Sequence record: PQ287644.1
Length of the DNA: 64,000 nt
Direction: 5' to 3' (one strand)
Within the stretch, counting starts at the first letter, position 1. The number at the start of each line of letters is the position of its first letter. Both the position numbers and the translations under genes were made by a program. The notes beneath the pieces are model-generated. The model was not told where the DNA came from and searched no databases. It worked only from the letters and a program-made list of their open reading frames with translations. This document shows, piece by piece, positions 1 through 64,000 of this stretch.

Positions 1-1056
1 AAGCCGTACGGCGAATGGATCCGTTCCAAAGAAGGACGTGAAATTCTTGGGAATAAATACTGGTCAGTAGGTGTAACCGCGGAAATCGACCTCTTCTCTC
101 ATTTCAAGACGACTCTTTACGGTGTTGAACTTGATCTCTTGGTCGACTCCTATTCTGAAGTTACGCTGGAAACCCCTGCTGACGTTCCTTTCCTTAACGT
201 CAGTAAGCGTAAGGGGAGTGCTGTGGTAGTCAACTCGGTGGTTAATCGTTGTGAGTTTGAAGGGGAGAATTGTCTTCTGAATGTCGAGGTTAACGACTGC
301 GCAGTTAACAACAGCAGCGTCGCTCGTACACGATCGATGGTGTTGCGACCAATCGACGAACTGATCGACTTCCCAAAAAGAGCGGATGTATTTAGACGAG
401 GGGTTGATCAACGCGCCCGGTACAACGACTGCCGTTTCATCGAATCCGAGATTAAAGATTCTCCCATCAATGGCAAGGGCTTAGTGAAAGAGTCGTATGT
501 GGATCGTACCCACATTACCGCTGGGAAGTTTGCCATCGTTAAATCGCATCTTACCACCACCACCCTCACCGCATCCATGCTGTCTCTCTCGAAAGCTTAC
601 CTTCATGGTTGTTACTTGAGCGTTTCTGAAACGCTGATCCTTCGCAACTTCACCCTCCGGAATAAGACGCTTTACATGAGGTCACTCTACGCGCCTAATA
701 AACTGGGTCTTACGGAGATCGAACTTCCGTTCCATCCTCAAAATCTTATTCTGCACCGCACCTCAAAAACACAGTATGTAATCTCCATCCGCTCGGGTGG
801 TTCGTCCGGCCTTGAACTGGGGAGCGACGTAACTTGGGAAGAACTCAGTGAAAAACTGGGTGAACTCTTGATAAAAACCCCGATGGTCAATAACGAGATC
901 TCTGAAGACGGACTCCTCTTCAAAAGCATCTTGAATTATGTCCTGAAGTCGGTGATTTCTCGGATGAAGATCATCAAGTTGATGGACGATGTGATGGCTG
1001 TTAACCGTAGTATCACATCAGATTTCGAGGATCCTGAGTCCGTCCCGTATTGTTAG
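1..1056 (+). CDS. Hypothetical protein, 5'-truncated by window edge; possible beta-solenoid region
   Basis: Frame of ORF 139..1056 is open back to base 1; S/N/C/V-rich short-period repeats; followed by a strong hairpin. Confidence 0.8.
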   Translation, partial: KPYGEWIRSKEGREILGNKYWSVGVTAEIDLFSHFKTTLYGVELDLLVDSYSEVTLETPADVPFLNVSKRKGSAVVVNSVVNRCEFEGENCLLNVEVNDCAVNNSSVARTRSMVLRPIDELIDFPKRADVFRRGVDQRARYNDCRFIESEIKDSPINGKGLVKESYVDRTHITAGKFAIVKSHLTTTTLTASMLSLSKAYLHGCYLSVSETLILRNFTLRNKTLYMRSLYAPNKLGLTEIELPFHPQNLILHRTSKTQYVISIRSGGSSGLELGSDVTWEELSEKLGELLIKTPMVNNEISEDGLLFKSILNYVLKSVISRMKIIKLMDDVMAVNRSITSDFEDPESVPYC

Positions 1057-1065
1057 TACACAACA

Positions 1066-1102
1066 CCTTACTCCCCAGGTAATCCTGGGGAGTGAGGGTT
1101 TA
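1066..1102 (+). terminator. Intrinsic terminator-like hairpin
   Basis: ccttactccccagg-taat-cctggggagtgagg followed by T-rich bases, just after the stop at 1056. Confidence 0.7.
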
Positions 1103-1136
1103 ATTGCCTACTTACCTGTAAAAGGGAGGTTAACGA

Positions 1137-1628
1137 ATGTCCAAAACAAAGAGGAATGACCGATATGTCATTTATACCGATGGGAGTGCGTTAGGGAATC
1201 CAGGTCCGGGCGGTTACGGTGTTTACGCTAAATACAAAGGGGAAGAATTCTCCCTGAGTAAAGGGTATTACAAAACCACTAACAACCGCCAAGAACTCAT
1301 GAGTGTGATTGCAGCGCTGGAAGAGTTCGGTCCTAATATCAAAGTGGACATCTTCACGGACTCCCAATACGTCATTAAGTGTGCTACTAAATGGATGAGA
1401 GGATGGATACGGAACAACTGGATGGGGTATAACTCTGGGCAACCGGTTAAGAACCGGGATCTGTTGGAAGTCCTCAATGAACTCTTGAAGAAGAATAAGG
1501 TAAAGTTCCATTGGGTTAAAGGTCACTCTGGGGATGAAGGGAATGAAAAGGCAGACCAATTAGCAAAGGATGCTGCCAATAATCCGGAAGCCCACGATAT
1601 GGAATACATGAAAGTCTTAGGGTTCTAA
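1137..1628 (+). CDS. rnhA: Ribonuclease HI (bacterial type)
   Basis: YTDGSALGNPGPGGYG, TTNNRQELM, FTDSQYV, FHWVKGHSGDEGNEKADQLA: all four catalytic acids and the His present; GGAGG RBS. Confidence 0.95.
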   Translation: MSKTKRNDRYVIYTDGSALGNPGPGGYGVYAKYKGEEFSLSKGYYKTTNNRQELMSVIAALEEFGPNIKVDIFTDSQYVIKCATKWMRGWIRNNWMGYNSGQPVKNRDLLEVLNELLKKNKVKFHWVKGHSGDEGNEKADQLAKDAANNPEAHDMEYMKVLGF

Positions 1629-1638
1629 TCAATCAACC

Positions 1639-2892
1639 GTGGAGATTAACACTATGAAAAGCTTTATTGATGTATCGGTAGTAGAAGATGGGGGCAAACA
1701 ATTCCTCTTCGGTATTACTGCGAATCAAAAGACGGGACGACCCGAAGTCGTAGGACATACCGATTCTGATTATTTCAGAGAGGGTGTTGGTCGTGTGTTT
1801 GAACAGCTTATCCGGGAAGAACAACGAAAGGAAGCTGATATTAAACTCCAGTTGGCCTTTATTAAGGCGGTCAAGGAACATCCCGGTAAACAACTGCAAC
1901 TCACGCTTTGCTACAGCGCAAATGGACCGTCAGCTGGAGAATTTTATTGGGTGGAGGATCGGCGTTATACGGCTGACGGGGTGTCCTTCCTATCGAATGC
2001 TCCGGTGTGTATCTATCATAAGAACTGTCTGGATGGTACCGCGGCGGCTTGGGCGGTAAGAAGTGCACTCCCCTTGGTTGAATTGGTGGCTATGAGCTAT
2101 CATGATGATCCGTACGAACTCTTTGGTTCGGGATTGGAGTATCTACAAGGGAAAACGATCTATTGTGTTGATTTCAGTTTTAAGAAAGCGGTTGTAGAAG
2201 CGATTGCTGATCTACAGGATACAGTCTTGATAATCTTGGATCATCACGAGAGTGCTCAACGGGAACTGGGTGAACTCGTCGTTGGTTATTCCGGGAAATC
2301 AACGCTGGGTGATCGGGTTGAGATTATCATCGATATGACACGTTCAGGCGCTAAGTTGACGTACGATTACTTCAACCCTCAACAACAGACGCCTCCGGGT
2401 ATTCTGGCGGTACAAGATCGGGATCTGTGGAAATGGGAGTACGAAGGCAGTAAGGAATGGACCGCGGCCGCCTTTGGGTATCCCCTCACCGTTGAGAGTT
2501 TCGATAAGCTGATTCATCGGGATTACCAAGACGTGGTGGAAGAAGGTCGTACTGTCCTTCGTAAGCAGGAATTGGATGTTGAGAAACTGCTCCCGAGTGC
2601 GCGGCCTTACACGTTGGAGGGGTACAACTGCTTGATTGTTAATGCCAGTTATTTCCACGCCAGTGATGTAGGGGATAAATTGAAGAGTCGAGACGGTATT
2701 GACTTTGTAGTCACTTACATGGATGGTAAGGATAGCCGGATCTTCTCTCTACGGGGTAAGGATAAAGTGAACCTAGCGGAAGTGGCTGAACGTTTTGGAG
2801 GAGGCGGTCACCCTAACGCAGCGGGGTTTTCACTCTCCTACGACGATCCCCGTTTCTCCCAGTCACACCTGTTACTGTATTCCGGTACTTAA
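1639..2892 (+). CDS. DHH/DHHA1-family phosphoesterase with extra N-terminal domain
   Basis: YHKNCLDG, VDFS, ILDHH, DRDLW and C-terminal FGGGGHPNAAGF motifs; about 115 extra N-terminal residues. Confidence 0.85.
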   Translation: MEINTMKSFIDVSVVEDGGKQFLFGITANQKTGRPEVVGHTDSDYFREGVGRVFEQLIREEQRKEADIKLQLAFIKAVKEHPGKQLQLTLCYSANGPSAGEFYWVEDRRYTADGVSFLSNAPVCIYHKNCLDGTAAAWAVRSALPLVELVAMSYHDDPYELFGSGLEYLQGKTIYCVDFSFKKAVVEAIADLQDTVLIILDHHESAQRELGELVVGYSGKSTLGDRVEIIIDMTRSGAKLTYDYFNPQQQTPPGILAVQDRDLWKWEYEGSKEWTAAAFGYPLTVESFDKLIHRDYQDVVEEGRTVLRKQELDVEKLLPSARPYTLEGYNCLIVNASYFHASDVGDKLKSRDGIDFVVTYMDGKDSRIFSLRGKDKVNLAEVAERFGGGGHPNAAGFSLSYDDPRFSQSHLLLYSGT

Positions 2893-3060
2893 ATGGACAC
2901 TCACACACTGTTCTTAATCATTGACCTGATAGGTAAATCCGTTTTTATTGGTGACTTAGTGACTCGCGTGGACGACCATCGACTTATGAAGTCTATCCGA
3001 TATTTGGAGAATCGGAAGGTGATTAAAACGGTTACGGTTACCCAATGTTTACGTAACTAA
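2893..3060 (+). CDS. Small hypothetical protein (55 aa)
   Basis: ATG abuts previous stop; MDTHTLFLIIDL...; fills the gap between two genes. Confidence 0.5.
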   Translation: MDTHTLFLIIDLIGKSVFIGDLVTRVDDHRLMKSIRYLENRKVIKTVTVTQCLRN

Positions 3061-3139
3061 CAGGTATTCCATTTGATGGGGGGTGGTTAGTATACAGGCT
3101 GACCACCCTGTTCTCTCTATTTTTTTCGGGATAAGTGGA

Positions 3140-3565
3140 ATGAATAATTACGGGTATGTGGATGTGTCCTTGGTAGGACCTGAAGTAGAGGAAATCTTTG
3201 GCTTGCTCTTGGAGTGTGGTATCGCACCGGCTGCGGAGTATAACCTGCATTGTACCCTGATGTACGATGAACAGGCAGAAGAACCGCTGGTAAAACTGAA
3301 TCCTGATGCGAAATTCACCGCCTACGTGACAGGGATTGATGTACTGGGAGATGGGTTGGTGTTTAACCTTACCAGCAAAGACCTCGCTGATGAACACCGT
3401 AGGTTGAAAGACGGTGGATATACCCATTCCTTTGATGCCTTCTTACCGCACATGTCTGTCACCTATGACTTCGATGAATACGACATGCTGAAAGTGAAGC
3501 AAGCGTTTGCAACCTGGGGTGGTCGACAACTCACCTTCAGTAAAGAATCGTTCGGAACCAAATAA
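3140..3565 (+). CDS. acb1: 2H phosphodiesterase, Acb1 / T4 gp57B-like (candidate anti-CBASS nuclease)
   Basis: Two HxT/S motifs (LHCTLMYD, PHMSVTYD); segment LVFNLTSKDLADEHRRLKDGGYTHSFDAFLPH resembles T4 57B as recalled; ATG 3140 chosen over GTG 3083. Confidence 0.75.
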   Translation: MNNYGYVDVSLVGPEVEEIFGLLLECGIAPAAEYNLHCTLMYDEQAEEPLVKLNPDAKFTAYVTGIDVLGDGLVFNLTSKDLADEHRRLKDGGYTHSFDAFLPHMSVTYDFDEYDMLKVKQAFATWGGRQLTFSKESFGTK

Positions 3566-3574
3566 GACCCGATA

Positions 3575-3604
3575 CTACCCCTACCCTTGACGGGGTAGGG
3601 GTAG
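3575..3604 (+). terminator. Terminator-like hairpin
   Basis: ctacccctaccc-ttgac-ggggtaggggtag after the stop at 3565. Confidence 0.6.
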
Positions 3605-3641
3605 GCTTAAGGGAGTAAAAAGTTAAGTTAAGGAATGAAAC

Positions 3642-3663
3642 AAACCTACATAATCAGGGTGAA
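3642..3663 (+). promoter_or_regulatory. Putative phage early promoter
   Basis: aaacctacataatcagggtgaa, one of 8 intergenic copies of a CCTA(C/T)ATNA motif. Confidence 0.7.
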
Positions 3664-3729
3664 TAGACAACGGGATTGTTTGCAGGTAAGTGACTTTCCC
3701 TTCTAAAGACAGAAAAAAGGGTTATCAAG

Positions 3730-4944
3730 ATGAGCGTGACTACTGACTTCAATGCCGCCCTGGCGAATGTCTTGAGTGACATCGGTGAAAAGACAGACCG
3801 TGAGGAGATCCTGTCGATCATCTACCACCACCTCTTCGACGAGACGCGTTTCAATAAATCAAAGCGTCCGTCTGCGCTGAAGAAGATCAACGAGGCAACT
3901 CGTTCCCGGTTTACGATGAACGACGTTCGTCACGCCGGTAAGAAACCGGAGAAGTTGATCGTAACGGATAAACTGTCCGGCCATGTTGACATCCCCGTCC
4001 GTGTGATGGGTGAAGTGAATGAACAGGCCTCGCAGGCAGAGACTGTTCCGGTAACCCCTACTGAAACTGATGCAATGACCCACCTGGAGAACACCATGAA
4101 AGAAGAAAACCAACCGCTCGCCCAACAACTCCTGGAACGATCCCAAGGTGCCCGCGCCGCCTATGAAGAACAGGCGGGGGCTTCCAGCTGGTCCGACAGC
4201 AATGACAGCGACGAGGTCGTCGAGGTACTGGGGGTGACCTTCAAGGCCGATAACATCCTGTCCTACACCATCGACGCCTGGCTGATCAACGGCGGTCTCC
4301 CGACTCACCTGAAGACCGAACTGGAAGAGCTCGTCAAGAGTCAAGACCACTCGTCCCCGGCGGGTGCGCTCCGTGCCTTCCTGGACGACCACCCCGAACT
4401 CAGCCAGGAGTTCATCAATCAGTACAGCAAGGCGGTAAAAGACATCAACGCCACCGGCGTGGAAGCTGAAAAGGCGCGCCGTGATGCGGCTAAAGCCCAA
4501 CGGCAAGCGCCGGGTACCTTCAAGGAACGTGTCGTTTACACCCTCCGGGGCGGTCGTGAAGAAGGCTTCGGTTCCGGCGCAGTGGCGGCCGCTGCGGCGA
4601 TCATCGGCGGCGGTGTCGAAATGGCGTCGCGTGGGAATGTGAGCATCGGTTCGGTTGTGGGTACGGGTCTGGGTGCAGCGGCCAGTTACTTCGCGGCTGA
4701 GAAGGCTGAAAGCCTCATGAAGAGCGAACCGGGTCGTTACATCGTGAGTGGTTCGATCGGTCTGATCCTGGGTGGGGCGGGTTCCAACCTCGGACGTACC
4801 ACTCAAGGCCTTCTGGGCTTCGGTCCTCAGCAGCCCCAAGGCGAGCCCGTAGCGGCGGTTTCCGTTCGGGAGCAGGTCACGGCGCAACCGGAACCGGTTC
4901 CTCAATCCCAGGGTATTCTGGCCACGGTAGCTGCCCTGTTCTAA
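3730..4944 (+). CDS. Hypothetical protein with glycine-rich hydrophobic C-terminal helices (putative membrane protein)
   Basis: 404 aa; strong C/G-ending codon bias; GxxxG-rich hydrophobic segments in last third. Confidence 0.85.
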   Translation: MSVTTDFNAALANVLSDIGEKTDREEILSIIYHHLFDETRFNKSKRPSALKKINEATRSRFTMNDVRHAGKKPEKLIVTDKLSGHVDIPVRVMGEVNEQASQAETVPVTPTETDAMTHLENTMKEENQPLAQQLLERSQGARAAYEEQAGASSWSDSNDSDEVVEVLGVTFKADNILSYTIDAWLINGGLPTHLKTELEELVKSQDHSSPAGALRAFLDDHPELSQEFINQYSKAVKDINATGVEAEKARRDAAKAQRQAPGTFKERVVYTLRGGREEGFGSGAVAAAAAIIGGGVEMASRGNVSIGSVVGTGLGAAASYFAAEKAESLMKSEPGRYIVSGSIGLILGGAGSNLGRTTQGLLGFGPQQPQGEPVAAVSVREQVTAQPEPVPQSQGILATVAALF

Positions 4945-4997
4945 GCAATACGGAATAACAGCGAACATGATTAAACTCAGTTAATCGACTGACGGTG

Positions 4998-5050
4998 CTC
5001 GACTACGAGGGGTTATTCCCTCGTAGTTGGGTATTCGTTCTCTATTTTTT
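4998..5050 (+). terminator. Intrinsic terminator
   Basis: ctcgactacgaggg/ccctcgtagttggg stem then T-rich tail. Confidence 0.65.
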
Positions 5051-5053
5051 AAT

Positions 5054-5076
5054 ACACCTACATCATTCTTGTGTAA
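5054..5076 (+). promoter_or_regulatory. Putative phage early promoter
   Basis: acacctacatcattcttgtgtaa, directly after a terminator. Confidence 0.6.
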
Positions 5077-5108
5077 TGAGAGTGTTTATTTTTGTTAGAG
5101 GTAAGGTT

Positions 5109-5429
5109 GTGAACACATCCTACACACCACATAAACCCCTCCAGTTCAGCCATCAGTTCTTCTACACCATGGGGTATAAGGCTGGGTACTACGGAGCTCC
5201 ACTCGAATTCAAGGATTACTCCTTGTCTTCGTGCCAATTCAATTGCCTCTACTTGGGGTATATCCACGGGTATTCTGAGAAGAGAAAGAAAGGGATTTGG
5301 AATTTCCTTAAGAATGTCTACCTTAAAGTGCGGTATGAAAGAACCCCTATCGGGGATTCCCAAGTCCAGTTTGAGAAGGACTACGGTCATATCCCCCAGA
5401 TTCGTTATCACCTTAATCCATCCGAATAA
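5109..5429 (+). CDS. Hypothetical protein
   Basis: ORF 4995..5429; GTG 5109 has a GAGG RBS and lies downstream of the promoter motif. Confidence 0.7.
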   Translation: MNTSYTPHKPLQFSHQFFYTMGYKAGYYGAPLEFKDYSLSSCQFNCLYLGYIHGYSEKRKKGIWNFLKNVYLKVRYERTPIGDSQVQFEKDYGHIPQIRYHLNPSE

Positions 5430-5435
5430 GCGAGG

Positions 5436-6041
5436 TTGATATTAATGGACATGTATGTCAACGATCCGACACTTCCTAACTTCGATCAAGAGATCCGGGC
5501 GCTCCAGTACCTTAAAGACCATTTTACCCGTAATCCCAAGAAGATGAAGAAGGTCTGCATGAGGATGTTGCCTGAACTCCCTGAGTTCATTCGGGACACC
5601 TTTATTAGCAACATTGTTCTGGGGAAAGATCCTATTCACTGGCTGGAACACGCATTCGCTGAAATGGACCAGTATCCTGTCTTAATGAAACAGTTCATTG
5701 AGGAAGGGAACCATGGGATGATCTTTGATAAGGGAACCCTCTATGGTTTCAGCCTGAAGACCAACCCGAAGTGGTTGAGTAACCAAGATGGGGAATGGGA
5801 CCCTGAGGAGGAACAGGCGATTATCGATCAGGCGCTGAATGCGTGGATGGTTAAGGAACGTCGTCGAAGCTTCCGGGGCCGTATTGTGCTCTTCCAAGAC
5901 TTTGGGTTCTCCGGGATTACATTCCTGGTCGATCATGCCTTTACGGATGAATACTGGGAAGAATGTCAGAAACAATGGGAACTGGAGGATAAACGCCAGT
6001 TGGATGAGGAACTCAGGACACTTCTCTCTAAGGCAGGTTAA
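5436..6041 (+). CDS. Hypothetical protein
   Basis: 201-aa ORF with GAGG RBS, tightly packed. Confidence 0.8.
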   Translation: MILMDMYVNDPTLPNFDQEIRALQYLKDHFTRNPKKMKKVCMRMLPELPEFIRDTFISNIVLGKDPIHWLEHAFAEMDQYPVLMKQFIEEGNHGMIFDKGTLYGFSLKTNPKWLSNQDGEWDPEEEQAIIDQALNAWMVKERRRSFRGRIVLFQDFGFSGITFLVDHAFTDEYWEECQKQWELEDKRQLDEELRTLLSKAG

Positions 6042-6042
6042 G

Positions 6043-6504
6043 ATGGCACACAGTAAAAAGGAATACGGGTTTATCCATCAGTTTCTGAATGAACCGGTTG
6101 AGGATCACCGGCCGCTGGAGGCTCACTATTTCCCTCAGGTGGATGAACCCACCATATTCCATTTGTTCCCAGTCCCTTCTCCCGCACCTCCGAAAACACT
6201 AATTTCGAATATATGGTGCTGGTGGCTCATTGACTCTCACCATCGGAAGATGGGGAAGTGTTTAACACAGCACGACATTTCGGAAATCTCTTTAAAAACG
6301 TATTGGGATGTTGTGTCGACAATAGAACGAAAAGAGCGTTTCTGGGAGATTCCTCCTCAAACAAAAACACCGTTACGATTTCTCAGCCAGGGTTGGGTTA
6401 TGTATATGTGTATCGAAGAAAACATGACCCCCAGGGAAGCGATGATTCTTGGTTATTCTCTACTGGATCTGAAGAATAAACGATGGGGATGCCATGAAAC
6501 CTAA
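6043..6504 (+). CDS. Hypothetical protein
   Basis: ATG 1 nt after previous stop, in frame of track ORF 5839..6504. Confidence 0.75.
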   Translation: MAHSKKEYGFIHQFLNEPVEDHRPLEAHYFPQVDEPTIFHLFPVPSPAPPKTLISNIWCWWLIDSHHRKMGKCLTQHDISEISLKTYWDVVSTIERKERFWEIPPQTKTPLRFLSQGWVMYMCIEENMTPREAMILGYSLLDLKNKRWGCHET

Positions 6505-6658
6505 AGTTGAACGCTCCAAGGTTCCCTATAACCCCTTCTTAACCTTTCCTGAATACCTTATCGCTACCGATGTGAAGTTACAGGTTAAAGTGTTTAAGAA
6601 GGAATTGGAACGGATTAAGGATGATCCCACCCACGAACTGAATACCTTGGTCCTGTAA
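6494..6658 (+). CDS. Small hypothetical protein (54 aa)
   Basis: MKPKVERSK...; overlaps previous stop; followed by terminator. Confidence 0.55.
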   Translation: MKPKVERSKVPYNPFLTFPEYLIATDVKLQVKVFKKELERIKDDPTHELNTLVL

Positions 6659-6660
6659 GA

Positions 6661-6717
6661 CTCCCCAACCACCCCACCCTGTAAAGGAGTTGGGGTGGTG
6701 AGTATTTATTTCTTTTT
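6661..6717 (+). terminator. Intrinsic terminator
   Basis: accacccca.../...tggggtggt stem followed by tatttatttcttttt. Confidence 0.65.
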
Positions 6718-6739
6718 AGTTTAAAACGTATTTATTCTC

Positions 6740-6761
6740 AAACCTACATTATTCATATGAA
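6740..6761 (+). promoter_or_regulatory. Putative phage early promoter
   Basis: aaacctacattattcatatgaa after terminator. Confidence 0.7.
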
Positions 6762-6803
6762 TGAGCAACATGATCATTGTTTAACCCAAAGGAGTAACAC
6801 CTC

Positions 6804-7208
6804 ATGATAGACCGTTCGTTGAAAACTGACCGAGACGATGAATGCACCGAGGGGCCGATCTCGCAGTTTGTCGACTACGTTACGAACAAAGACCATATAC
6901 GGAACCATGAGAAATACTTGATGAGTCGTTGTGAGCGTGGGACTGAATCGGGACTGGAGGCGTGGATTAAATTCCAGTACGTCTTCGGGAGAGCGTTCGG
7001 TGAAGGGTACATCGGGAATCTCAAGTTCAGGGTCTATTACGATTTCGATACAGGGTTCGAGTTGTTTTACGTTCCCTTTACGTCCGGTCTCCGTCTGGAA
7101 AGACGGGGGGAAACACCCATGGTGTTCAGCACGGACCCCAATCAACCGGGTAAAGAGAAGGAGTTCATCAAATTCCTGGTTGAACATCAGGCTGATCGTC
7201 AGAAATAA
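6804..7208 (+). CDS. Hypothetical protein
   Basis: 134 aa, AAGGAG RBS. Confidence 0.8.
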   Translation: MIDRSLKTDRDDECTEGPISQFVDYVTNKDHIRNHEKYLMSRCERGTESGLEAWIKFQYVFGRAFGEGYIGNLKFRVYYDFDTGFELFYVPFTSGLRLERRGETPMVFSTDPNQPGKEKEFIKFLVEHQADRQK

Positions 7209-7222
7209 GAACGGGTATTACG

Positions 7223-7531
7223 ATGACCAAATCCCCTGGGAGTCCTGAGGAAGAAGTCCCTATGATTCTTCCTAACGGAGAGTTCAATCCTAAATGGAGA
7301 ACGTGGTACGGTAACCAATACGGCCTGAAACCTAAGGAGGTCAGTTATCATCAGGTGGAACGGGTTAAGAAGATGCCTGAACCAGATCTGGTGACGAAGT
7401 CGGGTAAACTGAATCCTGTTTGGGTCACCTGGTACCGGATTATCAACAGGGTGACTACGCCCACCGCCCGCAATGCAGGGAAAGCGATTCTTGCCTTACG
7501 AGCTAAACAGACTAAGGGGGAAACAGCATGA
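7223..7531 (+). CDS. Hypothetical protein with duplicated G-x-x-NP-x-W-x-TWY motif
   Basis: NGEFNPKWRTWY and SGKLNPVWVTWY. Confidence 0.75.
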   Translation: MTKSPGSPEEEVPMILPNGEFNPKWRTWYGNQYGLKPKEVSYHQVERVKKMPEPDLVTKSGKLNPVWVTWYRIINRVTTPTARNAGKAILALRAKQTKGETA

Positions 7532-7737
7532 GCATACGACGTTCAATGAACCGTCCACCCGTAAGACCACTGGGTCTCCAGTTTGATCGGGAAGCGTTGT
7601 GGATGGCTCGTATCAGCTTCGTGATGACAATGGAGATAGGAACATCTCCCGGGGCTGGGTTCCTAGCTGCTGAGCGTCGGTTTGGTAAGGATGCCGTTGA
7701 ACTCACCACTCGTTTCCTCTCGGGTAATAAGAACTGA
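7528..7737 (+). CDS. Hypothetical protein
   Basis: ATGA overlap with upstream stop. Confidence 0.65.
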   Translation: MSIRRSMNRPPVRPLGLQFDREALWMARISFVMTMEIGTSPGAGFLAAERRFGKDAVELTTRFLSGNKN

Positions 7738-8017
7738 ATGTCAACTCTACGTGAAATAGCTGAATGGGTACGTGAGCAATCCTTAAAGACCCAGGAGAGT
7801 CAACAAAATGTCCCTGTTACGCCAATTCAAGAAATACCCGTTGCCAACGAGCTTCCGTCATACAGAAGTTCCGTGTTTCAATACGAAGATGCACGACTTA
7901 CCTCAAGTTAACGCTTCGTATGGGAAATCCCAAGTTACACAGTTCTTGCTCAGACGGGCACTGTTGAAGAAAACGAAGTAATGTTCTGAACTAAAGAGAA
8001 TAAGGAGTTCTGCGTTC

Positions 8018-8464
8018 ATGAAACACTTTATCTTTGCAATTCTGTTGTTCCCCATGGTAGCGTTCGGTGCGGTTAACCGTGAGAGCGCGCTCAACGGTCC
8101 TGAGACCTACACCTGTGAAGGGTACACTGACAACGTTGTTGATACCGTTGAGGGGAGTAATGAAATCATAACGGACAATCCCATCCAGTGGGAGAGGACC
8201 GTAGTGCTTCGAACGACTCGGGGATATGTAATCAAAGCGAATTCACTCTTCAAGGAAGATCAAATCCTGATGGTAGAACCTTTGATTACGAAGAAGGCGG
8301 ACTATGCCGACAATGACACCATCATGCTGTTTAAGAAGTTCAACGGTGTAGGAACTCCTTATTTCCTCCTCTTCGTTACTGATGATCCCACCGTCAGCAG
8401 TGAAGAGGAAGATGAGAACCCCATTGTCCGGATCGTCACCATAGCACCCTGTCGTGTGAATTAA
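8018..8464 (+). CDS. Putative exported protein (signal peptide, two Cys)
   Basis: MKHFIFAILLFPMVAFG signal-like N-terminus; AAGGAG RBS. Confidence 0.8.
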   Translation: MKHFIFAILLFPMVAFGAVNRESALNGPETYTCEGYTDNVVDTVEGSNEIITDNPIQWERTVVLRTTRGYVIKANSLFKEDQILMVEPLITKKADYADNDTIMLFKKFNGVGTPYFLLFVTDDPTVSSEEEDENPIVRIVTIAPCRVN

Positions 8465-8527
8465 CTTCCGGTGTAGAACAGGAGGGGCATCCCTCCTGTT
8501 CATCCGTATTAAGATAGGACACGCCCT

Positions 8528-9010
8528 ATGACAATTCGTTTAGACATTCTCCATCGGTTTCATCAGATTGAGGGGATACGGGAGACCATCATCGACTTCT
8601 CTACCCGACTGTTCGACTACGAGTTTGCCTTGTCGGGAATACCCGCCCACCTCAAAGACCAATACGAAGTCCCAAACTCGGCAAACGCTTATGATGAGCT
8701 CTTCGCGGATACGGATCTCTGTATTCTGGCCTTGGATGAGGATACGCCCATCGGGATGCTGCTGTCCGCCTACGAACGCCCCAATGACATCGAAGTCTTG
8801 TTTGTAGAAGAGAAGTACCGGAACAAGCACGTCGGTAAGGTTCTGGTTGAACAATTCCACCGCATCAAGCTGGGTCATCCGATCTTTGTCACCGTAATGG
8901 CGTGGAATCCCTCCGCGCGTCGCTTCTACGAACGGAATGGCTTTATCTTTAAGGAAGATAGTCAACATGGAGAACAGGCCTTAAAGGGTGTACGTTCTCT
9001 CCTGGATTAA
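8528..9010 (+). CDS. GNAT-family acetyltransferase
   Basis: IEVLFVEEKYRNKHVGKVLV (motif A) and WNPSARRFYERNGF (motif B). Confidence 0.85.
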   Translation: MTIRLDILHRFHQIEGIRETIIDFSTRLFDYEFALSGIPAHLKDQYEVPNSANAYDELFADTDLCILALDEDTPIGMLLSAYERPNDIEVLFVEEKYRNKHVGKVLVEQFHRIKLGHPIFVTVMAWNPSARRFYERNGFIFKEDSQHGEQALKGVRSLLD

Positions 9011-9056
9011 ACCCTTACTTCCTACTCACTTCCTAGCAACAATGTTGGAGTCTAAG

Positions 9057-9602
9057 ATGACTACGATTGTGTTCAGTAACCGCGTCCTTCCTCCTGTCTT
9101 CCGTTCGGTCCACGGGGTCTATGAATCCACGGCGATTAAAACCAAGGACGGACGACTCAAGTTGATAACGGGTTTCAGTTTCGGGAAAATGGGTGAAATC
9201 ATTCGCGTAGGGTACATCGATCCCCAGAAACTAACTGATCCCCGGGAACTGAAAGCTTACCACGGCCAGGTCTTGGAAGTCATTGAACTGTTCGAGAACT
9301 TACAGTTCTGGGTCAAACAACAGATTCGAGAGTACGAAAGGGGTGGGTACAAGAGTGTACCTGAATACTGCTCCTTCGTTCTCCAACAAGAATACCCCAT
9401 CCTGATCCACGGTAAGATTAAGGGTGCAGCGTTGAAAGTCGAGTTATTTGGTAGAGACATCAATGAAATGGTTTTCTCGACCACGCTGAATAACCCTGAT
9501 CTCGAACGTATCTTCCTCGATAAGCTGGCGGTCATCATTGACGGTTTCCGGAATCACCTTTCTGACGTGGATAATAACGTCACTCTGGATCAATTGTTTT
9601 AA
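9057..9602 (+). CDS. Hypothetical protein
   Basis: In frame of ORF 8988..9602; ATG 9057 has GGAG RBS. Confidence 0.75.
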   Translation: MTTIVFSNRVLPPVFRSVHGVYESTAIKTKDGRLKLITGFSFGKMGEIIRVGYIDPQKLTDPRELKAYHGQVLEVIELFENLQFWVKQQIREYERGGYKSVPEYCSFVLQQEYPILIHGKIKGAALKVELFGRDINEMVFSTTLNNPDLERIFLDKLAVIIDGFRNHLSDVDNNVTLDQLF

Positions 9603-9612
9603 GGAGAACGGT

Positions 9613-10083
9613 ATGAAATGGATTGTTTTGATCACCACGCTCCTGGTTTCTCTGGTTGTAAAGGCCAACGAAGACAGCTTTGTCTGTCACCAATACGGGT
9701 TTACCCAAGACCCTGAGCGTTTCCATTCCCTGTCCATGAGTCCCCAGGTTAATACGTTCGACCTCACCGCCGACCGAGTAATCTACCAAGGGCGTTTGTT
9801 TATCGGGGTGGAACCCCGAGACTACGACTTTGATGACACGGTCGTAACCTACCTGAATGCGGAACGCAATGAGATTTTGTACTTCTACTTAGTGGGCGAG
9901 CAACCTGAAATAGGGATCAGTCGCTTGGTAGAAGACTCGGATACGTTTTTCAGCGATAAAGCGCTGTTTACGCACTGTTCATTCATCCCTAAAGGAGGAA
10001 GCGACGTTGACGATGCTTCCCAACATTCATCTCGTGTTAAAACCGGAGGAATTAGCGGACTTATCCCCGTACGACATTTTTAA
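9613..10083 (+). CDS. Putative exported protein (signal peptide, two Cys); C-terminal 30 aa may be an indel artefact
   Basis: MKWIVLITTLLVSLVVKA; AAGGAG RBS; overlaps next gene by 77 nt. Confidence 0.75.
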   Translation: MKWIVLITTLLVSLVVKANEDSFVCHQYGFTQDPERFHSLSMSPQVNTFDLTADRVIYQGRLFIGVEPRDYDFDDTVVTYLNAERNEILYFYLVGEQPEIGISRLVEDSDTFFSDKALFTHCSFIPKGGSDVDDASQHSSRVKTGGISGLIPVRHF

Positions 10084-10234
10084 AGTAAAGGTGGTCAAAG
10101 ACACGGGGATTGTTATCGCCCACGGCACCCTTTGCTTTTTCATTAAAGGTGTCCCTCCGGGTATTAAGCCAGGGGACACTTTGTTCTTGTACAAGGACAT
10201 GCTAATTCCGAAAGAACAACCTCTTTACATTTAA
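10007..10234 (+). CDS. Hypothetical protein
   Basis: AGGAGG RBS 8 nt before TTG. Confidence 0.7.
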   Translation: MTMLPNIHLVLKPEELADLSPYDIFKVKVVKDTGIVIAHGTLCFFIKGVPPGIKPGDTLFLYKDMLIPKEQPLYI

Positions 10235-10242
10235 GGTGACGT

Positions 10243-10575
10243 ATGACAGTCGAATTTATTCCCACACCTTTGATGACGCAACACATTACCTCAGGATATA
10301 GTGAAATCAACCAACAGGGACGTACGGCTCTAGAGATCCAAGAGAAATCGAGTGGTGTACTGGAGCTGATACGTTTCAGTATGCAGCGGGTGAGCGATGC
10401 CTTGCGGACCTACGGGTACAGGTCCAAAGACTACCGAGAGGTCTTGGTCCGAGAAGAACAGTACCAGGCAGGCCTGGAGCTGCTCTATAAAGACCTTCTC
10501 CAGGCATTCGAAGCAACAGTCGAAAACACCACCTCCACGCTCAAGAGTTTCAAGGACGAAAATGGGCTATGGTAA
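10243..10575 (+). CDS. Hypothetical protein (helical)
   Basis: 110 aa, AAGGTG RBS, operon packing. Confidence 0.75.
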   Translation: MTVEFIPTPLMTQHITSGYSEINQQGRTALEIQEKSSGVLELIRFSMQRVSDALRTYGYRSKDYREVLVREEQYQAGLELLYKDLLQAFEATVENTTSTLKSFKDENGLW

Positions 10576-10847
10576 AGGTTGAGGTTAAACACGGACTCTC
10601 AGACTCCCAGCGAGCGGTATTGAAAACCCAATTGCTGGATGTGGGAGTCCGTGTGGTAACCCTGACAAGGGGAGGTGACGAAACCCTAATAGGGTACGTG
10701 CATACCTTCAGTGGTAATAACCCTATTGGGGTTCAGCTTCGTTTACAGGATCCGTCCCTTTCCCTGACGCCACAACAGTTAGCCAGTTTTAAGTTTGCGA
10801 TACGGAAGGGGCGGTTTGTTCTAGAGACACGCGGTAAGAAGAGGTGA
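10569..10847 (+). CDS. Hypothetical protein, possible paralogue of 11923..12183
   Basis: Overlapping start/stop; pattern similarity by eye. Confidence 0.7.
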   Translation: MVKVEVKHGLSDSQRAVLKTQLLDVGVRVVTLTRGGDETLIGYVHTFSGNNPIGVQLRLQDPSLSLTPQQLASFKFAIRKGRFVLETRGKKR

Positions 10848-10850
10848 ATA

Positions 10851-11303
10851 GTGAATGTGTTCACACAGTGGATTAAACGGGTCTTCAAACGTCAACATGA
10901 GCCTCTCTTGAGTCAAGAGGAGACCAACGCCCTCATCAAGGATGTAACCACGGACTACCTCAAAACCGTGGTACCGGTCGTGTTGAAGACCGTCCCCCAC
11001 ACCACGTTGGATGGTAAACCGAACCCTCGCTGGATTATGGGTGTCGCTCCAGGGTTCCCGGATTATGATGTCGAAGCACTGATCGGGGTTATTAACGGAC
11101 TGCGTAAGGAAGAAGACGACGTCATCGATGACTATGTCTTCCACCGGAATGAGTCGGCTAATTACCGGAATCTGGATGAAGAACTTCAACCGTTTATTAA
11201 GCCCGCTGTACGGTTCAATGAGAATAACAAAATCGAAATCAAGTTACTGGGCGGTTGGAAACCTTTAACCCCGCTGTGTCGGGCTCTGTACGGAGAAAAA
11301 TGA
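10851..11303 (+). CDS. Hypothetical protein
   Basis: 150 aa, GAGGTG RBS, GTG start. Confidence 0.75.
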   Translation: MNVFTQWIKRVFKRQHEPLLSQEETNALIKDVTTDYLKTVVPVVLKTVPHTTLDGKPNPRWIMGVAPGFPDYDVEALIGVINGLRKEEDDVIDDYVFHRNESANYRNLDEELQPFIKPAVRFNENNKIEIKLLGGWKPLTPLCRALYGEK

Positions 11304-11851
11304 ATGAAGACAAACACTTCACCGCCTGAGTACATCATCAGTGAGAACGGTGACTGGTTCCATTTCAGTGGGTATTGGGGGTGTTCTCCCGGTGCTTGTG
11401 TCGGATGGGTGGGAAGTTCCATGAGGCTATCGATGTCTCGTTAACCCCGATTAATGTCTGGGAGTGGGAAAACCTGAAACAGGTTCGTATTCGTAAACAC
11501 CGCACCGCTGAGACCAATCCCTTTGCCTTTGCCCATTCGTTCCCCAAAGTGCATTATGACCACCTGGTAGAAAAAGTGGGGGAGACGGTTGCGCACCTGC
11601 TGGTTCACGAGGATCTCTTGGCTGAAATAGACATGTCACTGTTTCGCCACATGGATCGTGTGTGGGGATGGGGTGGTGGTGTGCCCTTTATCCTGGTGTG
11701 TAAAGAGCGAGACCGTTACCCTGAGCTCCTGGAACATTGGTTCACTGTATTGGATAACGAATCCGCGTACTTGAAAAGCATGGATGAGGACATGATGCAA
11801 CGTTATCTCATCCATACTGAATCCTGTCGGGCTAAAGCCCACTCTCACTAA
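11304..11851 (+). CDS. Hypothetical protein, apparently frameshifted at G-run 11377-11381
   Basis: ATG 11304 abuts previous stop; one extra G joins MKTNTSPPEY...YWG to VFSRCLCRMGG..., giving 182 aa. Confidence 0.65.
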
Positions 11852-11922
11852 TTCCGAACACCCGCTCCTATTCTTTACCTCGGAATGACAACTCAATCGT
11901 TAATGATCTATAAGGAACCTGA

Positions 11923-12183
11923 ATGACTACCATCAAAGTCCAACAAAAACTGGGTCTGGCTGCTTTTGCTATCCTGTCGGACCAACTGAAAGCAGAAGGT
12001 ATTCACGTGATTAACCCGGTAGAGGGCGAGGTGATTACCGCTGACGATGTGGTTGGTAAAGTCCTGGCTGCCTTCAACCTGGGCAACAAGATTGAAGTGA
12101 ACGCGGACGTCCCCGCTAGCAATAAAGGGGTGAGTTACCGGTTCGAACGGATTGGGGGAGCGTACTACCTGGTCCGGAAGTAG
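11923..12183 (+). CDS. Hypothetical protein
   Basis: 86 aa, AAGGAA RBS, followed by terminator. Confidence 0.8.
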   Translation: MTTIKVQQKLGLAAFAILSDQLKAEGIHVINPVEGEVITADDVVGKVLAAFNLGNKIEVNADVPASNKGVSYRFERIGGAYYLVRK

Positions 12184-12193
12184 CTAACGGCCC

Positions 12194-12236
12194 GCCCTCC
12201 TGCCTTATTGGCAGGAGGGTGTATGTCCTTTATTTG
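12194..12236 (+). terminator. Intrinsic terminator
   Basis: gccctcctgcc-ttatt-ggcaggagggt then T-rich. Confidence 0.65.
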
Positions 12237-12249
12237 TTACGAGGTGGTT

Positions 12250-12936
12250 ATGTCAAGACAATCGTTGTTGGAATATGGGAGAGGGTGGTTATGCGACCAG
12301 GGTGGTGACGGTAAAGAGGCGTGGACCGCGGGTGACGCAGCGTTCTACTCCGTGAGTGTCAGTCCTTTACCTCACTTTGAGGAAGAGGAGTCCTCCTCCC
12401 ACCCCACTACCTTGTGGGTGGGTCGATTCAATATCCACATGGAGAACATCACTGTTCGGTTACATTCACATGATAATGATCCTGAATTGGTGTTGTTCTT
12501 CAATAAGCTCAATCTACTGGAGCATGGCGTGCGGGAGTATTGCAAGGCGTTCAGGAAGGTCCTCAATAACCCGAAGAAACCCCTAAAGGAACCCGTCTAT
12601 AAGCGGCAGTGGCTCAACCCTGAGAACATTGAAGCGCCCTTTACGGGGTATTATTTCTATTGCATCGATCAGGATAAGGCGGGTCGGTTCTGCGTTGGGG
12701 ATTGCCACCGGACCATTGTGATGTGGATGGACATTCACCACAATGACGGGAGGGTCTTTAACAAAGCGCTGTTAGAAGTTCAACTCAACGCCCTGCAATG
12801 TCTGGCGGTCTATTTGAAGGAGGCTCAGGTTAAGATCAAGAGTCTTCGTAAGCAATACAAGGTCTTAGGTTGGGATAAACCCCAGGAGCTCCAGAGTGAC
12901 TCACCCCCTGAGGACGTTCTTCCAGATCCCCAGTAG
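12250..12936 (+). CDS. Hypothetical protein
   Basis: ATG 12250 with GAGGTG RBS in ORF 12208..12936. Confidence 0.75.
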   Translation: MSRQSLLEYGRGWLCDQGGDGKEAWTAGDAAFYSVSVSPLPHFEEEESSSHPTTLWVGRFNIHMENITVRLHSHDNDPELVLFFNKLNLLEHGVREYCKAFRKVLNNPKKPLKEPVYKRQWLNPENIEAPFTGYYFYCIDQDKAGRFCVGDCHRTIVMWMDIHHNDGRVFNKALLEVQLNALQCLAVYLKEAQVKIKSLRKQYKVLGWDKPQELQSDSPPEDVLPDPQ

Positions 12937-12944
12937 AAATTAAT

Positions 12945-12967
12945 AAACCTATATTACTCAGGTGTAA
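12945..12967 (+). promoter_or_regulatory. Putative phage early promoter upstream of chaperonin
   Basis: aaaccTATATTACtcaggtgtaa contains the phiKZ early consensus TATATTAC exactly. Confidence 0.75.
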
Positions 12968-13000
12968 TGCAATTAGGTATGGTTTAACAGGAGTACGAAG

Positions 13001-14677
13001 ATGTCTCAAACGCTGCTGGTACATGGTGAAGACGCCCAATGGATCATTAAACAGGTCTTGAGTGAGGTGTATGACGCCGTCACTTCGACCATGGGTCCGA
13101 ATGGTCAGTTGGTGATGATCAAGAATGGGGTCTCCACCAAGACCACCAAGGATGGGGTGACGGTAGCCCGTTCCATTCGCTTTGCAGATGAAGCCCATGA
13201 ATTGGTGAACCGGGTAATTACCGAGCCGGCTACGAAGACCGATGAGGAATGCGGGGATGGTACCACCACCACCATCATGCTGACCCACGCGCTCTATCAC
13301 CTGTTCAAGGACTTCCCAGGTTTCCAACACCACCGGAACATTGAAGACCTGGTAGAGCGGGTTATTCAACGCTTGGAATCCATGGCGATTCGGGTGGAAG
13401 TGGATGACCCTCGGTTGTATCAAGTGGCCCTGACCTCGTCTAACCAGGATGAAAAGCTCGCCCGACTGGTCAGTGAGCTCTATGCGAATAACAAAGGGAG
13501 TTATCCGGATATTGAACTCAAGGAAGGGGTCAACTTCGAAGACCAGATCGAACAAACCACAGGGCGCACCATCCGCATGTTCTACGCGAATCCCTGGTTT
13601 GCGAAAGGCCATCAAGGGGGTGTGACAGAATTGACGGGGTTTACGGCGTTCGTTATCGATCGTCGGATTGACAAGGAAGACACCCAGAAGTTGATTGATG
13701 GGGTGAATCACCTTGTAAAAACCCACGAACAACACCTGGTCCTTCCTATTCTGCTGATTGCACGAAGTTTCGAAGAAGCCGCTAACTCGGCCCTGATGCA
13801 ATTGAACGCGGCGCACCCAACCCTGGTAGAAGACGGGCGACCTTGGTTGATCCCGTTGAGTACGCCGGTGGGTGGTGCGATTGGGACCTCTGAACTGCAA
13901 GACATTGCAGTCATGCTGAACGCCCCTATGCTCAGTGACGTAGGGGACCTGACCAAGCTGGATACCCATTCGATCAATGGTCAACACGGCCAACTGGAAC
14001 TGGGGGGTAATCGGTCCATCCTGAAGAGTACCACCCCTAAGGATGAAGACCGGATCGAACAACATGCTCGGGGTATTGAGGAACTGTTGGAGGGGTTTAG
14101 CCTCAGTGATAAGTTCTCCGTACGTGCCCGGTATAACGAACGGCGTATTCGGACCCTACGGGGTAAGTTGATCACCATTTCCGTAGGTGGTGAAACCTAT
14201 TCTGAAGTCAAGGAACGGGTAGATCGGTACGAGGATGTGGTGAAAGCCATTCGTTCCGCCTTGGAGAACGGTATCCTTCCTGGCGGTGGCGTATCCCTGG
14301 TTAAGGCGGTCTTCGGTACGATCAAGGAAGGCCTCGAAGATAAAGACCAGAGCGCTGAGTTTGCTAAGCGGTATATCAACTCAGGCATCGGCAATGAGTT
14401 GATGCGACTGTCCACTATTCAGCATAAGCTGTTGTTCAAGGACACGGCGCTGTATAAGGAAAATGGGAGTTTCCATTTTAATGATGATTGGCTCAATACA
14501 CCGACCGTCATGAATCTGGCAACTGGTGAGATTGGTACCCCGGAGGGATTGGGTATTTATGACACCGCGTATGCTTCTATCACTGCGCTGAAAGGCGGAC
14601 TCCAAACCGCTAAGATATTGGCCACTACGAAGACACTGATCCTAGGGGAGAAGTTGTCAGCGGTTAAGGTGCGGTAA
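13001..14677 (+). CDS. groEL: Phage GroEL-like chaperonin (EL gp146-like)
   Basis: TMGPNGQLVMI, TKDGVTVARSI, GDGTTTT ATP motif, VGGETYSEVKERVDRYEDVVKAIRSA, GILPGGG; 558 aa. Confidence 0.95.
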   Translation: MSQTLLVHGEDAQWIIKQVLSEVYDAVTSTMGPNGQLVMIKNGVSTKTTKDGVTVARSIRFADEAHELVNRVITEPATKTDEECGDGTTTTIMLTHALYHLFKDFPGFQHHRNIEDLVERVIQRLESMAIRVEVDDPRLYQVALTSSNQDEKLARLVSELYANNKGSYPDIELKEGVNFEDQIEQTTGRTIRMFYANPWFAKGHQGGVTELTGFTAFVIDRRIDKEDTQKLIDGVNHLVKTHEQHLVLPILLIARSFEEAANSALMQLNAAHPTLVEDGRPWLIPLSTPVGGAIGTSELQDIAVMLNAPMLSDVGDLTKLDTHSINGQHGQLELGGNRSILKSTTPKDEDRIEQHARGIEELLEGFSLSDKFSVRARYNERRIRTLRGKLITISVGGETYSEVKERVDRYEDVVKAIRSALENGILPGGGVSLVKAVFGTIKEGLEDKDQSAEFAKRYINSGIGNELMRLSTIQHKLLFKDTALYKENGSFHFNDDWLNTPTVMNLATGEIGTPEGLGIYDTAYASITALKGGLQTAKILATTKTLILGEKLSAVKVR

Positions 14678-14685
14678 GGGGTTTG

Positions 14686-14730
14686 TAAAGGAGTAGTGGG
14701 GAAGACCCCTACTCCTTTATTTTTTTTTTT
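14686..14730 (+). terminator. Intrinsic terminator
   Basis: taaaggagtag...ctactccttta stem then long T run. Confidence 0.8.
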
Positions 14731-14839
14731 AGGAAATCGATGGATGACGAAGCATTTGAAGGAGGTAACATCCTATGCAGTGAGTCTTGTAACTTCTTTT
14801 GACTTACTCCCATTGGACCACCTTTAAGAGGATAAAGCA

Positions 14840-15475
14840 ATGGCTTCAAACCTTCCAATCCAAACGATCTTCCTCGACAAGTTCGTCGAGTTCAACAAAG
14901 ACCGCTACAAAGACCAGGCAGAAATGCTCGCCCTCTTTGAGGGTCTGACCCTCGCGGACATCACGATCTCCGACATCACCGCTGACGGCACCAACCCCGA
15001 GCTGCAAAGCGCCACGGTCACCTCTGTGAGCCGCAACTTCAGGGGTGTCGAACAAAAATGGCTCCCGGCGAACATCAACACTCCGTTCGCCTTCGTGGTG
15101 GTGAACAAAGGCGCTCCCCTGACCAGCGAAGCCCAACTGGCCGATCAGACCACCCCGGGCGCCTACGTTTACCTGGTCGGTGAAGGCGAAGAAGCGGTTC
15201 AACGCGTGGGCCTGGTACTGGCTTCCACCACCACCACTGAAACCCAGGCCGCCGACGCCCTGGCGCTGTTCAAGGCCAACTTCGAATACGTCCTGGACGA
15301 CGCCGATGTCGATACCGCCACCGCCAAGGTGCTCAAGGTAACCACCAACCCGTTCACCCGCGGCGAGCTCGTGTACGAAATTGGTAAGGCTCCGATCATC
15401 GAGATTCCGGAAACCGACTACGGTCGTCTGGAATTCAAAGAAATCACTCAGCCCGAACCCGAACCCCAACCGTAA
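14840..15475 (+). CDS. Putative virion protein, N-terminal paralogue of 27159..27752
   Basis: FLDKFVEFNKDRY vs FLERFIAFNKERY; strong codon bias; TATG upstream near 14774. Confidence 0.8.
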   Translation: MASNLPIQTIFLDKFVEFNKDRYKDQAEMLALFEGLTLADITISDITADGTNPELQSATVTSVSRNFRGVEQKWLPANINTPFAFVVVNKGAPLTSEAQLADQTTPGAYVYLVGEGEEAVQRVGLVLASTTTTETQAADALALFKANFEYVLDDADVDTATAKVLKVTTNPFTRGELVYEIGKAPIIEIPETDYGRLEFKEITQPEPEPQP

Positions 15476-15482
15476 GCTAGAT

Positions 15483-15515
15483 AACTACCAAGTGGGCCAG
15501 CCCACTTGGTAGTTT
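15483..15515 (+). terminator. Terminator-like hairpin
   Basis: aactaccaagtggg-ccag-cccacttggtagtt perfect stem. Confidence 0.7.
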
Positions 15516-15553
15516 ACCTCTCTTCGTACCTCATTTCAATTCCAGTGAATTTC

Positions 15554-15575
15554 AAATCTACATCATTAGGGTGAG
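15554..15575 (+). promoter_or_regulatory. Putative phage early promoter
   Basis: aaatctacatcattagggtgag, near-identical to the copy at 27859. Confidence 0.7.
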
Positions 15576-15651
15576 CCAGGGGCAATAAAAGTTCACGGAT
15601 GAATGAATTCTCTTGCAACTGGTGCTTTAAATGTCATTAGGAATATTCACC

Positions 15652-16212
15652 ATGAGTATGAGTACTGCTAAAAGGGGTAACTTTTCTACGTCCCCCGGCA
15701 AGGAAGACGACGATCTTCCTCTGCACGAGATCCGGGATGCCTTTAATCCCGCGTTTGTGAAAACGTTTGACAAACTGGGCCTCGACCCACAATTGATCAA
15801 AGAGTTTATTTACGCGCTTGATCTGCTCGACAACATCGTTAAGACCCCCAACTTCGTATCGGGCAGAATTCTGAATAACCGAGATATCGAAGCGTACGGC
15901 GAAGAAGCGGTCTTCGCGTTCAACCGGAATAACAACATCCCGTACTACTACGTACGGTTGGGTATTACCGTGTCGGAAACGGTGTACAAATTGCAGGACG
16001 AGTTTCTGGAACGTGATTATCCCAAAACGATCCTGAGTATTCTCCGTCCCATGCGTACGCCCGGTATTGACGTGACCGTAGACGGTCATCCTTACAACGT
16101 GGGGATTACCTTCAAAACGCCTCATCCTTTGTTCGGTTTGGTAAATTACCAAGATCTCCGGACTGGGATGAACACTTCAGTCCCCTTCCTACTCACTCGG
16201 GTGGGACTTTGA
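15652..16212 (+). CDS. Hypothetical protein
   Basis: ORF 15631..16212; ATG 15652 with AGGAA RBS. Confidence 0.8.
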   Translation: MSMSTAKRGNFSTSPGKEDDDLPLHEIRDAFNPAFVKTFDKLGLDPQLIKEFIYALDLLDNIVKTPNFVSGRILNNRDIEAYGEEAVFAFNRNNNIPYYYVRLGITVSETVYKLQDEFLERDYPKTILSILRPMRTPGIDVTVDGHPYNVGITFKTPHPLFGLVNYQDLRTGMNTSVPFLLTRVGL

Positions 16213-16265
16213 TCCTCTACCTGCTCCACTGGGCTTAACGCTCCGGTGGAGCGGGGTAGGGGTTA
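16213..16265 (+). terminator. Terminator-like hairpin
   Basis: cctctacctgctccac...gtggagcggggtagggg stem after stop. Confidence 0.55.
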
Positions 16266-16312
16266 TTACCGCTTTAAATTTTTCAATACACCAACCCAAA
16301 AAGGTAATAACC

Positions 16313-17197
16313 ATGCCGAAGAATGAAAACAATCCTGATAAACAAGGTCTTACGTCTATCTCTGATGAAGACTTGGATAAGGCACTCAACGAACTGGATA
16401 ACGCAGGGGAAGACGTAACTCCGGTGTCCAAAGAGACCGCTACGCAGCATCCGGGTACGCCGGATATCCTCAACCGTTATTCTCACCCCGCCCTTCAGCC
16501 GAAGAAGGGAACCCCTGAATACATCGAGTGGAAAGCCGCTCTCAAACAGGAAGAGGACCGTTTAGTGGAATCCTTGAAGACTTCGGTAACCCAGGAACAT
16601 GAAGAGAATGTCCTGAAAGGGAATACCCTGGGTACTAAACCGAAGACCAAGCAGGTAGAAGGCCTGTTGGAGATGGTGGTTCGTAAGAAGGCTGAACTCA
16701 CCCAAGAAGACACCGTAGACGCCGCAGAACGCGCATTGGCAGCGCTGAAGCGAGTACGGGAATATAACCGTAAGAAACGTATTCGACTGTGGTGTATTGT
16801 TGTCGGGCTCTTGGTGGTTGTGGGAAGTGGTCTCTATGGGGGGTGGATGTTCGTCCAGAAGCAAATGCTCACCGGTCATTACACCGTGGTCGCGGAGTGC
16901 AAAGTCCCTTACGGGGATTTTGAAATTACCGGTAAGCGGTACTACCGCTACGCGTATCAATCGATTCTGGGTTACCACCTCGTGGATGAGAGTACGGTCG
17001 AAGAAGTCACCGAAGTCAAACTCCCTGGGGATAAAATCATTATCCTGGGATTCGATGCGAGTAAAGGGAACTGGTGGCGGATGAACTATGACCGGGGAGA
17101 ATTCGGTACCGTTAAACTCAAACCTACAGATAAGTACTGGTTCGTCGGTGAGAAAGATCGTACCACCCTGGTACCTTATCACTCGTTCTGCCATTAA
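16313..17197 (+). CDS. Putative type II membrane protein
   Basis: Charged N-terminal half, RKKRIR then LWCIVVGLLVVVGSGLYGGWMFV helix, then soluble domain. Confidence 0.8.
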   Translation: MPKNENNPDKQGLTSISDEDLDKALNELDNAGEDVTPVSKETATQHPGTPDILNRYSHPALQPKKGTPEYIEWKAALKQEEDRLVESLKTSVTQEHEENVLKGNTLGTKPKTKQVEGLLEMVVRKKAELTQEDTVDAAERALAALKRVREYNRKKRIRLWCIVVGLLVVVGSGLYGGWMFVQKQMLTGHYTVVAECKVPYGDFEITGKRYYRYAYQSILGYHLVDESTVEEVTEVKLPGDKIIILGFDASKGNWWRMNYDRGEFGTVKLKPTDKYWFVGEKDRTTLVPYHSFCH

Positions 17198-17226
17198 ACG
17201 GTAACCTTACCGAGGGAATCAATCCC

Positions 17227-17805
17227 ATGCTGAATACCTCAGACCAACCTGTGGGTCTCTTGTCCAGTCGATTGTACATCGATCCCAACGATGGTTCTTT
17301 CTTTACCGGTCATTTGGAAAAGTCCCACAAGAAACGGTGCCACTTAGTACGCCACAAGCTCCAATACGCTATCCGGTATTATTCGTCCGTTAAACTGCCT
17401 GATGGGTGGTTGGTGGGGATTAGTGATCGGGAGGCGAGCCGGTATTACTTCTTCCCCACCCAGGGAAGGCGGAGGACTATTCAGGTTCCTTTACCCAGTA
17501 CCGCGTACCGGGAGATCTGGTTTAACCTGTTTAAAGGGCTCTGGATGACCGGTAGCCGGGAGGCTATCTACCTGCACAGTGTGGCGTACCCCCATCTCAT
17601 GGAGCTCTTGAACGAATCCTTAGTCCCCAGAGTGATTTCTGTTGAAGGTGAATGGAAAGGGGAAGGGTATATTGCGTCTCTGGAATGGAAGCCTGAAAAA
17701 CCCGGTCGGTTGATCGTAACAACGACCTTGGATAATGCTAAAGACCACAGTGTTCCGATCCAATGGCATCCCATCGATGCAGTGGTTCGTCTCATCCGAA
17801 AGTAA
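17227..17805 (+). CDS. Hypothetical protein
   Basis: 192-aa ORF, GAGGGA RBS. Confidence 0.75.
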   Translation: MLNTSDQPVGLLSSRLYIDPNDGSFFTGHLEKSHKKRCHLVRHKLQYAIRYYSSVKLPDGWLVGISDREASRYYFFPTQGRRRTIQVPLPSTAYREIWFNLFKGLWMTGSREAIYLHSVAYPHLMELLNESLVPRVISVEGEWKGEGYIASLEWKPEKPGRLIVTTTLDNAKDHSVPIQWHPIDAVVRLIRK

Positions 17806-17817
17806 GAGGATTACATC

Positions 17818-18681
17818 ATGAAAGAAGAAAACCAGAAGAAGACCAACAGTTTCCAAGGTGGCGATGTTCGGGTAGTGTCTTCTAAGACGCATCCCGGTAA
17901 ATCGAAATTCCTCCCGGTAAACCTCATGGGACCGGATACGATCGAGAACCCTGACCAACTGGTCCTCCACGTTCATCACCGTCTGACCGAAGGTCAGAAA
18001 GCGTTCTACCACACCCTGGAAACCTACGGGTTGTGTAAGGCCTACAGTTCGTCACCCGATCCCCGTACGTTGGTGATCAACATCGCCACCGGTCTTCCCC
18101 ACACCAAGGAAGAGAAAGACGCTCCTCGTCGCAGCATTGAGTTGGACGCCGGGATTATCCTCTACGCGGTTATCAGCGAACGGGAGGGCGGGCCCTTCAA
18201 AATCGTTATCGTAGGTACCGCTACCCATACGACCTATTTGGTGATCCGCGAGGACGTTGCCTTCTCGTTTATCATCGATAAGGTGTCGTTGTCGGTTCAG
18301 GATGCGGTAGTCGCCCTGTACGCCAGCAACCTCAGCAAAGGCCGGGGTCTCTTCGAGAACACCGCTAAACACCTTCCGGACTTCTTCTACAAGCTGTTTA
18401 AGGCTGTCTTCCCGGAAATGGTTCGTCTGGAATTCATGATCACTCACATTCATGAAGACAGTGTTCGTGTTGCACTGTACTGGGATCCTAGGGGACCTAA
18501 CAAGAATCTCATTGCCTGCAATGGGTTTGTCTTCCCGCTGGACATTTCCCAGTTCCCGGGTAAACAAATCTCCCGGGGGTATAACCTCCAGAAGAAAGAA
18601 ACCCGGCATGTCACCCACAAACAAAAGGGATCTGACCTGTCAGTCAATACCCAGCGTCTGTTGGAAAAGTTCTCGAAATAG
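17818..18681 (+). CDS. Hypothetical protein
   Basis: 287-aa ORF, GAGGA RBS. Confidence 0.8.
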   Translation: MKEENQKKTNSFQGGDVRVVSSKTHPGKSKFLPVNLMGPDTIENPDQLVLHVHHRLTEGQKAFYHTLETYGLCKAYSSSPDPRTLVINIATGLPHTKEEKDAPRRSIELDAGIILYAVISEREGGPFKIVIVGTATHTTYLVIREDVAFSFIIDKVSLSVQDAVVALYASNLSKGRGLFENTAKHLPDFFYKLFKAVFPEMVRLEFMITHIHEDSVRVALYWDPRGPNKNLIACNGFVFPLDISQFPGKQISRGYNLQKKETRHVTHKQKGSDLSVNTQRLLEKFSK

Positions 18682-18764
18682 TCTGTGAGTACGAGGTGGG
18701 GGCGTTACCCCCCACCTCTACCTATGCTGTAACGCGCTGTAATACCCTTTAAAGAGTTTTTAAC

Positions 18765-19265
18765 ATGAAAGGTACCCTACCCCATTACCAGATCAAAATT
18801 ATCGCTAGAAGTGCCTTTACAGACGATTTAAAGGAGAGACTCAAACCACTGTATGAAAACCTCTTTCACCACGAACTCCATCTCGTCATCGGTACTAAAA
18901 CAACCCGTAAGCTGTTTAAACCCTCCGCCCGTAAAAATCCCCACCCCTCCGTTATTGAGAAACGGTACGAAGACTTCTTCAAAGTAACCGACAAGATAGT
19001 ACTCGTTACTCACTTGGGAGAAGCCGTGGGATATCTGGCGGTGGTTAAGAACAAGATCACCTCACTCTTTGTTGAAGAAGACTTCCGGAAGCTAGGCTTA
19101 GGGCGGATCATGGTGTCCAAGTTACAACGGGGTGGGCATCCTGTGAACCGGTTCCTCTACGTTCAATGCTTTACCCAGAATACAGCTGGTATCAACTTCT
19201 ACCGGAAAGTTGGGTTTAAGGAAATTGACAGAGGAGAGATCTACACGGTTTTGTTAATGGAATAA
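18765..19265 (+). CDS. GNAT-family acetyltransferase
   Basis: ITSLFVEEDFRKLGLGRIMV and QNTAGINFYRKVGF. Confidence 0.85.
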   Translation: MKGTLPHYQIKIIARSAFTDDLKERLKPLYENLFHHELHLVIGTKTTRKLFKPSARKNPHPSVIEKRYEDFFKVTDKIVLVTHLGEAVGYLAVVKNKITSLFVEEDFRKLGLGRIMVSKLQRGGHPVNRFLYVQCFTQNTAGINFYRKVGFKEIDRGEIYTVLLME

Positions 19266-19323
19266 ACACCGCACTAGGAGTAGCCCATAAGGGCTACTCC
19301 TAGGGGTGTATTTTATTTTTGTT
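19266..19323. terminator. Bidirectional terminator between convergent genes
   Basis: ctaggagtagccc-ataa-gggctactcctag with A/T-rich flanks. Confidence 0.75.
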
Positions 19324-20250
19324 TCAAAAGAAGCGGTAGATATCTCGGTAGCGTCCTGCTTGGTAGTAATCCCCTGATCCAATGGTGGAAGAGTTAACTC
19401 CCCCTACCAGGTAAATCCCACTGTCGTCCGTGAGCATTTCAAAGGCATACCGTTTAGTTACCGTGGTCATTTGCTTGTACCAACGGTCTTTCAGTATGTC
19501 GTAAATATGGAACACGATGTAACCGTTTTCAACACCACAGAGAATCAGGAACTGTTTCCACGAAGTCCCCCCAGTCCAACTGCTGGCAATAGGTGCTTCT
19601 GTTACCGTTCTCCAGGTGTTGGTAACGGGATCGTATTCCCTGACCAATCTTGACGTACCCGCGGGGTCGTTCCATCCCCCGAATACATAGATCTTTCCAT
19701 TGAACTGTCCGATGTAATGCCCATTGAGCGCCATCGGCATATCCGCTTTACGGGTCCAGACGTTGGTGGTGGTGTCATACTGGTGGTTGAGGGCTGTGGG
19801 TTTATTGGTACTCCCCATGTAACCCCCCATGCAGAAGATCGTCTTATCATCCAGAGTAATACACCGACCTTGTCCCCGGGCTCCATCCGGGAGATTATTC
19901 AAGTTCGTTGAAGACCCTGTTGAAGGATTCAATTTCCACACGTGACTCACGTAGTTCCCATTATTACCGGTAATACCCCAGAAGGAACTGTTGCAGTAAC
20001 ACCCGCCACTCCAGGCCCATACGGAGATATTCCCGCTAGTGGCCCACGTACGGGTGGTAAAGTCATAACGGGCATACGTCTGTTGTTGACCCCCACCGGC
20101 AAACTGACCCCCGAAGATGTGAATCTTCCCTCCACCGATTCCCGCACTGAAGTTAGCAATACCGTTGAAAGGAACTTGAGTCACCCATTCCATTCGTCCC
20201 AGAATGTAGGGGTTATCATCAGAAAGGGTAAATAGTTGACTCTCTAACAT
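19324..20250 (-). CDS. Kelch-repeat beta-propeller protein
   Basis: Repeated GG...YD..T..W units (KIHIFGG, IFCMGGY, KIYVFGGW, IYLVGG; YDTTTNVWTRKADMP). Confidence 0.85.
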   Translation of the reverse strand: MLESQLFTLSDDNPYILGRMEWVTQVPFNGIANFSAGIGGGKIHIFGGQFAGGGQQQTYARYDFTTRTWATSGNISVWAWSGGCYCNSSFWGITGNNGNYVSHVWKLNPSTGSSTNLNNLPDGARGQGRCITLDDKTIFCMGGYMGSTNKPTALNHQYDTTTNVWTRKADMPMALNGHYIGQFNGKIYVFGGWNDPAGTSRLVREYDPVTNTWRTVTEAPIASSWTGGTSWKQFLILCGVENGYIVFHIYDILKDRWYKQMTTVTKRYAFEMLTDDSGIYLVGGVNSSTIGSGDYYQAGRYRDIYRFF

Positions 20251-20295
20251 GAAGCCGCTCCTAAAGAGAGGGAGTTAATCCCTCTCTTACTGATT

Positions 20296-20979
20296 TCAGT
20301 TCAACACAAACAAAGGACCCGGAACGGAAGGCAGTTCCTCTGCGACGGTGGCTGCTTCAGCCCTATCCATAAGGGACCATATCGTTTCCAGTCCTTCCTG
20401 GATACGAGAAGTCACTTCATTGGACAAGTCAATGGTTTCTTGAGCGGTCAGGGAAAGTGTTACACCTTCCTTGGTGCGAATAGAAGCGGAGAAGGGTTTC
20501 TCCTCACGCAATGCTTCTTTCGCCTGGATACTCAAGGCCGTCAAATGGATTCGGTGGGTGGATTCGATCAAGAGGGTGTGGACCGTCTCCCCGAATCGCA
20601 CTTCCATACCTGTGTAGAAAGCCGCCGCAATCACATTCTGGATTTCATTCTTACGAATGTCCTTAGCGGATCGGAGGCGTTCTGCGACTTCCTCAGGGGT
20701 AAAGTCCCGAGTGGTCCACTGCTGGGTCCAATACCCATCAATCTGTTTAGGGGGGAGTTCAACCGGTACATCCCCGGCGGGTGGTTGGGTCAATTGAACG
20801 ACAGCCATCAGGAAGGGTTCTCCTTCCAAGGCACTGGCTTGTAGCTTACTGGGAATGGGCCAGTCAGGGAACTTCTTCCGAACATCCTCAATGTAAAGAG
20901 GATATTCCCCCGTGCGCGTATCAATCAAGGCGGTGCTTTCATATACCACAGTTACCCTATCCATACTCATTCTCCTCAT
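20296..20979 (-). CDS. Tail-fibre assembly chaperone-like protein
   Basis: GEYPLY...ELPPKQIDGYWTQQWTTRDFTPEE pattern typical of fibre assembly proteins; sits in the fibre operon. Confidence 0.65.
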   Translation of the reverse strand: MRRMSMDRVTVVYESTALIDTRTGEYPLYIEDVRKKFPDWPIPSKLQASALEGEPFLMAVVQLTQPPAGDVPVELPPKQIDGYWTQQWTTRDFTPEEVAERLRSAKDIRKNEIQNVIAAAFYTGMEVRFGETVHTLLIESTHRIHLTALSIQAKEALREEKPFSASIRTKEGVTLSLTAQETIDLSNEVTSRIQEGLETIWSLMDRAEAATVAEELPSVPGPLFVLN

Positions 20980-22481
20980 TACGTGATTTTAATTCGATAC
21001 CCTTGGGAACCGCCAAAGAGGTAGAGGGCTTGGTTGTAGTTCACCCCCCACGCACTCGTAGCAACACCCGAGCCCAAACTTCCCAATAGCACCCACTTGT
21101 TTAACCGAGGCTCAAAATACCGAATCGGTTGATCGTTAACACTCCCCGCAATCGCGTAGAGTTCCCCATTATTCCCCAGCACAAAGGCTGCACCAACTGG
21201 GATGCCGGGAAGAGTCACCGTTGTCCAGGTGTTCGTAGCCGGGTTATACTGGTACATCCCAGGGTTGTTCGCCCCCGCCACTACCCCACCGATAACACTC
21301 ACCTTCCCTTGATAAACCATTACCGTAAAGTCAGAACAATCCCCAGTCTCAGCGAAGGCCTTAAGGACAGTGTGGGTATTGGCAACAGGATCGTACGCAA
21401 TCAAGAAGCCTTTATTCGTGGTGGGGGTTCCTGACTGTACCCCGCAGATGTACACCTTCCCATTGAGATAAACCGCTCCACCTGTCAGCGGAGTCAGGGG
21501 CATATTGGGTAAACGGGTGACGATGTTCGTAGTGGGATTATACCCGTACGCATCATTCGCAGCGCCTCCTAGGAAGTAAAGAACATCCTTACCATCAGAA
21601 ACCAGGATGGAGTTCTTCCGGGGGGGATTGGTAGGCCCTGTTGGACTCAGGGTTTCAAGTACCCGGGTTTCAAAGTTAACCCGACGGAACTCTTTGGTAG
21701 CGGTCTCTACCCCACCGTAGTAGTAAATATGGTTTCCATGGACACATCCCCGTCCGGTATTGAATAACAATGAACCCGGCCAGTTATCCATCGCCTCACT
21801 CTGACCTTTAATAAACGGGTACGTTCCCTTGGCATACAGAATAGGGCGCCATCCCTGGGTAGGGACTTCAGAATCACTGGCGGAGTATGTGACATTCCTA
21901 ATGGTGTACCACCCCCGATACGCTTGAGTGGTACCGGGTTCATTACCCGTAATGTCTTTACCCCAGTTGGTATTCCCGTCAGTATTCCCACCACTGGCTG
22001 CTTGATTCATCCCCAGTTCCGCATCCGTGAACCGAGTGGGCCAGTTGAATCCATTGGGATCCGATACATGGACGTTATACAACAACCGGTCCCATTCAGA
22101 CGTTGCTGTATTGCCATCACTCCCCATGGTCAAGAGACCCACGGTGTAAATAACCCCTCGGTACCGGAGCTCATAGTTCCCTGTCCGTAGACCGGCTTGG
22201 GTCAACAGAATACGCCGAACATTATTCCGGATCGGCATTTGAGGAATGTAACAGGTTTCATTGTGGTTCGAAAACTTCAACCACGGTTTGCCTTCATTGA
22301 TCACTTTACCAAAGGCAATCCCAGTGAGTTTCGCTAAATCCTCGTAACCAAACAATTCCGTTGCAGGAGTGATCCCGTACCATCCTTGGGCAAGACTACC
22401 CGCTTTCAGTTTAGAAGGCCCCGGATAAGGATCGTCCGGAAAGGCATTCGCGGTCGATGTAAAGAGTAACGCTTCTATCAT
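20979..22481 (-). CDS. Virion-type N-terminal domain fused to C-terminal Kelch propeller
   Basis: GWYGI...WLKF...YIPQMPIRNN...EWDRLLY domain resembling phiKZ-like tail proteins; about six Kelch repeats in the C-terminal half. Confidence 0.8.
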   Translation of the reverse strand: MIEALLFTSTANAFPDDPYPGPSKLKAGSLAQGWYGITPATELFGYEDLAKLTGIAFGKVINEGKPWLKFSNHNETCYIPQMPIRNNVRRILLTQAGLRTGNYELRYRGVIYTVGLLTMGSDGNTATSEWDRLLYNVHVSDPNGFNWPTRFTDAELGMNQAASGGNTDGNTNWGKDITGNEPGTTQAYRGWYTIRNVTYSASDSEVPTQGWRPILYAKGTYPFIKGQSEAMDNWPGSLLFNTGRGCVHGNHIYYYGGVETATKEFRRVNFETRVLETLSPTGPTNPPRKNSILVSDGKDVLYFLGGAANDAYGYNPTTNIVTRLPNMPLTPLTGGAVYLNGKVYICGVQSGTPTTNKGFLIAYDPVANTHTVLKAFAETGDCSDFTVMVYQGKVSVIGGVVAGANNPGMYQYNPATNTWTTVTLPGIPVGAAFVLGNNGELYAIAGSVNDQPIRYFEPRLNKWVLLGSLGSGVATSAWGVNYNQALYLFGGSQGYRIKIT

Positions 22482-22542
22482 GATGACTTATACCCCAAAA
22501 GAATACCAGGAGACCCCGTAGAGCCCCCTGGTAGTCATACTG

Positions 22543-25500
22543 TTAAGGAACAACAGCCCCCAACGCACCAATCCATTTGGTTCCATTCCAAGTAAAGACG
22601 TAGACCAGTTCAGATCCACTGACGGATGGGGGAGTTCCGTTATGCCACACCAAGGGTGTTGCATCCTTACCGGAGAAGGTCACAACACCCGCTCCGCCGG
22701 TGACATTAACCGTCAGGACCATCCCCCGTACCGGGGCTTTAGGTCCATCAGCAATCACCATTTGCTTACCCCCCGCCGCGGTGTTATTGATCTGGATGTA
22801 CTGATCCACCAACGGATTGATTTCCCCACTGGTCGTAAAGACCTTAATCGGCAAATCATAGCGGTCAAAGGTGAGATCCAGTTCCTTCCATTCAGGAATA
22901 TCCGTACCAGCACGGAAGACCCGAACGTACTGTTTACCATCCTTGGCTTGGAGGTCTTCAATACCCTTCGGAAACTCAATGGCTTTCCATTCGGTACCGT
23001 CACCTTCTGCATTGACAGCCTGGGCGTAATACGTCCCCGCAACCGCATTCGGCACGGGACCAATAGGGAGGGGTACCCAACGGTTACCCAACCGAACAAC
23101 CCGGCCTTCAGACTCCATGGGGGAATTGACATCACCCGCCACCAAACGCCCCCACAGGACCCAACCCCGATCAACGGTCTTGTAGAACACGTTGAAGGTC
23201 TCAGAGACCGCCCAGTCACCGACTCGGCCACTGAAGGCATCCGAAGGTGCGTCTACACCCGGCGGCAACGTAAGCCACCGACTGCCTTGCTCACCCTGAA
23301 TACCGGGTTTCCCTTGAGGTCCGGGAGGACCGTCACCCCCGGTCTTACCGGTTTGACCGCGCCATTCACCGGTTTCACGCCAGGCGTTAGTCGACGTACT
23401 CCAGATGGCTAGAGTGTTGGACTCCGCCAGGTAATACGCATCCCCCGCAACTCCCGCAGGAATAGCCGCTTGTAGAGCTGCCAGGTTCGCATAATCACCT
23501 TTAATGGGTACCGCAGGGCCTTCAGGGCCTTGTTCACCCCGTTCCCCGTTCTTACCCGGTTCACCCCGGAAATCAAACCCAGGACTCCACTCGCGCTCAT
23601 CATTCACGAAATACGTTAAATGATTCTCCAGAACGAGGATAGCGTCACCTTGCTTATAACCACCTGGCGCAGGCAGTTCTGCCAAGGTGGGTACTACATC
23701 CACCATGTTCAACCCAGCACCGGGAGCGCCATCACTTCCTGGCATGGAGACCGGACCCACGTTATCCCAACGAGTTCCAGTATTCACCCAGAGGTCTTTA
23801 TTCAGGTCAACGTAGGCTTTACCTTGAGTTTCCTCGTTAATCGGAGGAGGATCGGCATCCGCAGGTGTCAGGACTTTAATGATGTCCAAGGACTTACCAT
23901 TCAGGCCATCCTTACCGTTCTCACCATCCTTCCCTTTAAAGACACCCAGATTCGCCCACGCATTCGAAATGAATCCATAGATCGCGTTTTCATCACGAAC
24001 CGCATAGACCCATTGATCTTCAGGATTCGCAGGAAGATCCGCTACTGTGTCAACCACACCCCGAAGAACAATGTTGGTGCCGTTACGTCCATGGAGGCTG
24101 GCTAGGAACTCCTCTTCACTGCCGGTGTTCCCTTTGGAAATCCAGAGTTCGTACGTGGACTGACCGTTGATACCGTCTTCCCCTTTAAAGGGGCCCAGGT
24201 CCAACCAGGTCGAACTCGCCGCACTCCATACGTACAACCGAAGGGTGTCTCGTGTCACATACCCATCTTGGTTAGCCGGAGGGTTGGGTAAGTTGTCCAG
24301 ATCAGCACGGGTCCCTACAGTCCCCAAGACATTCAGGTTCTCACCGGGTTCGCCTTTCATGGCCGCCCAGTAATCATCTTCCGTCTTACCTTGGTTCTCG
24401 GGTTTATTCAACCAGACCTGAACACTGTTCAGGCCACCCGGTCCTACATCACCCTTATCCCCTTTAAACCCCCCCAGCTTCCGCCATGCGCTGTTCAGGT
24501 AGATGTACAGGGTATTCTCATCCTGAACCGAATAAACATCCTGTTCTACACCGGGGTTGGGGAGGTCATCTATGGTCGCTACGGTGTCTTTAACGATCAA
24601 GTTACGACCGTCAACACCGTTCTTACCATCCTCTCCTTTGAATTGACCCAGAATTACCCAGTTATTCTCAATCCACATACGGACCGTGTTGTCCGCGCGA
24701 ACCGACCAGACATCCTGTTCGACCGCGTTACTCGGGAGTTCACTGGCCAGGTCTACCGCCCCTTTCACCACGATACTCTTACCGTCAGTACCGTCCTTGC
24801 CGTCTTTACCCTTATACTGACCGACATCAACCCAATCTGTACGGTCTGCAATGTAGATCCACAGGTGGCCCGTATCCAACGTCACCCAACCATGTTGATC
24901 AACCGGGTCTTTAGCATTCAGCGCATTACGGTCAGCCACAGTTCCCTGTACCTGAAGGTTAGCCCCGCGTTCACCCCGAATGGCTTCCTGCCACTGTGTA
25001 ATGGTTTTGTTCTCGTTACCGGGAATCTTCTTCCAGGTTTCGAACGCATCATCTCCCTGAGGGCCTTTATCGCCCCGTTGGGAATCCAGGAACTCCTGAA
25101 GAGTCTTTTCTTCATTCCCAGGAATCTCTTTCCACAGCTCGAAGGTACTCTTGCCGTCAGGACCTCGAATATTCAAACTTTCCCAGACAAACTCACCCGC
25201 TGTTTTACCCGGAACCAGAACATGGATATCATTCCGCCACAGGTAGGCATCCCCGGGTTTATTTCCTTCAGGCAGAGGGAGATCGAGGTTGTCGGGCCAA
25301 ACACCCAACAGGTTAATCCCCCGTTCCCCTTGCAAGGAACCCGAAGACGCCCATTCGGTGCCGTTCCATACCCGTAGGGCAAAGTTAACGAAGTAGGCCG
25401 TACCGATCGGAAGCCCTTGGGTATCAATAGCCTCCAGTTCAGCTTCCGAATTGAGTTTGCCTTTAAGAACAACCCCTTGAGTTGAGAGGGATTCTAGATT

Positions 25501-25683
25501 CTCCTTCAGCCAGCGAGTCCGCGCATCCAGCACACGCGCTTGGAAGTTAGCCGCTCCCTCGCCATTGTCTCCCCCGCGAACCCGTACATCAGTCACCATA
25601 GCCGGGAGGTGTTCTTCCCATCGAGACTCCTCGACAATTGCCGGTAGTTCACCCGGCGTTACTGTTTCATCACCAATAGCCAT
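22543..25683 (-). CDS. Long tail fibre with collagen-like (GXY) linkers and tandem repeat modules
   Basis: 1046 aa; N-terminal NFQARVLDARTRWL anchor; many GxxGxxG runs; repeated W..LG.FKG.DG modules. Confidence 0.85.
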   Translation of the reverse strand: MAIGDETVTPGELPAIVEESRWEEHLPAMVTDVRVRGGDNGEGAANFQARVLDARTRWLKENLESLSTQGVVLKGKLNSEAELEAIDTQGLPIGTAYFVNFALRVWNGTEWASSGSLQGERGINLLGVWPDNLDLPLPEGNKPGDAYLWRNDIHVLVPGKTAGEFVWESLNIRGPDGKSTFELWKEIPGNEEKTLQEFLDSQRGDKGPQGDDAFETWKKIPGNENKTITQWQEAIRGERGANLQVQGTVADRNALNAKDPVDQHGWVTLDTGHLWIYIADRTDWVDVGQYKGKDGKDGTDGKSIVVKGAVDLASELPSNAVEQDVWSVRADNTVRMWIENNWVILGQFKGEDGKNGVDGRNLIVKDTVATIDDLPNPGVEQDVYSVQDENTLYIYLNSAWRKLGGFKGDKGDVGPGGLNSVQVWLNKPENQGKTEDDYWAAMKGEPGENLNVLGTVGTRADLDNLPNPPANQDGYVTRDTLRLYVWSAASSTWLDLGPFKGEDGINGQSTYELWISKGNTGSEEEFLASLHGRNGTNIVLRGVVDTVADLPANPEDQWVYAVRDENAIYGFISNAWANLGVFKGKDGENGKDGLNGKSLDIIKVLTPADADPPPINEETQGKAYVDLNKDLWVNTGTRWDNVGPVSMPGSDGAPGAGLNMVDVVPTLAELPAPGGYKQGDAILVLENHLTYFVNDEREWSPGFDFRGEPGKNGERGEQGPEGPAVPIKGDYANLAALQAAIPAGVAGDAYYLAESNTLAIWSTSTNAWRETGEWRGQTGKTGGDGPPGPQGKPGIQGEQGSRWLTLPPGVDAPSDAFSGRVGDWAVSETFNVFYKTVDRGWVLWGRLVAGDVNSPMESEGRVVRLGNRWVPLPIGPVPNAVAGTYYAQAVNAEGDGTEWKAIEFPKGIEDLQAKDGKQYVRVFRAGTDIPEWKELDLTFDRYDLPIKVFTTSGEINPLVDQYIQINNTAAGGKQMVIADGPKAPVRGMVLTVNVTGGAGVVTFSGKDATPLVWHNGTPPSVSGSELVYVFTWNGTKWIGALGAVVP

Positions 25684-25700
25684 TTAAGAAATTCCTCTGA

Positions 25701-27143
25701 TTAAGGGGTAAAGACAAGATGGGTGTTCAATTGACCCACCCGCACGGTGGTCGTTTGAGCGACCCCTTTCTTCAACACAATCATGACCCGGAGTTTCAAG
25801 GCCTTAGGGGCTCTGGCCAATTCAAGGATTTGGGTATCGAAGATCCCCGAGAGATCCCCTTGACGCAGGGGGTAATTCAGTTCAACGTTCTGACCCGAGC
25901 GTACAGTTTGGACTTGATCGTCCTGGTAGGTTACTTCCAGTTCCAGTCCTACTTGCAAGACCGCTTCCGCATCGGTTTGAATCGCCCAACGACCCTGAGC
26001 TACCAATTTCATCCCTACGGTCAGGTTTGTAATAGGGAGATCCTGTTCCATTCCCAAGGTCGGTTGATTACCGGTAGGCGTGCCCGTAAAGGACATCACC
26101 TGGTATTCGCCCCCTGAAGGGTTGGCTTCCTTGGTAATAGCGACGGTCAAACCGGTCAGTTGATTACCTCCAATACCGGTATTTGAGGCGATCTCTACTG
26201 TGGTAATGGTAGCGCCTCCCGAATTTCCAGCACTACCATCATTACCAGTCAGCAAAGGGTTAGGGTTAATGCTCCCGAAGAAGTGAGCGGTCTCCGGAGG
26301 TGTCGTGCTGAACGGAATGTAACTGGTCGGTAAGGTAATGGTATTCTTGAACAGCTTGCTCACCACAGCGGCAACATGGTTACCGATGATCTCGGCTCCT
26401 TTGGGACTTGGGTGTACACCGTCCCCCAACATGCCTGCCAGCGGCTTATTGACATTACCCGGCTCTACCATGTCATCCCAGGGGTTAACCACGATAACAC
26501 CCCGTTTAGGCAGCTCAGAGAGCATCCACTGGTGCACTTGGTAATGAATAGCCAATTGTTCATCACTGATCCCAATAGCGGCTTGTTCTACCGGGGTTTC
26601 AGCGATCGCAATGACGGTCTTACCATTGGCCAGCAATGTGGTGTAAATCTCGGAGAGGTTATTGATCGTTTCATTGAACGTCTGGTTACGCAGACGGTCA
26701 TTCCCCGAACCTAAATGGATAATCACGTCGAACTTATCCAGGGAAGCCAGGAGTTGAGGAAGGCGTTGGGCCTGCTGGGAAGTAGTATTTCCGTCGACAC
26801 CGGCGTTCATGGCATCCGGGAAGGCTACGACTCCCTCGGTCTTCGCGCTGGTCCAGAAGGCCAGACCAACGTTACCTTTCACACACTGGTAAGCACGACT
26901 GTCACCGTACACCACGATATTGCGGTTAAACGGCAGTCGGTCATTACTTACCGCATTGACTTTGGTGGTCAGGGTATTCACTTCTCCTAACAAATAACGG
27001 GTGCGGGCATCCAGCACGCGCGCTTGCTTGTTCGCGTTGCCGGTGCCTTCTTCGGTGGCTTCAACCTTGTCATCCGGCATCAGAGCCAGTAAAGGTTCAA
27101 CCCATTCCGGTTGTTCATTAATCACTACGGGATTGTCAGCCAT
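25701..27143 (-). CDS. Tail spike/fibre with SGNH (GDSL) esterase domain
   Basis: VYGDS, NAGVDG, GSGND, DGVHP catalytic blocks; N-terminal NKQARVLDARTRYL anchor shared with the fibre. Confidence 0.85.
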   Translation of the reverse strand: MADNPVVINEQPEWVEPLLALMPDDKVEATEEGTGNANKQARVLDARTRYLLGEVNTLTTKVNAVSNDRLPFNRNIVVYGDSRAYQCVKGNVGLAFWTSAKTEGVVAFPDAMNAGVDGNTTSQQAQRLPQLLASLDKFDVIIHLGSGNDRLRNQTFNETINNLSEIYTTLLANGKTVIAIAETPVEQAAIGISDEQLAIHYQVHQWMLSELPKRGVIVVNPWDDMVEPGNVNKPLAGMLGDGVHPSPKGAEIIGNHVAAVVSKLFKNTITLPTSYIPFSTTPPETAHFFGSINPNPLLTGNDGSAGNSGGATITTVEIASNTGIGGNQLTGLTVAITKEANPSGGEYQVMSFTGTPTGNQPTLGMEQDLPITNLTVGMKLVAQGRWAIQTDAEAVLQVGLELEVTYQDDQVQTVRSGQNVELNYPLRQGDLSGIFDTQILELARAPKALKLRVMIVLKKGVAQTTTVRVGQLNTHLVFTP

Positions 27144-27158
27144 GAGAATAGGCCCTGT

Positions 27159-27752
27159 TTAATACGTGAGGGTGCCGTCGTAACGGAATTGTCCGTTAAA
27201 ACGAGGAATGGCGTCGTATTGGCTTTCTACGACAGCCAGGGTACCAGTAACGGTGTTGGAATCAATGGTGGCTTGAGTGAACTCCCCGTCGAGGGTAATT
27301 TCATCATCCGTCAAGTCGTAGTAGCATTTGGCTTTGATCAGCGCTTTAATGTGTTCAGGGTTACGACTCCCTTTGAACACCAATACCGCACCTTCAATGA
27401 TATCTTCGTCTCGTTTGACTTGGTAAATACCTTCCACCCCCTGGGTTTGTAAAGTGTCCCAATCAACCGGATCGGGAGTTTCCAGCATGGAGACCTTATT
27501 CTTCACATAATCCGCTGGGAGGTACCGTTGGTTCTTACCGGTCAGTTTACCTTCGGAATCGATATTGACCACCCGAGCAAATTCACCGCCTTCTACCTCA
27601 ACTTTCCTGAGGTCAGAGAGGGTAGTGTTGTCCAGGGTGAGTTGCTCTAATACGCTAACAATGTTCGGTTCATCGGAATAACGTTCTTTATTAAAAGCGA
27701 TGAACCGTTCCAGAAACAGTAGATCGTTTGGAAAGGCCATGGGCGTGTCCAC
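27159..27752 (-). CDS. Putative virion/tail protein
   Basis: First gene of minus-strand fibre operon; C-terminal FNGQFRYDGTLTY; TATG motif upstream at 27786-27783; real start may be ATG 27740. Confidence 0.75.
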   Translation of the reverse strand: MDTPMAFPNDLLFLERFIAFNKERYSDEPNIVSVLEQLTLDNTTLSDLRKVEVEGGEFARVVNIDSEGKLTGKNQRYLPADYVKNKVSMLETPDPVDWDTLQTQGVEGIYQVKRDEDIIEGAVLVFKGSRNPEHIKALIKAKCYYDLTDDEITLDGEFTQATIDSNTVTGTLAVVESQYDAIPRFNGQFRYDGTLTY

Positions 27753-27858
27753 AGAAGTAGATAGAGGGTTCGGTCATTAGACCATAAAATTGGTAAATAA
27801 AATAGTACCCAAACCCATATTCTTCACTTACCTGGTTATTTAACTTGAGGTTCTTTTC

Positions 27859-27880
27859 AAACCTACATCATTAGGGTGAA
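27859..27880 (+). promoter_or_regulatory. Putative phage early promoter
   Basis: aaacctacatcattagggtgaa. Confidence 0.75.
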
Positions 27881-27920
27881 GCACAGACAGAGACCGTTTA
27901 ACGGTCAAGGAGACTTGTCA

Positions 27921-28079
27921 ATGAATACCCTTCAGGCTAAAGTTGAAAGCCTGCGTCAAAAAGCTCGTCGTTATGCCCGTCAGGCGATGTGTTCCCTAGA
28001 ACCGTCTTACCGGCAACATTACCGCCAACTGAGCTACGAAGCCAGCCGTATGGCGGATCGCCTTCAACGCCAACTGTGA
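27921..28079 (+). CDS. Small basic helical protein (52 aa)
   Basis: AAGGAG RBS; first gene after promoter motif. Confidence 0.75.
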   Translation: MNTLQAKVESLRQKARRYARQAMCSLEPSYRQHYRQLSYEASRMADRLQRQL

Positions 28080-28117
28080 TTGGTGTTTACCCCCCTTCCC
28101 CCACACACAGGTGTGAG

Positions 28118-28348
28118 ATGAGCAACGTTATCGATATGTTCAGCTGGCGGGACTCGAAGAATAAGCGTTCGAGTCAGTTCTCAGTGCTTCATCGTGAGAT
28201 CGAAGCACTGTACGTCATTCAGAACCGCGCGCTTCAGGAGATCGCTTCAGCGGATACGGTCTTGGCGTATGAACAAGCTAAACTCTTCCTGATGGATGTC
28301 AGGATTGAAATCTACACCAAAACCATTGCGTTGAGTCAGTGTATCTAA
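28118..28348 (+). CDS. Hypothetical protein
   Basis: MSNVIDMFSW..., in frame of ORF 27989..28348. Confidence 0.7.
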   Translation: MSNVIDMFSWRDSKNKRSSQFSVLHREIEALYVIQNRALQEIASADTVLAYEQAKLFLMDVRIEIYTKTIALSQCI

Positions 28349-28434
28349 GGACATTTAACGTCCAGTGGTAATCAGGTCTGTATTACTTGGGTGTTTAAGT
28401 ACGCAACATTCATTCCTTTTTGGAGGTTTACGCC

Positions 28435-28914
28435 ATGGCTAAACAATCGAACTTCACCATCGCCAACTACAACGCCGTCCTGGAAGCTGTTAAAGCCAAC
28501 AACGGTTATGTGGTCGACGTTCACAACAATCGTCGCACTCCGTACCGTGCGGCTGGCATCGCTGCTCTGGTGAAGGGCGAAAGGGTTACCCCGGTGCTGC
28601 TGTGCCATGGTTCCTACTTCTGCCTGAACTCGCTGCACAAGGAAGCCGATGGTTCGGTGACCCTCTCCAGCTGGTCGGTCGGTGTTACCATCTTCACCCA
28701 CCAACACGGTGGGCTGGAAGAAGCGATCCAAGCCTACAACAAGGAGCAATCCGAGTGGGCGTTGTCGGGTGGTCAACTGATGCATGTACGCATCTTCGAC
28801 TACACCGACGAAACCGCACCTGTGTTCGGCGAGCCAGTTGATCTGGCAGGCGAAGTCGTGGGTGCGCTGGCAGCACAAGAGCCGATCGCCAAGGTCGACA
28901 TCCCTGCTCAATAA
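28435..28914 (+). CDS. Hypothetical early protein
   Basis: GGAGG RBS; strong codon bias. Confidence 0.8.
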   Translation: MAKQSNFTIANYNAVLEAVKANNGYVVDVHNNRRTPYRAAGIAALVKGERVTPVLLCHGSYFCLNSLHKEADGSVTLSSWSVGVTIFTHQHGGLEEAIQAYNKEQSEWALSGGQLMHVRIFDYTDETAPVFGEPVDLAGEVVGALAAQEPIAKVDIPAQ

Positions 28915-28959
28915 CGAGCAGTTTTCTGTACGTAATCTGACTTCATTAGGAGCAATGCC

Positions 28960-29367
28960 ATGAGTAATGTAATGCACGTTAGCACCATCGCCGGTCGTAC
29001 CGCCCTGACGGTGATCACACCCGACGACCTGCCGGTTACCAACTGGATGGAAAATGTGCTTGCTGCACAGATCCAGAAAGTGGTTGACGAAGGTAAGGGT
29101 TGGCCCAACGACGCCGAGTTCAAGGTGGAGGTTACCTACCACACTTGGCCACAGGGTTGGGACCGGGAAGTGTACACGCACTTCTTTACCAACCGCGCCG
29201 AGCTGGACTCCTACATCAAGGACCAGCACGAGTGGGCCCGTTGTGAGGACAACATGGTGAAGATCAAGATCTACAACTGGGACCTCGGTCCGAACTTCAT
29301 GGAAACTCGTGAGTTCGGTGGTCCTGAGTTGTGGAACAGCCCTCTGAGCCGTCCTTACTTGACGTAA
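28960..29367 (+). CDS. Hypothetical early protein
   Basis: AGGAG RBS; strong codon bias; followed by terminator. Confidence 0.8.
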   Translation: MSNVMHVSTIAGRTALTVITPDDLPVTNWMENVLAAQIQKVVDEGKGWPNDAEFKVEVTYHTWPQGWDREVYTHFFTNRAELDSYIKDQHEWARCEDNMVKIKIYNWDLGPNFMETREFGGPELWNSPLSRPYLT

Positions 29368-29375
29368 GGCTAGCG

Positions 29376-29420
29376 CTACCTCCCTGCCACTGGCAGGGAG
29401 GTAGTACTCCTTTTATTTTT
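29376..29420 (+). terminator. Intrinsic terminator
   Basis: ctacctccctgcc-act-ggcagggaggtag then T-rich. Confidence 0.75.
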
Positions 29421-29467
29421 TGCTTCATTTCCATTTTTATAGTTCACTCAACACAACGAGCAAAGTA

Positions 29468-29608
29468 ATGCCTGACACTAACAACGGTCCTGTGGAAATA
29501 AAGATGGAACGTGTGCAGTTCAAAAGAATAAAAGTAAGGGGTCTTCGTAAATTCTGGTTACTCATCAAACGCTTACTGAGTAAGGACACCGATTATAAGA
29601 ACACTTGA
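29468..29608 (+). CDS. Small basic hypothetical protein (46 aa)
   Basis: ATG within ORF 29420..29608. Confidence 0.45.
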   Translation: MPDTNNGPVEIKMERVQFKRIKVRGLRKFWLLIKRLLSKDTDYKNT

Positions 29609-29662
29609 CGAACGCATGGCTAAGTCAATGGAACTAAGGGTAATTAACTTCTAGTTGTAATC

Positions 29663-29685
29663 AGGTCTATATTACCTTTGTGTAT
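29663..29685 (+). promoter_or_regulatory. Putative phage early promoter
   Basis: aggtcTATATTACctttgtgtat contains TATATTAC. Confidence 0.65.
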
Positions 29686-29734
29686 ATTAAGGCGTGGTTG
29701 CCTTCCTATTTTTAAGACCGAATAAACACAAAGG

Positions 29735-30091
29735 ATGTTATCTATGAGTCAAGTCAAGAAAGCGATGAAAGGTGTTCTGAAAGGTAACAGTCGAACGGCC
29801 GATAAGTTTGTATTACGGATGCCAGTTGGGCTACGTGATAAGGTTGGCGAACAGGCAACGGCGAATGGGCGGAGTATGAATGCTGAATTCATCATGCTCA
29901 TACAGGCTGCGATAGGCAGTGGGAACACAGGTGGAACCCAAATAAGGACTATTCCATCGGTAGGTGGGCCTGTTCGGGTTGAAGGACTTCCAGGCGTGGT
30001 AACTGAATTGATACCGACACCGACTGGATTTAAGATCCGGGCAAAAACCTGTGAGGGAGAGGATATTTATTCGTTATGGGAGATTGTTTGA
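29735..30091 (+). CDS. Arc-family ribbon-helix-helix DNA-binding protein with C-terminal domain
   Basis: RTADKFVLRMPVGLRDKVGEQATANGRSMNAEF matches the Arc signature. Confidence 0.85.
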   Translation: MLSMSQVKKAMKGVLKGNSRTADKFVLRMPVGLRDKVGEQATANGRSMNAEFIMLIQAAIGSGNTGGTQIRTIPSVGGPVRVEGLPGVVTELIPTPTGFKIRAKTCEGEDIYSLWEIV

Positions 30092-30092
30092 T

Positions 30093-30293
30093 ATGACTCG
30101 TTTCGAGAACTCGGATAAGGAAAAGAAACCCAGTGTTCCTTTGCAGAACAAAATCGGGTTTGCGGGGATAGGGTCCGACGATGAGCCCATGCTGTGGACA
30201 CTCACCCTCCCGGGTGAAAACTCGGTGGGTTACGCAGAACCCTTTCGACCTGAGAAAGAAGACCTGATCCCCCAACCGGTCTCTTTCGATTAA
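30093..30293 (+). CDS. Small hypothetical protein
   Basis: ATG 1 nt after previous stop. Confidence 0.6.
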   Translation: MTRFENSDKEKKPSVPLQNKIGFAGIGSDDEPMLWTLTLPGENSVGYAEPFRPEKEDLIPQPVSFD

Positions 30294-30305
30294 AAATGTT
30301 GTATG

Positions 30306-30360
30306 CCCCTACCCAGCCGAAAAGGGCTGGGTAGGGGGTTAATCTCTTTATTTTTTTTTT
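30306..30360. terminator. Bidirectional terminator
   Basis: cccctacccagcc/ggctgggtagggg stem, T run, between convergent genes. Confidence 0.75.
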
Positions 30361-31414
30361 ACTTCACTTTGGTAACACACGACGATCTGACCAGTTCGGT
30401 GATGCCGATCATCGTAGCTGCCACCGTCTCGGTGATCTTATCCACCTCGACCACCCCACTCAGCAGTCCTTTCAGCTCATCGAGTCGCTTATTGAGGGCT
30501 TCCTTATCGGTGTCGTTACTGTAGTGGTTAATTTGACCTTCCACCTTGGCAATCTTGCTCTCCAGTACTCGGCGGGTCTCAAAGATGCTCACCCAACTGT
30601 TGGACATTGCTTCTTCACAACGACCGATTTTTCGGACAAATTCCTTAGCGGAATTGAGGTCTTTGATCGTTGTCACTTTAGGCAAGCCGATAAGTCCATT
30701 CACGTATTGCTGGATACCAATAACCATGCCATCCGCTACGCCAGAATCCTCACCTTCATCCGCCAGTTTCTGGTACTTCGCTTTACGCTCATTCAAACGA
30801 GCCACCGCGGCTTCCAGTTTGGTGACCTGATTGCGCATTAGACTGCTGTAAATGATTCTGGACTCGAAGACTTCCTCGATCACCTTCTTGGCCTGTTCGG
30901 GTTGGTGTTCCACCGGAAGGGCTTTAATGTCGTCAAGTTTCTTAACCACGGTCTCCTTAGCACTTTGGTCCTCGATCTTGTTGGCGATCTGAGTGGCTTC
31001 TTGGAGAACAGGTCCCACGTTGGTGGTTGTCACCTTAGGACTCGCTACGGCGTCTATCGCCTTTTCAGCGGCCTTAGCGGATTCATCTACCTTATCCAGT
31101 TTGTCTTTAACGTTCTTCTTGAAGAGCCCACCGAAGATCGACTTGAACAGGTTCTTGATGTATTCCCAGGCTTTCTTAATCCCTTCGCCAATCGACGACA
31201 GGAAACCCTCATTCCCCGCCACTTCATTACGGGTCAGGTAACCCGCGGTATGGAGAACGGACTGAAGGTAACGCTGATTCGCGGTCAGGTCCATTCCTTC
31301 AGTTCCCATGACCGTATCCGAGAGACCATCGAGCACTTGCTCGATATGTTCCATTTCTGGAACACCGTCCATCGGTTCGTCTTCGTATTCAACCGTGTTG
31401 GCTTGCTGTTCCAT
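30359..31414 (-). CDS. Putative internal head protein (phiKZ paralogue-family type)
   Basis: Acidic propeptide, G-x-E sites (GTE/G, GNE/G), then GFLSSIGEGIKKAWEYIKNLFKSIFG amphipathic helix. Confidence 0.6.
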   Translation of the reverse strand: MEQQANTVEYEDEPMDGVPEMEHIEQVLDGLSDTVMGTEGMDLTANQRYLQSVLHTAGYLTRNEVAGNEGFLSSIGEGIKKAWEYIKNLFKSIFGGLFKKNVKDKLDKVDESAKAAEKAIDAVASPKVTTTNVGPVLQEATQIANKIEDQSAKETVVKKLDDIKALPVEHQPEQAKKVIEEVFESRIIYSSLMRNQVTKLEAAVARLNERKAKYQKLADEGEDSGVADGMVIGIQQYVNGLIGLPKVTTIKDLNSAKEFVRKIGRCEEAMSNSWVSIFETRRVLESKIAKVEGQINHYSNDTDKEALNKRLDELKGLLSGVVEVDKITETVAATMIGITELVRSSCVTKVK

Positions 31415-31431
31415 TATTTGCTCCTTAAGGG

Positions 31432-34254
31432 TTAAAAGAGTGAGAGAACACTCCGGGAGGTATACAAGGAATGGGTTTCAGGTTCATCCCCTATATCAAA
31501 CATTTCTTGGCCGGTGATATTACCCAACAACTCATGACCCTGTTCTTTACTCATAAGAATGTCCACTTGTTCCTTAGACCATTCCATGATGTTAATACTG
31601 CGGGTCATAATGTTGAGTTTATCCCCGGTGTCCATATCCAAGAGTTTAAAGTAACAGGGAGCATCCTGGCCAGTACGCCAGGTACGGGCTTGGACCTGTT
31701 TCACTTCATACTCCCGGAAAGGCGCATTCAACAGAATGGTCAGGTTCGCCATAATCAAGGGATACCCTTCCTTCAGGGAATCAAAGATCGCAATCAACGC
31801 ACGGAGAGTGGGGTCTTTCTCAAAGCGTTTGATATTGGCGTCTCGTTCACTGCTGTTTTCACCGTATACTGTCACATTCGGATACCCGACCTTCGTGAGG
31901 TATTCTTCACAGAGTTTAAGGGCGTCCACGTAGGAGGTAAAGATCAGAGTCTTCTTCTCCACGTTATCGATGAGCTCAGGGAGTCCTGCGTGCGCAATGG
32001 TGTCCTTAATAGCGTTAATACGGGCTCGTCCTAAAACGTTCCCTAAGGCCTCTCCACGCAGTTTTAGACCCAAGTACTTAACCGCAGACTTAATGTTCCT
32101 GAAATCCTTCAGGGCGGTCCCTTTAAGGCCCTTCTCGATGTCTTCTTCCACCCGCTTACAGAACTGACTGTCTTGGTTATCCGTAAAACTGTTATACCCC
32201 CGGGTTCTGAACCGGTGAACAATCTGTTTGTACTTCAACAGATTCTCAACCGCTTTAGCATTCCCCTGGATGGACAGTTCATACGACGTCAGAACATCGT
32301 TGTAGAATTCCAAGAAGCTCGGCATGTGTTTCGTATAGAACGCAATCCGTTCTCCAATGTAAATCTGCATTTGGAGGCGAATAGCATCCAAGGTGTATTG
32401 ATCCGAATTCGGGATCTTTACCTTAACCAGTTCCATAGGAGGAGGATCGCCCAATCCCACCAGTTCAGGGATCGTAAACTTCATACGTCCAATACGCCGG
32501 CTCAGCAAATCCATTAACGAGGGACGGTTACGTCCATAGGACGCCATAAAGAACTCCCGAGCCTTCTTATCGAAGTAGGGATCGATCATACAAGTCGTTG
32601 GGAAGATCTCACTCCCCTGTGCCTTTAGCGGGGTCCCGGACATCGGAAGGTGATGCCCGAACAGTTCCATGTCGCACCATTCGATCAACTTCCGTGTACG
32701 GGCTGCTTTAGGGTCATTGAAGTTCTGGGATTCATCCAGAATCATCTTCAAAGCGCCTTTATGCTTCTTACTCAGCGTAATGAGGAAGTTCTCCAAGTAT
32801 TTCCCCATAACACTGGTCATGTAATCGTAATGGACGATGTAGAAGTCATACCCTTCTTCTAAGACCTTACCGCTGATACTGGTCCAGATACGGGGTGGAA
32901 CCTTAAAGTGCTGGAGGGGTTGTTCTACCCAGACTTTATCCACAATGTTCATAGGGCAAAAGACAACCGTCGGAGCTGTATTGATCAATTGAGACCACGC
33001 CAAGGACGTAAAGGTATTGTGGGTCACGATGTAGTCATCCACCACATACAGCTTCTCGTCATTATCCAAGGCAATGCAGCAAGTCTCTTGATTCTCCACT
33101 TTCTCCCAGTGTACTAGCTTCAGTTGCAGGTCTTCATACTGGGAGAAGTTATACATTCCTTGAATACGGGGATTGTCTCCAATTAACCCAGTCATCATCT
33201 TGTCGACGTCTCGGTGCTTAAAGTCAACCTTATACAAACCGTTAACCAACACTGGCTCCGTAGCTGTTCCTCCAATGGACCACATTAACCGACGGAAGTT
33301 CTCCATCCCAATCCGGTTCTCGTGATACGCGGATAAGACGGATTCACTGATTAAACACCCCACGTGTTCAATCACCGATGTGACTATATTAAAGCGATCC
33401 CGATACGGGAACTCCAATACGTTGTCCCCTATTACAACGTCGGTATTGACCAGCTCCCTTGCAGCGGCTTCAGACGAAGTATTACAAGGGACGCTGTATC
33501 CATTGATCTCACCCACTAAGGGGAAGTACACGTCCTCTTTACGGGCTTTATGGAGTACTTCCAACGTGGTTAAGATTTCATCGATCCCATTCACCGTGGT
33601 TTTCCACAAATGATACGGATGAGAGTCAGCCGTTCTACCGTCTTCGAAATAGAAGCGATAAACTTCCGTGATCCCCTGAGGGTAAATACTCTCCACACAC
33701 GCGGTATCACCTCCAGGGGTCACTACGATATCCTTGACCTTCAGGTCACCCAAGGCTTTCCACCCATTTGGGACTTTAACCCGGGTTGAGAGAGGCATGG
33801 CTTTCCCTGAACCTGGTTTAGCATCCAGCAGCATCCCTTTCAAGTGATAACTGTTCACAATGATCGGGTATTGCTGAAGAAAGTCCAACTGCTGAGGAAA
33901 GGGAACTGTGTTGAACTGATTCAGTTTCTTAAGATCAAAAGGTTTACCTCCCGGATTAACCGTATCTTTAATCCAGGTCTCGGTTTCAATGAGTTCCTTC
34001 AGTTCACTCAACGCTCGTCTGCGGGTACGAAGGTTCCGTATTTTGAGGAGTTCCCCCACAATGTGGTGCAATTCTACCAGGAAGAAGTTATGCACCTTAA
34101 TGGTGTCCCAGGATTCGCGTCGAATCTGATGTTTCGTTAAGAGAGAAGTGCTGTAGAACTTCTCAATGTCTTTGGCTAAATCGTAATAGGACACACCCGT
34201 AATGTGTACGTAGTCTCCCGTTTGTTTTATCTTAACTGAAAACAGTCCTAACAT
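31432..34254 (-). CDS. SNF2/DEAD-like superfamily 2 helicase containing an intein
   Basis: LDAKPGSGK/T split by intein; ILDESQN, MSGTP, KEGYPL, QVQARTWRTGQ. Confidence 0.9.
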   Translation of the reverse strand: MLGLFSVKIKQTGDYVHITGVSYYDLAKDIEKFYSTSLLTKHQIRRESWDTIKVHNFFLVELHHIVGELLKIRNLRTRRRALSELKELIETETWIKDTVNPGGKPFDLKKLNQFNTVPFPQQLDFLQQYPIIVNSYHLKGMLLDAKPGSGKAMPLSTRVKVPNGWKALGDLKVKDIVVTPGGDTACVESIYPQGITEVYRFYFEDGRTADSHPYHLWKTTVNGIDEILTTLEVLHKARKEDVYFPLVGEINGYSVPCNTSSEAAARELVNTDVVIGDNVLEFPYRDRFNIVTSVIEHVGCLISESVLSAYHENRIGMENFRRLMWSIGGTATEPVLVNGLYKVDFKHRDVDKMMTGLIGDNPRIQGMYNFSQYEDLQLKLVHWEKVENQETCCIALDNDEKLYVVDDYIVTHNTFTSLAWSQLINTAPTVVFCPMNIVDKVWVEQPLQHFKVPPRIWTSISGKVLEEGYDFYIVHYDYMTSVMGKYLENFLITLSKKHKGALKMILDESQNFNDPKAARTRKLIEWCDMELFGHHLPMSGTPLKAQGSEIFPTTCMIDPYFDKKAREFFMASYGRNRPSLMDLLSRRIGRMKFTIPELVGLGDPPPMELVKVKIPNSDQYTLDAIRLQMQIYIGERIAFYTKHMPSFLEFYNDVLTSYELSIQGNAKAVENLLKYKQIVHRFRTRGYNSFTDNQDSQFCKRVEEDIEKGLKGTALKDFRNIKSAVKYLGLKLRGEALGNVLGRARINAIKDTIAHAGLPELIDNVEKKTLIFTSYVDALKLCEEYLTKVGYPNVTVYGENSSERDANIKRFEKDPTLRALIAIFDSLKEGYPLIMANLTILLNAPFREYEVKQVQARTWRTGQDAPCYFKLLDMDTGDKLNIMTRSINIMEWSKEQVDILMSKEQGHELLGNITGQEMFDIGDEPETHSLYTSRSVLSLF
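33016..33801 (-). mobile_element. Class 3 (Ala1, WCT-type) intein, 262 aa, with degenerate homing-endonuclease remnant
   Basis: Starts AMPLSTRV after GSGK; block B HPYHLW; block F TCCIAL; block G VTHN followed by +1 Thr. Confidence 0.9.
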
Positions 34255-34283
34255 TGAAGTCGTCCTTAAAGAAGGGGTTTAAA

Positions 34284-35450
34284 ATGCGTCAAGTAGAAGT
34301 AGGATCCGTGGGCTATAACAACCTGGCTCGTCTATACGACCACCTGTGGGGTGGAGAATTGGTTGAGGTAGGCCAACGGGTAGAAGGGGAAACGGAATAT
34401 CGAGATGTGCTGACCCTCGGAGATGTCGAGATCCATTACTTCTTTACCCTCAATAAAGAAGGTAAAGAAGAAGCCTACGTGCGGTATACCCGTGACAACG
34501 GTACCCTCACGTTCCGACTGAACGAGAAGTGGACCCAATACCTCTTCAATGACGAAATCTTCACCATTCCAGAAGAGATCGTAGAGGGTATGGGGAGGGT
34601 CTCTATAGAGTTCCCCAGCAGTTGGTTACAGGTCGCGGCTAAACACCCCGCTGATGATGTGCTTCAAGATGACCTGAAAACCACGGATAAACTGGTGATT
34701 AAACTCTCCAATAAACTCCGTCATGCCGTGGATGTTATCACCAAGAAAAGCAACCATTTGGTTGAATGGGTAGGTAAACGTGACCACGACCTCTACCTCA
34801 CGTTCAAAACCAAGAAAGACGACCTTTCTTACTTTACGGTTCGGTTTGATAAAGTCTACCCTGAAGTCCCTAAAGAAGGGATTACCCTCGGGGAAGGGGA
34901 AACGTTGGAGATCGATAACCCCGATGACCGTCAGGAAGTTAAGGACCTTATTAAGACTATCGGTGAACTGGAACACCAAGTGAACCGCCAGATTCAATAT
35001 TACCGCAAGCATGCGAACCTGACCGACGCGGGTAAAGCACTCTTCGAGCAGGAAGTCCGTACCCTTCTATTTGCTGCCAGTCACTTCAGTAAACGCATTT
35101 ATCCTTTCAACAGTGTGCATGGTAAGGAATGGTTGGATAAGGCGGCTAACGAGATCCTGGAGCGCTTGTACGCCTATAAAGCCACCACAGACGTTCCCTT
35201 CGGGTTGGATGTGAACAGTTGGTTCGTGTGGAGTTATCCGCTGGATGGAAGTGAGCCGGTTAAGATCACGGATGAATCGGTTGACTTTATTGAGTGCGTA
35301 CTTAATCGGTACACGGAGAGTTTTGTTGATATCCTGACGGGTTTCCTGATGGATTTGAACCACACGGAAGTCATCCGTCCGTATCACTACGTGGTGCCTG
35401 CTGACCTCAGTGACGGATACTCGATCGGCTCGATTCGTCGAGTTAAATAA
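34284..35450 (+). CDS. Hypothetical protein
   Basis: ATG 34284 with AAGGGG RBS in ORF 34254..35450. Confidence 0.8.
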   Translation: MRQVEVGSVGYNNLARLYDHLWGGELVEVGQRVEGETEYRDVLTLGDVEIHYFFTLNKEGKEEAYVRYTRDNGTLTFRLNEKWTQYLFNDEIFTIPEEIVEGMGRVSIEFPSSWLQVAAKHPADDVLQDDLKTTDKLVIKLSNKLRHAVDVITKKSNHLVEWVGKRDHDLYLTFKTKKDDLSYFTVRFDKVYPEVPKEGITLGEGETLEIDNPDDRQEVKDLIKTIGELEHQVNRQIQYYRKHANLTDAGKALFEQEVRTLLFAASHFSKRIYPFNSVHGKEWLDKAANEILERLYAYKATTDVPFGLDVNSWFVWSYPLDGSEPVKITDESVDFIECVLNRYTESFVDILTGFLMDLNHTEVIRPYHYVVPADLSDGYSIGSIRRVK

Positions 35451-35462
35451 CGAAAACGACTA

Positions 35463-35496
35463 TACTCCAGGAGAGCCCAACGGCTCTCCTGGAGTA
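35463..35496. terminator. Bidirectional terminator hairpin
   Basis: tactccaggagagcc-caac-ggctctcctggagta between convergent genes. Confidence 0.75.
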
Positions 35497-35503
35497 GTCG
35501 GTA

Positions 35504-36136
35504 TTACGGTACACCCAATCGAGACTCTAGATCCTTAATGTATTCATCCCTGGCCACTAAGGCTGCTTCCAGATCCCGGATACGAGACAAATCATTACTG
35601 TCATCCGTAATCGTGTTCTTGCGGGTGGTTTCAAACACATCATGCTCATTCTTCGAGACATACCCAATGACCGGTACAGTTCCCAAAGTGGATTTCCCTT
35701 CCACTCCGAAATGGGCTTTGATGTAGGTATCGAAATGTTGCATCGCCAAGACGAGGTTATCCTTCATCTCGGGGGGTAATGCACCGCAGTCGGTGACAAT
35801 ACACATGCGTTCGTACGAATACCCGTCTACCAAAGGGAAACTCTTTAGGTAGGTGGTCAGCACGTAGACCGGTGGACCACTCCGCGGTATTAACGACACC
35901 ACCACGGCGTTTTCACTGATCGCCTTTTCCAGTACCGCAGGGTAATCTGCTTCGCTGAGTCCAATGGGTTTAAAGACCCGCTCGTAGATCTTAATCTTCA
36001 ATCCCTGCATTTCAGGGATCGTTCGAGTGGCCTCTACGGTGTAGAACGTATTGGGATTCACCACGGTTGAGAAGGGTGCGATAGCTTCAAACCGTCCGGC
36101 TGCACCAATGGCTGGAATGATGTTTTGCTCAGCCAT
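35504..36136 (-). CDS. Conserved phiKZ-like virion structural protein (putative)
   Basis: 210 aa; IPAIGAAGRF...FPLVDGYSYERM pattern; core-block position. Confidence 0.6.
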   Translation of the reverse strand: MAEQNIIPAIGAAGRFEAIAPFSTVVNPNTFYTVEATRTIPEMQGLKIKIYERVFKPIGLSEADYPAVLEKAISENAVVVSLIPRSGPPVYVLTTYLKSFPLVDGYSYERMCIVTDCGALPPEMKDNLVLAMQHFDTYIKAHFGVEGKSTLGTVPVIGYVSKNEHDVFETTRKNTITDDSNDLSRIRDLEAALVARDEYIKDLESRLGVP

Positions 36137-36139
36137 TCA

Positions 36140-37486
36140 TTAATCCTCCTCTACAATCCCGTCTTGAATCATTTGCCACCGGGTGAACATCACGTATTTC
36201 ACTTTACCAATACGCTTGGCCACACAGACCTTATCCAAGCGAGTCAGACGGCTGACCCCGGGAGGCAGCAAAGAGAACGGCGTAACCACTTCAGCGGCTG
36301 CTACCAGGTCCTCCATTCCACGGATAAACGCCATAGTAGCCTCACCCATGGATCCAAAATCAGGATCCAGGGAGGGGATCAATTGGTACTGGGGAACAAT
36401 TGAACGAATCTTCTGCATCCCTTGACGGTTGTTCTTTTTAGCTACAAACCCAATCTGTACCGATTTATACAGCATGGGTAGGGTTTGGAAGGATTTTATG
36501 ATGAAGTCTTCTGGTATTGTTGGGACCAAGTACCGCTTGGCAATATCGATTTCAGTCTCACGATCGACAATGGGGGAGAACGAGCTAGCGCCGGTGGTGC
36601 GGTCTACAATCCCAATCATGTCGAAACGGGGGATGGCATAGAACTCCAGCGGGTTGAAGAGATCGGGGATCTTTTCTTCCCAATCTTCACGGGGATACTT
36701 CGAATCTTTCAAGATCTCATCTTGAATCTGTTCGTAGAGCTGATCTTCCGCCTCGGTACCATTACCCCAGGACAGGATAGACCAGTACCCCATGTTGAAC
36801 TTGCCGGTGTTAACCAGGTCAAGTATCTGGAATTCTTCGACGTTGCGCTCTGTATAGGGCCAGCCTGCATTCCGAGTCGCTTCATGTTCACGTTGCGCGA
36901 TGACCGTCGGGGTTTCCCGTGCGAACCGCTCAGCAATCTGCTGATAGTTCATGGTCATCAGGTTGTCCATCTCGTTTAACGGGATGGGGTGGATAATCGT
37001 AAACTGAACACGGGGATACTGGATCAGGAAGTACGCGTCAGCCATCCACAAGTAGAACGGTTGGTTATCACCACCCACGACATGATAGCCACGAACAAAG
37101 CTCGGTAGCCAGATCGTGTTATTGGTGACCATTTCACCAACGTCTTCAATCACAACATTGGTGGTGAATTGGGCTTTGAGTAGCGCAAGGGTGTTAGGAC
37201 GACTGTCAGTGATTTTCCCGCTTAGAGCTTGTTCATACAACCAGTTGGACACACCGATTTGAGCTTCAGCAATCGCTTGCGGCATAACAATCTCTGTTCC
37301 ATCGGTTTCGGAATAGAAATTGACCAATACGGTTGCACTGGGAATGTTCGCAGCCAGGGTAAACTTACCCGGGTCTTTGGCGTAACTGTTGGACTTGTTC
37401 GACAGCTCGCCAATAGGGGAGGTTGTGAGTAGACTGTTGTCGTGAAGCTTTGCTATACTTGCGAAAGAAAGGAACGTGGTACTCAT
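36140..37486 (-). CDS. Conserved phiKZ-like virion structural protein (putative)
   Basis: 448 aa; SPIGELS, FNPLEFY motifs; core-block position. Confidence 0.6.
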   Translation of the reverse strand: MSTTFLSFASIAKLHDNSLLTTSPIGELSNKSNSYAKDPGKFTLAANIPSATVLVNFYSETDGTEIVMPQAIAEAQIGVSNWLYEQALSGKITDSRPNTLALLKAQFTTNVVIEDVGEMVTNNTIWLPSFVRGYHVVGGDNQPFYLWMADAYFLIQYPRVQFTIIHPIPLNEMDNLMTMNYQQIAERFARETPTVIAQREHEATRNAGWPYTERNVEEFQILDLVNTGKFNMGYWSILSWGNGTEAEDQLYEQIQDEILKDSKYPREDWEEKIPDLFNPLEFYAIPRFDMIGIVDRTTGASSFSPIVDRETEIDIAKRYLVPTIPEDFIIKSFQTLPMLYKSVQIGFVAKKNNRQGMQKIRSIVPQYQLIPSLDPDFGSMGEATMAFIRGMEDLVAAAEVVTPFSLLPPGVSRLTRLDKVCVAKRIGKVKYVMFTRWQMIQDGIVEED

Positions 37487-37543
37487 GATTGGCTCACCGT
37501 TGATGTAAGGAATACGCCCATGGTTTTAGGTATTGCAAAGGAG

Positions 37544-37975
37544 ATGGCGGATAGATTCATAGAATTCGTTCTTAAATTCTTCAAAGGGGAGTCTGCTGAA
37601 GACCAACTGAGCAAAGCCCTTAAAGTTTCAGTACTTACTATTGCCCTGCTACTGTTTGGTTTGTTTGCATTGTTGAGTAACAACCTCAACCTGCGCATGG
37701 ATCTGGCGGATGCTGAAATTGGTCTGGCTAAGATTAATATGCTCTTCGACCCTACTGTGGGGGAAGGGGGACCTTTAAAAGAGTTCGTTCGTATCAATGA
37801 TGCGTTGAGTCGACAACTAGACAGTGTTAAGAATCAAAATATCATCTTGTCGAAACGAACCATTACTGCGACGGCTGAAAACAAGGTACTTAAGGAACAT
37901 CTACTTAAGGTCCTTGAAGAGAACAAGATTCTACAAAATAATAACCAAATGCTGTTGAGAAAATGCACACAATAG
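37544..37975 (+). CDS. Membrane-anchored coiled-coil protein
   Basis: VSVLTIALLLFGLFALL helix then heptad-rich tail; AAGGAG RBS. Confidence 0.75.
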   Translation: MADRFIEFVLKFFKGESAEDQLSKALKVSVLTIALLLFGLFALLSNNLNLRMDLADAEIGLAKINMLFDPTVGEGGPLKEFVRINDALSRQLDSVKNQNIILSKRTITATAENKVLKEHLLKVLEENKILQNNNQMLLRKCTQ

Positions 37976-38041
37976 GGACCGGTTAAATTCCACAAGGATG
38001 TGTATCCCATGTACATGCACCTATTAGAATGAGTTAACGTA

Positions 38042-39553
38042 ATGGAAGCCATCACACCGTCTGTCAACTGGGTTATGTACCTCCTGGTAGGACATAACAG
38101 CAAGTTAAAGAAAAACGGCTACTTCCTGGGTGGTCATGGGTATTCTTACGATATCCAACAAGAAGGTAAGCGTAAGCTAACCAAGGATGTCCCGACGTCG
38201 GCGGGGTATTATACCGGTAATCCTCAGAAGACCAATACGGCTGTAACGATTCGGGATATTGTGTCGTTGACCGTAGTGAATGCGGAGAGTGAGCTGGAAG
38301 CCCTCTTGAAGGGATATTGGGAAGTCCTGAATGCCCTTACCACCGATCCCATCCTGAAGAACCTGTGTGTCATTACCGAACACAAAGTCTTGGAAGCCTT
38401 GAGTAAGGTAGATAAGAAGAACGTCGAAGACACTGAAGAGTTCAAACTCGGAAGACTGGTTTTAAGTGCAACAGAGCGAGCGGTGTTGTTAGACATCCTC
38501 ACCTGCTTGGAAATAGCCAGTCAAACAGACCGTCGGGTGGTCTTCGATTTTCCAGGTGTTGCAGAAGGGGGTCAAGGGAATAAGGAAGCCGCCAAACAAA
38601 GGGACCTTGCTGAAACAATCAGTCTGTTTGGGTTTAAGAAGGAAACCAACCTGGAAGTGGTTTCCCGTAAGGAGTATGAAAACCCAGAGGTGGAATTCAA
38701 CAAGATCGTCAGTGCCTCTCGGTGGTATTTCAATACCTTGGATCCTGAAGCGTTCTATAAAGAACAACACGGGTATCGGGTGTACGGGTTTGGTAAAGTC
38801 GAACGGGATAAAACGTACTACGGTAAGCTCACCCCGGATGTGACCTATTCCAAACTCTACACCAAACGACCCCTTCGTTTACTGGATAAGTTGTTTGACT
38901 TTACGGTACAACGGATTGCCAATCCCGAGGGGTATTTGTCAGCAGGTGATCTGAACCACATTGTCACCAAGGATGTGGCGCGGTTAGTGGATCATTTCCC
39001 AGGGGTTCCTAAGGAAAAGGAACTGATCTCCCCTTTCACCAAACAGAACACGAAACCGGTTCTGATTGAGCTTATATCCCCGGTCTTGATGTCGTATCGG
39101 ATCAGGGATTTCTTAATTGGGATGGATATTCTGTTTGAAGGGTTTATGAACAAGGATACCGAGAACAGGTATGGGTATCTGACGTTCTACATTATCACGG
39201 ATTTGATTTACCAGAAGGAAGTCAATGGAAAAGGGGTGGAGAAACTTAAGCTGGATCCAGCCTTTACCCAGACTCGGGAAACGATCAGTTTAAAGGTCAC
39301 TCATCCCAGCGCAATTAAACCGGTAACCATCAAGCTGTCTATTGGGTACGACACCCCGGATCGCAACGCTTTTAATTCGATTACGGACCCTAAAGTTAAG
39401 GTCTGGTGTGTGACAGACACCCGGAACAAGGAAGGCTTGCGGTACGCGACGATTGTGGAGACGGATGAGTTTATCTATGTCCATACGTCGGCGATTGCTA
39501 ACCTTCGGGTGTTAACCTTGGCGGAGTTAGGACGAAGTACTGATAAAGAGTGA
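38042..39553 (+). CDS. RNase H-fold core protein with degenerate active site
   Basis: By-eye alignment: MYLLVG / GGHGY / SELEALL / CVITEH / GGQGNKEAAKQ follow RNase H element order. Confidence 0.55.
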   Translation: MEAITPSVNWVMYLLVGHNSKLKKNGYFLGGHGYSYDIQQEGKRKLTKDVPTSAGYYTGNPQKTNTAVTIRDIVSLTVVNAESELEALLKGYWEVLNALTTDPILKNLCVITEHKVLEALSKVDKKNVEDTEEFKLGRLVLSATERAVLLDILTCLEIASQTDRRVVFDFPGVAEGGQGNKEAAKQRDLAETISLFGFKKETNLEVVSRKEYENPEVEFNKIVSASRWYFNTLDPEAFYKEQHGYRVYGFGKVERDKTYYGKLTPDVTYSKLYTKRPLRLLDKLFDFTVQRIANPEGYLSAGDLNHIVTKDVARLVDHFPGVPKEKELISPFTKQNTKPVLIELISPVLMSYRIRDFLIGMDILFEGFMNKDTENRYGYLTFYIITDLIYQKEVNGKGVEKLKLDPAFTQTRETISLKVTHPSAIKPVTIKLSIGYDTPDRNAFNSITDPKVKVWCVTDTRNKEGLRYATIVETDEFIYVHTSAIANLRVLTLAELGRSTDKE

Positions 39554-39558
39554 ACATT

Positions 39559-39594
39559 ATACCTACTGGGAGGTTCGCACCTCCCAGTAGGTAT
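39559..39594. terminator. Bidirectional terminator hairpin
   Basis: atacctactgggagg-ttcgca-cctcccagtaggtat. Confidence 0.75.
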
Positions 39595-39604
39595 ACGTAT
39601 GTTA

Positions 39605-40447
39605 CTATTTTGCTTTGGTTACAATCGTTTCAGTCTGCTCACGGAAGACAGCCGCCAGTTCGTTCAGGAGGGTCATCATCGCTCCACAGATGTCCGTAAA
39701 CTCCACAAAACGATTAACCACCAACTCTACTTCAGTCAGTATCTTCTCATCCAGGACGAGGTCATTGGTTTTGATCTTCTCCACCAGGAGTTGCCCCAGT
39801 TCATAGACCCGAGTCAATTCCCGACTGGCCATTTCAACATCCCGAGCGCCCAGTAGCTTGGCCGACACGTTGTAGGTTTCCAGTACGCTGTACAGTTCTT
39901 CGAAATTGACGTAAACTTCACCCAGGGTACACGTCTTGCGGTGGGGGTTGGATGGGAGACCTTTAAGGAACTGTTCGGAACGGTCCAGTACCGTATCGAA
40001 GTTGGTAATGGTCCAACGGAAACGGGTTTCAGGACGACCGGTCTTAATCAGTTGTTTAAGCCAATCGTATAGTCGAATTGCTTCAGTTTTCATACTACTG
40101 ACCAGATAGACCCCATCCGTGGCTACGAATTGAGTATAGGCCATCATATTACCGAGGCCGGGTGTGTAGGTCTCCGGGACAATGACTGGCAACCCAGCGT
40201 TCTTAACAAAGAGAATCTCTTTCCGCTGGATCGTTTTACGGAACTTTTCAACGTCCAGAGTGATAACCGACTTTTCGAAGGCGGCCAGACGGCGGTCTAT
40301 AGAGGCACCGAACTCAGAGAAGAAAAGACCCACACTTTCCCCTACACTGAGTTTTTCAGCCCCCAGGACTGAGAGAAGCTGGGGATTCTTGATCCGTTCG
40401 ATGAAGTCTTTCGATGTAAAGGAATGTTCCATAACTGAAAATCTCAT
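39605..40447 (-). CDS. Conserved phiKZ-like hypothetical/virion protein
   Basis: 280-aa ORF divergent from RecA, core block. Confidence 0.7.
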   Translation of the reverse strand: MRFSVMEHSFTSKDFIERIKNPQLLSVLGAEKLSVGESVGLFFSEFGASIDRRLAAFEKSVITLDVEKFRKTIQRKEILFVKNAGLPVIVPETYTPGLGNMMAYTQFVATDGVYLVSSMKTEAIRLYDWLKQLIKTGRPETRFRWTITNFDTVLDRSEQFLKGLPSNPHRKTCTLGEVYVNFEELYSVLETYNVSAKLLGARDVEMASRELTRVYELGQLLVEKIKTNDLVLDEKILTEVELVVNRFVEFTDICGAMMTLLNELAAVFREQTETIVTKAK

Positions 40448-40544
40448 GAGTATAGTTTGGGGAATGGGTTTTTACGCAGACCCATCTAAAACAGGGCGTT
40501 GCCCTTTCAGCTAAAGTTCATAAAATACGAGGAATAAGAGGAAC

Positions 40545-42014
40545 ATGAGTACGCCTCTTCTGTTTACCCAAGAGTTGGAATCGTCGGATACGTTGATTGT
40601 AAATCTTCCGTTTTCCCCTATTTTCGATATGTTAAACACCGAGATCTTGATGAGTGCATCAGGGGTGGCGTATAACAACGGGGGTCTTTGTCGTAACAAT
40701 GCGATCGTCGGTGGGAACAACACCCAGAAGACCGGGATGACCGTACTGGGTATGGCACGGGTCCTGATTCGGTTTAAAGGGTCGGTTGTTTTCTTCTTTG
40801 ATATTGAAGCCACCTTCTCCGTAGACCGTCTGGCGGAAATGATAGATCGAGAGATCGGTATTCCCGGGTACTTCAATGAACAGATCCTCGGCAAACGCTT
40901 CTTCTACTTCTCTCGGAATGATTTGGTAAATCCCTGTGACGGCACCTTTGTTCATGATAAGTTCAAATGGTTGAAGGGGAAGATCGCCGAACAGATTAAA
41001 GCCAAAGCCGATATCTTCATGAAGACCCCCTTTATTGACAGTAAAGGCAACCCCGTTAAAATTATTACACCTATTCTGTGCGTGGTGGACTCTATCTCTG
41101 AAATGCCCTTCCATCGGGTATCGGAACATTTCCAAGAAGGGGATGTTGATCAAGGCGGAGAGAAGAAGACACGAGACCTGGTGATTGGGAACCTCCGTCG
41201 CATCGTCTATGAAGACGCCGATATCTTGGGTGGGGTATCGGGTTGTTACCAGATTTGGGTTGCTCAGGTTGTTGATAAGATCAACATGACTGGGCGTCCT
41301 GAGGAGAAGGAATCTATTTTCATCCGTCCGGGTAAGAAGCTGAAAGGTCCTAAGGCCATGATGCGTATTCCGCAGATCGGTCACGAGATCCTTAAAGGTT
41401 CAGTGCTTAAAGGCGGAAGTAATGGTCAAGAGTGGTTGTACCCGAATCCCTTTGGTAAAGATGTTATTGTGACTCCTGATGCCAAAGAAATGCCTGACTT
41501 GATGATTTATAACAATCAACCCTATCGGAATAAAGCAGGGATGTCAGGCATTAACGCGTTCTTCATTGGTTCCCAGTCCATGGGGATTCAAGAAGGTCTG
41601 ACCATGTACCATGTACTGAAGACAGCTAAGTACTTCGGTTTGGAAGGGAGTGACCGTAGTCATCACTGCATTCTGTACCCTGATCTGAAGGTGGGACGTA
41701 CCACTGTATGGGAAAATACCATTGAAGACCGTAAATTCCTGCGAGCACTGACCATCATTTACCACTTGTGGTTCATGCAAACCTTCTGGCTGACACTCCC
41801 CCACAAATACCGTCTGACTCCTCAGGCATTGTACGACGGTATTATTGCTCAAGGACTGGACTGGAACGATATTCTGGAGAACACGGTAGACTACTGGTAC
41901 ACCAATCCAGATATTGACAAGTACACTGTTACAACGTATGAACTCATTCGCATTGCACTGGGTGAACGTAAACCTTACTGGAAAGAGAAAGGTGCACCTA
42001 AGGCTATTGTTTAA
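40545..42014 (+). CDS. uvsX: RecA/UvsX-like recombinase (jumbo-phage type)
   Basis: IVGGNNTQKTG P-loop, FFFDIEATF, LCVVDSISEM Walker B, NKAGMSG. Confidence 0.8.
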   Translation: MSTPLLFTQELESSDTLIVNLPFSPIFDMLNTEILMSASGVAYNNGGLCRNNAIVGGNNTQKTGMTVLGMARVLIRFKGSVVFFFDIEATFSVDRLAEMIDREIGIPGYFNEQILGKRFFYFSRNDLVNPCDGTFVHDKFKWLKGKIAEQIKAKADIFMKTPFIDSKGNPVKIITPILCVVDSISEMPFHRVSEHFQEGDVDQGGEKKTRDLVIGNLRRIVYEDADILGGVSGCYQIWVAQVVDKINMTGRPEEKESIFIRPGKKLKGPKAMMRIPQIGHEILKGSVLKGGSNGQEWLYPNPFGKDVIVTPDAKEMPDLMIYNNQPYRNKAGMSGINAFFIGSQSMGIQEGLTMYHVLKTAKYFGLEGSDRSHHCILYPDLKVGRTTVWENTIEDRKFLRALTIIYHLWFMQTFWLTLPHKYRLTPQALYDGIIAQGLDWNDILENTVDYWYTNPDIDKYTVTTYELIRIALGERKPYWKEKGAPKAIV

Positions 42015-42072
42015 ATAAAGGATGGGAGGATAGCCTGAGTCCTCCCATCCCGACTTTGTAAAGGACCCCCTC

Positions 42073-42447
42073 ATGGAAACAGCACCGTGCCCCACCACCA
42101 TTCTCATTATGGCGGACAGTAACTTTATTAATCTTTGCCTGGATCCGTTCGACTACATCAGGCGGTTGAAAGAACGGGTGTCTGCTGTGCGGGAGGATAG
42201 CCCGTTGTTGTATACTGTCAGTGGTCGCTATGGTGTGAGTGCCATTGACAGTGAAATCCCGGTGATTGAAGTGAATGACCGGAATAAGACCCTCTTCAGT
42301 CAAACCTTGGAGAACTGCTCCATGTTGTTTGATGAACTCCTGGCGATCAGTACGGTCGAGAGTGATCCCTTTATTAACTCCGCTAAAGAAGTGATTACGT
42401 TGGCCAACAAGACGTTTACACATTACAAATACCCGAGGAAAGTGTAA
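42073..42447 (+). CDS. Hypothetical protein
   Basis: 124 aa; stop overlaps next start. Confidence 0.7.
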   Translation: METAPCPTTILIMADSNFINLCLDPFDYIRRLKERVSAVREDSPLLYTVSGRYGVSAIDSEIPVIEVNDRNKTLFSQTLENCSMLFDELLAISTVESDPFINSAKEVITLANKTFTHYKYPRKV

Positions 42448-43124
42448 TGGCTGGTAACCGGAAGGCATTTGAAGAACATGTGTATAAAGCCTTTGGCCCT
42501 CTGACCAAAGGGGGTGGCAATAAGAAGATTTATGAGAAACTCTTTGCCACTATGGACGATGACGCTTTTGAAGACTTCGTCCAGTGGTTGGAAAAAGGGA
42601 ATCCGCTAGCGATTTGGGCCAGTAACTTTGTTCCTGAAGAGAAACTGAATTTTGATAACCTGATGAGACTCTGTAAACAGTTCGGTATTGAAGTTGAACA
42701 CCAGCTGGTTATTTACGACGAAGACACCGGGATCAAGTCACTGACTGCTTATAAGGCGATTGTGGGACGTGCTGAAGTCCGTAAACAACGTCAGATGTTG
42801 TCCAAGAAGTTCAGTGCGGCTAAGAACGACTACGAAATCGATGACCTCACCGGTCAACCCATGGGGGACAGCCGGAGTGCGGGGATCAGCGGTCCTGAGG
42901 TTACCGTACTGCGTAACCTGGGTTTGAACATCATGGCGAATGAACTGTACAACGTTAAAGGCGGCGACCAAGAGGCCTTTAAGGCGTACAAGAACGATTT
43001 GTTGACCACCGGTAAGACTACCACCAATGGGAGCCTGCGTAAAGGCTCGGGCACCAAGGTGCTGAGCACGGTCCACCACCTCATGCGTGGTCGTCATATC
43101 GACACTAACTTTAACCAGAAGTGA
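42447..43124 (+). CDS. rpoB: Virion RNA polymerase beta subunit, C-terminal fragment
   Basis: LTGQPMGDSRSAGISGPEVTVL...ELYNVKGGD aligns with RpoB C-terminal TQQPLGG..GEMEVWAL..EMLTVKSDD. Confidence 0.75.
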   Translation: MAGNRKAFEEHVYKAFGPLTKGGGNKKIYEKLFATMDDDAFEDFVQWLEKGNPLAIWASNFVPEEKLNFDNLMRLCKQFGIEVEHQLVIYDEDTGIKSLTAYKAIVGRAEVRKQRQMLSKKFSAAKNDYEIDDLTGQPMGDSRSAGISGPEVTVLRNLGLNIMANELYNVKGGDQEAFKAYKNDLLTTGKTTTNGSLRKGSGTKVLSTVHHLMRGRHIDTNFNQK

Positions 43125-43133
43125 TATTTCCCC

Positions 43134-43547
43134 ATGGATAAACTCATTCATTTGTCGAATACCATTCAAGAAGTATGGTTAGACCTGTCAACCGGAGAAG
43201 CTCCTTCTCCCATTATTCAGAACTTCTCGTCGCTTATCAACCGTCCTTTGATCTGTTTTAATGAAGCCTATTCAGTCTTCATGAACCAAGTGGGAAGTAG
43301 GAGTGATCTCTTCGACAGTTGGGTCAGTATTCAAATGATGGTTATCACCCGCTTGGGCGAGCATCAGGTGGCGTTCAGTCAGTTCAGTCAAATGTTCAAG
43401 GAAGTCTTTAAGACCATTGAAGGGGGTAATGGACTGGATATTTCCGATGAGAATGAATATAAACGCTGGAGTTTCTTGATTGCTTTAGCGTTTAGGGTGT
43501 ATACCAGTCATTTCATTGTACCCCCACCTAAAGGACGTAAGGCATGA
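43134..43547 (+). CDS. Hypothetical protein
   Basis: 137 aa, operon packing. Confidence 0.7.
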   Translation: MDKLIHLSNTIQEVWLDLSTGEAPSPIIQNFSSLINRPLICFNEAYSVFMNQVGSRSDLFDSWVSIQMMVITRLGEHQVAFSQFSQMFKEVFKTIEGGNGLDISDENEYKRWSFLIALAFRVYTSHFIVPPPKGRKA

Positions 43548-44326
43548 ATCGGGTATTAACCGCCTACGCGGATGTGGACAGTCTCTTCGATTATCGGAGG
43601 GGATTGATTCAGAAGTGGTTAACACGAGACATGGCTGTTAGTGATGAAAACAGCTTGAGTGATGAAGCCTTTGCAGCGTATCAAGAGAAACGCCGGCTTC
43701 AAGGAGACACCCTGTGGGAACTTCATATTGAGAAGAACTACAGGGAGAGAAGGATGGATACGTTTAACTATCCGTTCTTTGGGTTCACCCGACAGATATT
43801 CAGGGAACTCTATCAGAAACGGAGCTTACGGGATTGGGGGTATGGGTATTACCCTACCGGGTTCCTGTCTAATTTCGTTAAGGTGATTATCGAGCATGAA
43901 CAACTGACCGATAAACCCATCGAGATCAAAGGGATTACCCTCACGATTAACTGTTTCCCTTATGTCATGGATACGGCCCTTAAGGAGGAGTTGATCGAGC
44001 ACGTTAAGACTCGGTTAGGCTACCGGGTAGAGGTGAAGACCGTTGATGACGACATTATCAATGCGACACCCTCCTACTATCGACAGTTCGATTATGTCTT
44101 CAAATACGACTTCCTGTTGAATGAAGACTATAAGTCCTTCTTTGAGAACGTCGGTAAACCGCCTATTCCTGATACGGCGTTTTTGGTTCCAGATCTCCTG
44201 GTTCAAGAAACCGAGTATTTGGAAGGGAGTATTTACGACCGTATCTTCGCCCAATCCATTGCGCTGGCTCCTGTATTGAAATTGATTCCGATCAACAAAG
44301 GTTTCTATGATTACTTGACGGACTAA
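43544..44326 (+). CDS. Conserved hypothetical protein
   Basis: 260 aa, ATGA overlap. Confidence 0.75.
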   Translation: MNRVLTAYADVDSLFDYRRGLIQKWLTRDMAVSDENSLSDEAFAAYQEKRRLQGDTLWELHIEKNYRERRMDTFNYPFFGFTRQIFRELYQKRSLRDWGYGYYPTGFLSNFVKVIIEHEQLTDKPIEIKGITLTINCFPYVMDTALKEELIEHVKTRLGYRVEVKTVDDDIINATPSYYRQFDYVFKYDFLLNEDYKSFFENVGKPPIPDTAFLVPDLLVQETEYLEGSIYDRIFAQSIALAPVLKLIPINKGFYDYLTD

Positions 44327-44335
44327 CCCCTTTAT

Positions 44336-44365
44336 TAACTGGGTGGGGAAATCCCCACCCAGTTA
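44336..44365. terminator. Bidirectional terminator hairpin
   Basis: taactgggtgggga-aa-tccccacccagtta. Confidence 0.7.
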
Positions 44366-44376
44366 TGTTCGCTTGG

Positions 44377-44889
44377 TCAAATTTCCTCACCATCGATACC
44401 CACCAGTTGATTCCCCTGGACCAGCTCTTCTTCCGTAATGGGACTCAAGGTAGGATCCAGAGGCAGGGGTTTAGAGGGATCCAGTACGAAATGGGAGAAC
44501 TCAAAGGTGGGGAGTTTAATCCCTCCACTTTGAATACGCTCCATAGCCTCCAGCATTTGGTTAAAGGCCAGTCGGTTGCCTTCGTTCTCTTTCTTCTTAG
44601 CCCGCTCTTTACGGTCATCCCGTACGGTCTTTTCAATCTGCGCAATAATCTGGGTGACCCCTTCCAGCAGGTGCGCATTCTTCGGATTATCCAAGTACGC
44701 AGACATAGCGTATTCCAGAATGAAAGCCCGGTTACGTTGTACTACCTTAACCAGTTCTTCCTGTTCGATATCCTCCAGATTACCAGTCATTGCCTTACGG
44801 AGTTCTTCCAGAACCGTTTGCATTCTATCCATATCCAAAGGACCGGCTTTCTTCTTTTCCTTTTCGGGTGTGTCGTCAGGCGTTTCCAT
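44377..44889 (-). CDS. Conserved hypothetical protein (helical)
   Basis: 170-aa ORF. Confidence 0.7.
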   Translation of the reverse strand: METPDDTPEKEKKKAGPLDMDRMQTVLEELRKAMTGNLEDIEQEELVKVVQRNRAFILEYAMSAYLDNPKNAHLLEGVTQIIAQIEKTVRDDRKERAKKKENEGNRLAFNQMLEAMERIQSGGIKLPTFEFSHFVLDPSKPLPLDPTLSPITEEELVQGNQLVGIDGEEI

Positions 44890-44897
44890 GATTTTTC

Positions 44898-44919
44898 AGA
44901 CCTACATTATTCGTTTGAG
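44898..44919 (+). promoter_or_regulatory. Putative phage early promoter
   Basis: agacctacattattcgtttgag upstream of 44939. Confidence 0.55.
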
Positions 44920-44938
44920 TGGTTAGGAGTATGTGTAA

Positions 44939-45517
44939 ATGGCACTAACTAAACGGGCTCTATTCAGGTGGTTAAGCCGGATACCTGGTATAGGTAACCT
45001 GTTTAACCGAAAACTGGATTCCCTCACGATCGAGCAGCTGACTGAGATTAATCAACGGTTCTCTAAGGCTTCAGTACGGTTCGCAGCTCAGATCCAGGAT
45101 CTATACGATTGCTTAAAGCCCCTAAATACGTCCTTTGACATCGATCCGAGGGTCTACCTACCCTTACCTATTGAACTGTCAACAAAGTCCTCTAAGGACG
45201 CTCACAGGCTGGTAGAGAGGGTACTGTCAGGTTACTCGTGGAACCCTGACGAACACTTCGTGAGTAACATGATCGAATACTACCCCAGTTTCCTGGACTG
45301 GTACAGTAACGGTTACAGTCTCGACGGGTATTACCAGGGAATGGTGAAACTCATGGAACTGTATTGTGCCTTATTCCCCGTTATACCGAATGAGGACGAT
45401 CCTGTTGAATGTCATCCTGTCGTAGAGAACTTCTTAACCAGCCGGTGGTTTAGGCTGATGGTTATTGACCTGATCAAAATACTGACTCTGGTACTTATCC
45501 AACGTCGGGGAGGTTAA
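44939..45517 (+). CDS. Hypothetical protein
   Basis: 192 aa, AGGAG RBS. Confidence 0.75.
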   Translation: MALTKRALFRWLSRIPGIGNLFNRKLDSLTIEQLTEINQRFSKASVRFAAQIQDLYDCLKPLNTSFDIDPRVYLPLPIELSTKSSKDAHRLVERVLSGYSWNPDEHFVSNMIEYYPSFLDWYSNGYSLDGYYQGMVKLMELYCALFPVIPNEDDPVECHPVVENFLTSRWFRLMVIDLIKILTLVLIQRRGG

Positions 45518-45952
45518 ATGGAAGCAAACAGAAAGAGACCCAAAGCCAGCCGGTTGGAGAGTATCTCCCACAAGTTTGTACGGGATGAAGAACTCAGAGA
45601 TCCCCCCGCCCGGTTATTCCGGGCAATTCTGAACAAAGTGGTTCCTACCCCTCACAAGTGGAAGAACTACTTACGGGATTATCTGGAGTATGTGGTAACC
45701 ACCCGAGATCCCCAACGGGCTAAGACCGAACGCATTACCCGGCAAGGTAACATTAAGGCAACCTATTTCCAAAGCTATACGTTAACCTTCCAGAAACTCT
45801 TGGAAGGGTTGTCTATCCTACGGATGAAATCTTGCAGAATCATCATCGAGGTTGTTGATGAACACGGTGAAATACTCACAGTGGAAGAAACTATTCGCAT
45901 CGTAGAGAAGAAGCGTTTGGAGAAACCCATTGTGGATGAACCGGAAGAGTGA
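45518..45952 (+). CDS. Hypothetical basic protein
   Basis: 144 aa, GGAGG RBS. Confidence 0.75.
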   Translation: MEANRKRPKASRLESISHKFVRDEELRDPPARLFRAILNKVVPTPHKWKNYLRDYLEYVVTTRDPQRAKTERITRQGNIKATYFQSYTLTFQKLLEGLSILRMKSCRIIIEVVDEHGEILTVEETIRIVEKKRLEKPIVDEPEE

Positions 45953-45957
45953 ATGCA

Positions 45958-45985
45958 GGAGTAGGTGCGCTAACGCACCTACTCC
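45958..45985 (+). terminator. Terminator hairpin
   Basis: ggagtaggtgcg-ctaa-cgcacctactcc then pyrimidine/T tract. Confidence 0.7.
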
Positions 45986-46019
45986 CTTCCCCTTTATTCT
46001 TTATTTTTGGAGTGCCGCT

Positions 46020-47129
46020 ATGGGTATCCTTGACGGGTTCAATCTGTCGTCGGGTATTAATGCCTTTAAGAAAGAAACCGAAACCGCAATGCGGGGGGTT
46101 AAAAGTGAAACCCTAACCCCTATTGATGTCACCGCCAGTCGCCTTAAAGAAGGGGTGGCTCTTACTAACCCGAATGACACCACACTCAAGTCAACCATTA
46201 CCGCGTACCGGAGTTCGGTTGTAGAAGCCCTAGACGGTGTTATTGGAGCCCTGTCAGGCGGTTTACTCAATACGAAGGACATTACCCGAGCCATTCGTAT
46301 TGATGGTAATGGGGTCAGTTTCAGTGACGATGACTTGATTACCGCGGCAGGGAATCAAATGGGTGTTAACGTCTGGGGTAAGAACGGCGTTAAGCAACTC
46401 ATTGCAGACACCCTCACCGCAGAATTCAATCGACTCACTGGATTGAATGTGGGTCAAATTATCCAGGTCGGTTATGGTGACAAAGGTTCACCCTTCCGTA
46501 TCAATGACAGTTGGAGAACTCAGCTCGGTAGTGCCACCCTCGATATGCTCAGGGATTATACCGGTATTGATGAGTTTGTAGACGTCAGTGTTCAATCGGC
46601 GTTTTACAACGCTATCCTGTACAACTCAGCGATGTACGGGATGAGTGACAGTTATAAGACCCAATGGGATAACTACCCGTATACCTCTCTAAGACAAGAT
46701 GCCTTTATTGAAGCCATTCAGTACATGATTACGAATGGGGATGTTGAGAGCATCAGTAAGGTCTTTGAACTCATTAATACCGAAGGGAAGAATACCTTAC
46801 TGAGTAAATACCCGGATTTCATTGAAACCCTCTTTACCAAGTTCTCCTTCGACAGTCAGGTACACAGTGAAGAGCACCCCGCCATTCGTACGAAACTCTT
46901 AAACGTCTTAGAAACGGTAGCGGGTAAAGAGTGGTATTACCGGGAGACCCAATTCGGTAAAGCGTACAACCTGGGGTTGGTATCGAACATCAGTGACGAC
47001 ATGGTAACCCTGTTAACGCCTGTCGAAGAGTTGATTCCCCTCTTAACCACCCGGGGGATCTTTCAGACTGAACGGGCAACGGATGTATTGAATCAATCCT
47101 TCCCGAATGCCCCTATTCGCATTAAATAA
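46020..47129 (+). CDS. Putative virion structural protein
   Basis: ATG 46020 with GGAG RBS in ORF 45930..47129; core-block position. Confidence 0.65.
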   Translation: MGILDGFNLSSGINAFKKETETAMRGVKSETLTPIDVTASRLKEGVALTNPNDTTLKSTITAYRSSVVEALDGVIGALSGGLLNTKDITRAIRIDGNGVSFSDDDLITAAGNQMGVNVWGKNGVKQLIADTLTAEFNRLTGLNVGQIIQVGYGDKGSPFRINDSWRTQLGSATLDMLRDYTGIDEFVDVSVQSAFYNAILYNSAMYGMSDSYKTQWDNYPYTSLRQDAFIEAIQYMITNGDVESISKVFELINTEGKNTLLSKYPDFIETLFTKFSFDSQVHSEEHPAIRTKLLNVLETVAGKEWYYRETQFGKAYNLGLVSNISDDMVTLLTPVEELIPLLTTRGIFQTERATDVLNQSFPNAPIRIK

Positions 47130-47140
47130 CCCTAACGAAG

Positions 47141-47173
47141 ACTCCCCTACCCCAATTAATGGGGTAGGGGAGT
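47141..47173. terminator. Bidirectional terminator hairpin
   Basis: actcccctacccca-attaa-tggggtaggggagt. Confidence 0.75.
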
Positions 47174-47175
47174 TA

Positions 47176-48228
47176 TTACTGAATAAGTTCTTTTGTAAAC
47201 GTGTGTTTCTTGTGAGTAGGTCTCTTACCCTTTATGCATTTCAACACATTAGGGTAAATAAACCCAGCCTCCCTTAATTCTAACCACCCCCTGTACTCCG
47301 TAACTACTCCGGTTTCAATATGCTTAGCAAAGTAAACCCATTTCTGTCTTGCTTCGCAAGGTCTGTCTTTCTGACTCCACTCGTAGTCCTGTATAACCTT
47401 TACAAGCGCGGCGGAAGGGTTACGGTTGAACTTCTCAACACTCTCTTTAGGGATCTCCCTCCAGGTACACCCCCGGTACGTTTTAGTCTTACCTATTCTT
47501 ACGCTATGCAGGGCTTTGTGATCAATACCCAACTCTTCGCATTCCCGTTGACCTACCACCACGAACTCAGTCCCGTTAAACTCAGGTATATCCACCACCG
47601 TAGCCACCATTGGGCGAACAGTCCGATGATCCATACCTGTGAGATTAACGATCAATCCATTTTCCCTGGCGTGTTTCATATTCTCAGCAGAGGAGGCCCA
47701 TTCCAGGTTCTCGAAATCGTTATCGTCCTTAATGGCATTCTTGTGGTTAACCTCTAGTTCCCCAAGGGGATAGTTAAGCAAGTGCTGAGGAAGCGGGTTG
47801 AACCGGTAACACACAAGACGATGAGCCGACATCGGATAACCATCGACTACCAACGTCTTGTACCCTCTTTGAGCAACATATCCACTGAGTGGTCGATAAG
47901 TCCTCAAGTCAAAGAAACGACCTTTGTTACTTACCATCAAGTAATCAAAGTCTCGGTATTCCTTCTTACTGGTACCCGCCTTGGTGTAAGGGAAATACTT
48001 CGCCTTCAACCACACCTCAAAGTCTGGGTCTTCCTTGAGTTTCTTCTTCAGGGCTTTGTTAACGACAGACGCAATGGTCTGGTCGTCCGCAATCCCTATC
48101 AGCTTTACAGCCAACCTGGGCAAAAGGTCCTTCAGGGTATTGAACTCCTTGAAGAATCGAGGGATGTTAACCTTCAACGCCTCAGTATAGTCCAGTTTGC
48201 CATCAACTCTCTTTGCAGGTATTCTCAT
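47176..48228 (-). CDS. Free-standing HNH homing endonuclease
   Basis: AHRLVCYRF...EVNHKNAIKDDNDFENLEWASSAENMKHA; C-terminal NUMOD-like repeats; no intron core in flanks. Confidence 0.9.
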   Translation of the reverse strand: MRIPAKRVDGKLDYTEALKVNIPRFFKEFNTLKDLLPRLAVKLIGIADDQTIASVVNKALKKKLKEDPDFEVWLKAKYFPYTKAGTSKKEYRDFDYLMVSNKGRFFDLRTYRPLSGYVAQRGYKTLVVDGYPMSAHRLVCYRFNPLPQHLLNYPLGELEVNHKNAIKDDNDFENLEWASSAENMKHARENGLIVNLTGMDHRTVRPMVATVVDIPEFNGTEFVVVGQRECEELGIDHKALHSVRIGKTKTYRGCTWREIPKESVEKFNRNPSAALVKVIQDYEWSQKDRPCEARQKWVYFAKHIETGVVTEYRGWLELREAGFIYPNVLKCIKGKRPTHKKHTFTKELIQ

Positions 48229-48236
48229 GAAGAAAT

Positions 48237-48264
48237 CTCCTATTTATTTACCATATAATAGGAG
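48237..48264 (-). promoter_or_regulatory. RBS-sequestering hairpin with TATG late-promoter motif in loop
   Basis: Minus strand CTCCTATT-atATGgtaaata-AATAGGAG, 8 nt before the ATG. Confidence 0.65.
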
Positions 48265-48295
48265 GGGGCGTGAAACCCCCGAGTTTACTGGCTTT

Positions 48296-50487
48296 CTATC
48301 TTGCAAGAGGGCGTGAAAGGATCCTGGCGAGATCTGCCGCTATCGAGTCATTTATCTTAGCCGCGATGTTGTCAGAACGAATACTGGTCTTAATATCCGT
48401 GACCACACCCGTCAGTTGACGGTTCAAACGCGACCACCGCAGAATGGTATCCAGGTAGTCCATCCCTGTGATACGACTGGCAAAGTTGTTGAACGCACTG
48501 TCATCCGACAGAATACGACTGACCACCGCATTCGGATTAGTAAGATCCAGGATACTAATGGACCGATCAATGGGAAGGGTGACCAGGGGTTCCAGATCGG
48601 TAATCTGTAAACTGGCCGTCATATTCAACGGTTTACGATCACGAGTCCACCCCGCATCTCCTTCCCCCAGGGTCAGATCCAATTGAGTCACCAGACCGGT
48701 ACGGATGATTCCACGAGACTTACAGAAAGCTTTCACGTAGAAGGGGAGGTATGGGTTCCACCGCCTGAGGTATTACCGGCCACTAAGGGCAGTAGGAGGG
48801 AAATCAATACCCAGATCTTAACAATCTGCTCATACGGGTGTGCGTAGTTACACACTGACTTAATGGTGTAGGTCTCCGTATGGAGATTGCAGGTGGATTC
48901 AGTCCAGTGGTCAGGGATCTTGACGTAACTGTTATTGGCAACAGCCAGGGGGATATTTCCAATAACAGACCCTGAAAGGGCTCCCATAGCCGCGTCTTTA
49001 ACAATGTTAATCAGTCCATCGACAATGGCTAAGCCAGTTTGACCTTTAGCCACATCGAAGGTGAAGTCATTGGTAGTGCGAACAATGGAATTGAACTTCT
49101 CCGCCATAGGCGATTGCCCAGTGCTATTAGAGAAGGAATCCCGAGTAGCTCCCCCGTTCCCCTCTACGCGGAAGGTGATCCCATCCATACCGCCAGATAC
49201 AGCGGTTTTAACGAGGTCGTAAATATCTCCCATCCAGGTACGATCGTTAGGGTTGTCTTCGTAGTAGAACTGATCCCCATTGTTAATAGAGGGATTAGCG
49301 GTTACTGAGGGGGTAGCGGGAGAGGGGCGTTGAGGGCGTTCGTTGGGGTTTACAGGAGGAGCTGAAGTACCATAAGACCCACCCGTTCCCATAGGCTGCA
49401 TGGTGGAGGTGGGTTGTCCGTCAGGTCCGGTTGGAGGTTGTTCCAGTTCAAGGTTGGCAATTCCATATTGCTTATTACGTGCAGGGTCGATGTCTTGATA
49501 AGCGCCTCGGTTGAGGTAGGCACTGTCTTCTTCAACGTAGTTGGGTTCGTTATCACCCCGGTATTTACCGACTGTGCTCATTTCCTTTTCAATATACTCT
49601 TGAGAAGGTCTGCCAGCGGTTACTGAACGATCGAAGGTGACTTCTTGAAGGATTTGTTTGGCTCGTTCCAATTTCTGTTGGGGGGAGTTAATTGAAACGT
49701 CGTTGTCCATAGAGGCCAGACGCTCCAACATTACCCGGTGTTTACGCACCCCTTTATTGACCAACCGCATGAGGTCAATAGTCCCATCCTGGTTGATAGT
49801 ATCCGGGAAGAGGGTAGACAAACTGGAAACGACTTTACTGTTGTCGTAATCGGGTTTAAGACCGTACAGGGGATCGGTCTGTTGCTGGTTCATCTTAGGT
49901 AGGATGGGATCGATGTACCCCAGTTTCACCATGAAGTCATTCAGTACACCGGTAGCCACCATGGTGTACGCCCCAACCGCAGGCTTAACAGTCCAGAACT
50001 GATGCTTGGGGGAATCTGCTAAGAATGCCAGGAATTGGGTGCTGATACTCAACAGCTGCATAGGCCAAAAGGCAATAGAACCGATGGCTTGTCCCATGTA
50101 GAACGACAGACTGGGCGCCCGCCCTTTGTTCGCAATGATAGCCGCTGCGGGAGAGAACATGTTTGTAATGAATGACAACAGACCAGCGAACTGAGCCACG
50201 CCTGGGGTAATGGTTAAGAGGGTGGCGTTGTTGTCGTAGATCTCTTTATACATGGAGCCGAATCCCCCTTCTGGGGTGACCATTAACCGTCCGTAACGAG
50301 GATCGGTCGCAGGGCTCCATTGAGGCACAGGGTTCACAAAGCGGTTATCCCCTGTTGCACTACTGAAAACGTTGAAATATTTGTCCCAATCGAGGATGTC
50401 TAATACTTCACTCGGTGGGATACCGCGGGTTAACAGACGGAACGATTTCGTGATAATGTCCCGGTCGCGTGTCGTCACCTGAGCCAT
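48296..50487 (-). CDS. Tail/baseplate protein (phiKZ gp182-like position), split by apparent 1-nt deletion at 48743-48746
   Basis: Adding one C on the minus strand gives ...GGTHTSPFYVKAFCKSRG..., one 730-aa ORF; follows the giant tail protein. Confidence 0.7.
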
Positions 50488-50521
50488 CGTGAATAAATTC
50501 CTAAGGTTAACTAAAAGAGGC

Positions 50522-50543
50522 GGGGAGTACATCAGTACTCCCC
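50522..50543 (-). terminator. Terminator hairpin after giant tail gene
   Basis: ggggagtac-atca-gtactcccc; minus-strand tail gcctctttt. Confidence 0.55.
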
Positions 50544-50555
50544 TATTAAGATGGA

Positions 50556-53500
50556 TCAATTCAAACGGACGGTTTTATCGGTTCCCTGATTCACCTGTTT
50601 GTCTTGCATCTCCGCCATCCGACCCAGTACCTTGTAGATCTCAGCCAGAATACTGTTCGTATCCGAACTGTTATCACCCAGTTTACCCAACGAGGCCTTA
50701 AGCTCAGCCACCAACGCAGAGTCATCGCTACGTGCGGTCGTGAGCGCCTCGGTACCCCGAGGGGACTGAGGAACAGGTTCAAATGGTGCAGACGGAACCG
50801 GTTGAGGTGCAGAGGGCGGTGGAGAACCCTCATTAGACCTCGGGGTCGAGATCGGGACATCCGTAGCCGGGTTACCAAAGGTGGGAGTAGGTGTAGGTGG
50901 AACGTTCCGTTGCATCGGTCCTACCACACCACCGCCCAGTCCGGTGGTATCCTGCCCGTTCGCGGACTGTCCGCCTCGTACAGCGTTAAGGAACTTGTTC
51001 GCTGCTTCAGGGGACTTAAAGGCCGCGTGGATATGCCCGCCCGTACCGAGTGCCGTTCGACTGCGGTATTCATTGATGACTTGGAATTCCTGAGGGCTTA
51101 ATCCTGCCCGACGAAGAATATCCGTTACAATGGCAACCGCTTGGTCACTTCCTTGTGCGCCATTCACCAGGGTGAAGTCTAAGGCCAGGCCTTTAGGATG
51201 AGCGCCTTTAGACCCCTTATTGACGTGGTAGGCGTCATTCAGTGCAGAGAAGTACCGGAAACCCGGAACTGTCTGTTGAATGATTTTACCCAGTTCTTCC
51301 ACAGCAGGGTGGTGTTCACCCCCCGCAATGGCTTCAGGGGATTTCAGGCGCAATCCACTGCTACCCGGTGTATTGGTGTTAACGATCATCCCACCGTTAT
51401 CACCTGACCCGTATTGTCCCCCTCCGCCTCCCATGGTTCCATTCAGGGACGGCAGACTACCACCCACAACGCCCGGAGCCGGTCTACTGACTTGAGGACG
51501 CTGGGGTTCGCTGGGGGCTTCTTGACCGTACAGGTCGGACCCGGTTTGGCTCCCTAACCCACTCCCAGCCGTTTTATCAGCTGTGGTCAGTTCACCACTT
51601 TGTAGTTTCTTCAGGTAATTCAGATAGAGTGCATACCGCTGGGGCATTTCAGGTAACGGATTACCTCCATTCAATCCTGTTGCCGCTCTACCGAAGTCAC
51701 CGGTTTGGCTAATACTCCTCAAGAGCTTAGAGTTCCTGAAGAAGTTCACCGCAATGGCTGCCATGACATTCGGATCGTTACTGGCCAGCTCTGGTCTGTT
51801 CTCCAGATCAATACCCAGCTCTTGCCCAACCCTCCGGTAATTAGCCCGACCCGTCAGCTGAATAAACCCACGTCCTCGGTAACGGTACCCATCACCGGCT
51901 TCCCTGTTCCCTAAGGAGGCGCCTTTACCCCCACCGTACACGGTATTGGCGATGGCCACTTCGCCGGCTTGTACGAGGGCTCTCGCCTGTTCCATGCTCT
52001 TCACTTCCCTGAAGAGTTGAACCAAGCGTTCCGGACTGCTGTACTTCATGTTCTCAGTGGTCCGGGAATAGCCTGAAGACTCGTAGTTGGTAAGGGCGAG
52101 CATTTCAGCGATTTCGCGAGGGTCCGTAAAGCCTTGTTTCAGCATCTCACGGATGATCAACTGCTCCGCCAACGGCTTAGGAACACTCACCCCTCGATCC
52201 GTTCCTTGGTTCGTACGCACACCGGTCATATCCAGATGACTGGTGTCCGAATCACCCGTAATAGGCGTGAAGCCAAAGGCATTCTCAGGGGTTCTGAACC
52301 GACCGTCGCTGCTGTACGTATTCCCAGCGTCTCCGCCAAAGGTACCGTACATCCCTCCTAGAGCAGAATCTCTCCGAGACCGGAACTGTTCCGGGGTAGA
52401 AACATTCGCCTGTTGGTCGGTGAACCCACCCCCTACCCGGTGAGGACTGATCTTCTCAGCCCAGGTTTGGGCGTTGGTCTTACCCGCTTCCAATTCAGGG
52501 TCTTTGAGTTTAGCCTCTACTGACGCTTCCCCCAAGAGGTTCAACATCCTGTCAACTTTATCCGACCGTCCGGGAGAGGTTTCCCAGGCGAAGGGTGCTG
52601 CTCGCACATTCCACACCGAGATGGTAAAGCCAAAGACGCCATTGACTTGGGTTTGAGTCAGTTCCTTGGCGATCTCATACCGTGCGGTGGCGGAAAGGGT
52701 TCTCCAAACCACACCCGGTAGCCCCCGACGGTATTTCTTCATCAGGGTCATGTAGTTGGTCAGTACCGGCAGGAACCGATCCCTGAACCACTTACACCAG
52801 GCATCCACGTACCGATCATCCACCCGGAAGGCGTCCTTGAACCGACCGAAGAGTTCACCTATGTTGCCTTTGAACACCATGTCATCCCCTTTCGCCATAA
52901 ACAGGGATTCACAATGACGTTCCAACTTGAGGACAGCTTCGACCCGCCAGGGGACATCCTTATCATTCCCGTAGGTAGCCACCCGGATAGCAGTAAGCAT
53001 ATCCAGAGCTTTACCATCTGGCATCAGGTCTTGGATATAGATCTGACCGACAACCGCATTGGCGGTATACGCTTTCCCTAACCGATCGATTTCACCTTTA
53101 ACCTCCTTCAGGCGATCGGTGGCCTCCATCTTCTCCCCGAAGTCTTTCCACTGGGTACTCCGGTCTTCCAGCTTCCGTTCCAGTTGAACCCGTTCCTTCT
53201 GAAGGGACTCCAGACTTTGGCCTTTAACCGTAGAAACAGCAAAGGGATCAATGCTGGGATCTTTAGCCCCGACATACTTCTTAAGGGCATCCAAGAGGTT
53301 ACCCACCCGGATGATCGTCATTTGTTGATCAAGGAGAGGAGTCTCTTTGTCAATCTTAGCTACGATCTGGTACGGGGAAGGCACCAACCCACTGAGGGCA
53401 CTGTGGGCTTGTTTGGCCACTTTGTACACGATTAAGTCAGACGAATCGTCATAGTCCTTCAACGATCGCAGTTTAACCGCATCCAAACAGGCCAAGTAGG

Positions 53501-56500
53501 TCAAGTAAACGGGTTTGAACCGTCCATTGAACCAGGTAAAGACTTCACCAATTTGATTACGGTCTTGAGGATCACCCACGAAGAGACGAAGGACTTCCTC
53601 AATAGGCGCTTGCTTAGACAGCGACGCACGCCCATTTCCAATCACCACATGGTCTTTTAGCAGGTTCTCAACGTTGAGGATTTTAGCCGCCAGAGGACCT
53701 TGAGGATCTGAGAGACCGTACTGAACCATCCGTAGTTCGGTTTGTTTCCCTTTACCTGAACCAAACAGGGAATCCCATCCCCATTTAGAAGTCCCCAACA
53801 TCACCCCAAAGGGACTGTACATCGAAGACCCCAGGGCATCCGTAGTAGGACTCTTTCCTTTGACCTTCTCCAGAATCCATTTCGCAATGGTCTGTCCACC
53901 CAGTAAGCCCGCAGTGGCACCCACTTGTTGGTAAAGACTATTACCGGCTTTACCCACTTTAAGGATTTGGTCGGCGGTACCGAGTTTCTTCGTTTCTTCG
54001 TCAGTAGCGACCTGGTACATTTCGTACGCAGACAATGCACCTGCGCCAATCAAACCAGCGCGTCCTGCACCCAGTTTACCCAAGTGTCCGAGTCCACCCA
54101 GACCATTCAATAACCCACCGAGTCCACCAGCGACGCCCTTAGCGATAATCGTCAACAGTTTAAGTCCCATACGACCGAACTTAAACAATGCACTGAACCC
54201 GCTCCAGAGGACCTCAGAACCCAGGAAGCTGGTCAGCCACTCGAAGCCTTTCTTAACACCCCCTACCAAACTGCTCAGGAGACCGAAGATACCGAACTTC
54301 TTCTTCTTACCGAGTTCTTTCTCATCCTTCATACCGAAACCGAAGTTTTCAGCAATCGAGATGATGGCGTTCTTAACGGTGTTGTCTTTCTCTTCCTGGA
54401 GTTTTTGCGCACGGTCGGCCAGGGAGTTAGCTCGGGTGGCATCATTGGACGACGCTGACCGACGGAACCGATCGGTGTTGTCCCCTTCCCCCGCTTTTCC
54501 TTTAGCGGCTCTAAAGCGCTCCAGGGCGTCTTTAAGCGCTGGATTCTTTTCCATAAGGGCTTCGGTAAGGGTAAGATCGTTTCGATCTCCTAGGGACCCT
54601 GGAGGGCCCTCTGGGGCATCTTGAGAACCAGGAGCTGGAGGAGTAAAGGGATTAGGGCTTCCATCCGGGGATTCATACCCCCAATGTTTCAAGAGGAGGT
54701 AATAGATCCGATCCACGGAATTGACCACCGGAGAGTGATCCATACTGAACGGATTCTTAACCCTATCCCCCATGCCTTTCGCATACCCGCCCGCACGGTC
54801 TTTCAGTTTACCGAAGAGATCCAACCCGAACTGTCCGGCTTGTTTAAGCCCTGCACCCAGCTTGTTGATACTGGTCCCCATGGAGGTTTTAAGTCCACGG
54901 TCGTATTCTTCAGCCGTGATCAGGGTATTCCCTTCCTTGTCATACACAGGTCCATCGATCTCATCCCATCCCTGGAGTTCAACGAACCCGTCTCCACTCC
55001 GTTTGAAGTATTGACCTTTACCAAACCGACTCCCCAGCAAAACCGGTTCGTCTTCGCCTTCAATGTAAATATCCATCCGGTACAGACGTGTACGAGCTTT
55101 ATCCCAAAGCCCTTTCACTCGGTTAACAGGATCCAGCCAGTTAAAGGCTTTCATAAAGAGATCCCGCACCTTATTCAGGCCTTTAAGGAATACTTCCTTG
55201 TTGTCTTCGGTAAAGAGTTTACCCGCTAAGCGGCTAGCGCCAATAACGGCTCCGTTGGCCAGGTCTTTAATACTCCCGGTAATCTGATCCCACCCCTGAA
55301 TGATCTTCCCGGTGAGCATATCCAGATACTCACCCTTAAAGAGTTTAAAGGATTCAAGGATCGGGGTATCAGACCCTTCTTCGTACAGGTCTTCCGTGTC
55401 CTCGGCTCGACGAGCAGCCGCTCTGGCACGCAACTTGTTATACGCCATCCCTAGCCCCAAGCCACCCCCCACCAGCGCAGCACCTTTCGGGTTGTAGATC
55501 GCCATACCCGCCAATCCACCCAGTAGCCCACCCAATACCAACGGTTGGTTATCCAGGAGTTTGTCTATTCCCTTATTAAACAGATCCCCAAACGACGTAC
55601 TCTTAATCCGTTCCAGAATACTCCGTTTCTGTTGTTGAATGACCTCTTCAGCTTCAGGGGTGGTTTTCTCGTAGGGTTGACGTTCCAAGATCTTGGTGAG
55701 GATATCGTTCCGATTCCCCCCCAGTTCTACCAGTTTACCCAGCAGGCTGTTCCCTTGAGTCACCTGGTCATTCAGAGTGGTGAACAGAGAAGACGGATCC
55801 GTAAGACCCGAACGACTTATACCCCCCTGCTCAATATGACCCCCGAGTTTATCCAAAGTTTCCCGTACACCCTGAAGGGTTTCATTCAACTGAGCGTTCT
55901 CAGCCGCAATCACACCTCCGGAGTCTCGACGCCCTCTTCCCCGTCTGCCAAAGGAACGGGTCTTACGCACCGCTTCTTCCAGAGGGTTGTCATACGTCAT
56001 GGCACGGTCAGGGTTATCAATGAAGGACTGGAGAACGTTCCGGAAGGTGTCCATATTGACTTCATCATGGCCATTTTCAGACTTGATGATGCCGGCTTCT
56101 TTCATGACGTTGTAATACCCAGACGAACGCAACATATCGACGCGTTCAGCAATGTCCGGCATAAACCGACCGAGGAGGTTGGATTGTTCCGTTAGCTTAG
56201 CGGCTCGTTCTCGGGCTTGTTCTGTAGGAAGACGAGCAATAGCACTCGCCCTGTCCAGGGTGCTGCCTTCCTTAAAGGCCGTAAAGGCTTCCGGGGTAAT
56301 ATCAAAATTCCGTTGGAACAATTCCCGGATTTCATCTGCTACCTGACGGTTTACCCCTTTGGTCTCCAAGTTCATGTACAGGTACGGACTGAACCCTTTC
56401 CGTTTATCCGCATTCTGAACCAGTTGCATCGCCAATACACGGCGGGCTTCGTTGGACAATTCCTTATTGGGGTCAATGGAATCCACCAATCGAAGGGACG

Positions 56501-58187
56501 TATCCGCTTGGGACTTGAATTGGTCTTTATCCATCACCCGGTTAAAGGTATCTGCTACCTTTTGGTTATGGCTGACCAACTTACCCCGCACGTAGTCATA
56601 ACTCGATGCTTTAAGGGTATCATCCCCTGTACGGATCTTCTCAATCGACAAGTGAATGTGACTGAGCAGTTCGGGAATCACTTCATTCAGGGTACGGGAA
56701 GACTGTTTGTTCCAGATCTCCGGTTCGTGGGCATCCATTAACCCGCGACGTTTCAGGCTGTAACGACTCCCGGTGGGTTGGTACATCTCATCCAACAACC
56801 CCCCCATGCCTTTATTCGCCCCTTTCTTCAGGGTGTTAATAACCGTCCATTCCACTTTACCCAAGGGTTTTTGACCTGAACGGAGCGTACTGAGGTATTG
56901 TTCGTAGTCCCCGTCCTCGTCAAACGAGGATCCCCAGTTGTGGTATTCCGAAAGGGTATTGACCATCCCTTCCGCATTACTGAGGTTATACGACGCTATG
57001 TTACCCAAGTCCGTGAGTTGTGCGTATGCGTTATCCGCCCATTTCCCCAGTTCCGGGAATTGTTTCTTGAACTTAGCAACGTATTCCTTACCTTTCCGGG
57101 AATTGATCATCCGGGGGAGGTTGCTAATGAACATTTGGGCTGCAACGTTACCCACCATGGTCCCTACATTGAGCGGCATGCCTTCCGACATCTCCGCTGC
57201 CATGCGCATAGCACCAATCAGGTCACCTGCACCTCGGATTCCGTCCCCTCGCGCATCCTTACCGAACCGCTCGTTAATAAACTCACGTATTCCTCCAAAG
57301 GAGCCTTTAACCGTATTGAAGACCGATTCCCGAATGCTCTTACGCATCGCTTGACTGTGGGTGGTCTTTTCGTAATCACTCTTAGCGGAGTTCAGAGCGA
57401 TGGTCTTCAGTTCAGCAATCATCCGGTGATTACTGGCTTCCATGAACTTGTAGAACTTCGCGCTGGTCAAATAGGAACGAGCCAACAGGTTCACCTTGAG
57501 GGTATCGTTCCTCAATTGAACTTTACGTTGGTAATTCACCATTTGTTCCAGCAGTTGGTTACTCCGCCCAATACTCAGGTTCAGGGTATTCAACCCCCCA
57601 ATGGTGCGGCCGCCTACCTCGGTCATCATGGTGGTAATGCTTTCACCCACCCCAATGACCGTTTCCCGCTCTAACAGGGAGTTGGCGTCTTCACTCCCCA
57701 GCAGGTCTTTCACATCATTTTCGTCCACATTTTCCATGGACGGGGTGTCACTCGCCGACGACGTATATGGCTTCCAACTGCTGAAGTCATTCTGACTGAA
57801 CCGAGTCAGCCCACTGGCTACACCCCCGGTGATCTTATTAGGAGCTATTTTACCTAACTTATCACCACCCCGTTTAGCCAAGTATTGGAGGTCCACGACT
57901 GCATCGTAGCTTTCACGTTTAAGTTCGTCTACGATCTCTCTCCGACGACGGTTAATATCCGACGCCGTCGTAAAGGCAGTCCCCCAGGTCTTAGGGAGGA
58001 CCATCTTCAGGGTGTTCAACCGAGCATCGGTGTCCCCTACTGTCTGATTCACTACACCTGACAAAAACCCGGTTGCTACCGAACGAATGAACCCCGGTTT
58101 CTTCCCATCGAAATCGGTATCGAAATCAATATCCCCGGTAAAGGGATCCTCTCCCCAATCGAAATCATCGAATGTGTTATCCGCCAT
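50556..58187 (-). CDS. Giant tail (tape-measure-like) protein with GH19 lysozyme-like and M15-like peptidase domains (phiKZ gp181-like position)
   Basis: 2543 aa; YESSG..EN, YRYRGRGFIQLTGRANY; AHPKGLALDF...GHIH. Confidence 0.85.
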   Translation of the reverse strand: MADNTFDDFDWGEDPFTGDIDFDTDFDGKKPGFIRSVATGFLSGVVNQTVGDTDARLNTLKMVLPKTWGTAFTTASDINRRRREIVDELKRESYDAVVDLQYLAKRGGDKLGKIAPNKITGGVASGLTRFSQNDFSSWKPYTSSASDTPSMENVDENDVKDLLGSEDANSLLERETVIGVGESITTMMTEVGGRTIGGLNTLNLSIGRSNQLLEQMVNYQRKVQLRNDTLKVNLLARSYLTSAKFYKFMEASNHRMIAELKTIALNSAKSDYEKTTHSQAMRKSIRESVFNTVKGSFGGIREFINERFGKDARGDGIRGAGDLIGAMRMAAEMSEGMPLNVGTMVGNVAAQMFISNLPRMINSRKGKEYVAKFKKQFPELGKWADNAYAQLTDLGNIASYNLSNAEGMVNTLSEYHNWGSSFDEDGDYEQYLSTLRSGQKPLGKVEWTVINTLKKGANKGMGGLLDEMYQPTGSRYSLKRRGLMDAHEPEIWNKQSSRTLNEVIPELLSHIHLSIEKIRTGDDTLKASSYDYVRGKLVSHNQKVADTFNRVMDKDQFKSQADTSLRLVDSIDPNKELSNEARRVLAMQLVQNADKRKGFSPYLYMNLETKGVNRQVADEIRELFQRNFDITPEAFTAFKEGSTLDRASAIARLPTEQARERAAKLTEQSNLLGRFMPDIAERVDMLRSSGYYNVMKEAGIIKSENGHDEVNMDTFRNVLQSFIDNPDRAMTYDNPLEEAVRKTRSFGRRGRGRRDSGGVIAAENAQLNETLQGVRETLDKLGGHIEQGGISRSGLTDPSSLFTTLNDQVTQGNSLLGKLVELGGNRNDILTKILERQPYEKTTPEAEEVIQQQKRSILERIKSTSFGDLFNKGIDKLLDNQPLVLGGLLGGLAGMAIYNPKGAALVGGGLGLGMAYNKLRARAAARRAEDTEDLYEEGSDTPILESFKLFKGEYLDMLTGKIIQGWDQITGSIKDLANGAVIGASRLAGKLFTEDNKEVFLKGLNKVRDLFMKAFNWLDPVNRVKGLWDKARTRLYRMDIYIEGEDEPVLLGSRFGKGQYFKRSGDGFVELQGWDEIDGPVYDKEGNTLITAEEYDRGLKTSMGTSINKLGAGLKQAGQFGLDLFGKLKDRAGGYAKGMGDRVKNPFSMDHSPVVNSVDRIYYLLLKHWGYESPDGSPNPFTPPAPGSQDAPEGPPGSLGDRNDLTLTEALMEKNPALKDALERFRAAKGKAGEGDNTDRFRRSASSNDATRANSLADRAQKLQEEKDNTVKNAIISIAENFGFGMKDEKELGKKKKFGIFGLLSSLVGGVKKGFEWLTSFLGSEVLWSGFSALFKFGRMGLKLLTIIAKGVAGGLGGLLNGLGGLGHLGKLGAGRAGLIGAGALSAYEMYQVATDEETKKLGTADQILKVGKAGNSLYQQVGATAGLLGGQTIAKWILEKVKGKSPTTDALGSSMYSPFGVMLGTSKWGWDSLFGSGKGKQTELRMVQYGLSDPQGPLAAKILNVENLLKDHVVIGNGRASLSKQAPIEEVLRLFVGDPQDRNQIGEVFTWFNGRFKPVYLTYLACLDAVKLRSLKDYDDSSDLIVYKVAKQAHSALSGLVPSPYQIVAKIDKETPLLDQQMTIIRVGNLLDALKKYVGAKDPSIDPFAVSTVKGQSLESLQKERVQLERKLEDRSTQWKDFGEKMEATDRLKEVKGEIDRLGKAYTANAVVGQIYIQDLMPDGKALDMLTAIRVATYGNDKDVPWRVEAVLKLERHCESLFMAKGDDMVFKGNIGELFGRFKDAFRVDDRYVDAWCKWFRDRFLPVLTNYMTLMKKYRRGLPGVVWRTLSATARYEIAKELTQTQVNGVFGFTISVWNVRAAPFAWETSPGRSDKVDRMLNLLGEASVEAKLKDPELEAGKTNAQTWAEKISPHRVGGGFTDQQANVSTPEQFRSRRDSALGGMYGTFGGDAGNTYSSDGRFRTPENAFGFTPITGDSDTSHLDMTGVRTNQGTDRGVSVPKPLAEQLIIREMLKQGFTDPREIAEMLALTNYESSGYSRTTENMKYSSPERLVQLFREVKSMEQARALVQAGEVAIANTVYGGGKGASLGNREAGDGYRYRGRGFIQLTGRANYRRVGQELGIDLENRPELASNDPNVMAAIAVNFFRNSKLLRSISQTGDFGRAATGLNGGNPLPEMPQRYALYLNYLKKLQSGELTTADKTAGSGLGSQTGSDLYGQEAPSEPQRPQVSRPAPGVVGGSLPSLNGTMGGGGGQYGSGDNGGMIVNTNTPGSSGLRLKSPEAIAGGEHHPAVEELGKIIQQTVPGFRYFSALNDAYHVNKGSKGAHPKGLALDFTLVNGAQGSDQAVAIVTDILRRAGLSPQEFQVINEYRSRTALGTGGHIHAAFKSPEAANKFLNAVRGGQSANGQDTTGLGGGVVGPMQRNVPPTPTPTFGNPATDVPISTPRSNEGSPPPSAPQPVPSAPFEPVPQSPRGTEALTTARSDDSALVAELKASLGKLGDNSSDTNSILAEIYKVLGRMAEMQDKQVNQGTDKTVRLN

Positions 58188-58217
58188 TGTTAATGCACTC
58201 CCGCATAAGGAAACCGT

Positions 58218-59658
58218 ATGAAACCGACTAACATTACCCTCTTAGACCCCCGGACGATTGTTCCGGGTGTCTTTAAACCTATTACGTCTACGGACTCATT
58301 TGAAGGGATGACTCAGAACCTCAATGATGATGGTCTCTTCTCCCTTGACATCTTCGGTAAACTGGGTAGTAAACAACGTGATAACACGGAAGCGTATATC
58401 GACGTTAAACTTCCCATCTTCAATCCCACTTACCTAAAAGCCCTTATACAGATCAAAAGTCTGTATCATTCAATTTTGAAAGGATCGGAATACGCGGTAT
58501 GGGATCCCGAACTGAAGGATTTCATAAAATCGAACATCCTGGAAGGGGAAAAGGGTTTCGCTTTCTTCCTGAAACATTTTGATGAAACCGTCTTCTCCCT
58601 GACCCCCTCTCATAAACGCAAACAACGGGTGGAACTGGCGAACCAATTCCGTAACACGGCGTTAACGGATAAGGTCCTGGTCATCCCCGCGGGTCTCAGG
58701 GATATCCAATTCAATCCAGATGGTTCCCACACCGAACCTGAAATCACCGAATTCTACCGCGCCTTAATGTTCCGGGTGAGGGTGATCCTCGGGAATAAGG
58801 AAGATGCCCTGAACCCCCTTTACGATACCGTTCGGTGGGGGGTACAGAATGCTTTCTTGGAATTGGATAATTACCTCTTTGGTTTACTCCAGGGGAAAGG
58901 GGTGTTCTCCAGCGTCGTATGTCCACCCGGGGGTTCACAACAGCACCCGGAACGTCATTACCGCCCGTAAAGTCTCCAGGACACGTTTAGACTTCGACGA
59001 CGGTGTAGGGCCTAACTCTGCGGACATGGGACTCTACCAAGCCCTGCTGAACTTCCCTTATGTCTGCATCAACGCGTTAACCAACGGCTACCTTTCCAAC
59101 ATCTTCACCCCCAGCTCTCAAACCGCTAAGCTGGTTAATACCAAGACCCTGGAATACGAATACGCTGAAGTCTCCCCCGATGTGGTAGAGAAATGGACTA
59201 CTGCCACTGGGTTAATGAAACTCTTCAACGGGTTTGCTGATCCCTCCCTACGGAGTAAACCCATTGTCATTGAGTGGAGATACTTAGCCCTCATTTATGA
59301 TGATGGGGCTGATGTGTGTGTTCTACATGACATCAACGATCTCCCTCAAGGGAAAGACCGTAAACGGGTGAAACCTATCACCTACATGGAACTCTTCTAC
59401 TTGAGTTGTCACAGTGTCATCGAAGAACAGATCACGGGACAAACCCGGTATCCCATTACGGGAATTGGTTCTATCTTCCCGGCTAAGGTGAACCTACGCA
59501 CCACCACCAATGCGAGCCAGAGGGTGATCCGTAATCCGATTGATTGGAGTGTACGGGAAACCTGTAAACGGTTCCCTAAACGCGAAGCGCATCCCGATTA
59601 CTTCGATGCCATGTCCGTAGACCCCTCTAGAGAAGCTTTGCTCGACAGTGACCATGAT
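58218..59658 (+). CDS. rpoC: Virion RNAP beta-prime N-terminal subunit, exon 1 (two apparent 1-nt shortfalls at 58899-58902 and 58929-58933)
   Basis: DGLFSLDIFG, VLVIPAGLRD, reconstructed GKGGVLQRRMSTRGVHNSTRNVI, ends LDSDHD. Confidence 0.85.
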
Positions 59659-59688
59659 TAGATAGTGATGCATGATATAAACTCACTA

Positions 59689-59740
59689 TACAACTCCTAT
59701 TGTATGCGGAAGTGTTCGCATTCGACCATAAGGAGTTGTA
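59689..59740 (+). promoter_or_regulatory. RBS-sequestering hairpin with internal TATG for the intron endonuclease
   Basis: TACAACTCCT 59689-59698 pairs perfectly with AGGAGTTGTA 59731-59740; TATG at 59703-59706. Confidence 0.7.
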
Positions 59741-59743
59741 AAG

Positions 59744-61015
59744 ATGCTAACGTGTTTTGGAAAGAAATACGTGTTGTCTACAACTAACACGGTTTACAAT
59801 GTCACCGATAAGACAGATGTTCCAGTCCATCGGATGACAGACGGGAATACGTTCTTCATCGCACGGGGCGATGGGGACGAACTGGTTAAGATCAAACTGG
59901 GGTTAATGATCCTCCATGGAGAAGGAAAGTTCCATCTTCCTATCTCTGAATGGGAACAGGTGAAAGTAGGTTTTCTGGATGACGATACAGGAAACTTTGC
60001 AGCGGATAACCTTTACTTGGTCTATCCTGAAGAGGGTATCCCTTACCCTGAACTTTCCGGGTACTACTACATCCCTGGGTTTGAACTCAACGCGATCAAC
60101 CGAGATGGTGTGGTATACCGAACACTTAGAAAGAATCTTTACCCACCGTATCTGGGTGGTAAGACCGTTCCTAACAGTTTCTACCCCTTTGTTCGACTGG
60201 ATGTGGTCAGTGGGGATGAACGCAAGTATGTCCACCGGTTACTGGCGGAGACCTTCGGTAAACCGCCTAAGGGCTACCCCAAGCTACTGGTCGATCATAA
60301 TGACGGTAACAAGATGAACTTCAAGCTCTTTAACTTGATTTGGGTTACCGCTAAGGACAACTCCTTCAAAGCGTACAACAATCAAGAAGCGAGAGCGGAC
60401 AATAATCCCCTGGAGGTTTTTGACAGGGAATTAGGTCAAGTCTTTAAGTACGTCAGTCAAAATGAGTTTGCTAGAACCATGGAGGTGGATTCTTGGTGCA
60501 TTGGTCTGGTGCTCAAACGTCCTCGCTCGGTGTACAAGAACAGGTACGTTCTTCGTCGGAAGGGAGATACACGTGACTTCCAAGAGATCTGGGACTATAA
60601 GCCCCCTGTGGGTAAGAAGATCCTTGCCCGGAATGTCTTCACCGGTGAAATCACGGTGTATAATTCATTGGCGGAGGCCTCTAGAGCAACACAGGTAGGG
60701 ACAACAGGCATCCTGACGTCCCTGAGTAACACCAACCCGAGATCCGCCTTTAAAGACCTTCAATTCAAGCGGGAGTCTGACGAGACCCCTTGGCCCGATT
60801 TGAATGAATACGAACTGGAATGCATCCGGCGCAAGATGCACCCTGCTACAGCTGTGTATGAAATGTTTGATTCGGTAACCCAGGAGACGTCGATTGTGTA
60901 TGGCGTTGATGCAGTTACCCGAATCACCGGAGCCAATCCCCGTACCGTTATCGTTTGCGCACGAGAAGGTAAGTTGCTCCATTCCCGTTATCGTTTCAAG
61001 AAACTTACACGTTAA
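59744..61015 (+). CDS. Intron-encoded HNH homing endonuclease
   Basis: YVHRLLAETF...VDHNDGNKMNFKLFNLIWVTAKDN; three NUMOD1-like C-terminal repeats. Confidence 0.9.
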   Translation: MLTCFGKKYVLSTTNTVYNVTDKTDVPVHRMTDGNTFFIARGDGDELVKIKLGLMILHGEGKFHLPISEWEQVKVGFLDDDTGNFAADNLYLVYPEEGIPYPELSGYYYIPGFELNAINRDGVVYRTLRKNLYPPYLGGKTVPNSFYPFVRLDVVSGDERKYVHRLLAETFGKPPKGYPKLLVDHNDGNKMNFKLFNLIWVTAKDNSFKAYNNQEARADNNPLEVFDRELGQVFKYVSQNEFARTMEVDSWCIGLVLKRPRSVYKNRYVLRRKGDTRDFQEIWDYKPPVGKKILARNVFTGEITVYNSLAEASRATQVGTTGILTSLSNTNPRSAFKDLQFKRESDETPWPDLNEYELECIRRKMHPATAVYEMFDSVTQETSIVYGVDAVTRITGANPRTVIVCAREGKLLHSRYRFKKLTR

Positions 61016-61430
61016 CGAGTTTATATCCATCACTTAGTCCGGCTAGGCACGAAAGTCCTAGACCGTATTCCTCTGAATTGCTGGGAGTTCACAAAAGTCT
61101 GTTGGCTACAACGTAACTGGAAACAGTAAGCGTGAATGCGACCGAAAGGTAGAAAGAACAACAGACCTGACCTACGCTAACCAATACGGCTAAGGGTCGT
61201 AAACAAGGGACAATCAGCCGCTAAGACGCTACCGGGTATTAGACCCTATGCGTAAAGTTCAACGACTAAGGGAGTTATGACCCTGTACACCTACCAAGGA
61301 AGGGGGTGGAAGTGGAGGTGACCTAAGGGGGAATAGACCTATTCCCTACGGTCAAGATATAGTCTGGCCCTGTTTAATAAACAGGCAGGCACCTGAGCGT
61401 GCCGGGTCCTAGTATGGACTGACCACCGCG

Positions 61431-61613
61431 GGCGATCAATTGTCGAGCCATTCTGTTGTAGCGGAAGACAGCAAACAACAGGCCTACGAACTCTTTGGGA
61501 AACGGGAGTATTACATCAGTGGTACGGGTCGGTTTTTGTACGATCCGATCAATGAACCGATTCTCTTTATGTTTAAAGCAGCGACAAGCGGCTTAGAGGA
61601 TATTGAGGTATGA
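61431..61613 (+). CDS. rpoC: Virion RNAP beta-prime N-terminal subunit, exon 2
   Basis: GGC GAT CAA... completes D-H-D/G-D; 60 codons then TGA overlapping the next ATG. Confidence 0.85.
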   Translation, partial: GDQLSSHSVVAEDSKQQAYELFGKREYYISGTGRFLYDPINEPILFMFKAATSGLEDIEV

Positions 61614-64000
61614 GCAATCCAATTACGTATTCCGAGTTCTTTAAGCACTTTGTGCTGCGTAAGAAACAAGACGTTGTAAACCCTAAAGTCCTGGGTATTG
61701 GTGAAGTGATCCTTCCTAAGGGGAGTTTACTGCACTTCGTACCGAAGACGATTAATGAAAAAGGCCCTGGTAGTAGTGAAGCGTTTATCAGTAACTTCCC
61801 TAAAGAGGTCTTTATTGAGTTTGTGAGGGACGGGTATAAGCCGGTGATGGGGCATGGGCGTACAGTCGCTTATGACTACCCTAAGGCGGTTAAGGCGTAC
61901 CGAGCGAGTCACTACATGTACAGCTGGGTGCGTGAGATCAGCTCGGTGTACAACAAAGAGAACGTGCTGGTCGTTAAGAACTACGGGATGATCCCCCAGG
62001 GGTTCGTTTACCGTCCGAGTATTTTCGTGAATTATGAAAAATACTACAACATGATGCACCTGCTCATTGAGAACGTCAATGCGGAAGCCGAGAAAGGGGT
62101 GCGTCGGCAGTATATGCGGATTGACCTGCCGTTGAACCTGCCGTCCCTGGTTGAGCTTGAGAAAGACTACGGGCGGTTTATCGATGGGTTTAAGGATGGG
62201 TATCCTGTCCTGATGCGCAATATGCTGGAGAGTACGAAGGCTGAGAACTGCTATTGGCTGTTGGACCTACTGGGGTTCCTGTTTGGTCAGTATTCGTTCA
62301 GTTTGTTCGGTAAACTCACCGACCAGGCGTATAAGGATTTGCATATCCTCTTTACGTCTCAAAGTAAAGTCATTGTGGTACAACTGGGGCTGTTGAAGGG
62401 TTGGTTAGATGAGACAAATCCTAAAGACGAGAAAACCTACCCCTCTGCTCGGAAAGAGTTTGAAAGTCTGAAGACATTGACCCGCCATAATGCGGTTAAA
62501 CGTTTCTATTTGGCTTTGATGAATCTTTCTCGTGGAGGCGTTCCTGAGAATGTACTCATTAAAGAGGAAACGAAAAATGTCATCCCAATTGCCGGAGAGA
62601 AAGGTACCGTTGACCAAGTGGCTGCGGGAACGTCACGAGAAGAAGAAGAAGAAACATCCAATCTTCCAGAAACCCGAGACCATACTGGCTCGGGCACGGT
62701 TCCCCGTGCTGATCGTCCTGCTGGTTCTATCCTTGATGTTTTCAGCCGAAGTGAAGGACCTAGCGAGGCACATGACGAAGAGCAAGACACAGCGGGAGAA
62801 CGAGGTGTTGATTCAAATCTTGAAGAGTGGACATCGCCGGTAGATGATGAACTGCTGGAGGTGGAGAAAGTCCAAACCGAGATCAATACCAACAAGAATG
62901 TGTTTAAGACGCCTGAGAGTGGTGTAAAGCGGGCGTTGGAGGAGCGGGCTAAGGAAGGTACGCTGACGGTGGCTGAACATGATTTCTTCATGCGTAAAGC
63001 GACCCGTTATCAGCACATTGAGATGGAGAACGGTCAAACGTTCGAAGAGTTCATTCAGATCAAACCCGAAGAGGTTAAAGACCTGGGTGGAGAGATTGAA
63101 GGTGAGTTTCTCCCCGTACTGGATGAGAGCATGTTGCGGAGTCGTGCCAAATCCCTCAAGATCGAATATCCTCAGAAGTTTTTACACCGGGATATTGGTC
63201 GAATGGTGTTGGGTCTTCAGAACGCTGGCTTTGCGATGAACGACTACCGGCGTGAGAAGGTCGTCAGCGTAGAAGGCAGTTACGAGGTCCACAGCATTCA
63301 GTTGCACGAAGTCAATGGTGATCAGGTCACTGTACATACTCGGCTACCTACGGTGCTGAAAGACGGCACCTACGTCATTGATGGTGTTAAGCAACACATG
63401 CAACTGCAACGTCGGGAGAAACCCTTCCGGAAGATCAGTCCTCGGGAAGTGGTACTGTCGAGCTACTACGACCGTAAGCTCATGGTGAGTCGTAGTCCGA
63501 AGATGGTGGATAACCTCTCTACGTTCATGGTGAAGCAAATCTCCCTCCAGAGTAAGCGGAAAGGCTATACGGTCACTAAAGGCAGTACCTGGGATCGTTC
63601 CCTTAAAGCCCCCCGGATTTACAGCATTCTGGCTCGTCAGTACAAGTACATTACTGTCGACGGGTTGGTATTGGACTTCCGGTTGAAGGATCTCCTGGAA
63701 CTCCACCCTGAGTTCAAAGCCTATACCCGCCCTGATCGGTTCTTGATCGGGGTAAAAGACGGATTACCCTTGATCATTGATGATTACGGTAACCTGTACA
63801 AAGGGGAAGAGGAACTCGGTACTGTTGAAGACTTGCTTGGTATTGATGTTCGTAAAGCGCCTTTGGAACACGTGGTGATTAACATCAGCGGGTACTCGTT
63901 CCCGTTGGGGGTGGTTCTTTGCTTCTACTTCGGTATTGATGAACTACTGCGTGTGATTAAAGCCACGACGCGTTCAGTACCCGTAGGGACCCGTCCTAAA
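61610..64000 (+). CDS. rpoB: Virion RNAP beta large subunit (phiKZ gp178-like), 3'-truncated by window
   Basis: MSNPITYSEFFKHF...; frame stays open to the window end; GTYVIDGVKQHMQLQRREKP resembles RpoB GTFxINGxERV; synteny. Confidence 0.75.
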   Translation, partial: MSNPITYSEFFKHFVLRKKQDVVNPKVLGIGEVILPKGSLLHFVPKTINEKGPGSSEAFISNFPKEVFIEFVRDGYKPVMGHGRTVAYDYPKAVKAYRASHYMYSWVREISSVYNKENVLVVKNYGMIPQGFVYRPSIFVNYEKYYNMMHLLIENVNAEAEKGVRRQYMRIDLPLNLPSLVELEKDYGRFIDGFKDGYPVLMRNMLESTKAENCYWLLDLLGFLFGQYSFSLFGKLTDQAYKDLHILFTSQSKVIVVQLGLLKGWLDETNPKDEKTYPSARKEFESLKTLTRHNAVKRFYLALMNLSRGGVPENVLIKEETKNVIPIAGEKGTVDQVAAGTSREEEEETSNLPETRDHTGSGTVPRADRPAGSILDVFSRSEGPSEAHDEEQDTAGERGVDSNLEEWTSPVDDELLEVEKVQTEINTNKNVFKTPESGVKRALEERAKEGTLTVAEHDFFMRKATRYQHIEMENGQTFEEFIQIKPEEVKDLGGEIEGEFLPVLDESMLRSRAKSLKIEYPQKFLHRDIGRMVLGLQNAGFAMNDYRREKVVSVEGSYEVHSIQLHEVNGDQVTVHTRLPTVLKDGTYVIDGVKQHMQLQRREKPFRKISPREVVLSSYYDRKLMVSRSPKMVDNLSTFMVKQISLQSKRKGYTVTKGSTWDRSLKAPRIYSILARQYKYITVDGLVLDFRLKDLLELHPEFKAYTRPDRFLIGVKDGLPLIIDDYGNLYKGEEELGTVEDLLGIDVRKAPLEHVVINISGYSFPLGVVLCFYFGIDELLRVIKATTRSVPVGTRPK

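Follow-up and report, generated by a model that had tools for sequence, protein, structure and literature searches.

A putative Acb1-family 2H phosphodiesterase with a lid-less core in EL-like nucleus-forming phages

Introduction

How might a phage that shelters its genome in a nucleus-like shell meet the defences that this shell cannot exclude, and is the protein known as gp126 in phage EL built to do so? Jumbo phages that form a nucleus are considered for therapy, since defences aimed at DNA are kept out by their shell. They are known to be vulnerable to signalling and abortive-infection systems, CBASS and type III CRISPR among them. In the work of Costa et al., protection by CBASS type III-C against a nucleus-forming, phiKZ-like phage exceeded 1e5-fold, and abortive-infection systems are noted to get around the phage shell (PMC10889362). 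Two groups of phage enzymes offer a precedent for a countermeasure. The Acb1 proteins of T4 and Erwinia phage FBB1 are experimentally shown cGAMP phosphodiesterases (PMC9117128), and the 2H phosphodiesterase PDE-9 of Burkholderia phage BCSR5 (9q2g) is an experimentally shown 3'3'-cGAMP phosphodiesterase (bioRxiv 10.1101/2025.08.21.671373). The window analysed here is a stretch of 64,000 nucleotides from record PQ287644.1, and the original prediction for one of its genes was an Acb1-like cyclic-nucleotide phosphodiesterase that, in a phage of the nucleus-forming type, would cover the gap left by the shell. We analyze this proposal at the level of sequence family, predicted fold, active-site residues, host phage and gene neighbourhood. 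Our literature search found no report on the activity of EL gp126 or on Acb1 in chimalliviruses specifically.

The gene and its annotation

The gene starts with ATG and comprises 141 codons followed by a stop, with an intact reading frame on translation (Table 1). The first 8 kb of the window match Pseudomonas phage HHBS8_1 at 100% identity and EL at about 96%, and the 141-residue product is 100% identical to EL gp126 (YP_418159), the name used hereafter. All ten EL-like isolates carry the gene in intact form, conserved at 97-100%. Both the RefSeq record of EL and HHBS8_1 label gp126 'RNA ligase'. This label is found because PHROG 755, which gp126 matches with an E-value of 1e-27, carries that name; the same name is given to T4 57B, the Acb1 gene itself. 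In GenBank, homologues from RisingSun and SNUABM phages are described as 'putative structural protein', and we dropped the idea of a virion protein, for which no evidence was found. RisingSun gp120 is unmentioned in the text of the mass-spectrometry paper and absent from one portion of its detection table (PMC6034870).

Table 1. Sequence features of the gp126 locus, with positions counted from the first base of the window
Feature	Position	Strand	Basis
DHH/DHHA1 phosphodiesterase (EL gp125, 417 aa)	1639..2892	+	Pfam DHHA1, 33.8 bits, above cut-off
Upstream hairpin (3080-3109) followed by a T-run, 13 bases 5' of the start codon	3080..3127	+	Terminator-like scan match; hairpin fold z-score -2.97
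Acb1-family 2H phosphoesterase gene (EL gp126; HHBS8_1 CDS0143)	3140..3565	+	ORF, translation
Y6, counterpart of base-stacking Y12 (T4/FBB1 Acb1)	3155..3157	+	MAFFT mapping
First catalytic motif, H37-C-T39	3248..3256	+	Aligns with T4 H44/T46 and PDE-9 H50/T52
L69, at the position of base-stacking W74, in a shortened beta-hairpin	3344..3346	+	MAFFT mapping
F98, counterpart of base-stacking F107	3431..3433	+	MAFFT mapping
Second catalytic motif, H104-M-S106 (HxS, not HxT)	3449..3457	+	Aligns with T4 H113/T115 and PDE-9 H123/T125
W126-G-G128 loop, clade-specific, preceding the last strand	3515..3523	+	Invariance in 18 homologues
G+C-rich 13-bp hairpin directly past the stop codon	3575..3604	+	Fold energy -30.3 kcal/mol, z-score -3.82

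Family assignment by sequence

Profile searches place gp126 in the Acb1 family. The Pfam Acb1 model (PF23474) recognizes the protein with 43.5 bits (E 3.5e-11), over a curated gathering cut-off of 27 bits, and judged by these profile statistics the match exceeds chance, in line with the Acb1 membership that had been proposed for the gene. The match covers only positions 29-122 of the 144 in the profile, and both in EL and in all relatives tested it ends before the C-terminal lid positions of the model. EL-type proteins score between 43 and 64 bits, a range into which PDE-9 falls (56 bits). A word-based search returned 17 further homologues at 50-68% identity, and precomputed PF23474 matches are present on every one of 18 close homologues. 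The profile built from these 18 sequences, when compared with PDB sequences, reaches E-values below 0.01 for Acb1 proteins only: FBB1 Acb1 (7t26/7t27, 2.4e-4), PDE-9 (9q2g, 3.8e-4) and the H50A form of PDE-9 (9q2y, 9e-3).

The models of other 2H families respond weakly or fail to respond. On gp126, the 2_5_RNA_ligase2 model (PF13563) scores 20.8 bits, below its cut-off of 27 bits; the model of the LigT/2'-5' RNA ligase superfamily (PF02834) finds no match, and neither does any NCBIfam model. The sub-threshold PF13563 score is nonetheless one of the observations that favor a different reading, in which gp126 has a general role as a 2',3'-cyclic phosphodiesterase of RNA or nucleotides, healing RNA ends or handling RNA-decay products, and is no nuclease of immune signals. 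We regard this reading as unlikely; above threshold, the profiles from Pfam and PDB select Acb1-type proteins exclusively.

In the comparison with T4 57B, hhalign gives a probability of 87%, with H37 opposite H44 and H104 opposite H113. BLASTP aligns only residues 70-110, a 41-residue block with 37% identity that contains GYTHSFDAFLPHMSVTYD in gp126 opposite GATHDFDDYTPHITLSYN in T4 57B. The GxxHxF...PHxT/S block is common to both proteins. The two HxT/S motifs of the original prediction can be read directly in the sequence (Table 1), and its claim of a C-terminal block like that of T4 gp57B holds for this 41-residue segment; it does not extend to the extreme C-terminus, where the T4 lid PLKLDWADDLK is without counterpart. 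The pairwise similarity to T4 is so weak that the EL clade was probably missed by the 273-member Acb1 set of Hobbs et al., which was collected by BLASTp with T4 Acb1 (PMC9117128). Doherty et al. list 75 viral 2H phosphodiesterases, and two relatives, pTD1 gp030 and EJP2_129, appear there as unassayed members (bioRxiv 10.1101/2025.08.21.671373). The family assignment of gp126 adds little by itself: the Pfam model already captures the protein, and UniProt names its close relatives Acb1.

Predicted structure and structural matches

The AlphaFold2 model of gp126, computed from an 18-sequence alignment, has a pLDDT of 91.2 and a pTM of 0.82. In a Foldseek search of the PDB, the first rank is taken by BCSR5 PDE-9 (9q2y/9q2g, E 2e-7 to 9e-7), followed by FBB1 Acb1 (7t26 at 7e-6, 7t27 at 4e-5). 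Below these lie the plant Appr>p cyclic phosphodiesterase, Usb1 and the penguinpox cGAMP phosphodiesterase, and structures of the LigT and 2'-5' ligase types appear at E-values of 2e-3 or worse. Thus the best matches are phage cGAMP phosphodiesterases and the RNA-ligase-type 2H enzymes rank lower, the outcome that the original prediction needed from this search. In a library of predicted viral structures, the top match is the RisingSun homologue (44% identity), which, like several other matches, bears the UniProt name 'Anti-CBASS protein Acb1'.

The alignment of the model to structure representatives with VIA-align gives Z-scores of 12.1 for 9q2y (139 residues) and 10.9 for 7t27, then 10.7 for 1fsi, 9.9 for 9bkq and 9.4 for 1vgj; no LigT-type structure exceeds 9.4. 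The structural margin over other 2H enzymes, including non-immune ones such as the Arabidopsis Appr>p cyclic phosphodiesterase (Z 10.7), is modest, only about 1-3 Z units, and discrimination rests mainly on the sequence profiles. LigT and 2'-5' RNA ligase-type proteins share with gp126 the superfamily fold and the two HxT/S motifs, and they differ in their sub-threshold Pfam score and lower structural rank. The same numbers can be read in two directions: 2H cyclic phosphodiesterases and 2'-5' ligase-type structures still reach Z-scores of 9-10.7, as would suit a role of gp126 in RNA-end healing or decay, whereas the LigT-type structures fall clearly below the two phage cGAMP phosphodiesterases.

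PDE-9, the best structural match, was deposited in the PDB as 'Anti-CBASS protein Acb1' (9Q2G/9Q2Y). It has in common with gp126 the catalytic HxT/HxT(S) pairs, the core Tyr, an inserted helix that separates the second motif from the last strand, a C-terminus that stops with the last strand and a similar score on the Acb1 HMM. The two proteins differ in that PDE-9 has a 15-residue N-terminal lid and W83, the equivalent of W74, and gp126 has neither; sequence identity between them is only about 19-25%.

Active-site residues and the missing lid

We used a MAFFT alignment of 15 sequences to map the residues of T4/FBB1 Acb1 onto gp126; as a control, the catalytic residues H50 and H123 published for PDE-9 fall in the correct columns. 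Hobbs et al. described for FBB1/T4 Acb1 an HxT/HxT tetrad (H44, T46, H113, T115), four stacking aromatics (Y12, W74, F107, W147), an E141 contact with adenine (N6) and a C-terminal lid formed by residues 145-152 (PMC9117128). The proteins belong to the same PF23474 family and have the same 2H fold, and the catalytic tetrad is aligned throughout, H44/T46 with H37/T39 and H113/T115 with H104/S106, the second motif being HxS in gp126 and not HxT. Y12 corresponds to Y6 and F107 to F98. W74 is replaced by L69 in a hairpin shorter by about four residues, and this position is Leu throughout the EL clade. E141 has no clear equivalent: its column holds, with uncertainty, G139 in gp126 (E136 lies three residues earlier) and T162 in the validated PDE-9. 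W147 has no counterpart.

H37, T39, H104 and S106 are invariant in the alignment of 18 close homologues, as are F98, L69 and G70, and across 13 chimallivirus homologues, the most distant at 25% identity, neither the tetrad nor Y6 varies; in wider alignments, the Y6 position is Tyr or Phe, so that the aromatic character is kept. W126 and G128 are also invariant among the 18 close homologues, and have no counterpart in T4-type Acb1. The conservation of Y6 and F98, base-stacking residues typical of Acb1, speaks against a general RNA-processing role; the pocket, open and lid-less and without W74 and W147, would in turn fit small or linear substrates, in favor of such a role.

Both known lids, the C-terminal one with W147 in T4/FBB1 and the N-terminal one in PDE-9, are absent in gp126. 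The protein starts five residues ahead of the core Tyr and ends at the last beta-strand, and in the structural alignment its model residues 2-141 correspond to residues 15-164 of 9q2y, all beyond the PDE-9 lid. In 12 of the 13 chimallivirus homologues, the N-terminus lies 4-7 residues before the core Tyr and the C-terminus 2-8 residues past the last strand, without an LDW motif. A longer N-terminus of gp126, initiated at a GTG at 3083 (160 aa, 19 additional residues, a possible lid), was considered and rejected: it shares bases with the upstream hairpin and T-run, its sequence lacks conservation, and the gene in related contigs starts at the equivalent Met. Because the 19-residue extension is unconserved and the ends of the homologues are similarly short, the lid-less state is not an annotation artefact.

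Elsewhere among the homologues the ends differ. Vibrio phage pTD1 gp030 (locus L009, 3962-4444) extends at its N-terminus by 13-14 residues ahead of the core Tyr, about as long as the PDE-9 lid; therefore, the lid state varies among nucleus-forming phages. A longer and more divergent homologue at three further loci (L029-L031, 4001-4357), two of them from chimallin-positive partial contigs, ends in ...ELYFTDEYWKPCD; in contrast to the EL clade, it may have kept a short C-terminal tail with a Trp.

What the loss of a lid means for activity can be gauged from work on lid modularity by Doherty et al., who found the PDE-9 lid at the N-terminus instead (bioRxiv 10.1101/2025.08.21.671373). In their study, lid-deleted T4 Acb1 fails to trigger Panoptes, interpreted as a need for the lid in catalysis, and PDE-9 lacking residues 1-15 still degrades 3'3'-cGAMP while most of its 2'3'-c-di-AMP activity is lost. 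For two structural groups of viral 2H phosphodiesterases, 18 messengers were tested and none was cleaved (bioRxiv 10.1101/2025.08.21.671373); therefore, the fold and the catalytic histidines alone do not guarantee this substrate class, and the inactive groups also favor the RNA-processing reading. The lid-less architecture of gp126 is a natural experiment on a question raised by this recent work, namely whether the 2H core alone suffices for signal degradation.

In view of the same losses, of the lid and of two stacking residues, gp126 might be a remnant with weak catalysis or none, serving as a binder or sponge or without any function; T4 Acb1 required its lid to function in cells. This seems highly improbable to us, given the full catalytic tetrad and the many core residues that are invariant across the 13 homologues and a gene kept intact in every EL-like isolate.

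Proposed function

We propose that gp126 is an Acb1-family, metal-independent 2H phosphodiesterase that would degrade cyclic oligonucleotide immune signals in the cytoplasm, and assign this reading a probability of roughly 0.6. It builds on the family given by the profiles, the fold, the complete catalytic tetrad, two of the four base-stacking residues and the occurrence of the gene in chimallin-encoding phages. The substrate, the place of action in the cytoplasm and a part in anti-defence are inferred from these, and gp126 likely cleaves cyclic oligonucleotides.

By homology, gp126 would act in the host cytoplasm, outside the chimallin shell, where it would bind immune signals of the cyclic di- or tri-nucleotide type, for example 3'3'-cGAMP and cA3. 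Acid-base catalysis would be provided by H37/T39 and H104/S106: a ribose 2'-OH would attack the 3'-5' phosphodiester bond, a 2',3'-cyclic phosphate intermediate would form, and a linear 3'-phosphate product would be released. As an outcome, CBASS effectors, and possibly type III CRISPR effectors, would never be triggered. The defences targeted in this way would be of the signalling-based, abortive-infection type, which the phage nucleus cannot exclude. With only a minimal, lid-less core, gp126 probably departs from T4 Acb1 in rate or in substrate range. The main doubt about an immune-signal nuclease stems from the missing lid, W74 and W147, taken together with the importance of the lid in T4 Acb1 and with the viral 2H groups that cleave 0 of 18 messengers.

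Nucleus-forming carriers and distribution

The original prediction placed the gene in a nucleus-forming type of phage, and chimallin profile searches bear this out. A chimallin homologue (phrog_4795) is encoded by EL (E 2.1e-169) and by HHBS8_1 (E 2.7e-169), and chimallin is encoded as well by RisingSun and by pTD1, whose gp126 homologue has 30% identity. An IMG/VR scan identified 14 loci with a homologue, of which 12 are neither EL nor RisingSun records. The chimallin search covered these 12, eight near-complete contigs and four fragments, and detected chimallin in all eight near-complete contigs (219-238 kb) and in two of the four fragments. Judging from the chimallin gene, the EL-type carrier phages are of the nucleus-forming type. 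BCSR5 differs from EL in this respect, as the phrog_4795 profile search detected no chimallin there.

No PF23474 gene was found in phiKZ. The argument that an Acb1-type enzyme would cover a gap in the protection offered by the shell gains from this, since CBASS III-C strongly restricts a phiKZ-like nucleus-forming phage (PMC10889362) and phiKZ is without an Acb1-family gene. If the proposed function is true, the presence of a conserved Acb1-family enzyme in the EL/RisingSun/pTD1 branch, and not in phiKZ, would help account for host-range differences among these phages.

More distant homologues (about 28-38% identity) occur in the Rak2-like giant phages GAP32, EJP2 and Hallingskeid, in which chimallin was not detected. 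In these phages (L010, L013 and L014, at about 3001-3447), the homologue lies in a conserved island, between a nicotinamide phosphoribosyltransferase and a Sir2/Nudix/PhoH group, likely a NAD-related anti-defence or metabolic island. The position of the Rak2-like homologue between the phosphoribosyltransferase and a Sir2-Nudix pair brings up another substrate, a cyclic phosphate or signal derived from NAD or ADP-ribose (e.g., ADP-ribose 1'',2''-cyclic phosphate), by whose removal gp126 would counter NAD-based defences and not CBASS. Structure lends this some substance, since the Arabidopsis Appr>p cyclic phosphodiesterase matches the model statistically as well as FBB1 Acb1 does (Z 10.7 versus 10.9). 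We nevertheless hold such a substrate to be very improbable: EL and the other chimalliviruses lack the Rak2-type neighbourhood, neither Pfam nor PDB profiles give a sequence-level match to the plant cyclic phosphodiesterase family, and our literature search found no 2H enzyme shown to target immune signals of this kind.

Gene neighbourhood

In EL-like chimalliviruses, the gene belongs to a conserved block. RNase H lies upstream of the Acb1-like gene in 13 of 13 distinct chimallivirus loci, and in eight of the 13 a DHH/DHHA1 gene is placed between the two, directly abutting the Acb1-like gene in two cases; gp126 itself is located downstream of a NAD-dependent DNA ligase. The genomic context of T4 acb1, which sits between 57A and ipI, is different. 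The block can be taken as the setting of an RNA-processing enzyme, with gp126 working alongside the neighbouring RNase H and a DHH/DHHA1 nanoRNase-like enzyme on RNA ends or decay products; the constant presence of RNase H, the frequent DHH/DHHA1 gene and the position after the DNA ligase gene all favor this assignment.

In EL gp125, the DHH/DHHA1 protein of the block, the DHH and GGGH motifs are intact, and about 120 additional residues are present at the N-terminus. Its nearest solved sequences are the pApA/pGpG phosphodiesterase TM1595, NrnA and a c-di-AMP phosphodiesterase. The three complete relatives without a DHH/DHHA1 gene in the block lack it in the whole genome as well. The DHHA1 profile, which finds the EL protein, gives no match in phiKZ, RisingSun, pTD1 or GAP32, and a single-sequence DHH search was blank in phiKZ, RisingSun, pTD1, GAP32 and BCSR5. 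The DHH/DHHA1 gene is therefore an accessory gene of EL-like chimalliviruses that is position-locked beside the Acb1-like gene when present.

Returning to gp126 as an immune-signal nuclease, gp125 is a putative partner. The products of Acb1 are short linear oligonucleotides, so it is conceivable that gp125 digests the linear products of gp126; shared descent explains the linkage of the two genes equally well. In T4/FBB1 Acb1, steric hindrance by the lid and the W74 hairpin limits the substrates to di- and tri-nucleotides. Because both restricting elements are gone, lid-less gp126 could take larger rings, such as the cA4 and cA6 of type III CRISPR. An open-pocket gp126 that accepts cA4 and cA6 and forms a two-enzyme module with gp125, the first enzyme linearising the ring and the second digesting it, is a speculative extension that we think quite unlikely. 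If true, such a module would suit nucleus-forming phages, which are left vulnerable to signalling-based defences.

Flanking sequence elements

The sequence around gp126 includes several minor features. The length of the poly-T run at 3119, 5' of the start codon, varies, with three additional T in the contig of one public run. Contigs of public runs that contain this stretch are of uncertain RNA or DNA origin; those that do come from RNA-seq cover gene 127 alone, at low depth, which does not indicate that gp126 is silent. A 55-residue ORF at 2893-3060 (plus strand), directly 5' of gp126, is annotated in HHBS8_1 (CDS0142) but missing from the annotation of EL in RefSeq. At the equivalent place, related contigs carry a small ORF that abuts or overlaps the start of the Acb1-like gene; similarity among these small upstream ORFs is weak and confined to a C-terminal motif of the type T-(L/I)-V-(T/S)-(V/I).

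The decamer AAACCTACAT matches the core of the 'putative phage promoter' annotated in EL. On the plus strand of the window it is repeated upstream of genes, in three exact copies (3642-3651, 6740-6749 and 27859-27868) and nine copies with one mismatch, against 4.4 expected. The copy at 3642-3651 lies just 3' of gp126, ahead of gene 127.

Follow-up and report, generated by a model that had tools for sequence, protein, structure and literature searches.

We found that the gene cluster at positions 27752-19324 (minus strand) of the window, that is, of the whole stretch of 64,000 nucleotides analyzed here, probably encodes a host-interaction module on the virion surface of a nucleus-forming jumbo phage of the EL type, in which heads carrying a short N-terminal tag plug into a common virion socket; we would put the probability of this reading at roughly 60%. 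The source was Pseudomonas phage HHBS8_1, an Elvirus of the EL jumbo type that is ~97% identical to phage EL. Gene content, domain identities, conservation and modular distribution of the tag peptide, and conserved gene order were observed directly. The cluster consisted of six intact genes (g158-g153), all located on the minus strand and matching EL ORF158 to ORF153. Their content was as the initial annotation had described. The term operon, also used there, was only partly appropriate: the six minus-strand genes were present, but a terminator-like hairpin on the same strand (22504..22533; 13 pairs, then a T-run; dG -24.8 kcal/mol, z -4.2) split the unit in the gap between the fiber gene and g155. 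A small hairpin (20264..20288, minus strand; dG -18.3 kcal/mol, z -2.95) was found in the g154/g153 gap, immediately before the ribosome-binding site of g153. The bidirectional intrinsic terminator proposed for the end of the cluster was present at 19274-19303, between the convergent g153 and GNAT acetyltransferase genes, and was strong on both strands (dG -34 kcal/mol, z -7.7). A TATG motif had been suggested as the other boundary; this was uninformative, since TATG is rarer in the window (256 occurrences) than in shuffles (372) and marks nothing by itself.

The core of the cluster would be a unit common to many myoviruses, namely, a long fiber (g156) and a DUF4376-type chaperone (g154) that folds or caps the conserved C-terminal domain of the fiber. 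The fiber (EL ORF156; 22543..25683, minus strand; 1046 aa) is a homolog of phiKZ gp146 and begins with an N-terminal anchor, continues with repeated knob modules between which six short G-X-Y runs are interspersed, and ends in a conserved C-terminal domain. Its previous description as a collagen fiber agreed with the G-X-Y runs, but not with the Pfam Collagen score of 16.9 bits, which was under the 27.2 cut-off. The small C-terminal domain reported earlier was present (~115 aa; aa 931-1046, 22546..22893, minus strand) and recurred at the very C-terminal end of Psa21 gp201, phiKZ gp146, phiTE_215, CB7_10, PVP-SE1 69, RSL2 158 and RAY gp216. The chaperone role proposed for g154 (EL ORF154; 20296..20979, minus strand; 227 aa, annotated start 20970), a DUF4376-type tail-fiber chaperone or cap, was supported by Pfam DUF4376 matches in 4 of 7 members of its family (best E 5.9e-14; g154 itself scored 14.2 bits, under the Pfam cut-off) and by gene order, as a fiber gene is followed by a g154-like gene in six other phages (phiTE, CB7, RAY, Psa21, PVP-SE1 and RSL2). 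Also, the CB7 homolog of g154 was confirmed in virions by MS/MS. The DUF4376 proteins V22 gp27 and A5 gp9, whose genes are located downstream of the fiber gene, have been characterized experimentally as fiber chaperones or caps (PMC7289586, PMC10579305).

Additions of the EL lineage to this core would be an SGNH esterase (g157), a module-only protein (g158) and two accessory Kelch proteins (g155 and g153). The first of these (EL ORF157; 25701..27143, minus strand; 480 aa) starts with a fiber-type anchor (aa 1-75), which is followed by an SGNH esterase domain (aa ~74-262) and then by an uncharacterized C-terminal domain. With 53.3 bits against Pfam Lipase_GDSL_2 (cut-off 32.9) and all SGNH blocks (GDS, G, GxND and DxxH) in place, the designation SGNH spike was correct at the domain level, and by its sequence g157 is apparently an active SGNH esterase. 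Its N-terminal anchor (26919..27143, minus strand) is shared with g156 (BLASTP 46% identity over 54 aa, E 5e-9), and an anchor HMM searched against the whole phage genome matched these two proteins only. Because the anchors are of identical type, g157 should occupy the same attachment site as the fiber or an equivalent one.

The two Kelch propellers that had been predicted were found in g153 and in the C-terminal half of g155. The latter (EL ORF155; 20979..22481, minus strand; 500 aa) is a full-length homolog of phiKZ gp83 (43.5% identity overall and ~55% in the N-domain); its N-terminal peptide and linker lead into a ~190-aa WLKF...GWRP head domain (aa 27-225), and a six-bladed Kelch propeller (aa ~240-500) follows. 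In g153 (EL ORF153; 19324..20250, minus strand; 308 aa), the N-terminal peptide is directly joined to the propeller. Both peptides, aa 1-11 of g155 (22449..22481, minus strand; a predicted short helix) and aa 1-15 of g153 (20206..20250, minus strand; missing from its closest non-EL homolog, PA5oct gp176), are of the type M-[I/L/F]-E-x-x-L-L. When the whole phage genome was scanned in all six frames, a loose form of the motif turned up four times in total, and two of these were the true starts of the Kelch genes. A large family of ~200-aa head proteins also begins with this peptide, so the sharing noted in the initial annotation was above chance. The strict motif opened 18 of 43 short members of this family, and conserved columns were E at position 3 (47%) and L at positions 5 and 6 (51%).

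The peptide is conserved between g155 and phiKZ gp83, and the first 7 residues of phiKZ gp83 and gp298 are identical. Besides, it was present on all 4 PhiPA3 paralogs (080 to 083), on two unrelated heads in metagenome contig L009 (one of them a 243-aa head), and on both a WLKF/GWRP-domain protein and a stand-alone Kelch protein in contig L021. Thus, different heads within one phage carry it, in agreement with the proposal that the heads are interchangeable. Within one genome, the peptides were marginally more alike than between genomes (similarity 0.57 vs 0.41; 980 of 20000 permutations reached the observed value). AF2 predicted a helix at aa 2-11 (moderate confidence, ~65), then a linker, which is variable and proline-rich, and then a confident domain. 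In relatives, the same head domain is found with other N-terminal modules, either Mtd_N-like (25.9 bits, cut-off 26.3) or g158-like. In the preferred reading, the peptide is thus a portable tag used throughout the family, and several N-terminal attachment modules, this one included, can take the place in front of a putative receptor-binding head. Docking is its most likely role, in that the tag would plug each head into a common virion socket.

What the heads might do is suggested by phiKZ gp298, which is reported to occur in virions at low abundance and to be required for adsorption to some wild strains only (preprint 10.1101/2025.11.23.690004). In record notes, phiKZ gp83 and gp298 are both virion structural proteins (gp298 is listed as 'structural protein'). 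By analogy with gp298, the Kelch proteins of EL probably assist adsorption as accessory factors, with an effect on a subset of hosts; for g153, the functional transfer is by analogy because the two proteins are barely similar beyond the peptide (BLASTP E 0.04). The gp298 report, together with a portable peptide found on different heads, supports the idea of interchangeable accessory heads with a docking tag. Kelch domains also showed weak resemblance to NanM-type mutarotases and could, for this reason, be enzymes rather than binders.

Two candidates for the socket were considered. The first is the module represented by g158 (EL ORF158; 27159..27752, minus strand; 197 aa from GTG, although its start may be the ATG at 27740, giving 193 aa, rather than the GTG at 27752), which consists of the N-terminal module only and belongs to the g158/g147 family (phrog_18233). 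Its paralog outside the cluster, g147 (EL ORF147; 14840..15475, plus strand; 211 aa), is a second possible socket protein. In Erwinia phage RisingSun, a g158-type domain forms the N-terminus of gp197, gp201 and gp205-207, and in gp197 and gp201 this domain (aa 1-190) is fused directly to the same WLKF/GWRP head domain as in g155, at precisely the place that the peptide and linker occupy there. Because it is fused in place of the peptide, the g158-like module is another possible partner: heads would plug into these small virion-attached proteins, as a split form of the relatives' single chains. This idea is also favored by the presence in EL of two module-only proteins and two peptide-bearing heads, by the position of g158 as the first gene in the cluster, and by a combination of faint similarity between g158 and phiKZ gp143 (E 4e-4 over 62 aa) with the behavior of the chimallivirus module family DUF7941, which oligomerizes by binding the disordered segment of the next protomer, as described in a Goslar study (PMC13742148). 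However, profile comparison of g158 with DUF7941 members gave no significant match (hhalign probability 2.8%), its AF2 model was unusable (pLDDT 36.8), and no g158-like gene was found in those loci of phiKZ, PhiPA3 and the metagenome contigs that encode peptide-bearing heads, which represent parts of genomes. Moreover, a fusion elsewhere suggests an interaction without proving one. We view this socket as possible but doubtful.

The second candidate, put forward in the initial annotation, is the C-terminal tip domain of g156, on which the peptide would dock both Kelch heads to give a branched fiber. In EL, the Kelch genes flank the fiber-chaperone pair, and phages of different hosts have kept the tip domain, as would be expected of a platform. 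Also, phiKZ has both a fiber with the tip domain (gp146) and peptide-bearing Kelch proteins; gp83 and gp146 bear the same note, 'structural head protein', and may for this reason fractionate together. On the other hand, only the EL lineage shows this linkage: in phiKZ, the genes for gp83 and gp298 lie far from that for gp146, and the peptide gene of contig L023 had no fiber gene within 10 kb. Conversely, the Certrevirus phages phiTE and CB7, as well as PVP-SE1, have the tip and the chaperone gene, but no peptide-bearing head in the examined loci. Besides, the DUF4376 chaperone or cap would be expected to bind at the tip, and the hairpin described above lies between the fiber gene and g155. Docking on the fiber tip is therefore unlikely.

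A different question is where on the virion a common socket would be located. The phiKZ homologs of the fiber and g155 are noted as 'structural head protein', which clashes with a baseplate location. The fiber and Kelch proteins could be collar or capsid fibers on the head or neck, used for first contact or sensing, rather than baseplate receptor-binding proteins. Consistent with this, the RefSeq notes on phiKZ gp83, gp145 and gp146 (second-hand, which weakens them) all refer to the head; the phiKZ atlas, with 40 modeled proteins, contains none of the three and has gp131 and gp133-135 as baseplate fibers (PMC13250141); the fiber and g154-like genes of Certrevirus and PVP-SE1 are located between the major head gene and neck genes; and a separate EL paralog family adjoins a baseplate gene. 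In contrast, a phiKZ TnSeq preprint considered gp145 and gp146 putative tail fibers and gp298 tail-associated (10.1101/2025.11.23.690004), and much of the peripheral baseplate is unmodeled in both phiKZ and Goslar. A head or neck location is thus improbable on present evidence. Finally, the peptide might be part of its own fold, an oligomerization element or a sorting signal, as the moderate helix confidence and the limited spread of the strict motif would allow, but this is quite unlikely given that it is found in front of unrelated folds (Kelch, the WLKF/GWRP domain and the 243-aa head), is set apart from them by the variable linker, and is replaced in relatives by recognized or likely attachment domains.

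The preferred reading, tagged heads on a common socket, can be compared with several known systems. Like g153, phiKZ gp298 has the same type of N-terminal peptide followed by a Kelch/NanM-like propeller (~300-335 aa); unlike g153, it has a published adsorption phenotype, its similarity beyond the peptide is marginal, and its gene is found among non-essential genes and tRNAs rather than beside a fiber gene. The order of peptide, linker, head domain and Kelch propeller in g155 is the same in phiKZ gp83, but the genes for gp83 and PhiPA3 gp080-083 are located between DNA polymerase and head genes, unlike the EL fiber cluster, and some of the PhiPA3 paralogs have no Kelch part. The phiKZ baseplate fibers gp131, gp133, gp134 and gp135 also combine a common N-terminal attachment segment with differing C-terminal heads, and gp131 has a beta-propeller at the distal fiber end, although it is seven-bladed and non-Kelch; their common element is a whole N-terminal domain in a six-helix bundle, in contrast to the 7-10-residue tag found here (PMC13250141). 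A candidate counterpart family of these fibers is encoded elsewhere in the EL genome. In organization, g154 resembles the chaperone or 'cap' members of the Alteromonas phage fiber-chaperone pairs V22 gp26/gp27 and A5 gp8/gp9 (195-240 aa, C-terminal DUF4376, gene downstream of the fiber gene). The differences are that g154 falls under the Pfam cut-off, that a Kelch gene separates the fiber and chaperone genes in EL, and that the CB7 homolog of g154 is present in virions. Kelch propellers of other jumbo phages, CBB_552 and PA5oct gp176, were detected in virions by mass spectrometry (ESI-MS/MS for the latter). PA5oct gp176 is 38% identical to g153, and its gene adjoins a 'putative adhesin' gene, but its N-terminus differs and lacks the peptide. 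Pfam and PHROGs searches of g156 and g157 revealed no T4 gp10-like branching domain. In the anchor-branch arrangement of Klebsiella phage KP32 type, a short conserved N-terminal peptide of the second receptor-binding protein docks on the first one. The principle is alike, as short conserved N-terminal peptides let several heads use one attachment site, but the KP32-type heads are depolymerase spikes and those of EL are Kelch propellers. In other phages, the tag found in EL is carried by many different putative host-binding heads, including the adsorption-linked phiKZ Kelch protein gp298.

The 8.4 kb of the minus-strand cluster at 19324-27752 showed 100% identity to Pseudomonas phage HHBS8_1 (PQ287644) and 96.6-96.9% identity to phage EL and six further EL-like phages. 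HHBS8_1 encodes a nuclear-shell protein and PhuZ and is therefore a nucleus-forming jumbo phage. The six genes recognized in the initial annotation matched EL ORF158 to ORF153 (here g158 to g153) and none was disrupted in EL or HHBS8_1; protein identities between the two phages were 95.6-99.6%, with the lowest conservation in g157. The bidirectional terminator placed at the 3' end was also found: a 13-pair hairpin at 19274-19303 has A- and T-run flanks and the same stability on either strand (dG -34 kcal/mol, z about -7.7), and separates the convergent g153 and GNAT acetyltransferase genes. The acetyltransferase gene (18765-19265, plus strand) converges on the cluster and the terminator is common to both; its location near a surface protein with an esterase may be meaningful or incidental. 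The 5' limit of the cluster is a divergent intergenic region of 120 bp with two minus-strand copies of TATG. The idea that this motif marks the boundary was not borne out, because TATG is present in 256 copies in the window and is rarer than in dinucleotide-preserving shuffles (372 ± 17 expected), which makes it uninformative by itself. As a transcription unit, the cluster had the genes and the terminator described, but it was not continuous. At 22504-22533, in the 61-nt gap 3' of the fibre gene, a hairpin of 13 pairs precedes a T-run (dG -24.8, z -4.2), and a second, smaller hairpin precedes g153. These hairpins lie 5' of g155 and of g153, and therefore a stem-loop stands ahead of each Kelch gene.

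Both g153 and g155 contained repeated Kelch motifs above Pfam thresholds, in agreement with the two propellers expected. g153 matched Kelch_1 (77.7 bits, cut-off 20.1), and g155 matched Kelch_6 (47 bits, cut-off 25.3) and PF24681 (51.8 bits, cut-off 50); E values against PDB Kelch chains ranged from 1e-13 to 1e-30. The AF2 model of g155 (pLDDT 80.2, pTM 0.80) opens with a helix of about 65 pLDDT (aa 2-11) and an extended linker, followed by a domain of ~190 aa at aa 27-225 (pLDDT above 90). Residues 240-500 superposed on the Kelch domains of KLHL proteins and KEAP1 (target TM 0.65-0.72), and the Kelch part is thus predicted by the model to be a six-bladed propeller. The ~190-aa domain, which we designate WLKF/GWRP, is not covered by a Pfam model, and a PDB search with a clean domain profile retrieved no relative of solved structure. 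In two Foldseek runs with the full g155 model, the Kelch part dominated the matches. Over its full length, g155 was homologous to phiKZ gp83 (43.5% identity) and PhiPA3 gp083. In g153, an N-terminal peptide is joined straight to the propeller. Its closest non-EL relative was PA5oct gp176 (38% identity), which differs at the N-terminus, adjoins a "putative adhesin" gene and is flagged as detected in virions by ESI-MS/MS. Kelch proteins are also contained in CBB virions (PMC5259590).

The N-terminal peptide (M-[I/L/F]-E-x-x-L-L) that the two Kelch proteins had been noted to share proved to be beyond chance, as it was rare in the genome and recurred across a family of head proteins. All six frames of the complete HHBS8_1 genome, with loci kept apart, were scanned for a loose form of the motif (M-[ILFMV]-E-x-x-[LM]-[LFICSMVT], with an ATG start and 60 or more codons following); it occurred four times, and two of these occurrences were the true starts of g153 and g155. 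A third, at about 9042-9599 (plus strand), began a 186-aa ORF with neither a linker motif nor head-like features; it was rejected as a tagged head and is probably a chance match. Word-indexed protein searches returned almost only close relatives, and the wider family was reached with an exhaustive HMMER search using aa 1-240 of g155, which detected 651 representative proteins. In these proteins, the WLKF/GWRP domain was mostly C-terminal or stand-alone. Among its members of at most 245 aa, 18 of 43 started with the peptide; the column shares were 47% for E at position 3 and 51% for L at positions 5 and 6. Other N-terminal modules found ahead of the domain included a ~50-aa Mtd_N-like module (sub-threshold) and a module that looked FN3-like by eye and had no Pfam match; in gp197 and gp201 of Erwinia phage RisingSun, the domain was preceded by a g158-like domain. 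About 15 paralogous genes for putative receptor-binding proteins, RisingSun gp193-gp207, are arrayed over 17 kb (517-18127 of the locus). In this array, a fibre anchor, g158-like modules and FN3-like modules (by eye) are combined with the WLKF/GWRP domain, and it is a richer version of the EL cluster.

The peptide was also found on differing heads within single phages. For example, phiKZ gp83 and gp298 had the same first seven residues, all of PhiPA3 080-083 carried the peptide, and one metagenome contig (L009) had it on two unrelated heads. In another contig (L021), a protein with the peptide and the domain preceded a stand-alone Kelch protein of 302 aa, which had the peptide at its start as well. 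The peptide directly preceded the propeller in g153, phiKZ gp298 and the L021 Kelch protein. Because of these occurrences on differing heads elsewhere, the EL cluster is one instance of a recurring pattern of tagged heads. The annotated start of PhiPA3 gp082 (3935-4618 of the locus, plus strand) apparently lies 3' of the real one; translation from an ATG 5' of it yields a protein of 223 aa that starts with the peptide type of its three neighbours. When 8-residue peptides were compared, likeness was 0.57 within genomes and 0.41 between genomes, and the observed value was reached in 980 of 20000 permutations; thus, peptides were only marginally more alike within one genome than between genomes.

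A functional link for these heads comes from a phiKZ TnSeq preprint, in which gp298, a low-abundance Kelch virion protein, was dispensable on PAO1 and required for adsorption to two wild isolates, and the putative tail fibres gp145 and gp146 tolerated no insertions (10.1101/2025.11.23.690004). Based on the common tag and the gp298 data, the best reading of g153, and by extension of g155, is that of an accessory adsorption factor.

The second shared element in the cluster, absent from the initial annotation, was an N-terminal anchor of fibre g156 and esterase g157. The SGNH assignment of g157 held well: Lipase_GDSL_2 was matched with 53.3 bits (cut-off 32.9), and translation and alignment to 7c2a showed that the GDS, NAGVDG, GSGND and DGVHP blocks, with the conserved Ser, Gly, Asn and Asp-x-x-His, were all present. 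The first ~60 residues of g157 and g156 were 46% identical (E 5e-9), and this anchor lies at 25429-25683 in g156 and 26919-27143 in g157 (both minus strand). Over the whole phage genome the anchor HMM matched these two proteins only, and elsewhere it matched the "carbohydrate binding" proteins gp193 and gp195 of RisingSun. Judged by sequence, this anchor is the clearest example in the cluster of two heads with one attachment element. g156 itself matched PHROG tail-fibre families. Its label as a collagen fibre was too strong, although one may speak of collagen-like segments: six G-X-Y runs of 4-9 triplets are set between repeated knob-like modules, but long uninterrupted G-X-Y repeats were absent and the Pfam Collagen score was sub-threshold (16.9 bits, cut-off 27.2). 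Homologues of g156 were phiKZ gp146, Psa21 gp201, RAY gp216, RSL2 ORF158, phiTE_215, CB7_10 and PVP-SE1 gene 69. The last ~115 residues of g156 were kept at the extreme C-terminus of all seven, with hosts ranging from Pseudomonas to Salmonella. In a separate region of the HHBS8_1 record (105956-116821; 8957-19822 of the locus), four consecutive proteins of 247, 1184, 1193 and 956 aa have a common N-terminal domain (phrog_2163) and adjoin a baseplate assembly gene. They likely correspond to the baseplate fibre paralogs gp131-135 of phiKZ and would thus be a second fibre system of HHBS8_1.

The reading of g154 as a chaperone was supported by DUF4376 in its homologues and by gene order. g154 had no Pfam match of its own above threshold (DUF4376, 14.2 bits, cut-off 25), and DUF4376 was matched by four of the seven aligned homologues (best E 5.9e-14). 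In six other phages a g154-like gene was directly 3' of the fibre gene; in EL it is one position further downstream because g155 intervenes. The CB7 homologue was confirmed in virions by MS/MS, and g154, as a putative tail-fibre chaperone of the DUF4376 type, may stay on the particle. Similar systems are V22 gp27 and A5 gp9, which have a C-terminal DUF4376 and are encoded 3' of their own fibre genes. Strict co-occurrence of the g154-like chaperone with the fibre C-terminal domain was rejected, since phiKZ gp146 has the domain and no g154 homologue was detected in that phage. A PDB search with a clean family profile found no solved relative of the g154 family.

The first gene of the cluster, g158 (197 aa), had a paralog, g147 (211 aa; 14840-15475, plus strand), with 28% identity (E 5.5e-9). 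g147 is encoded some 12 kb away from the cluster, right behind the GroEL gene of the phage. Both proteins consist of one module, which also forms the N-terminus of five RisingSun proteins. g158 had no Pfam match, and its predicted structure was too low in confidence for use (pLDDT 36.8). BLASTP detected phiKZ gp143, a DUF7941 member, with E 4e-4 over 62 aa only, and hhalign of the g158 family with a profile of gp143 and RAY gp215 gave a probability of 2.8% (E 0.016). These values did not establish a relation of g158 to the DUF7941 filament module, which is present in Goslar gp22 and in phiKZ gp126, gp127 and gp143 (PMC13742148). In Psa21, PVP-SE1 and phiTE, the fibre gene is preceded by a gene whose product had no homology to g158 or phiKZ gp143. 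In Psa21 this is gp200 (838-1320 of the locus), whose N-terminus resembles the Mtd_N-like module by eye; g158 and gp143 occupy its position in their own genomes and neither is homologous to it. ORF158 is only 330 nt in the EL record (13839-14168 of the locus), yet the 197-codon frame (27159-27752, minus strand) is open and 98% conserved in EL, and in OP599913, an EL-like record, the g158 homologue is labelled "terminase large subunit". Both the short call and this label look like annotation errors.

With regard to the function of the tag, we give odds of about one in three that its helix is a widespread plug, which joins exchangeable accessory receptor-binding heads to one conserved virion socket in jumbo and other phages, so that tagged genes, wherever encoded, define accessory host range. 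Kelch propellers and the WLKF/GWRP domain would be among such heads. One candidate for the socket is g158/g147, which is indirectly suggested by the fusions of a g158-like domain to the head domain in RisingSun gp197 and gp201; in the metagenome contigs, which were short, no partner genes were found beside the peptide-bearing genes. The fibre and Kelch proteins may be located on the baseplate or on the head. Notes in the phiKZ record call gp83, gp145 and gp146 "structural head protein". The phiKZ atlas contains models of 40 proteins; these three are not among them, and its baseplate fibres are gp131 and gp133-135 (PMC13250141). Besides, a distinct family of EL paralogs, which have a common N-terminal domain, is encoded next to a baseplate gene. 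Docking of the Kelch heads on the C-terminal tip of g156, as initially proposed, could not be supported: Kelch and fibre genes were linked in the EL lineage only, no tagged heads were present in the loci examined from phages that have this tip and chaperone, and the DUF4376 protein would be expected to sit at the tip.

If the plug reading is true, EL g153/g155 and phiKZ gp83/gp298 would be the first recognized pairs of plug-bearing heads. A tag marking accessory heads would let sequence alone reveal scattered host-range genes; for example, the phiKZ gp298 gene sits among tRNA genes, far from tail genes, yet it is tagged. The tag would also narrow the search for the attachment site of the heads in existing cryo-EM maps. 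Even the phiKZ and Goslar atlases leave large parts of the peripheral baseplate without a model. Pseudomonas aeruginosa jumbo phages serve as models and therapeutic candidates, and their host-recognition parts are largely unassigned. The EL record has listed the genes of the cluster, labelled as Kelch, GDSL and fibre, since 2005. The presence of Kelch proteins in the virions of jumbo phages is already published, as is, since late 2025, a Kelch adsorption factor. The analysis provides a first link at the sequence level between an experimentally supported adsorption factor and the Kelch proteins of EL, which have carried annotations without function since 2005. In the papers examined, we found no description of the ~190-aa WLKF/GWRP head domain or of the particular short N-terminal tag that phiKZ gp83/gp298, EL g153/g155 and hundreds of head proteins have in common.

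Paralogous fibres with common N-terminal elements are known already from phiKZ gp131-135. A T4 gp10-like branching domain was not found in g156 or g157 by Pfam and PHROGs scans. Conserved docking peptides occur in Klebsiella phages, and what the EL cluster has in common with the anchor-branch receptor-binding protein system of Klebsiella phages is the principle alone.

Follow-up and report, generated by a model that had tools for sequence, protein, structure and literature searches.

A hairpin predicted across the ribosome binding site (RBS) of a homing endonuclease gene, with the tetranucleotide TATG in its loop, raises the question of whether this leader controls when the nuclease is made, and of whether the similar leader of a second nuclease gene nearby has a separate origin. 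The DNA analysed is from Pseudomonas phage HHBS8_1 (Elvirus, Chimalliviridae) and comprises 64,000 nt of record PQ287644.1, referred to as the window. The two nuclease genes are termed HNH1 and HNH2, and the coordinates of all features are listed in Table 1.

Table 1. Features of the two nuclease loci in the window.
Feature	Position	Strand	Basis or remark
HNH1, free-standing HNH (I-HmuI-like) homing endonuclease gene, 350 aa	47176..48228	minus	Pfam, phrog and PDB matches
Cassette-specific DNA (leader and HNH1 ORF)	47195..48263	minus	alignment with EL, HHBS47_1, L047 and L048
HNH1 start codon ATG	48226..48228	minus	
3' arm AATAGGAG with Shine-Dalgarno (SD) GGAG, 8 nt before ATG	48237..48244	minus	sequence, fold
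12-nt loop ATATGGTAAATA	48245..48256	minus	read directly; TATG at 48255-48252 inside
Late-promoter-like ATTATATG (ATT-N-TATG), spanning arm and loop	48252..48259	minus	predicted start G 48252 in loop
5' arm (anti-SD) CTCCTATT of the RBS-sequestering hairpin	48257..48264	minus	sequence, fold, covariation
Native terminator-like hairpin after gp182, shortened here	48264..48280	minus	outside cassette
Recoded patch at 3' end of gp182 homologue; probable HNH1 target or immunity site	48316..48329	minus	mismatches against EL
HNH2 leader: ACAACTCCT / ATTGTATG / AGGAGTTGT / ATG at 59744	59690..59746	plus	HNH1-like architecture
HNH2, HNH endonuclease gene between fragments of the RNA polymerase beta-subunit gene	59744..61015	plus	fixed in all EL-like phages

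The HNH1 gene and its insertion site

The HNH1 protein matched Pfam HNH_3 (7.5e-8, 32.3 bits; curated cut-off 24.8) and phrog_59 (5.5e-27), and the invariant residues H136, N161, H162 and N183 of the HNH catalytic motif are retained in the alignment. The sole solved structure matched by sequence was PDB 1U3E (E = 6e-5, residues 96-257), i.e. I-HmuI, a nicking HNH homing endonuclease of Bacillus phage SPO1. This match is distant.

Orthologues of HNH1 were obtained by a large protein search and contig look-ups. All ten relatives found (93% to 35% identity) are located at the same site, after a gp182 homologue, and the gene is missing from this site in EL and seven other EL-like phages. Thus, HNH1 is polymorphic for presence or absence at one fixed site among related genomes. 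Scans of IMG/VR and JGI metagenomes for close HNH1 relatives returned few loci, which were mostly distant and lacked the leader device described below. The final 19 nt of the HNH1 ORF lie outside the cassette-specific DNA and are common to EL.

Carrier genomes are altered close to the insertion, as would be expected for a homing endonuclease. Over 480 nt, HHBS8_1 and EL differ at 12 positions, all of them inside the recoded patch in the gp182 homologue, and the relative L047 has five synonymous changes in the same patch. Judging from this clustering, the patch is probably the target of HNH1 or an immunity site. Autorepression as in I-TevI, in which the operator resembles the homing site, was rejected, since the putative target patch and the HNH1 leader share no similarity (score 6 vs. 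a shuffled mean of 6.7).

A predicted hairpin over the Shine-Dalgarno sequence of HNH1

The initial annotation had reported a full 8/8 pairing between the two arms of the hairpin, of which the 3' arm contains the SD of HNH1, and a TATG within the 12-nt loop; direct reading of the sequence bears out both. The 3' arm is separated from the HNH1 ATG by the spacer ATTTCTTC. Folded in isolation, the hairpin has an energy of -8.5 kcal/mol (z = -3.4), and 0/200 shuffled sequences fold as well. For an RNA beginning with the G of TATG, opening the region from -16 to +3 costs 4.5 kcal/mol instead of 8.8 kcal/mol. The stem is modest, with an opening energy ranking 19th of 73 genes in the window. RBS occlusion was as high in 3/100 shuffled upstream sequences for HNH1 and in 0/100 for HNH2. 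A scan of the whole window against Rfam at gathering thresholds gave no match, hence no known RNA family covers either HNH leader or the putative intron.

A second hairpin, formed by GGGGG (48280-48276) and CCCCC (48268-48264), had been taken as part of the same device. It does adjoin the SD stem upstream, but it is the native hairpin that follows gp182 in EL, and a 24-nt deletion specific to HHBS8_1 has moved it beside the cassette. It comprises 5-6 bp in HHBS8_1 (-11.5 kcal/mol) and 9 bp in EL (-17.0 kcal/mol). Because C 48264 is common to both stems, 7/8 pairs of the SD stem form together with the G5/C5 hairpin.

The position of the SD stem-loop downstream of a gene end, with a T-rich tail (the spacer given above), could suggest that it separates the nuclease gene from gp182 as a terminator of transcription or an insulator and overlaps the SD only incidentally; several other HHBS8_1 genes also have their SD in terminator-like hairpins. 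This is very unlikely, however, as a terminator consensus scan flagged the G5/C5 hairpin and not the SD hairpin, a separate native hairpin is already present after gp182, and the element accompanies the nuclease gene to another setting, within an RNA polymerase gene. An intrinsic terminator, i.e. a GC-rich stem followed by a U tract, was likewise rejected: the SD hairpin is AU-rich, and the tails of the orthologues are not U-rich (AATTACCGC, TAACC).

Conservation of the hairpin at nuclease genes

Complementarity to an SD may arise by chance in an AT-rich leader. When G-U pairs and loops of up to 45 nt were allowed, about 48/242 genes had a stem of 8 bp or more that touched the SD zone. This crude search was too permissive, and opening-energy and shuffle tests were therefore used instead. 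With these, RBS occlusion by the upstream sequence was significant for 12/16 chimallivirus HNH leaders vs. 5/55 ordinary genes (Fisher's exact test, p = 6e-7), whereby the HNH leaders are related and their counts are non-independent events. Such occlusion is thus commoner at these nuclease genes than at ordinary genes.

An SD-sequestering stem of different sequence is kept in 8/10 HNH1 relatives, examples being CCCTCTATT/AATAGAGGG, CCCCATT/AATGGGG, CTATTG/CAATAG, CACTACTCC/GGAGTAGTG and CACTGCTTC/GGAGCAGTG. An RBS-sequestering hairpin is also present in the leaders of phiKZ gp179 and PhiPA3 gp210. Covariation was assessed for 12 leaders in an arm-only alignment, hand-anchored on the SD and the anti-SD, as MAFFT could not align the 3' arms structurally. 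Changes on both sides were observed at 10/12 pairs, and 79.9% of the cells were paired vs. 62% in shuffles (0/500) and 35-52% with the partner slid. The G-U pairs occur on the sense strand, which fits an RNA structure. Covariation, shuffle tests and conservation across genera contradict an origin by chance, which is hardly credible. The hairpin at the nuclease genes is conserved and selected, as indicated by the covariation, the enrichment at HNH leaders and the genome-wide ranks of HNH1 and HNH2 given below. As far as the aligned leaders tell, the RBS-hiding hairpin moves together with the cassette, and compensatory changes preserve it.

A late-promoter-like motif in the loop

In phiKZ, late promoters such as P119L contain TATG, have their +1 at its G and are read by the non-virion RNA polymerase (nvRNAP) gp123, for which TATG is needed (PMC4666361; PMC12809450). 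Any single substitution in TATG strongly cut in vitro transcription, yet the motif is necessary and insufficient (PMC4666361). In HHBS8_1, bare TATG was not enriched in intergenic DNA (44 observed vs. 70 expected), and its frequency upstream of genes (3.9%) was similar to that of permuted 4-mers; hence, the extended motif alone is informative.

In the HNH1 loop, TATG is part of ATT-N-TATG. A MAFFT alignment of seven leaders shows ATT-N-TAT invariant and the arms variable. For ATTNTATG, 7/17 genomic copies are found in co-oriented non-coding DNA at most 120 nt upstream of genes, which is rank 1 of 105 motifs of the same composition (p = 1.4e-5; p = 8e-4 after removal of the two HNH sites). The other upstream sites mostly precede structural genes. 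Furthermore, the loop motif matches CATTTTATGT, which is conserved before the major capsid gene in HHBS8_1, Klebsiella phiKp_32 and Erwinia RisingSun, and extends the late-promoter core of phiKZ. Upstream enrichment and capsid-gene conservation, together with the phiKZ biochemistry (PMC4666361), indicate that ATT-N-TATG behaves like a late promoter in this clade. Like P119L (TATTGCTATG), the HNH2 leader (TATTGTATG) has TATG at the predicted start; unlike in phiKZ, the motif of the EL-like clade is longer, and the HHBS8_1 sites are candidates. The EL early promoter motif CCTACATTATY (PMC7058600) was searched as well; it is absent from the HNH1 leader and precedes some distant homologues.

Conservation of the hairpin is wider than that of exact TATG. 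L047, the closest relative of HNH1 (93% identical), has TACG, L048 and L051 have TATA, and phiKZ gp179 and PhiPA3 gp210 have TATAG, although PhiPA3 gp210 is active in infection (PMC11620839). These variants, like the lack of enrichment of bare TATG in intergenic DNA, would fit a constitutive translational damper that acts on every transcript without an internal promoter, the TATG-like motif being kept for loop structure, for protein binding or by descent. Such a damper is possible, but we consider it doubtful, for three reasons: the arms covary, yet ATT-N-TAT, in a stretch of the leader that is unpaired or only in part paired, does not vary; in several genera, the extended motif is also found at late structural genes and at the major capsid gene; and occlusion is stronger where TATG is exact (mean 15.0 vs. 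10.2 kcal/mol in the other leaders, one-sided p = 0.025).

The inverted repeat might also act on the DNA, with extrusion or easier melting of the non-template strand showing TATG, single-stranded within a loop, to the beta-like subunit of the nvRNAP, similar to a hairpin promoter of the N4 type, and burial of the SD being secondary. Indeed, once the strands are open, phiKZ gp123 binds TATG on the non-template strand, the choice of true promoters among TATG copies is thought to involve the ease of strand separation (PMC12809450), and the candidate promoter of the capsid gene also lies within an inverted repeat (CTGCA..TGCAG). On the other hand, the remaining ATTNTATG sites are not consistently flanked by an inverted repeat, phiKZ P119L is without such a repeat, and loop sizes range from 8 to 32 nt across the leaders. 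In every case the 3' arm is formed by the SD, joined in L052 by the AUG, which points to translation. An action on DNA with only secondary SD burial is therefore quite improbable. A dual use, in which the DNA repeat presents ATT-N-TATG single-stranded, within a hairpin loop, to the nvRNAP as a structure-dependent promoter and the same repeat gates translation on the RNA, is improbable as well. If true, it would explain how the 4-base core is chosen among hundreds of TATG copies, and it would make the homing cassette the carrier of its own promoter and gate, a module able to function at any landing site in any chimallivirus.

Relationship between the HNH1 and HNH2 leaders

In the HNH2 leader, the 5' arm (59690-59698) pairs with the 3' arm (59731-59739), and TATG is found at 59703-59706. 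For an RNA beginning with the G of this TATG, the opening cost of the region from -16 to +3 is 2.4 kcal/mol instead of 13.0 kcal/mol. Ranked by this relief of occlusion, HNH2 is first and HNH1 second among the 242 genes of the genome; the probability that two of the three HNH genes of the genome occupy both top ranks by chance is about 1e-4. This upholds the initial annotation in that both nuclease genes have a common architecture.

Its further description of the two genes as unrelated, with different stem sequences and a convergent control, has to be revised. Both proteins match HNH_3 and phrog_59, so the nucleases are related. The stems do differ, though not wholly, as CTCCTATTNTATG is common to both leaders: with up to one mismatch, 0.24 sites are expected in the window, the two HNH leaders are the only exact matches, and a third site has one mismatch. 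The family membership, the common CTCCTATTNTATG and the inheritance of the leader with the cassette down to 35% identity lend no support to convergence; common descent of a portable module would explain the likeness of HNH1 and HNH2 at least as well. The device is missing from the third HNH gene in the genome (record 18986) and from many homologues that are more distant.

Proposed control of the nuclease genes

We consider it fairly probable that the HNH1 leader works as a portable translational gate with two states, built like that of T4 I-TevI and fitted to a chimallivirus. In the first state, a transcript entering from upstream would contain both arms, for instance by read-through from the co-oriented gp183-gp182 (tail/structural) operon across the weakened gp182 hairpin; CUCCUAUU would pair with AAUAGGAG, the SD would be buried and the nuclease would remain untranslated. 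In the second state, the nvRNAP would start at the loop G of the late-promoter-like motif, giving an mRNA without the 5' arm, with 24 nt ahead of the AUG and a free SD. HNH2 would work in the same way with a stronger stem. Complementarity, compensatory conservation, enrichment at HNH genes and the promoter-like behaviour of ATT-N-TATG are observed; from these we infer the transcript start at 48252, the existence of read-through transcripts and a lowering of translation by the hairpin in vivo.

The gp183-gp182 operon is probably late itself. If so, the hairpin would insulate the nuclease from abundant late polycistronic mRNA and not from early read-through, and a temporal switch is not obviously needed. 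As nucleus-forming phages make mRNA in the phage nucleus and have it translated outside, the leader would be fully folded before it meets a ribosome (PMC11620839, PMC12908238).

A hairpin-buried SD combined with a late promoter is documented in T4 and Aeh1 (PMC2988022). As in T4, the endonuclease gene would be on a longer transcript, its hairpin contains both the SD, about 8 nt ahead of the AUG, and a candidate late-class promoter motif, and the device occurs at intron-type and free-standing genes. The hallmark of this control, an SD and sometimes an AUG in a stable leader hairpin, is found for HNH1 in silico, from the sequence. In T4, however, the host RNA polymerase with gp55 reads the -10-type TATAAATA, whereas the candidate in HHBS8_1 is the nvRNAP motif ATT-N-TATG overlapping the start. 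The upstream genes are early or middle in T4 and form a structural, probably late operon in HHBS8_1, and the latter belongs to a different phage family, of a type that separates transcription from translation by the phage nucleus. The T4 late genes e, soc, 49 and others are controlled likewise (PMC2988022; PMC3014915), a general phage strategy in which long early transcripts are silent and short late ones are open; in HHBS8_1, by contrast, only the two HNH genes have the full architecture according to the occlusion-relief metric. PhiPA3 gp210 and phiKZ gp179 are close counterparts, being of the HNH_3 family and located at the virion RNA polymerase gene, the neighbourhood of HNH2 (PMC11620839), with an RBS-sequestering hairpin, but they differ in the TATAG of their loops. 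The literature examined on these two genes does not mention their regulation.

Significance

If confirmed, the gate would mean that nucleus-forming jumbo phages, which use a completely different, sigma-less RNA polymerase, have rebuilt the logic by which T4 restrains homing endonucleases. ATT-N-TATG is a candidate extended late-promoter consensus for EL-like, Klebsiella and Erwinia chimalliviruses, for which the 4-base core of phiKZ alone was known earlier. The leaders with TATG, TACG and TATAG on otherwise near-identical sequences provide a natural mutational series for promoter studies of the nvRNAP. The finding also bears on the expression of intron-encoded and free-standing endonucleases, which have recently been shown to be weapons in the competition between phages (PhiPA3 gp210).

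RBS hairpins of the two HNH genes

The window corresponds to positions 124001-188000 of PQ287644.1 (100% identity, megablast) and thus to Pseudomonas phage HHBS8_1, an EL-like jumbo phage (Elvirus, Chimalliviridae). The initial annotation had described an 8/8 stem burying the Shine-Dalgarno (SD) sequence of the HNH endonuclease gene HNH1, with TATG in the loop, and a like architecture at a second HNH gene about 11 kb away. Direct reading of the minus strand confirmed the stem, and the leader of the second gene, HNH2, has arms flanking TATG. The HNH1 hairpin alone folds with -8.5 kcal/mol and none of 200 shuffles folded as well. Since C 48264 is shared with the adjacent G5/C5 hairpin, seven of the eight SD-stem pairs coexist with the latter in context. 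The only solved relative matched by HNH1 is the nicking homing endonuclease I-HmuI (PDB 1U3E).

Features of the HNH loci and further sites (window positions unless a record or contig is named)
Feature	Position	Strand	Remarks
HNH1	47176-48228	-	350 aa; Pfam HNH_3 above cut-off; phrog_59 'HNH endonuclease'
HNH1 5' arm (anti-SD) CTCCTATT	48264-48257	-	perfect complement of 3' arm
HNH1 loop ATATGGTAAATA		-	12 nt; TATG at 48255-48252
HNH1 3' arm AATAGGAG	48244-48237	-	includes GGAG, 8 nt before ATG 48228-48226
GGGGG...CCCCC hairpin	48280-48264	-	abuts HNH1 SD hairpin
HNH2	59744-61015	+	between RNA polymerase beta-subunit gene fragments; 11.5 kb from HNH1
HNH2 leader arms ACAACTCCT / AGGAGTTGT		+	TATG 59703-59706 between; fold -19 kcal/mol
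Split gp182 homologue (phrog_3181)	48733-50559, 48296-48736	-	one 730-aa gene in EL
Recoded patch in gp182 homologue	48316-48329	-	14 nt
GC-rich SD hairpins	12190-12225, 44335-44367, 58815-58851	+	terminator-like; SD in 3' arm
ATTNTATG sites	27783, 37558, 40519	-	43-88 nt upstream of structural genes
ATTNTATG sites	record 75805, 105868	+	43-88 nt upstream of structural genes
ATTNTATG site	record 105918	-	43-88 nt upstream of a structural gene
RuvC-like resolvase leader	record 102866-102915		outside window
Third HNH gene (L029)	record PQ287644.1 18986-19978		outside window; HNH_3/NUMOD1
PhiPA3 gp210 hairpin	L056 32955-33000	-	GTCTATaCTCCAA..TTGGAGgATAGAC
phiKZ gp179 hairpin	L039 330-372		GTTATCCTAT..ATAGGATAAC
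EL 'empty' site	L002 ~3650-3700

The third HNH gene adjoins a gene for an RNA polymerase beta subunit. It starts with GTG, its SD is weak, and it carries neither an RBS hairpin nor TATG. The gp182 homologue is split at a C4 run (48743-48746, minus strand), which is C5 in EL and HHBS47_1; the difference reflects either a genuine frameshift or an error in sequencing the homopolymer.

Occlusion in comparison to other genes

Burial of the ribosome-binding site (RBS) by the upstream leader was quantified for all 242 HHBS8_1 genes as the cost of opening -16..+3, in the long RNA versus an RNA that begins with the G of any TATG upstream. HNH2 ranked first (13.0 to 2.4 kcal/mol) and HNH1 second (8.8 to 4.5 kcal/mol). 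Furthermore, native leaders were compared to leaders with a shuffled upstream part, whereby occlusion was considered significant if ≤ 5 of 100 shuffles were as high. Of 16 HNH leaders from chimalliviruses, 12 showed significant occlusion, compared to 5 of 55 ordinary genes of HHBS8_1 with similar intergenic space, for which the median z is negative (Fisher p = 6e-7). That the architecture is no commoner at nuclease genes than at random genes is not borne out by this comparison. A bare 8-bp stem near the SD is common among HHBS8_1 genes, and the HNH1 stem is moderate (opening energy 19th of 73 in the window).

The GC-rich SD hairpins of other genes, e.g. CCCTCCTGCC..GGCAGGAGGG before the gene at 12223, require 20-25 kcal/mol for opening and lack TATG. 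The highest RBS occlusion of the sampled ordinary genes (z = 4.8) belongs to the RuvC-like Holliday junction resolvase and is formed by ACGGGTCT..AGACCCGT, the loop of which contains CTATAG; this resembles the situation at T4 gene 49.

Conservation of the hairpin

A search of 5.8 billion proteins yielded six closer HNH1 relatives (93, 60, 51, 43, 41 and 40% identity), and GenBank two more from Raoultella and Klebsiella jumbo phages (36% and 35%). Every relative is located 3' of a gp182 homologue, and before a convergent gp181 homologue wherever the contig is long enough. Because of this identical position, HNH1 is regarded as a site-specific free-standing homing cassette. The SD is buried in a stem in 8 of 10 leaders, but the stem sequence varies: CTCCTATT/AATAGGAG, CCCTCTATT/AATAGAGGG, CCCCATT/AATGGGG, CACTACTCC/GGAGTAGTG, CACTGCTTC/GGAGCAGTG, and CTATTG/CAATAG with an outer helix taking in the AUG.

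For covariation, the arms of 12 leaders, including the HNH2 family, Goslar gp206, phiKZ gp179 and PhiPA3 gp210, were aligned by hand using the anchors ATT/AAT and CTCC/GGAG. Both-sided changes occurred in 10 of 12 pairs, and compensations were mostly in outer pairs beyond the anchors. Paired cells amounted to 79.9%, versus 62% with partners shuffled (0/500 as high) and 35-52% with the partner slid; as the alignment is structure-fitted and the sequences are related, this is supportive and carries no formal probability. The HNH1 leader hairpin is very probably a selected RBS-occluding element. The SD of PhiPA3 gp210, an experimentally active intron endonuclease, and that of phiKZ gp179 also lie in hairpins.

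Cassette limits and native flank

HNH1 is absent from EL, HHBS47_1 and six further EL-like phages, and the cassette limits were obtained by aligning occupied versus empty sites. The G5/C5 hairpin, initially described as abutting upstream, is the native hairpin 3' of EL gp182 (CTCGGGGGTTTCACGCCCCCGAG, -17.0 kcal/mol in EL), and in the window cassette-specific DNA starts immediately 3' of CCCCC. Because the 93%-identical relative L047 retains 24 nt (GGGTTTACTAAGCAAACATACAC) between the native hairpin and CTCCTATT, the abutment is a deletion private to HHBS8_1, which also weakened the native hairpin to -11.5 kcal/mol. The G5/C5 hairpin is outside the regulatory device.

The EL site was compared to window positions 47176-47194 and to positions 2456-2470 of L048, the contig of the 60% relative. 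It retains both CCCTCTATT, which is the 5' arm in the L048-type hairpin, and the terminal codons of HNH1, AAAAGAACTTATTCAGTAA. Either a cassette was lost from EL and left this ghost behind, or the cassette took arm and C-terminus from flank sequence. Within the 3'-terminal 480 nt of the gp182 homologue, all 12 differences to EL fall into the recoded patch. L047 has five changes there, all synonymous, and the other allele is present in EL (no HNH) and L048 (60% HNH). Judged by this pattern, the patch looks like the target of the HNH1 endonuclease, probably recoded for self-immunity.

Relatedness of the two leaders

The two HNH genes had been called unrelated and their control convergent. Although the alignment of their proteins is confined to the surroundings of the HNH motif, both fall into HNH_3 and phrog_59, and the leaders have CTCCTATTNTATG in common, so that neither statement is supported. 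The HNH2 family (Raoultella L035, Goslar gp206) keeps the same CTATTATATG / CCTATTAATATG module. The likeness is partly forced, because CTCC is obligatory in an anti-SD and ATTNTATG in the promoter; even so, inheritance of a portable leader module is no less likely than convergence. Homologues at greater distance have other solutions, e.g. early-promoter-like CCTACATTATY motifs, or none. In distant HNH1-family homologues on three IMG/VR contigs (L017, L026, L027), the EL-type early promoter motif CCTACATTAYC, ~40-60 nt before the start codon, takes the place of the hairpin, thus cassettes of one family seem to be wired to different temporal classes.

Candidate promoter in the loop

Late promoters of phiKZ consist of TATG with +1 at the G, each position being required in vitro (PMC4666361), and the beta-like subunit gp123 recognises the motif on the opened non-template strand (PMC12809450). 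Bare TATG is not enriched in HHBS8_1. Among seven leaders with varying arms, ATT-N-TA is invariant and ATT-N-TAT is present in six. Of the 17 genomic copies of the extended motif ATTNTATG, seven lie in co-oriented, non-coding DNA ≤ 120 nt upstream of a gene. This placement ranks first of 105 same-composition permuted motifs (mean 5.3%; binomial p = 1.4e-5, or 8e-4 without the two HNH sites). Apart from the two HNH sites, these upstream copies stand before genes for the major head protein and for virion structural proteins and before the first gene of a tail operon; the sites at structural genes are candidate EL-like late promoters. Upstream of the major capsid gene, CATTTTATGT is conserved in three genera (HHBS8_1, Klebsiella phiKp_32, Erwinia RisingSun) and FishSpeaker has CATGTTATGT, the capsid proteins compared being only 43-57% identical. 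A conserved palindrome, AACAAA..TTTGTT, lies 3' of CATTTTATGT in this leader. Occlusion is 15.0 kcal/mol in leaders with exact TATG versus 10.2 without (p = 0.025), as an escape route would allow.

Leader conservation, genome position and capsid-gene conservation, all in silico, support a putative promoter at ATT-N-TATG. Against it count the missing enrichment of bare TATG, TACG in L047, TATA in L048 and L051, and TATAG in the loops of phiKZ gp179 and PhiPA3 gp210. It was in these two phages that the TATG rule and endonuclease activity, respectively, were established (PMC4666361, PMC11620839). The non-TATG leaders may hold promoters that are weak or have decayed; alternatively, the hairpin may act there as a damper only.

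Proposed mechanism

A promoter inside the hairpin may well complete the switch. Transcripts spanning both arms would be translationally silent, and those from the predicted starts G 48252 (HNH1) or G 59706 (HNH2) would lack the 5' arm and be open. The equivalent arrangement is known for T4 I-TevI, I-TevII, I-TevIII and segB, Aeh1 mobE, and T4 e, soc and 49 (PMC2988022), and the control principle is textbook T4 biology. A literature search yielded no description of such control in chimalliviruses, and the PhiPA3 gp210 paper (PMC11620839) mentions neither promoters nor hairpins. The most useful by-products are the extended consensus for late promoters and the series of natural TATG/TACG/TATAG variants.

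HHBS8_1 differs from T4 in polymerase and promoter class. In nucleus-forming phages, unlike T4, transcription and translation are physically apart (PMC11620839, PMC12908238), hence the rationale valid for T4, to keep a folding intron free of ribosomes, would not apply. Furthermore, gp183-gp182, the operon upstream, is structural and itself probably late, so that the gate would not delay the nuclease but insulate it from a polycistronic mRNA that is abundant, and determine its dose.

Follow-up and report, generated by a model that had tools for sequence, protein, structure and literature searches.

An HNH homing-endonuclease gene, carried by a group I intron in a jumbo-phage RNA polymerase gene, is preceded by a hairpin that covers its Shine-Dalgarno (SD) sequence and holds a late-promoter-like box between its arms. 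On in silico grounds, we consider a hairpin-gated late promoter, a switch resembling that of T4 I-TevI, to be the probable explanation of this element. We describe its anatomy and predicted energetics, the enrichment of its motif, its recurrence and covariation in other leaders, and the boundaries of the intron.

The window (the whole 64,000-nt stretch analysed, from record PQ287644.1) matches Pseudomonas phage HHBS8_1 at 100% identity and phage EL at ~98%; the genome is 211.7 kb in size. One EL-like record carries the classification Chimalliviridae; Elvirus. A nuclear shell protein (chimallin) and the tubulin PhuZ are annotated in the genome, which is thus that of a nucleus-forming jumbo phage. 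The element is situated between ORFs that both carry the annotation RNA polymerase beta subunit, immediately 5′ of an annotated HNH endonuclease. Scanning of the plus strand from 59400 to 59900 revealed neither a sigma-70 promoter nor an intrinsic terminator at the element.

The hairpin and its intron

The features of the locus are the following.

58218 to 59658, plus strand: exon 1 of the virion RNA polymerase beta′-like N-terminal subunit gene (EL gp184 orthologue; EL and HHBS8_1 annotation)
59659 to 61430, plus strand: group I intron, 1772 nt (Rfam core match; exon pieces abut in Joad)
59689 to 59698, plus strand: 5′ arm of the hairpin, the anti-SD strand (TACAACTCCT; UACAACUCCU)
59694 to 59706, plus strand: 13-mer CTCCTATTGTATG, containing the promoter-like 8-mer ATTGTATG (59699-59706), proposed +1 at G59706
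59704 to 59721, plus strand: inner 7-bp stem-loop inside the big loop (predicted folds)
59731 to 59740, plus strand: 3′ arm (AGGAGTTGTA; AGGAGUUGUA), ending 4 nt before the ATG
59731 to 59735, plus strand: SD sequence AGGAG, within the 3′ arm
59744 to 59746, plus strand: HNH start ATG
59744 to 61015, plus strand: HNH homing-endonuclease ORF, 423 aa (EL gp185 orthologue; Pfam HNH_3)
61012 to 61384, plus strand: ribozyme core, P2 to P9 region of the Rfam model (RF00028)
61431 to 61613, plus strand: exon 2 (GDQLSSH...EDIEV, then stop), annotated in the records only as a small hypothetical protein

Judged by its core and its junctions, the segment 59659-61430 is a genuine group I intron, with splicing predicted. 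It falls within the codons of the catalytic DxDGD motif, in the gene for the beta′ subunit of the virion RNA polymerase: exon 1 ends in ...DSDHD, and the splice sites fall after U59658 (5′) and G61430 (3′), with U before the intron and G as its last base. We searched the two exon pieces separately by tblastn against the intron-less Erwinia phage Joad, in which they abut exactly (215285|215286). The spliced exons read LDSDHDGDQLSS, gap-free against the uninterrupted Joad LGSDHDGDALSA, and the junction restores DSDHD|GDQL across DxDGD. Exon 1 is frameshifted in the window record by two 1-nt deletions in G runs, at 58898 and 58929.

The match to RF00028 spans the full model (1-253) with 46.2 bits and an E-value of 1.4e-9, just short of the gathering score (50). 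For introns that relatives carry at this site or next to it, the scores are 51-92 bits, and a 64-nt stretch of the intron is 91% identical to the ORF-less intron of VP4B. Related introns occupy three adjacent sites in the DxDGD codons, the EL site being one codon pair off each of the other two:

D|xDGD: phiKZ and phage 2 TSL-2019
DxD|GD: EL
DxDGD|: VP4B, ZK_P1 and FishSpeaker

The first-pass annotation had read the ORF as an intron-borne HNH nuclease, and this is borne out by a Pfam HNH_3 match (PF13392, E 4.7e-11, residues 161-207 of the intron ORF) together with the Rfam core and the restored junction. Homologues of ~34% identity reside in the same RNA polymerase gene of ZK_P1, FishSpeaker, PDCC-1 and 2 TSL-2019; phiKZ gp179 is 26% identical. 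The ORF is thus a putative homing endonuclease, with homologous ORFs in the same gene of distant phages.

The hairpin arms and the TATG between them (59703-59706) are exactly where they had been placed at first pass: all ten positions of the arms form Watson-Crick pairs, and the 3′ arm contains the SD sequence just 5′ of the HNH ATG. Upon folding of 59659-59760, the stem was present in the minimum-energy fold (-27.8 kcal/mol, z = -2.9 versus shuffles). The isolated element (59685-59746) gave -22.1 kcal/mol with z = -4.5, and none of 200 shuffles folded as well. The window contains 29 perfect stems of at least 10 bp with loops of 3-60 nt, versus 3.4 +/- 1.6 in dinucleotide shuffles; one such stem alone is thus not rare, and what is notable is its exact cover of the SD sequence. 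Most of the 29 perfect hairpins resemble terminators.

We then examined how accessible the HNH start is predicted to be. The probability of being unpaired is 0.05 for the SD sequence and 0.04 for the AUG; the SD value is the fifth lowest among 69 annotated starts and does not change with 85, 300 or 600 nt of upstream context. Opening of the region from -15 to +5 costs 13.3 kcal/mol, again fifth of 69 starts (median 7.6). These predictions place the start among the most occluded of the window, in agreement with the earlier proposal that read-through RNA would be silent for the nuclease. Across seven EL-like genomes the 85-nt leader has one variable column (59712, in the tetraloop of the inner stem-loop) against ~3.8 expected, a difference that is not significant; with a single variable column, these genomes show no covariation and carry no information on it.

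Removal of everything upstream of the final G of TATG lowered the predicted opening energy in three leaders:

intron HNH: full leader 13.3 kcal/mol, start at G59706 8.1 kcal/mol (median 7.6)
HNH-2 (described below): full leader 9.2 kcal/mol, truncated at the TATG G 4.8 kcal/mol
ZK_P1 gp270: full leader 19.2 kcal/mol, truncated at the TATG G 9.7 kcal/mol

A transcript starting at TATG had been supposed to lack the 5′ arm and to expose the ribosome-binding site. The first half of this claim stands, the arm being absent and opening predicted to be cheaper; exposure would be partial, with an SD probability of 0.30 in RNA from G59706, because AGUUGU can re-pair with ACAACU at 59780-59785. In the same RNA, positions 59706-59719 are predicted to form a 5′-terminal stem-loop of 5 bp.

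The box at the end of the 5′ arm

In phiKZ, the non-virion RNA polymerase (nvRNAP) requires TATG, with its G as +1, for initiation and binds it in a pocket of the beta-like subunit (PMC4666361; PMC12809450). The statement at first pass that phiKZ late promoters are a TATG overlapping the start site is therefore correct, G being +1 (PMC4666361). In the present leader, TATG is part of ATTGTATG, directly 3′ of the anti-SD strand. Since a TATG somewhere in a 32-nt loop is expected by chance in ~1 of 10 cases, what makes it significant is the extended motif, together with recurrence.

Bare TATG showed no enrichment upstream of genes (36 observed versus 31.9 expected) and is for this reason insufficient for a promoter claim. 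Within genes it is depleted relative to synonymous shuffles (z = -5.5; CATA z = -5.8), but the depletion of other AT-rich 4-mers (TATA, ATAT, TTAT and AATT) equals or exceeds this. Given this nonspecific depletion and the lack of enrichment 5′ of genes, we rejected bare TATG as a promoter signal.

The 211.7-kb genome has just two exact copies of the 13-mer CTCCTATTRTATG (R at position 9), each in the leader of an HNH gene (59694-59706, plus strand, intron HNH; 48264-48252, minus strand, HNH-2), whereas by calculation chance would give ~0.013 such copies. Scanning of IMG/VR for the 13-mer plus AGGAG returned 41 matches, about the chance number by estimate, with only the EL contig relevant. The second copy belongs to the following features.

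47176 to 48228, minus strand: HNH-2 ORF, free-standing, 350 aa (Pfam HNH_3)
48226 to 48264, minus strand: HNH-2 leader, second copy of the module: CTCCTATTATATG (48264-48252), loop, AAUAGGAG, 8 nt, ATG at 48228

In this leader an 8-bp stem hides the SD sequence, CUCCUAUU pairing with AAUAGGAG, and UAUG again lies 3′ of the 5′ arm. HNH-2 belongs to a 1066-nt insertion (48263-47198) found in HHBS8_1 only and absent from eight other EL-like genomes. Its first bases are those of the leader module, and the insertion is, as judged from genome comparison, recent. The similarity between the two HNH proteins is confined to the HNH motif (E 0.005) and their leaders otherwise do not align; recent paralogy of the two genes was accordingly rejected as the source of the common 13-mer.

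A shorter consensus within the box, ATTNTATG, has 17 copies in the genome, seven of which are intergenic, upstream of a gene and in sense orientation, compared with 0.6 expected (binomial p = 1e-6). For control variants with the final G changed, this number was 2 of 22. ATTNTATG had been noticed before it was tested. In an unbiased ranking of all patterns of its form (xxxNxxxx) it came fourth of 16,382 gapped 7-mers, with a Bonferroni-adjusted p of ~0.016; three patterns ranked higher, two of them T-rich (TTTNTTTT, TATNTTTT) and the third another promoter-like box, CTANATTA.

The five sites outside the HNH leaders precede the major head gene, a virion structural gene, a lipase/tail-fibre/structural operon and two hypothetical genes. 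Two ATTNTATG sites read ATTTTATG:

27783 to 27790, minus strand: 43 nt 5′ of the first gene of a minus-strand operon with lipase, tail-fibre and virion structural genes
40519 to 40526, minus strand: 72 nt 5′ of a minus-strand gene starting at 40447

The N position of ATTNTATG is A or G in both HNH leaders, versus T or C before structural genes, a difference that speaks against the promoter reading of the HNH boxes. CATTTTATGT, or a one-base variant of it, is located 55-60 nt before the major capsid ATG in the EL-like phages, Joad, ZK_P1, FishSpeaker and PDCC-1. The box CAT(T/G)NTATGT is thus conserved before this gene in five jumbo phages, although the capsid proteins of the others are only 40-57% identical to that of EL. 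Association with late or structural genes was hence found for ATTNTATG and not for bare TATG. As the phiKZ nvRNAP needs TATG with G at +1, we infer that ATTNTATG is a late start-site promoter of the EL-type clade, which would be read by the non-virion polymerase.

Related leaders and alternative explanations

The layout of anti-SD arm, TATTATATG, SD arm and ATG recurs before two genes of Raoultella phage ZK_P1 and in Klebsiella phage phiKp_32. ZK_P1 gp266 and phiKp_32 2400 are the closest relatives of HNH-2 (37% identity); in their leaders a 9-bp stem hides GGAG and the invariant UUAUUAUAUG adjoins the 5′ arm. The two stems differ by one compensatory change, A-U to G-C, and by one C-G to U-G change, so that covariation, proposed at first pass as a check on the stem, is positive in homologous HNH leaders. 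In the leaders of the intron HNH gene gp270 of ZK_P1 and of a metagenomic contig (L082), a 10-bp stem hides the SD sequence and UAUG stands where arm and loop meet. Single-protein and alignment queries of IMG/VR gave just two further leaders, L082 and L083. Folding predicts a stem over the SD sequence in ten or more HNH leaders, homologous or analogous, and in five leaders the motif lies directly after the 5′ arm or overlaps its end.

These stems could also act alone, repressing HNH translation as in phiKZ gp179 and without an internal promoter. Expression would then result from stem breathing, RNA processing in the loop or refolding after splicing, and the conserved TATTRTATG would be an RNA-level site for a nuclease or for a translational regulator. 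Hairpins without TATG do hide the SD sequence in phiKZ gp179 (a perfect 10-bp stem), in 2 TSL-2019/PDCC-1 and in FishSpeaker, the latter leaders carrying ATTTTATA instead of ATTTTATG. In addition, the motif is transcribed in every case, which makes its DNA-level and RNA-level roles inseparable by sequence alone. However, the same 8-mer class precedes capsid and structural genes that have no SD hairpin, TATG is the experimentally defined start site in phiKZ, and the placement of the motif in the five leaders is the one required of a start site. We thus regard repression by the hairpin alone as rather unlikely. The occurrence of hairpins without TATG indicates that the hairpin itself is a general feature of such leaders, while a promoter within it may be restricted to the EL and Miami-like lineages. 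The orthologue gp179 counts against the embedded promoter, phiKZ being the one phage whose TATG promoters are validated.

The box, conserved more strictly than a 4-nt start motif requires, could also be an operator, bound by the nuclease or by another phage protein to autoregulate transcription. Such a role, modelled on the I-TevI site that overlaps its own late promoter (PMC2988022), could supplement or replace that of a promoter. We strongly doubt it: the two HNH proteins whose genes share the box are unrelated and differ in their targets, capsid genes are likewise preceded by it, and by inspection its likeness to the homing site amounts to just ATTGT.

Could the stem belong to the ribozyme, as an extension of P1/P2 or as the holder of the guide sequence, its overlap with the SD sequence being incidental? 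The search for a P1/internal guide pairing gave several 5-bp candidates (G59735, G60947, G60987 and others), none of them decisive; the exon end AUGAU could form five pairs, three of them wobble, with GUUGU at 59735-59739. Yet the module is also present before free-standing HNH genes, which have no intron, and it is missing from the ORF-less VP4B intron, whose core is closely related and whose guide sequence, GUUAUC, lies 11 nt into the intron. The word GUUAU(C) is also found at window position 60987, at the 3′ end of the HNH ORF, a hint that the P1 loop of the intron may contain the ORF together with its leader. Moreover, in all six introns examined the Rfam model begins at or after the end of the ORF. 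A structural role in the ribozyme is therefore highly improbable.

Finally, chance, in the form of a random 10-bp inverted repeat among the 64 kb whose loop happens to include TATG, is a very unlikely explanation, close to negligible, for although shuffled windows are expected to yield 3.4 such stems, TATG is a 4-mer and the 13-mer plus AGGAG scan gave about the chance number of matches, the stem covers SD and AUG exactly, a second exact 13-mer stands in the other HNH leader and the layout recurs with compensation in other phages.

The proposed switch and known systems

The hairpin-gated late promoter that we favour would make the element a self-contained expression switch for the homing-endonuclease gene. 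On RNAs entering from upstream, that is the beta′ pre-mRNA and presumably the excised intron, the 10-bp stem would pair the SD sequence with the anti-SD strand and a weaker stem would cover the AUG; with both covered, HNH initiation should be poor and ribosomes would be kept out of the intron. The first intron codon, an in-frame UAG (59659-59661), would also stop ribosomes coming from exon 1. Between the arms, ATTGTATG would act as a ATTNTATG-class late promoter of the EL-type non-virion RNA polymerase, with the start at its final G. RNA begun at G59706 would have no 5′ arm and a small 5′ stem-loop, and its start region would be ~5 kcal/mol cheaper to open, so that most of the nuclease would come from a late transcript of its own. 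Whether intron-borne or free-standing, HNH genes would carry the module with them. Promoter activity, the start site, its timing and the resulting difference in translation are what we infer here from the sequence and from the phiKZ precedent.

In T4, hairpin-gated expression is documented for I-TevI, I-TevII, I-TevIII, SegB and MobE and protects intron splicing (Gibb and Edgell; reviewed in PMC2988022), a precedent that had been correctly invoked for this locus. The likeness is threefold: a homing-endonuclease gene, intron-borne or free-standing, is embedded in a longer transcription unit; the SD sequence is held in a stable stem, with a promoter-like element inside the stem or at its edge; and translation is predicted from the short transcript only, protecting intron folding. 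In T4 td, splicing falls when the stem is opened. The promoter differs. In T4 it is TATAAATA, read with gp55, and this sequence is absent from 59659-59743; here it would be ATTNTATG, a promoter of the phiKZ nvRNAP type that overlaps the start site and is read by a sigma-less multisubunit phage RNA polymerase. The setting is also distinct, namely a nucleus-forming phage in which transcription and translation take place in separate compartments. With a different class of promoter, the element is an analogue of the T4 set and not a member of it.

With the late promoters of phiKZ, the box shares TATG with a purine-rich start, and its motif class precedes capsid and structural genes. In contrast to phiKZ, plain TATG is uninformative in the EL type, where the information resides in a longer unit (ATTNTATG; at the capsid gene, CATTNTATGT), and the phiKZ promoter P119L, which reads TTGCTATG, does not fit ATTNTATG.

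The arrangement of intron and HNH gene in jumbo-phage RNA polymerase genes is itself already known, and the regulatory logic is familiar from T4. For phiKZ, HNH-bearing group I introns of RNA polymerase genes (gp56, gp72 and gp179) were predicted in 2002 (cited in PMC10914365), and PhiPA3 gp210 is an HNH gene in a group I intron of such a gene (PMC11620839). As in these phages, the HNH ORF of the window sits in a group I intron at the catalytic aspartates of an RNA polymerase subunit. The phiKZ genes gp180-gp179-gp178 are syntenic with the window locus and have a 92-bit intron and a 10-bp SD-hiding stem. In the searchable literature we found no account of how and when the intron nucleases of jumbo-phage RNA polymerase genes are expressed, and no description of hairpin-gated logic in jumbo phages or of EL-type promoters, which agrees with the initial remark that this logic was not known for jumbo-phage promoters. 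The same literature yielded neither transcript 5′ ends nor expression data for EL-like phages.

A wider reading joins three proposals, and we consider its chances to be evenly balanced: a portable leader of ~35-60 nt, a nuclease produced late only, and a first late-promoter consensus, CATTNTATGT. The leader, composed of an anti-SD arm, a ATTNTATG late start-site promoter and an SD arm, would be carried by HNH genes of nucleus-forming jumbo phages, moving with the gene among genomes and between intron and free-standing contexts. Nuclease synthesis would be limited to a dedicated late transcript of the sigma-less RNA polymerase of the phage, and CATTNTATGT would be the first late-promoter consensus for the group of EL, RisingSun, Miami-like and Aphrodite phages.

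For the engineering of Pseudomonas phages that are therapeutic candidates, the compact module could provide a cassette for late-only expression. The ATTNTATG consensus would provide a ready annotation tool for late genes of the EL-type clade, as well as a handle on how a 4-nt start-site motif gives nvRNAP specificity. Jumbo-phage intron nucleases were recently shown to be weapons between co-infecting phages (PhiPA3 gp210, PMC11620839). If the proposed switch is true, the solution of T4 would have arisen again on a different transcription machinery, and in a virus in which splicing and translation occur in different compartments.

Gene model of the virion RNAP beta′ subunit

Comparison with six other EL-like genomes showed that two G runs, at 58898 and 58929, are each 1 nt shorter in this record. 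Both deletions break exon 1 of the essential virion RNAP beta′ gene, leaving the overlapping ORFs 58218-58970 and 58849-59661; the probable cause is homopolymer miscalling when the deposited record was sequenced. The intron of the 59659-61613 region is annotated in no public record, and exon 2 (61431-61613) is either missed in such records or labelled as a small hypothetical protein. The correct gene model should be join(58218..59658, 61431..61613).

Other HNH genes and related introns

We observed that a free-standing HNH gene at 47198-48263 (-) constitutes a 1066-nt insertion. Of nine EL-like genomes, HHBS8_1 alone carries it, in place of 38 nt immediately past an upstream terminator hairpin. 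A third HNH gene of this phage (17145-19978 of the HHBS8_1 genome, L016) comes after another RNAP subunit gene. The group I core signature AAGATATAGTC lies 5′ of its ORF, and this locus probably represents a second intron, whose ORF would sit close to the intron 3′ end. The 13-mer of the intron HNH leader (59694-59706) is absent from the leader of this third gene.

Comparison of the PDCC-1 intron (L004 956-2700) with the phage sequences L003 and L005 showed a chimera of two introns: the 5′ part (1648 nt) matches the 2 TSL-2019 intron, inserted at D|YDGD, and the 3′ part (416 nt) matches the VP4B intron, inserted at DYDGD|Q. PDCC-1 is devoid of the 12 nt between both sites, which encode YDGD, and thus the spliced beta′ is predicted to lack the catalytic DxDGD.

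Occluded start regions and conserved upstream motifs

Several start regions of the window were predicted to be more occluded than the HNH start, with opening energies of up to 28.8 kcal/mol:
12223, gene start, with hairpin at 12195-12219
44365, start
14696, start
50532, start

The 12195-12219 hairpin is GC-rich and terminator-like, and its 3′ arm contains the SD of the following gene. These features hint that, in this genome, control of translation is coupled to termination, or else that some starts are annotated wrongly.

An AACAAAyATrTTTGTT-like palindrome is conserved in the major capsid 5′ leader of five jumbo phages, about 20 nt 3′ of the late-promoter-like CATTNTATGT box, and may serve as a binding site or fold into a hairpin with a regulatory role. 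Leaders carrying it are (phage sequences):
L017, 25781-25866
L069, 326-403
L068, 424-515
L070, 246-346
L071, 260-362

In coding sequence of the whole genome, AATT is strongly avoided (z = -18.7 against synonymous shuffles), more so than every other 4-mer tested in this way.

A second conserved box, TTTTAAAC-CTAnATTA, occurs upstream of genes (window 6744, 12949, 44902 and others, also elsewhere in the genome). Half of the CTANATTA copies across the genome (10/20) are upstream intergenic and in sense orientation (p = 4e-10). The TTTTAAAC-CTAnATTA box probably marks a further class of EL promoters, of either the early or the middle type.
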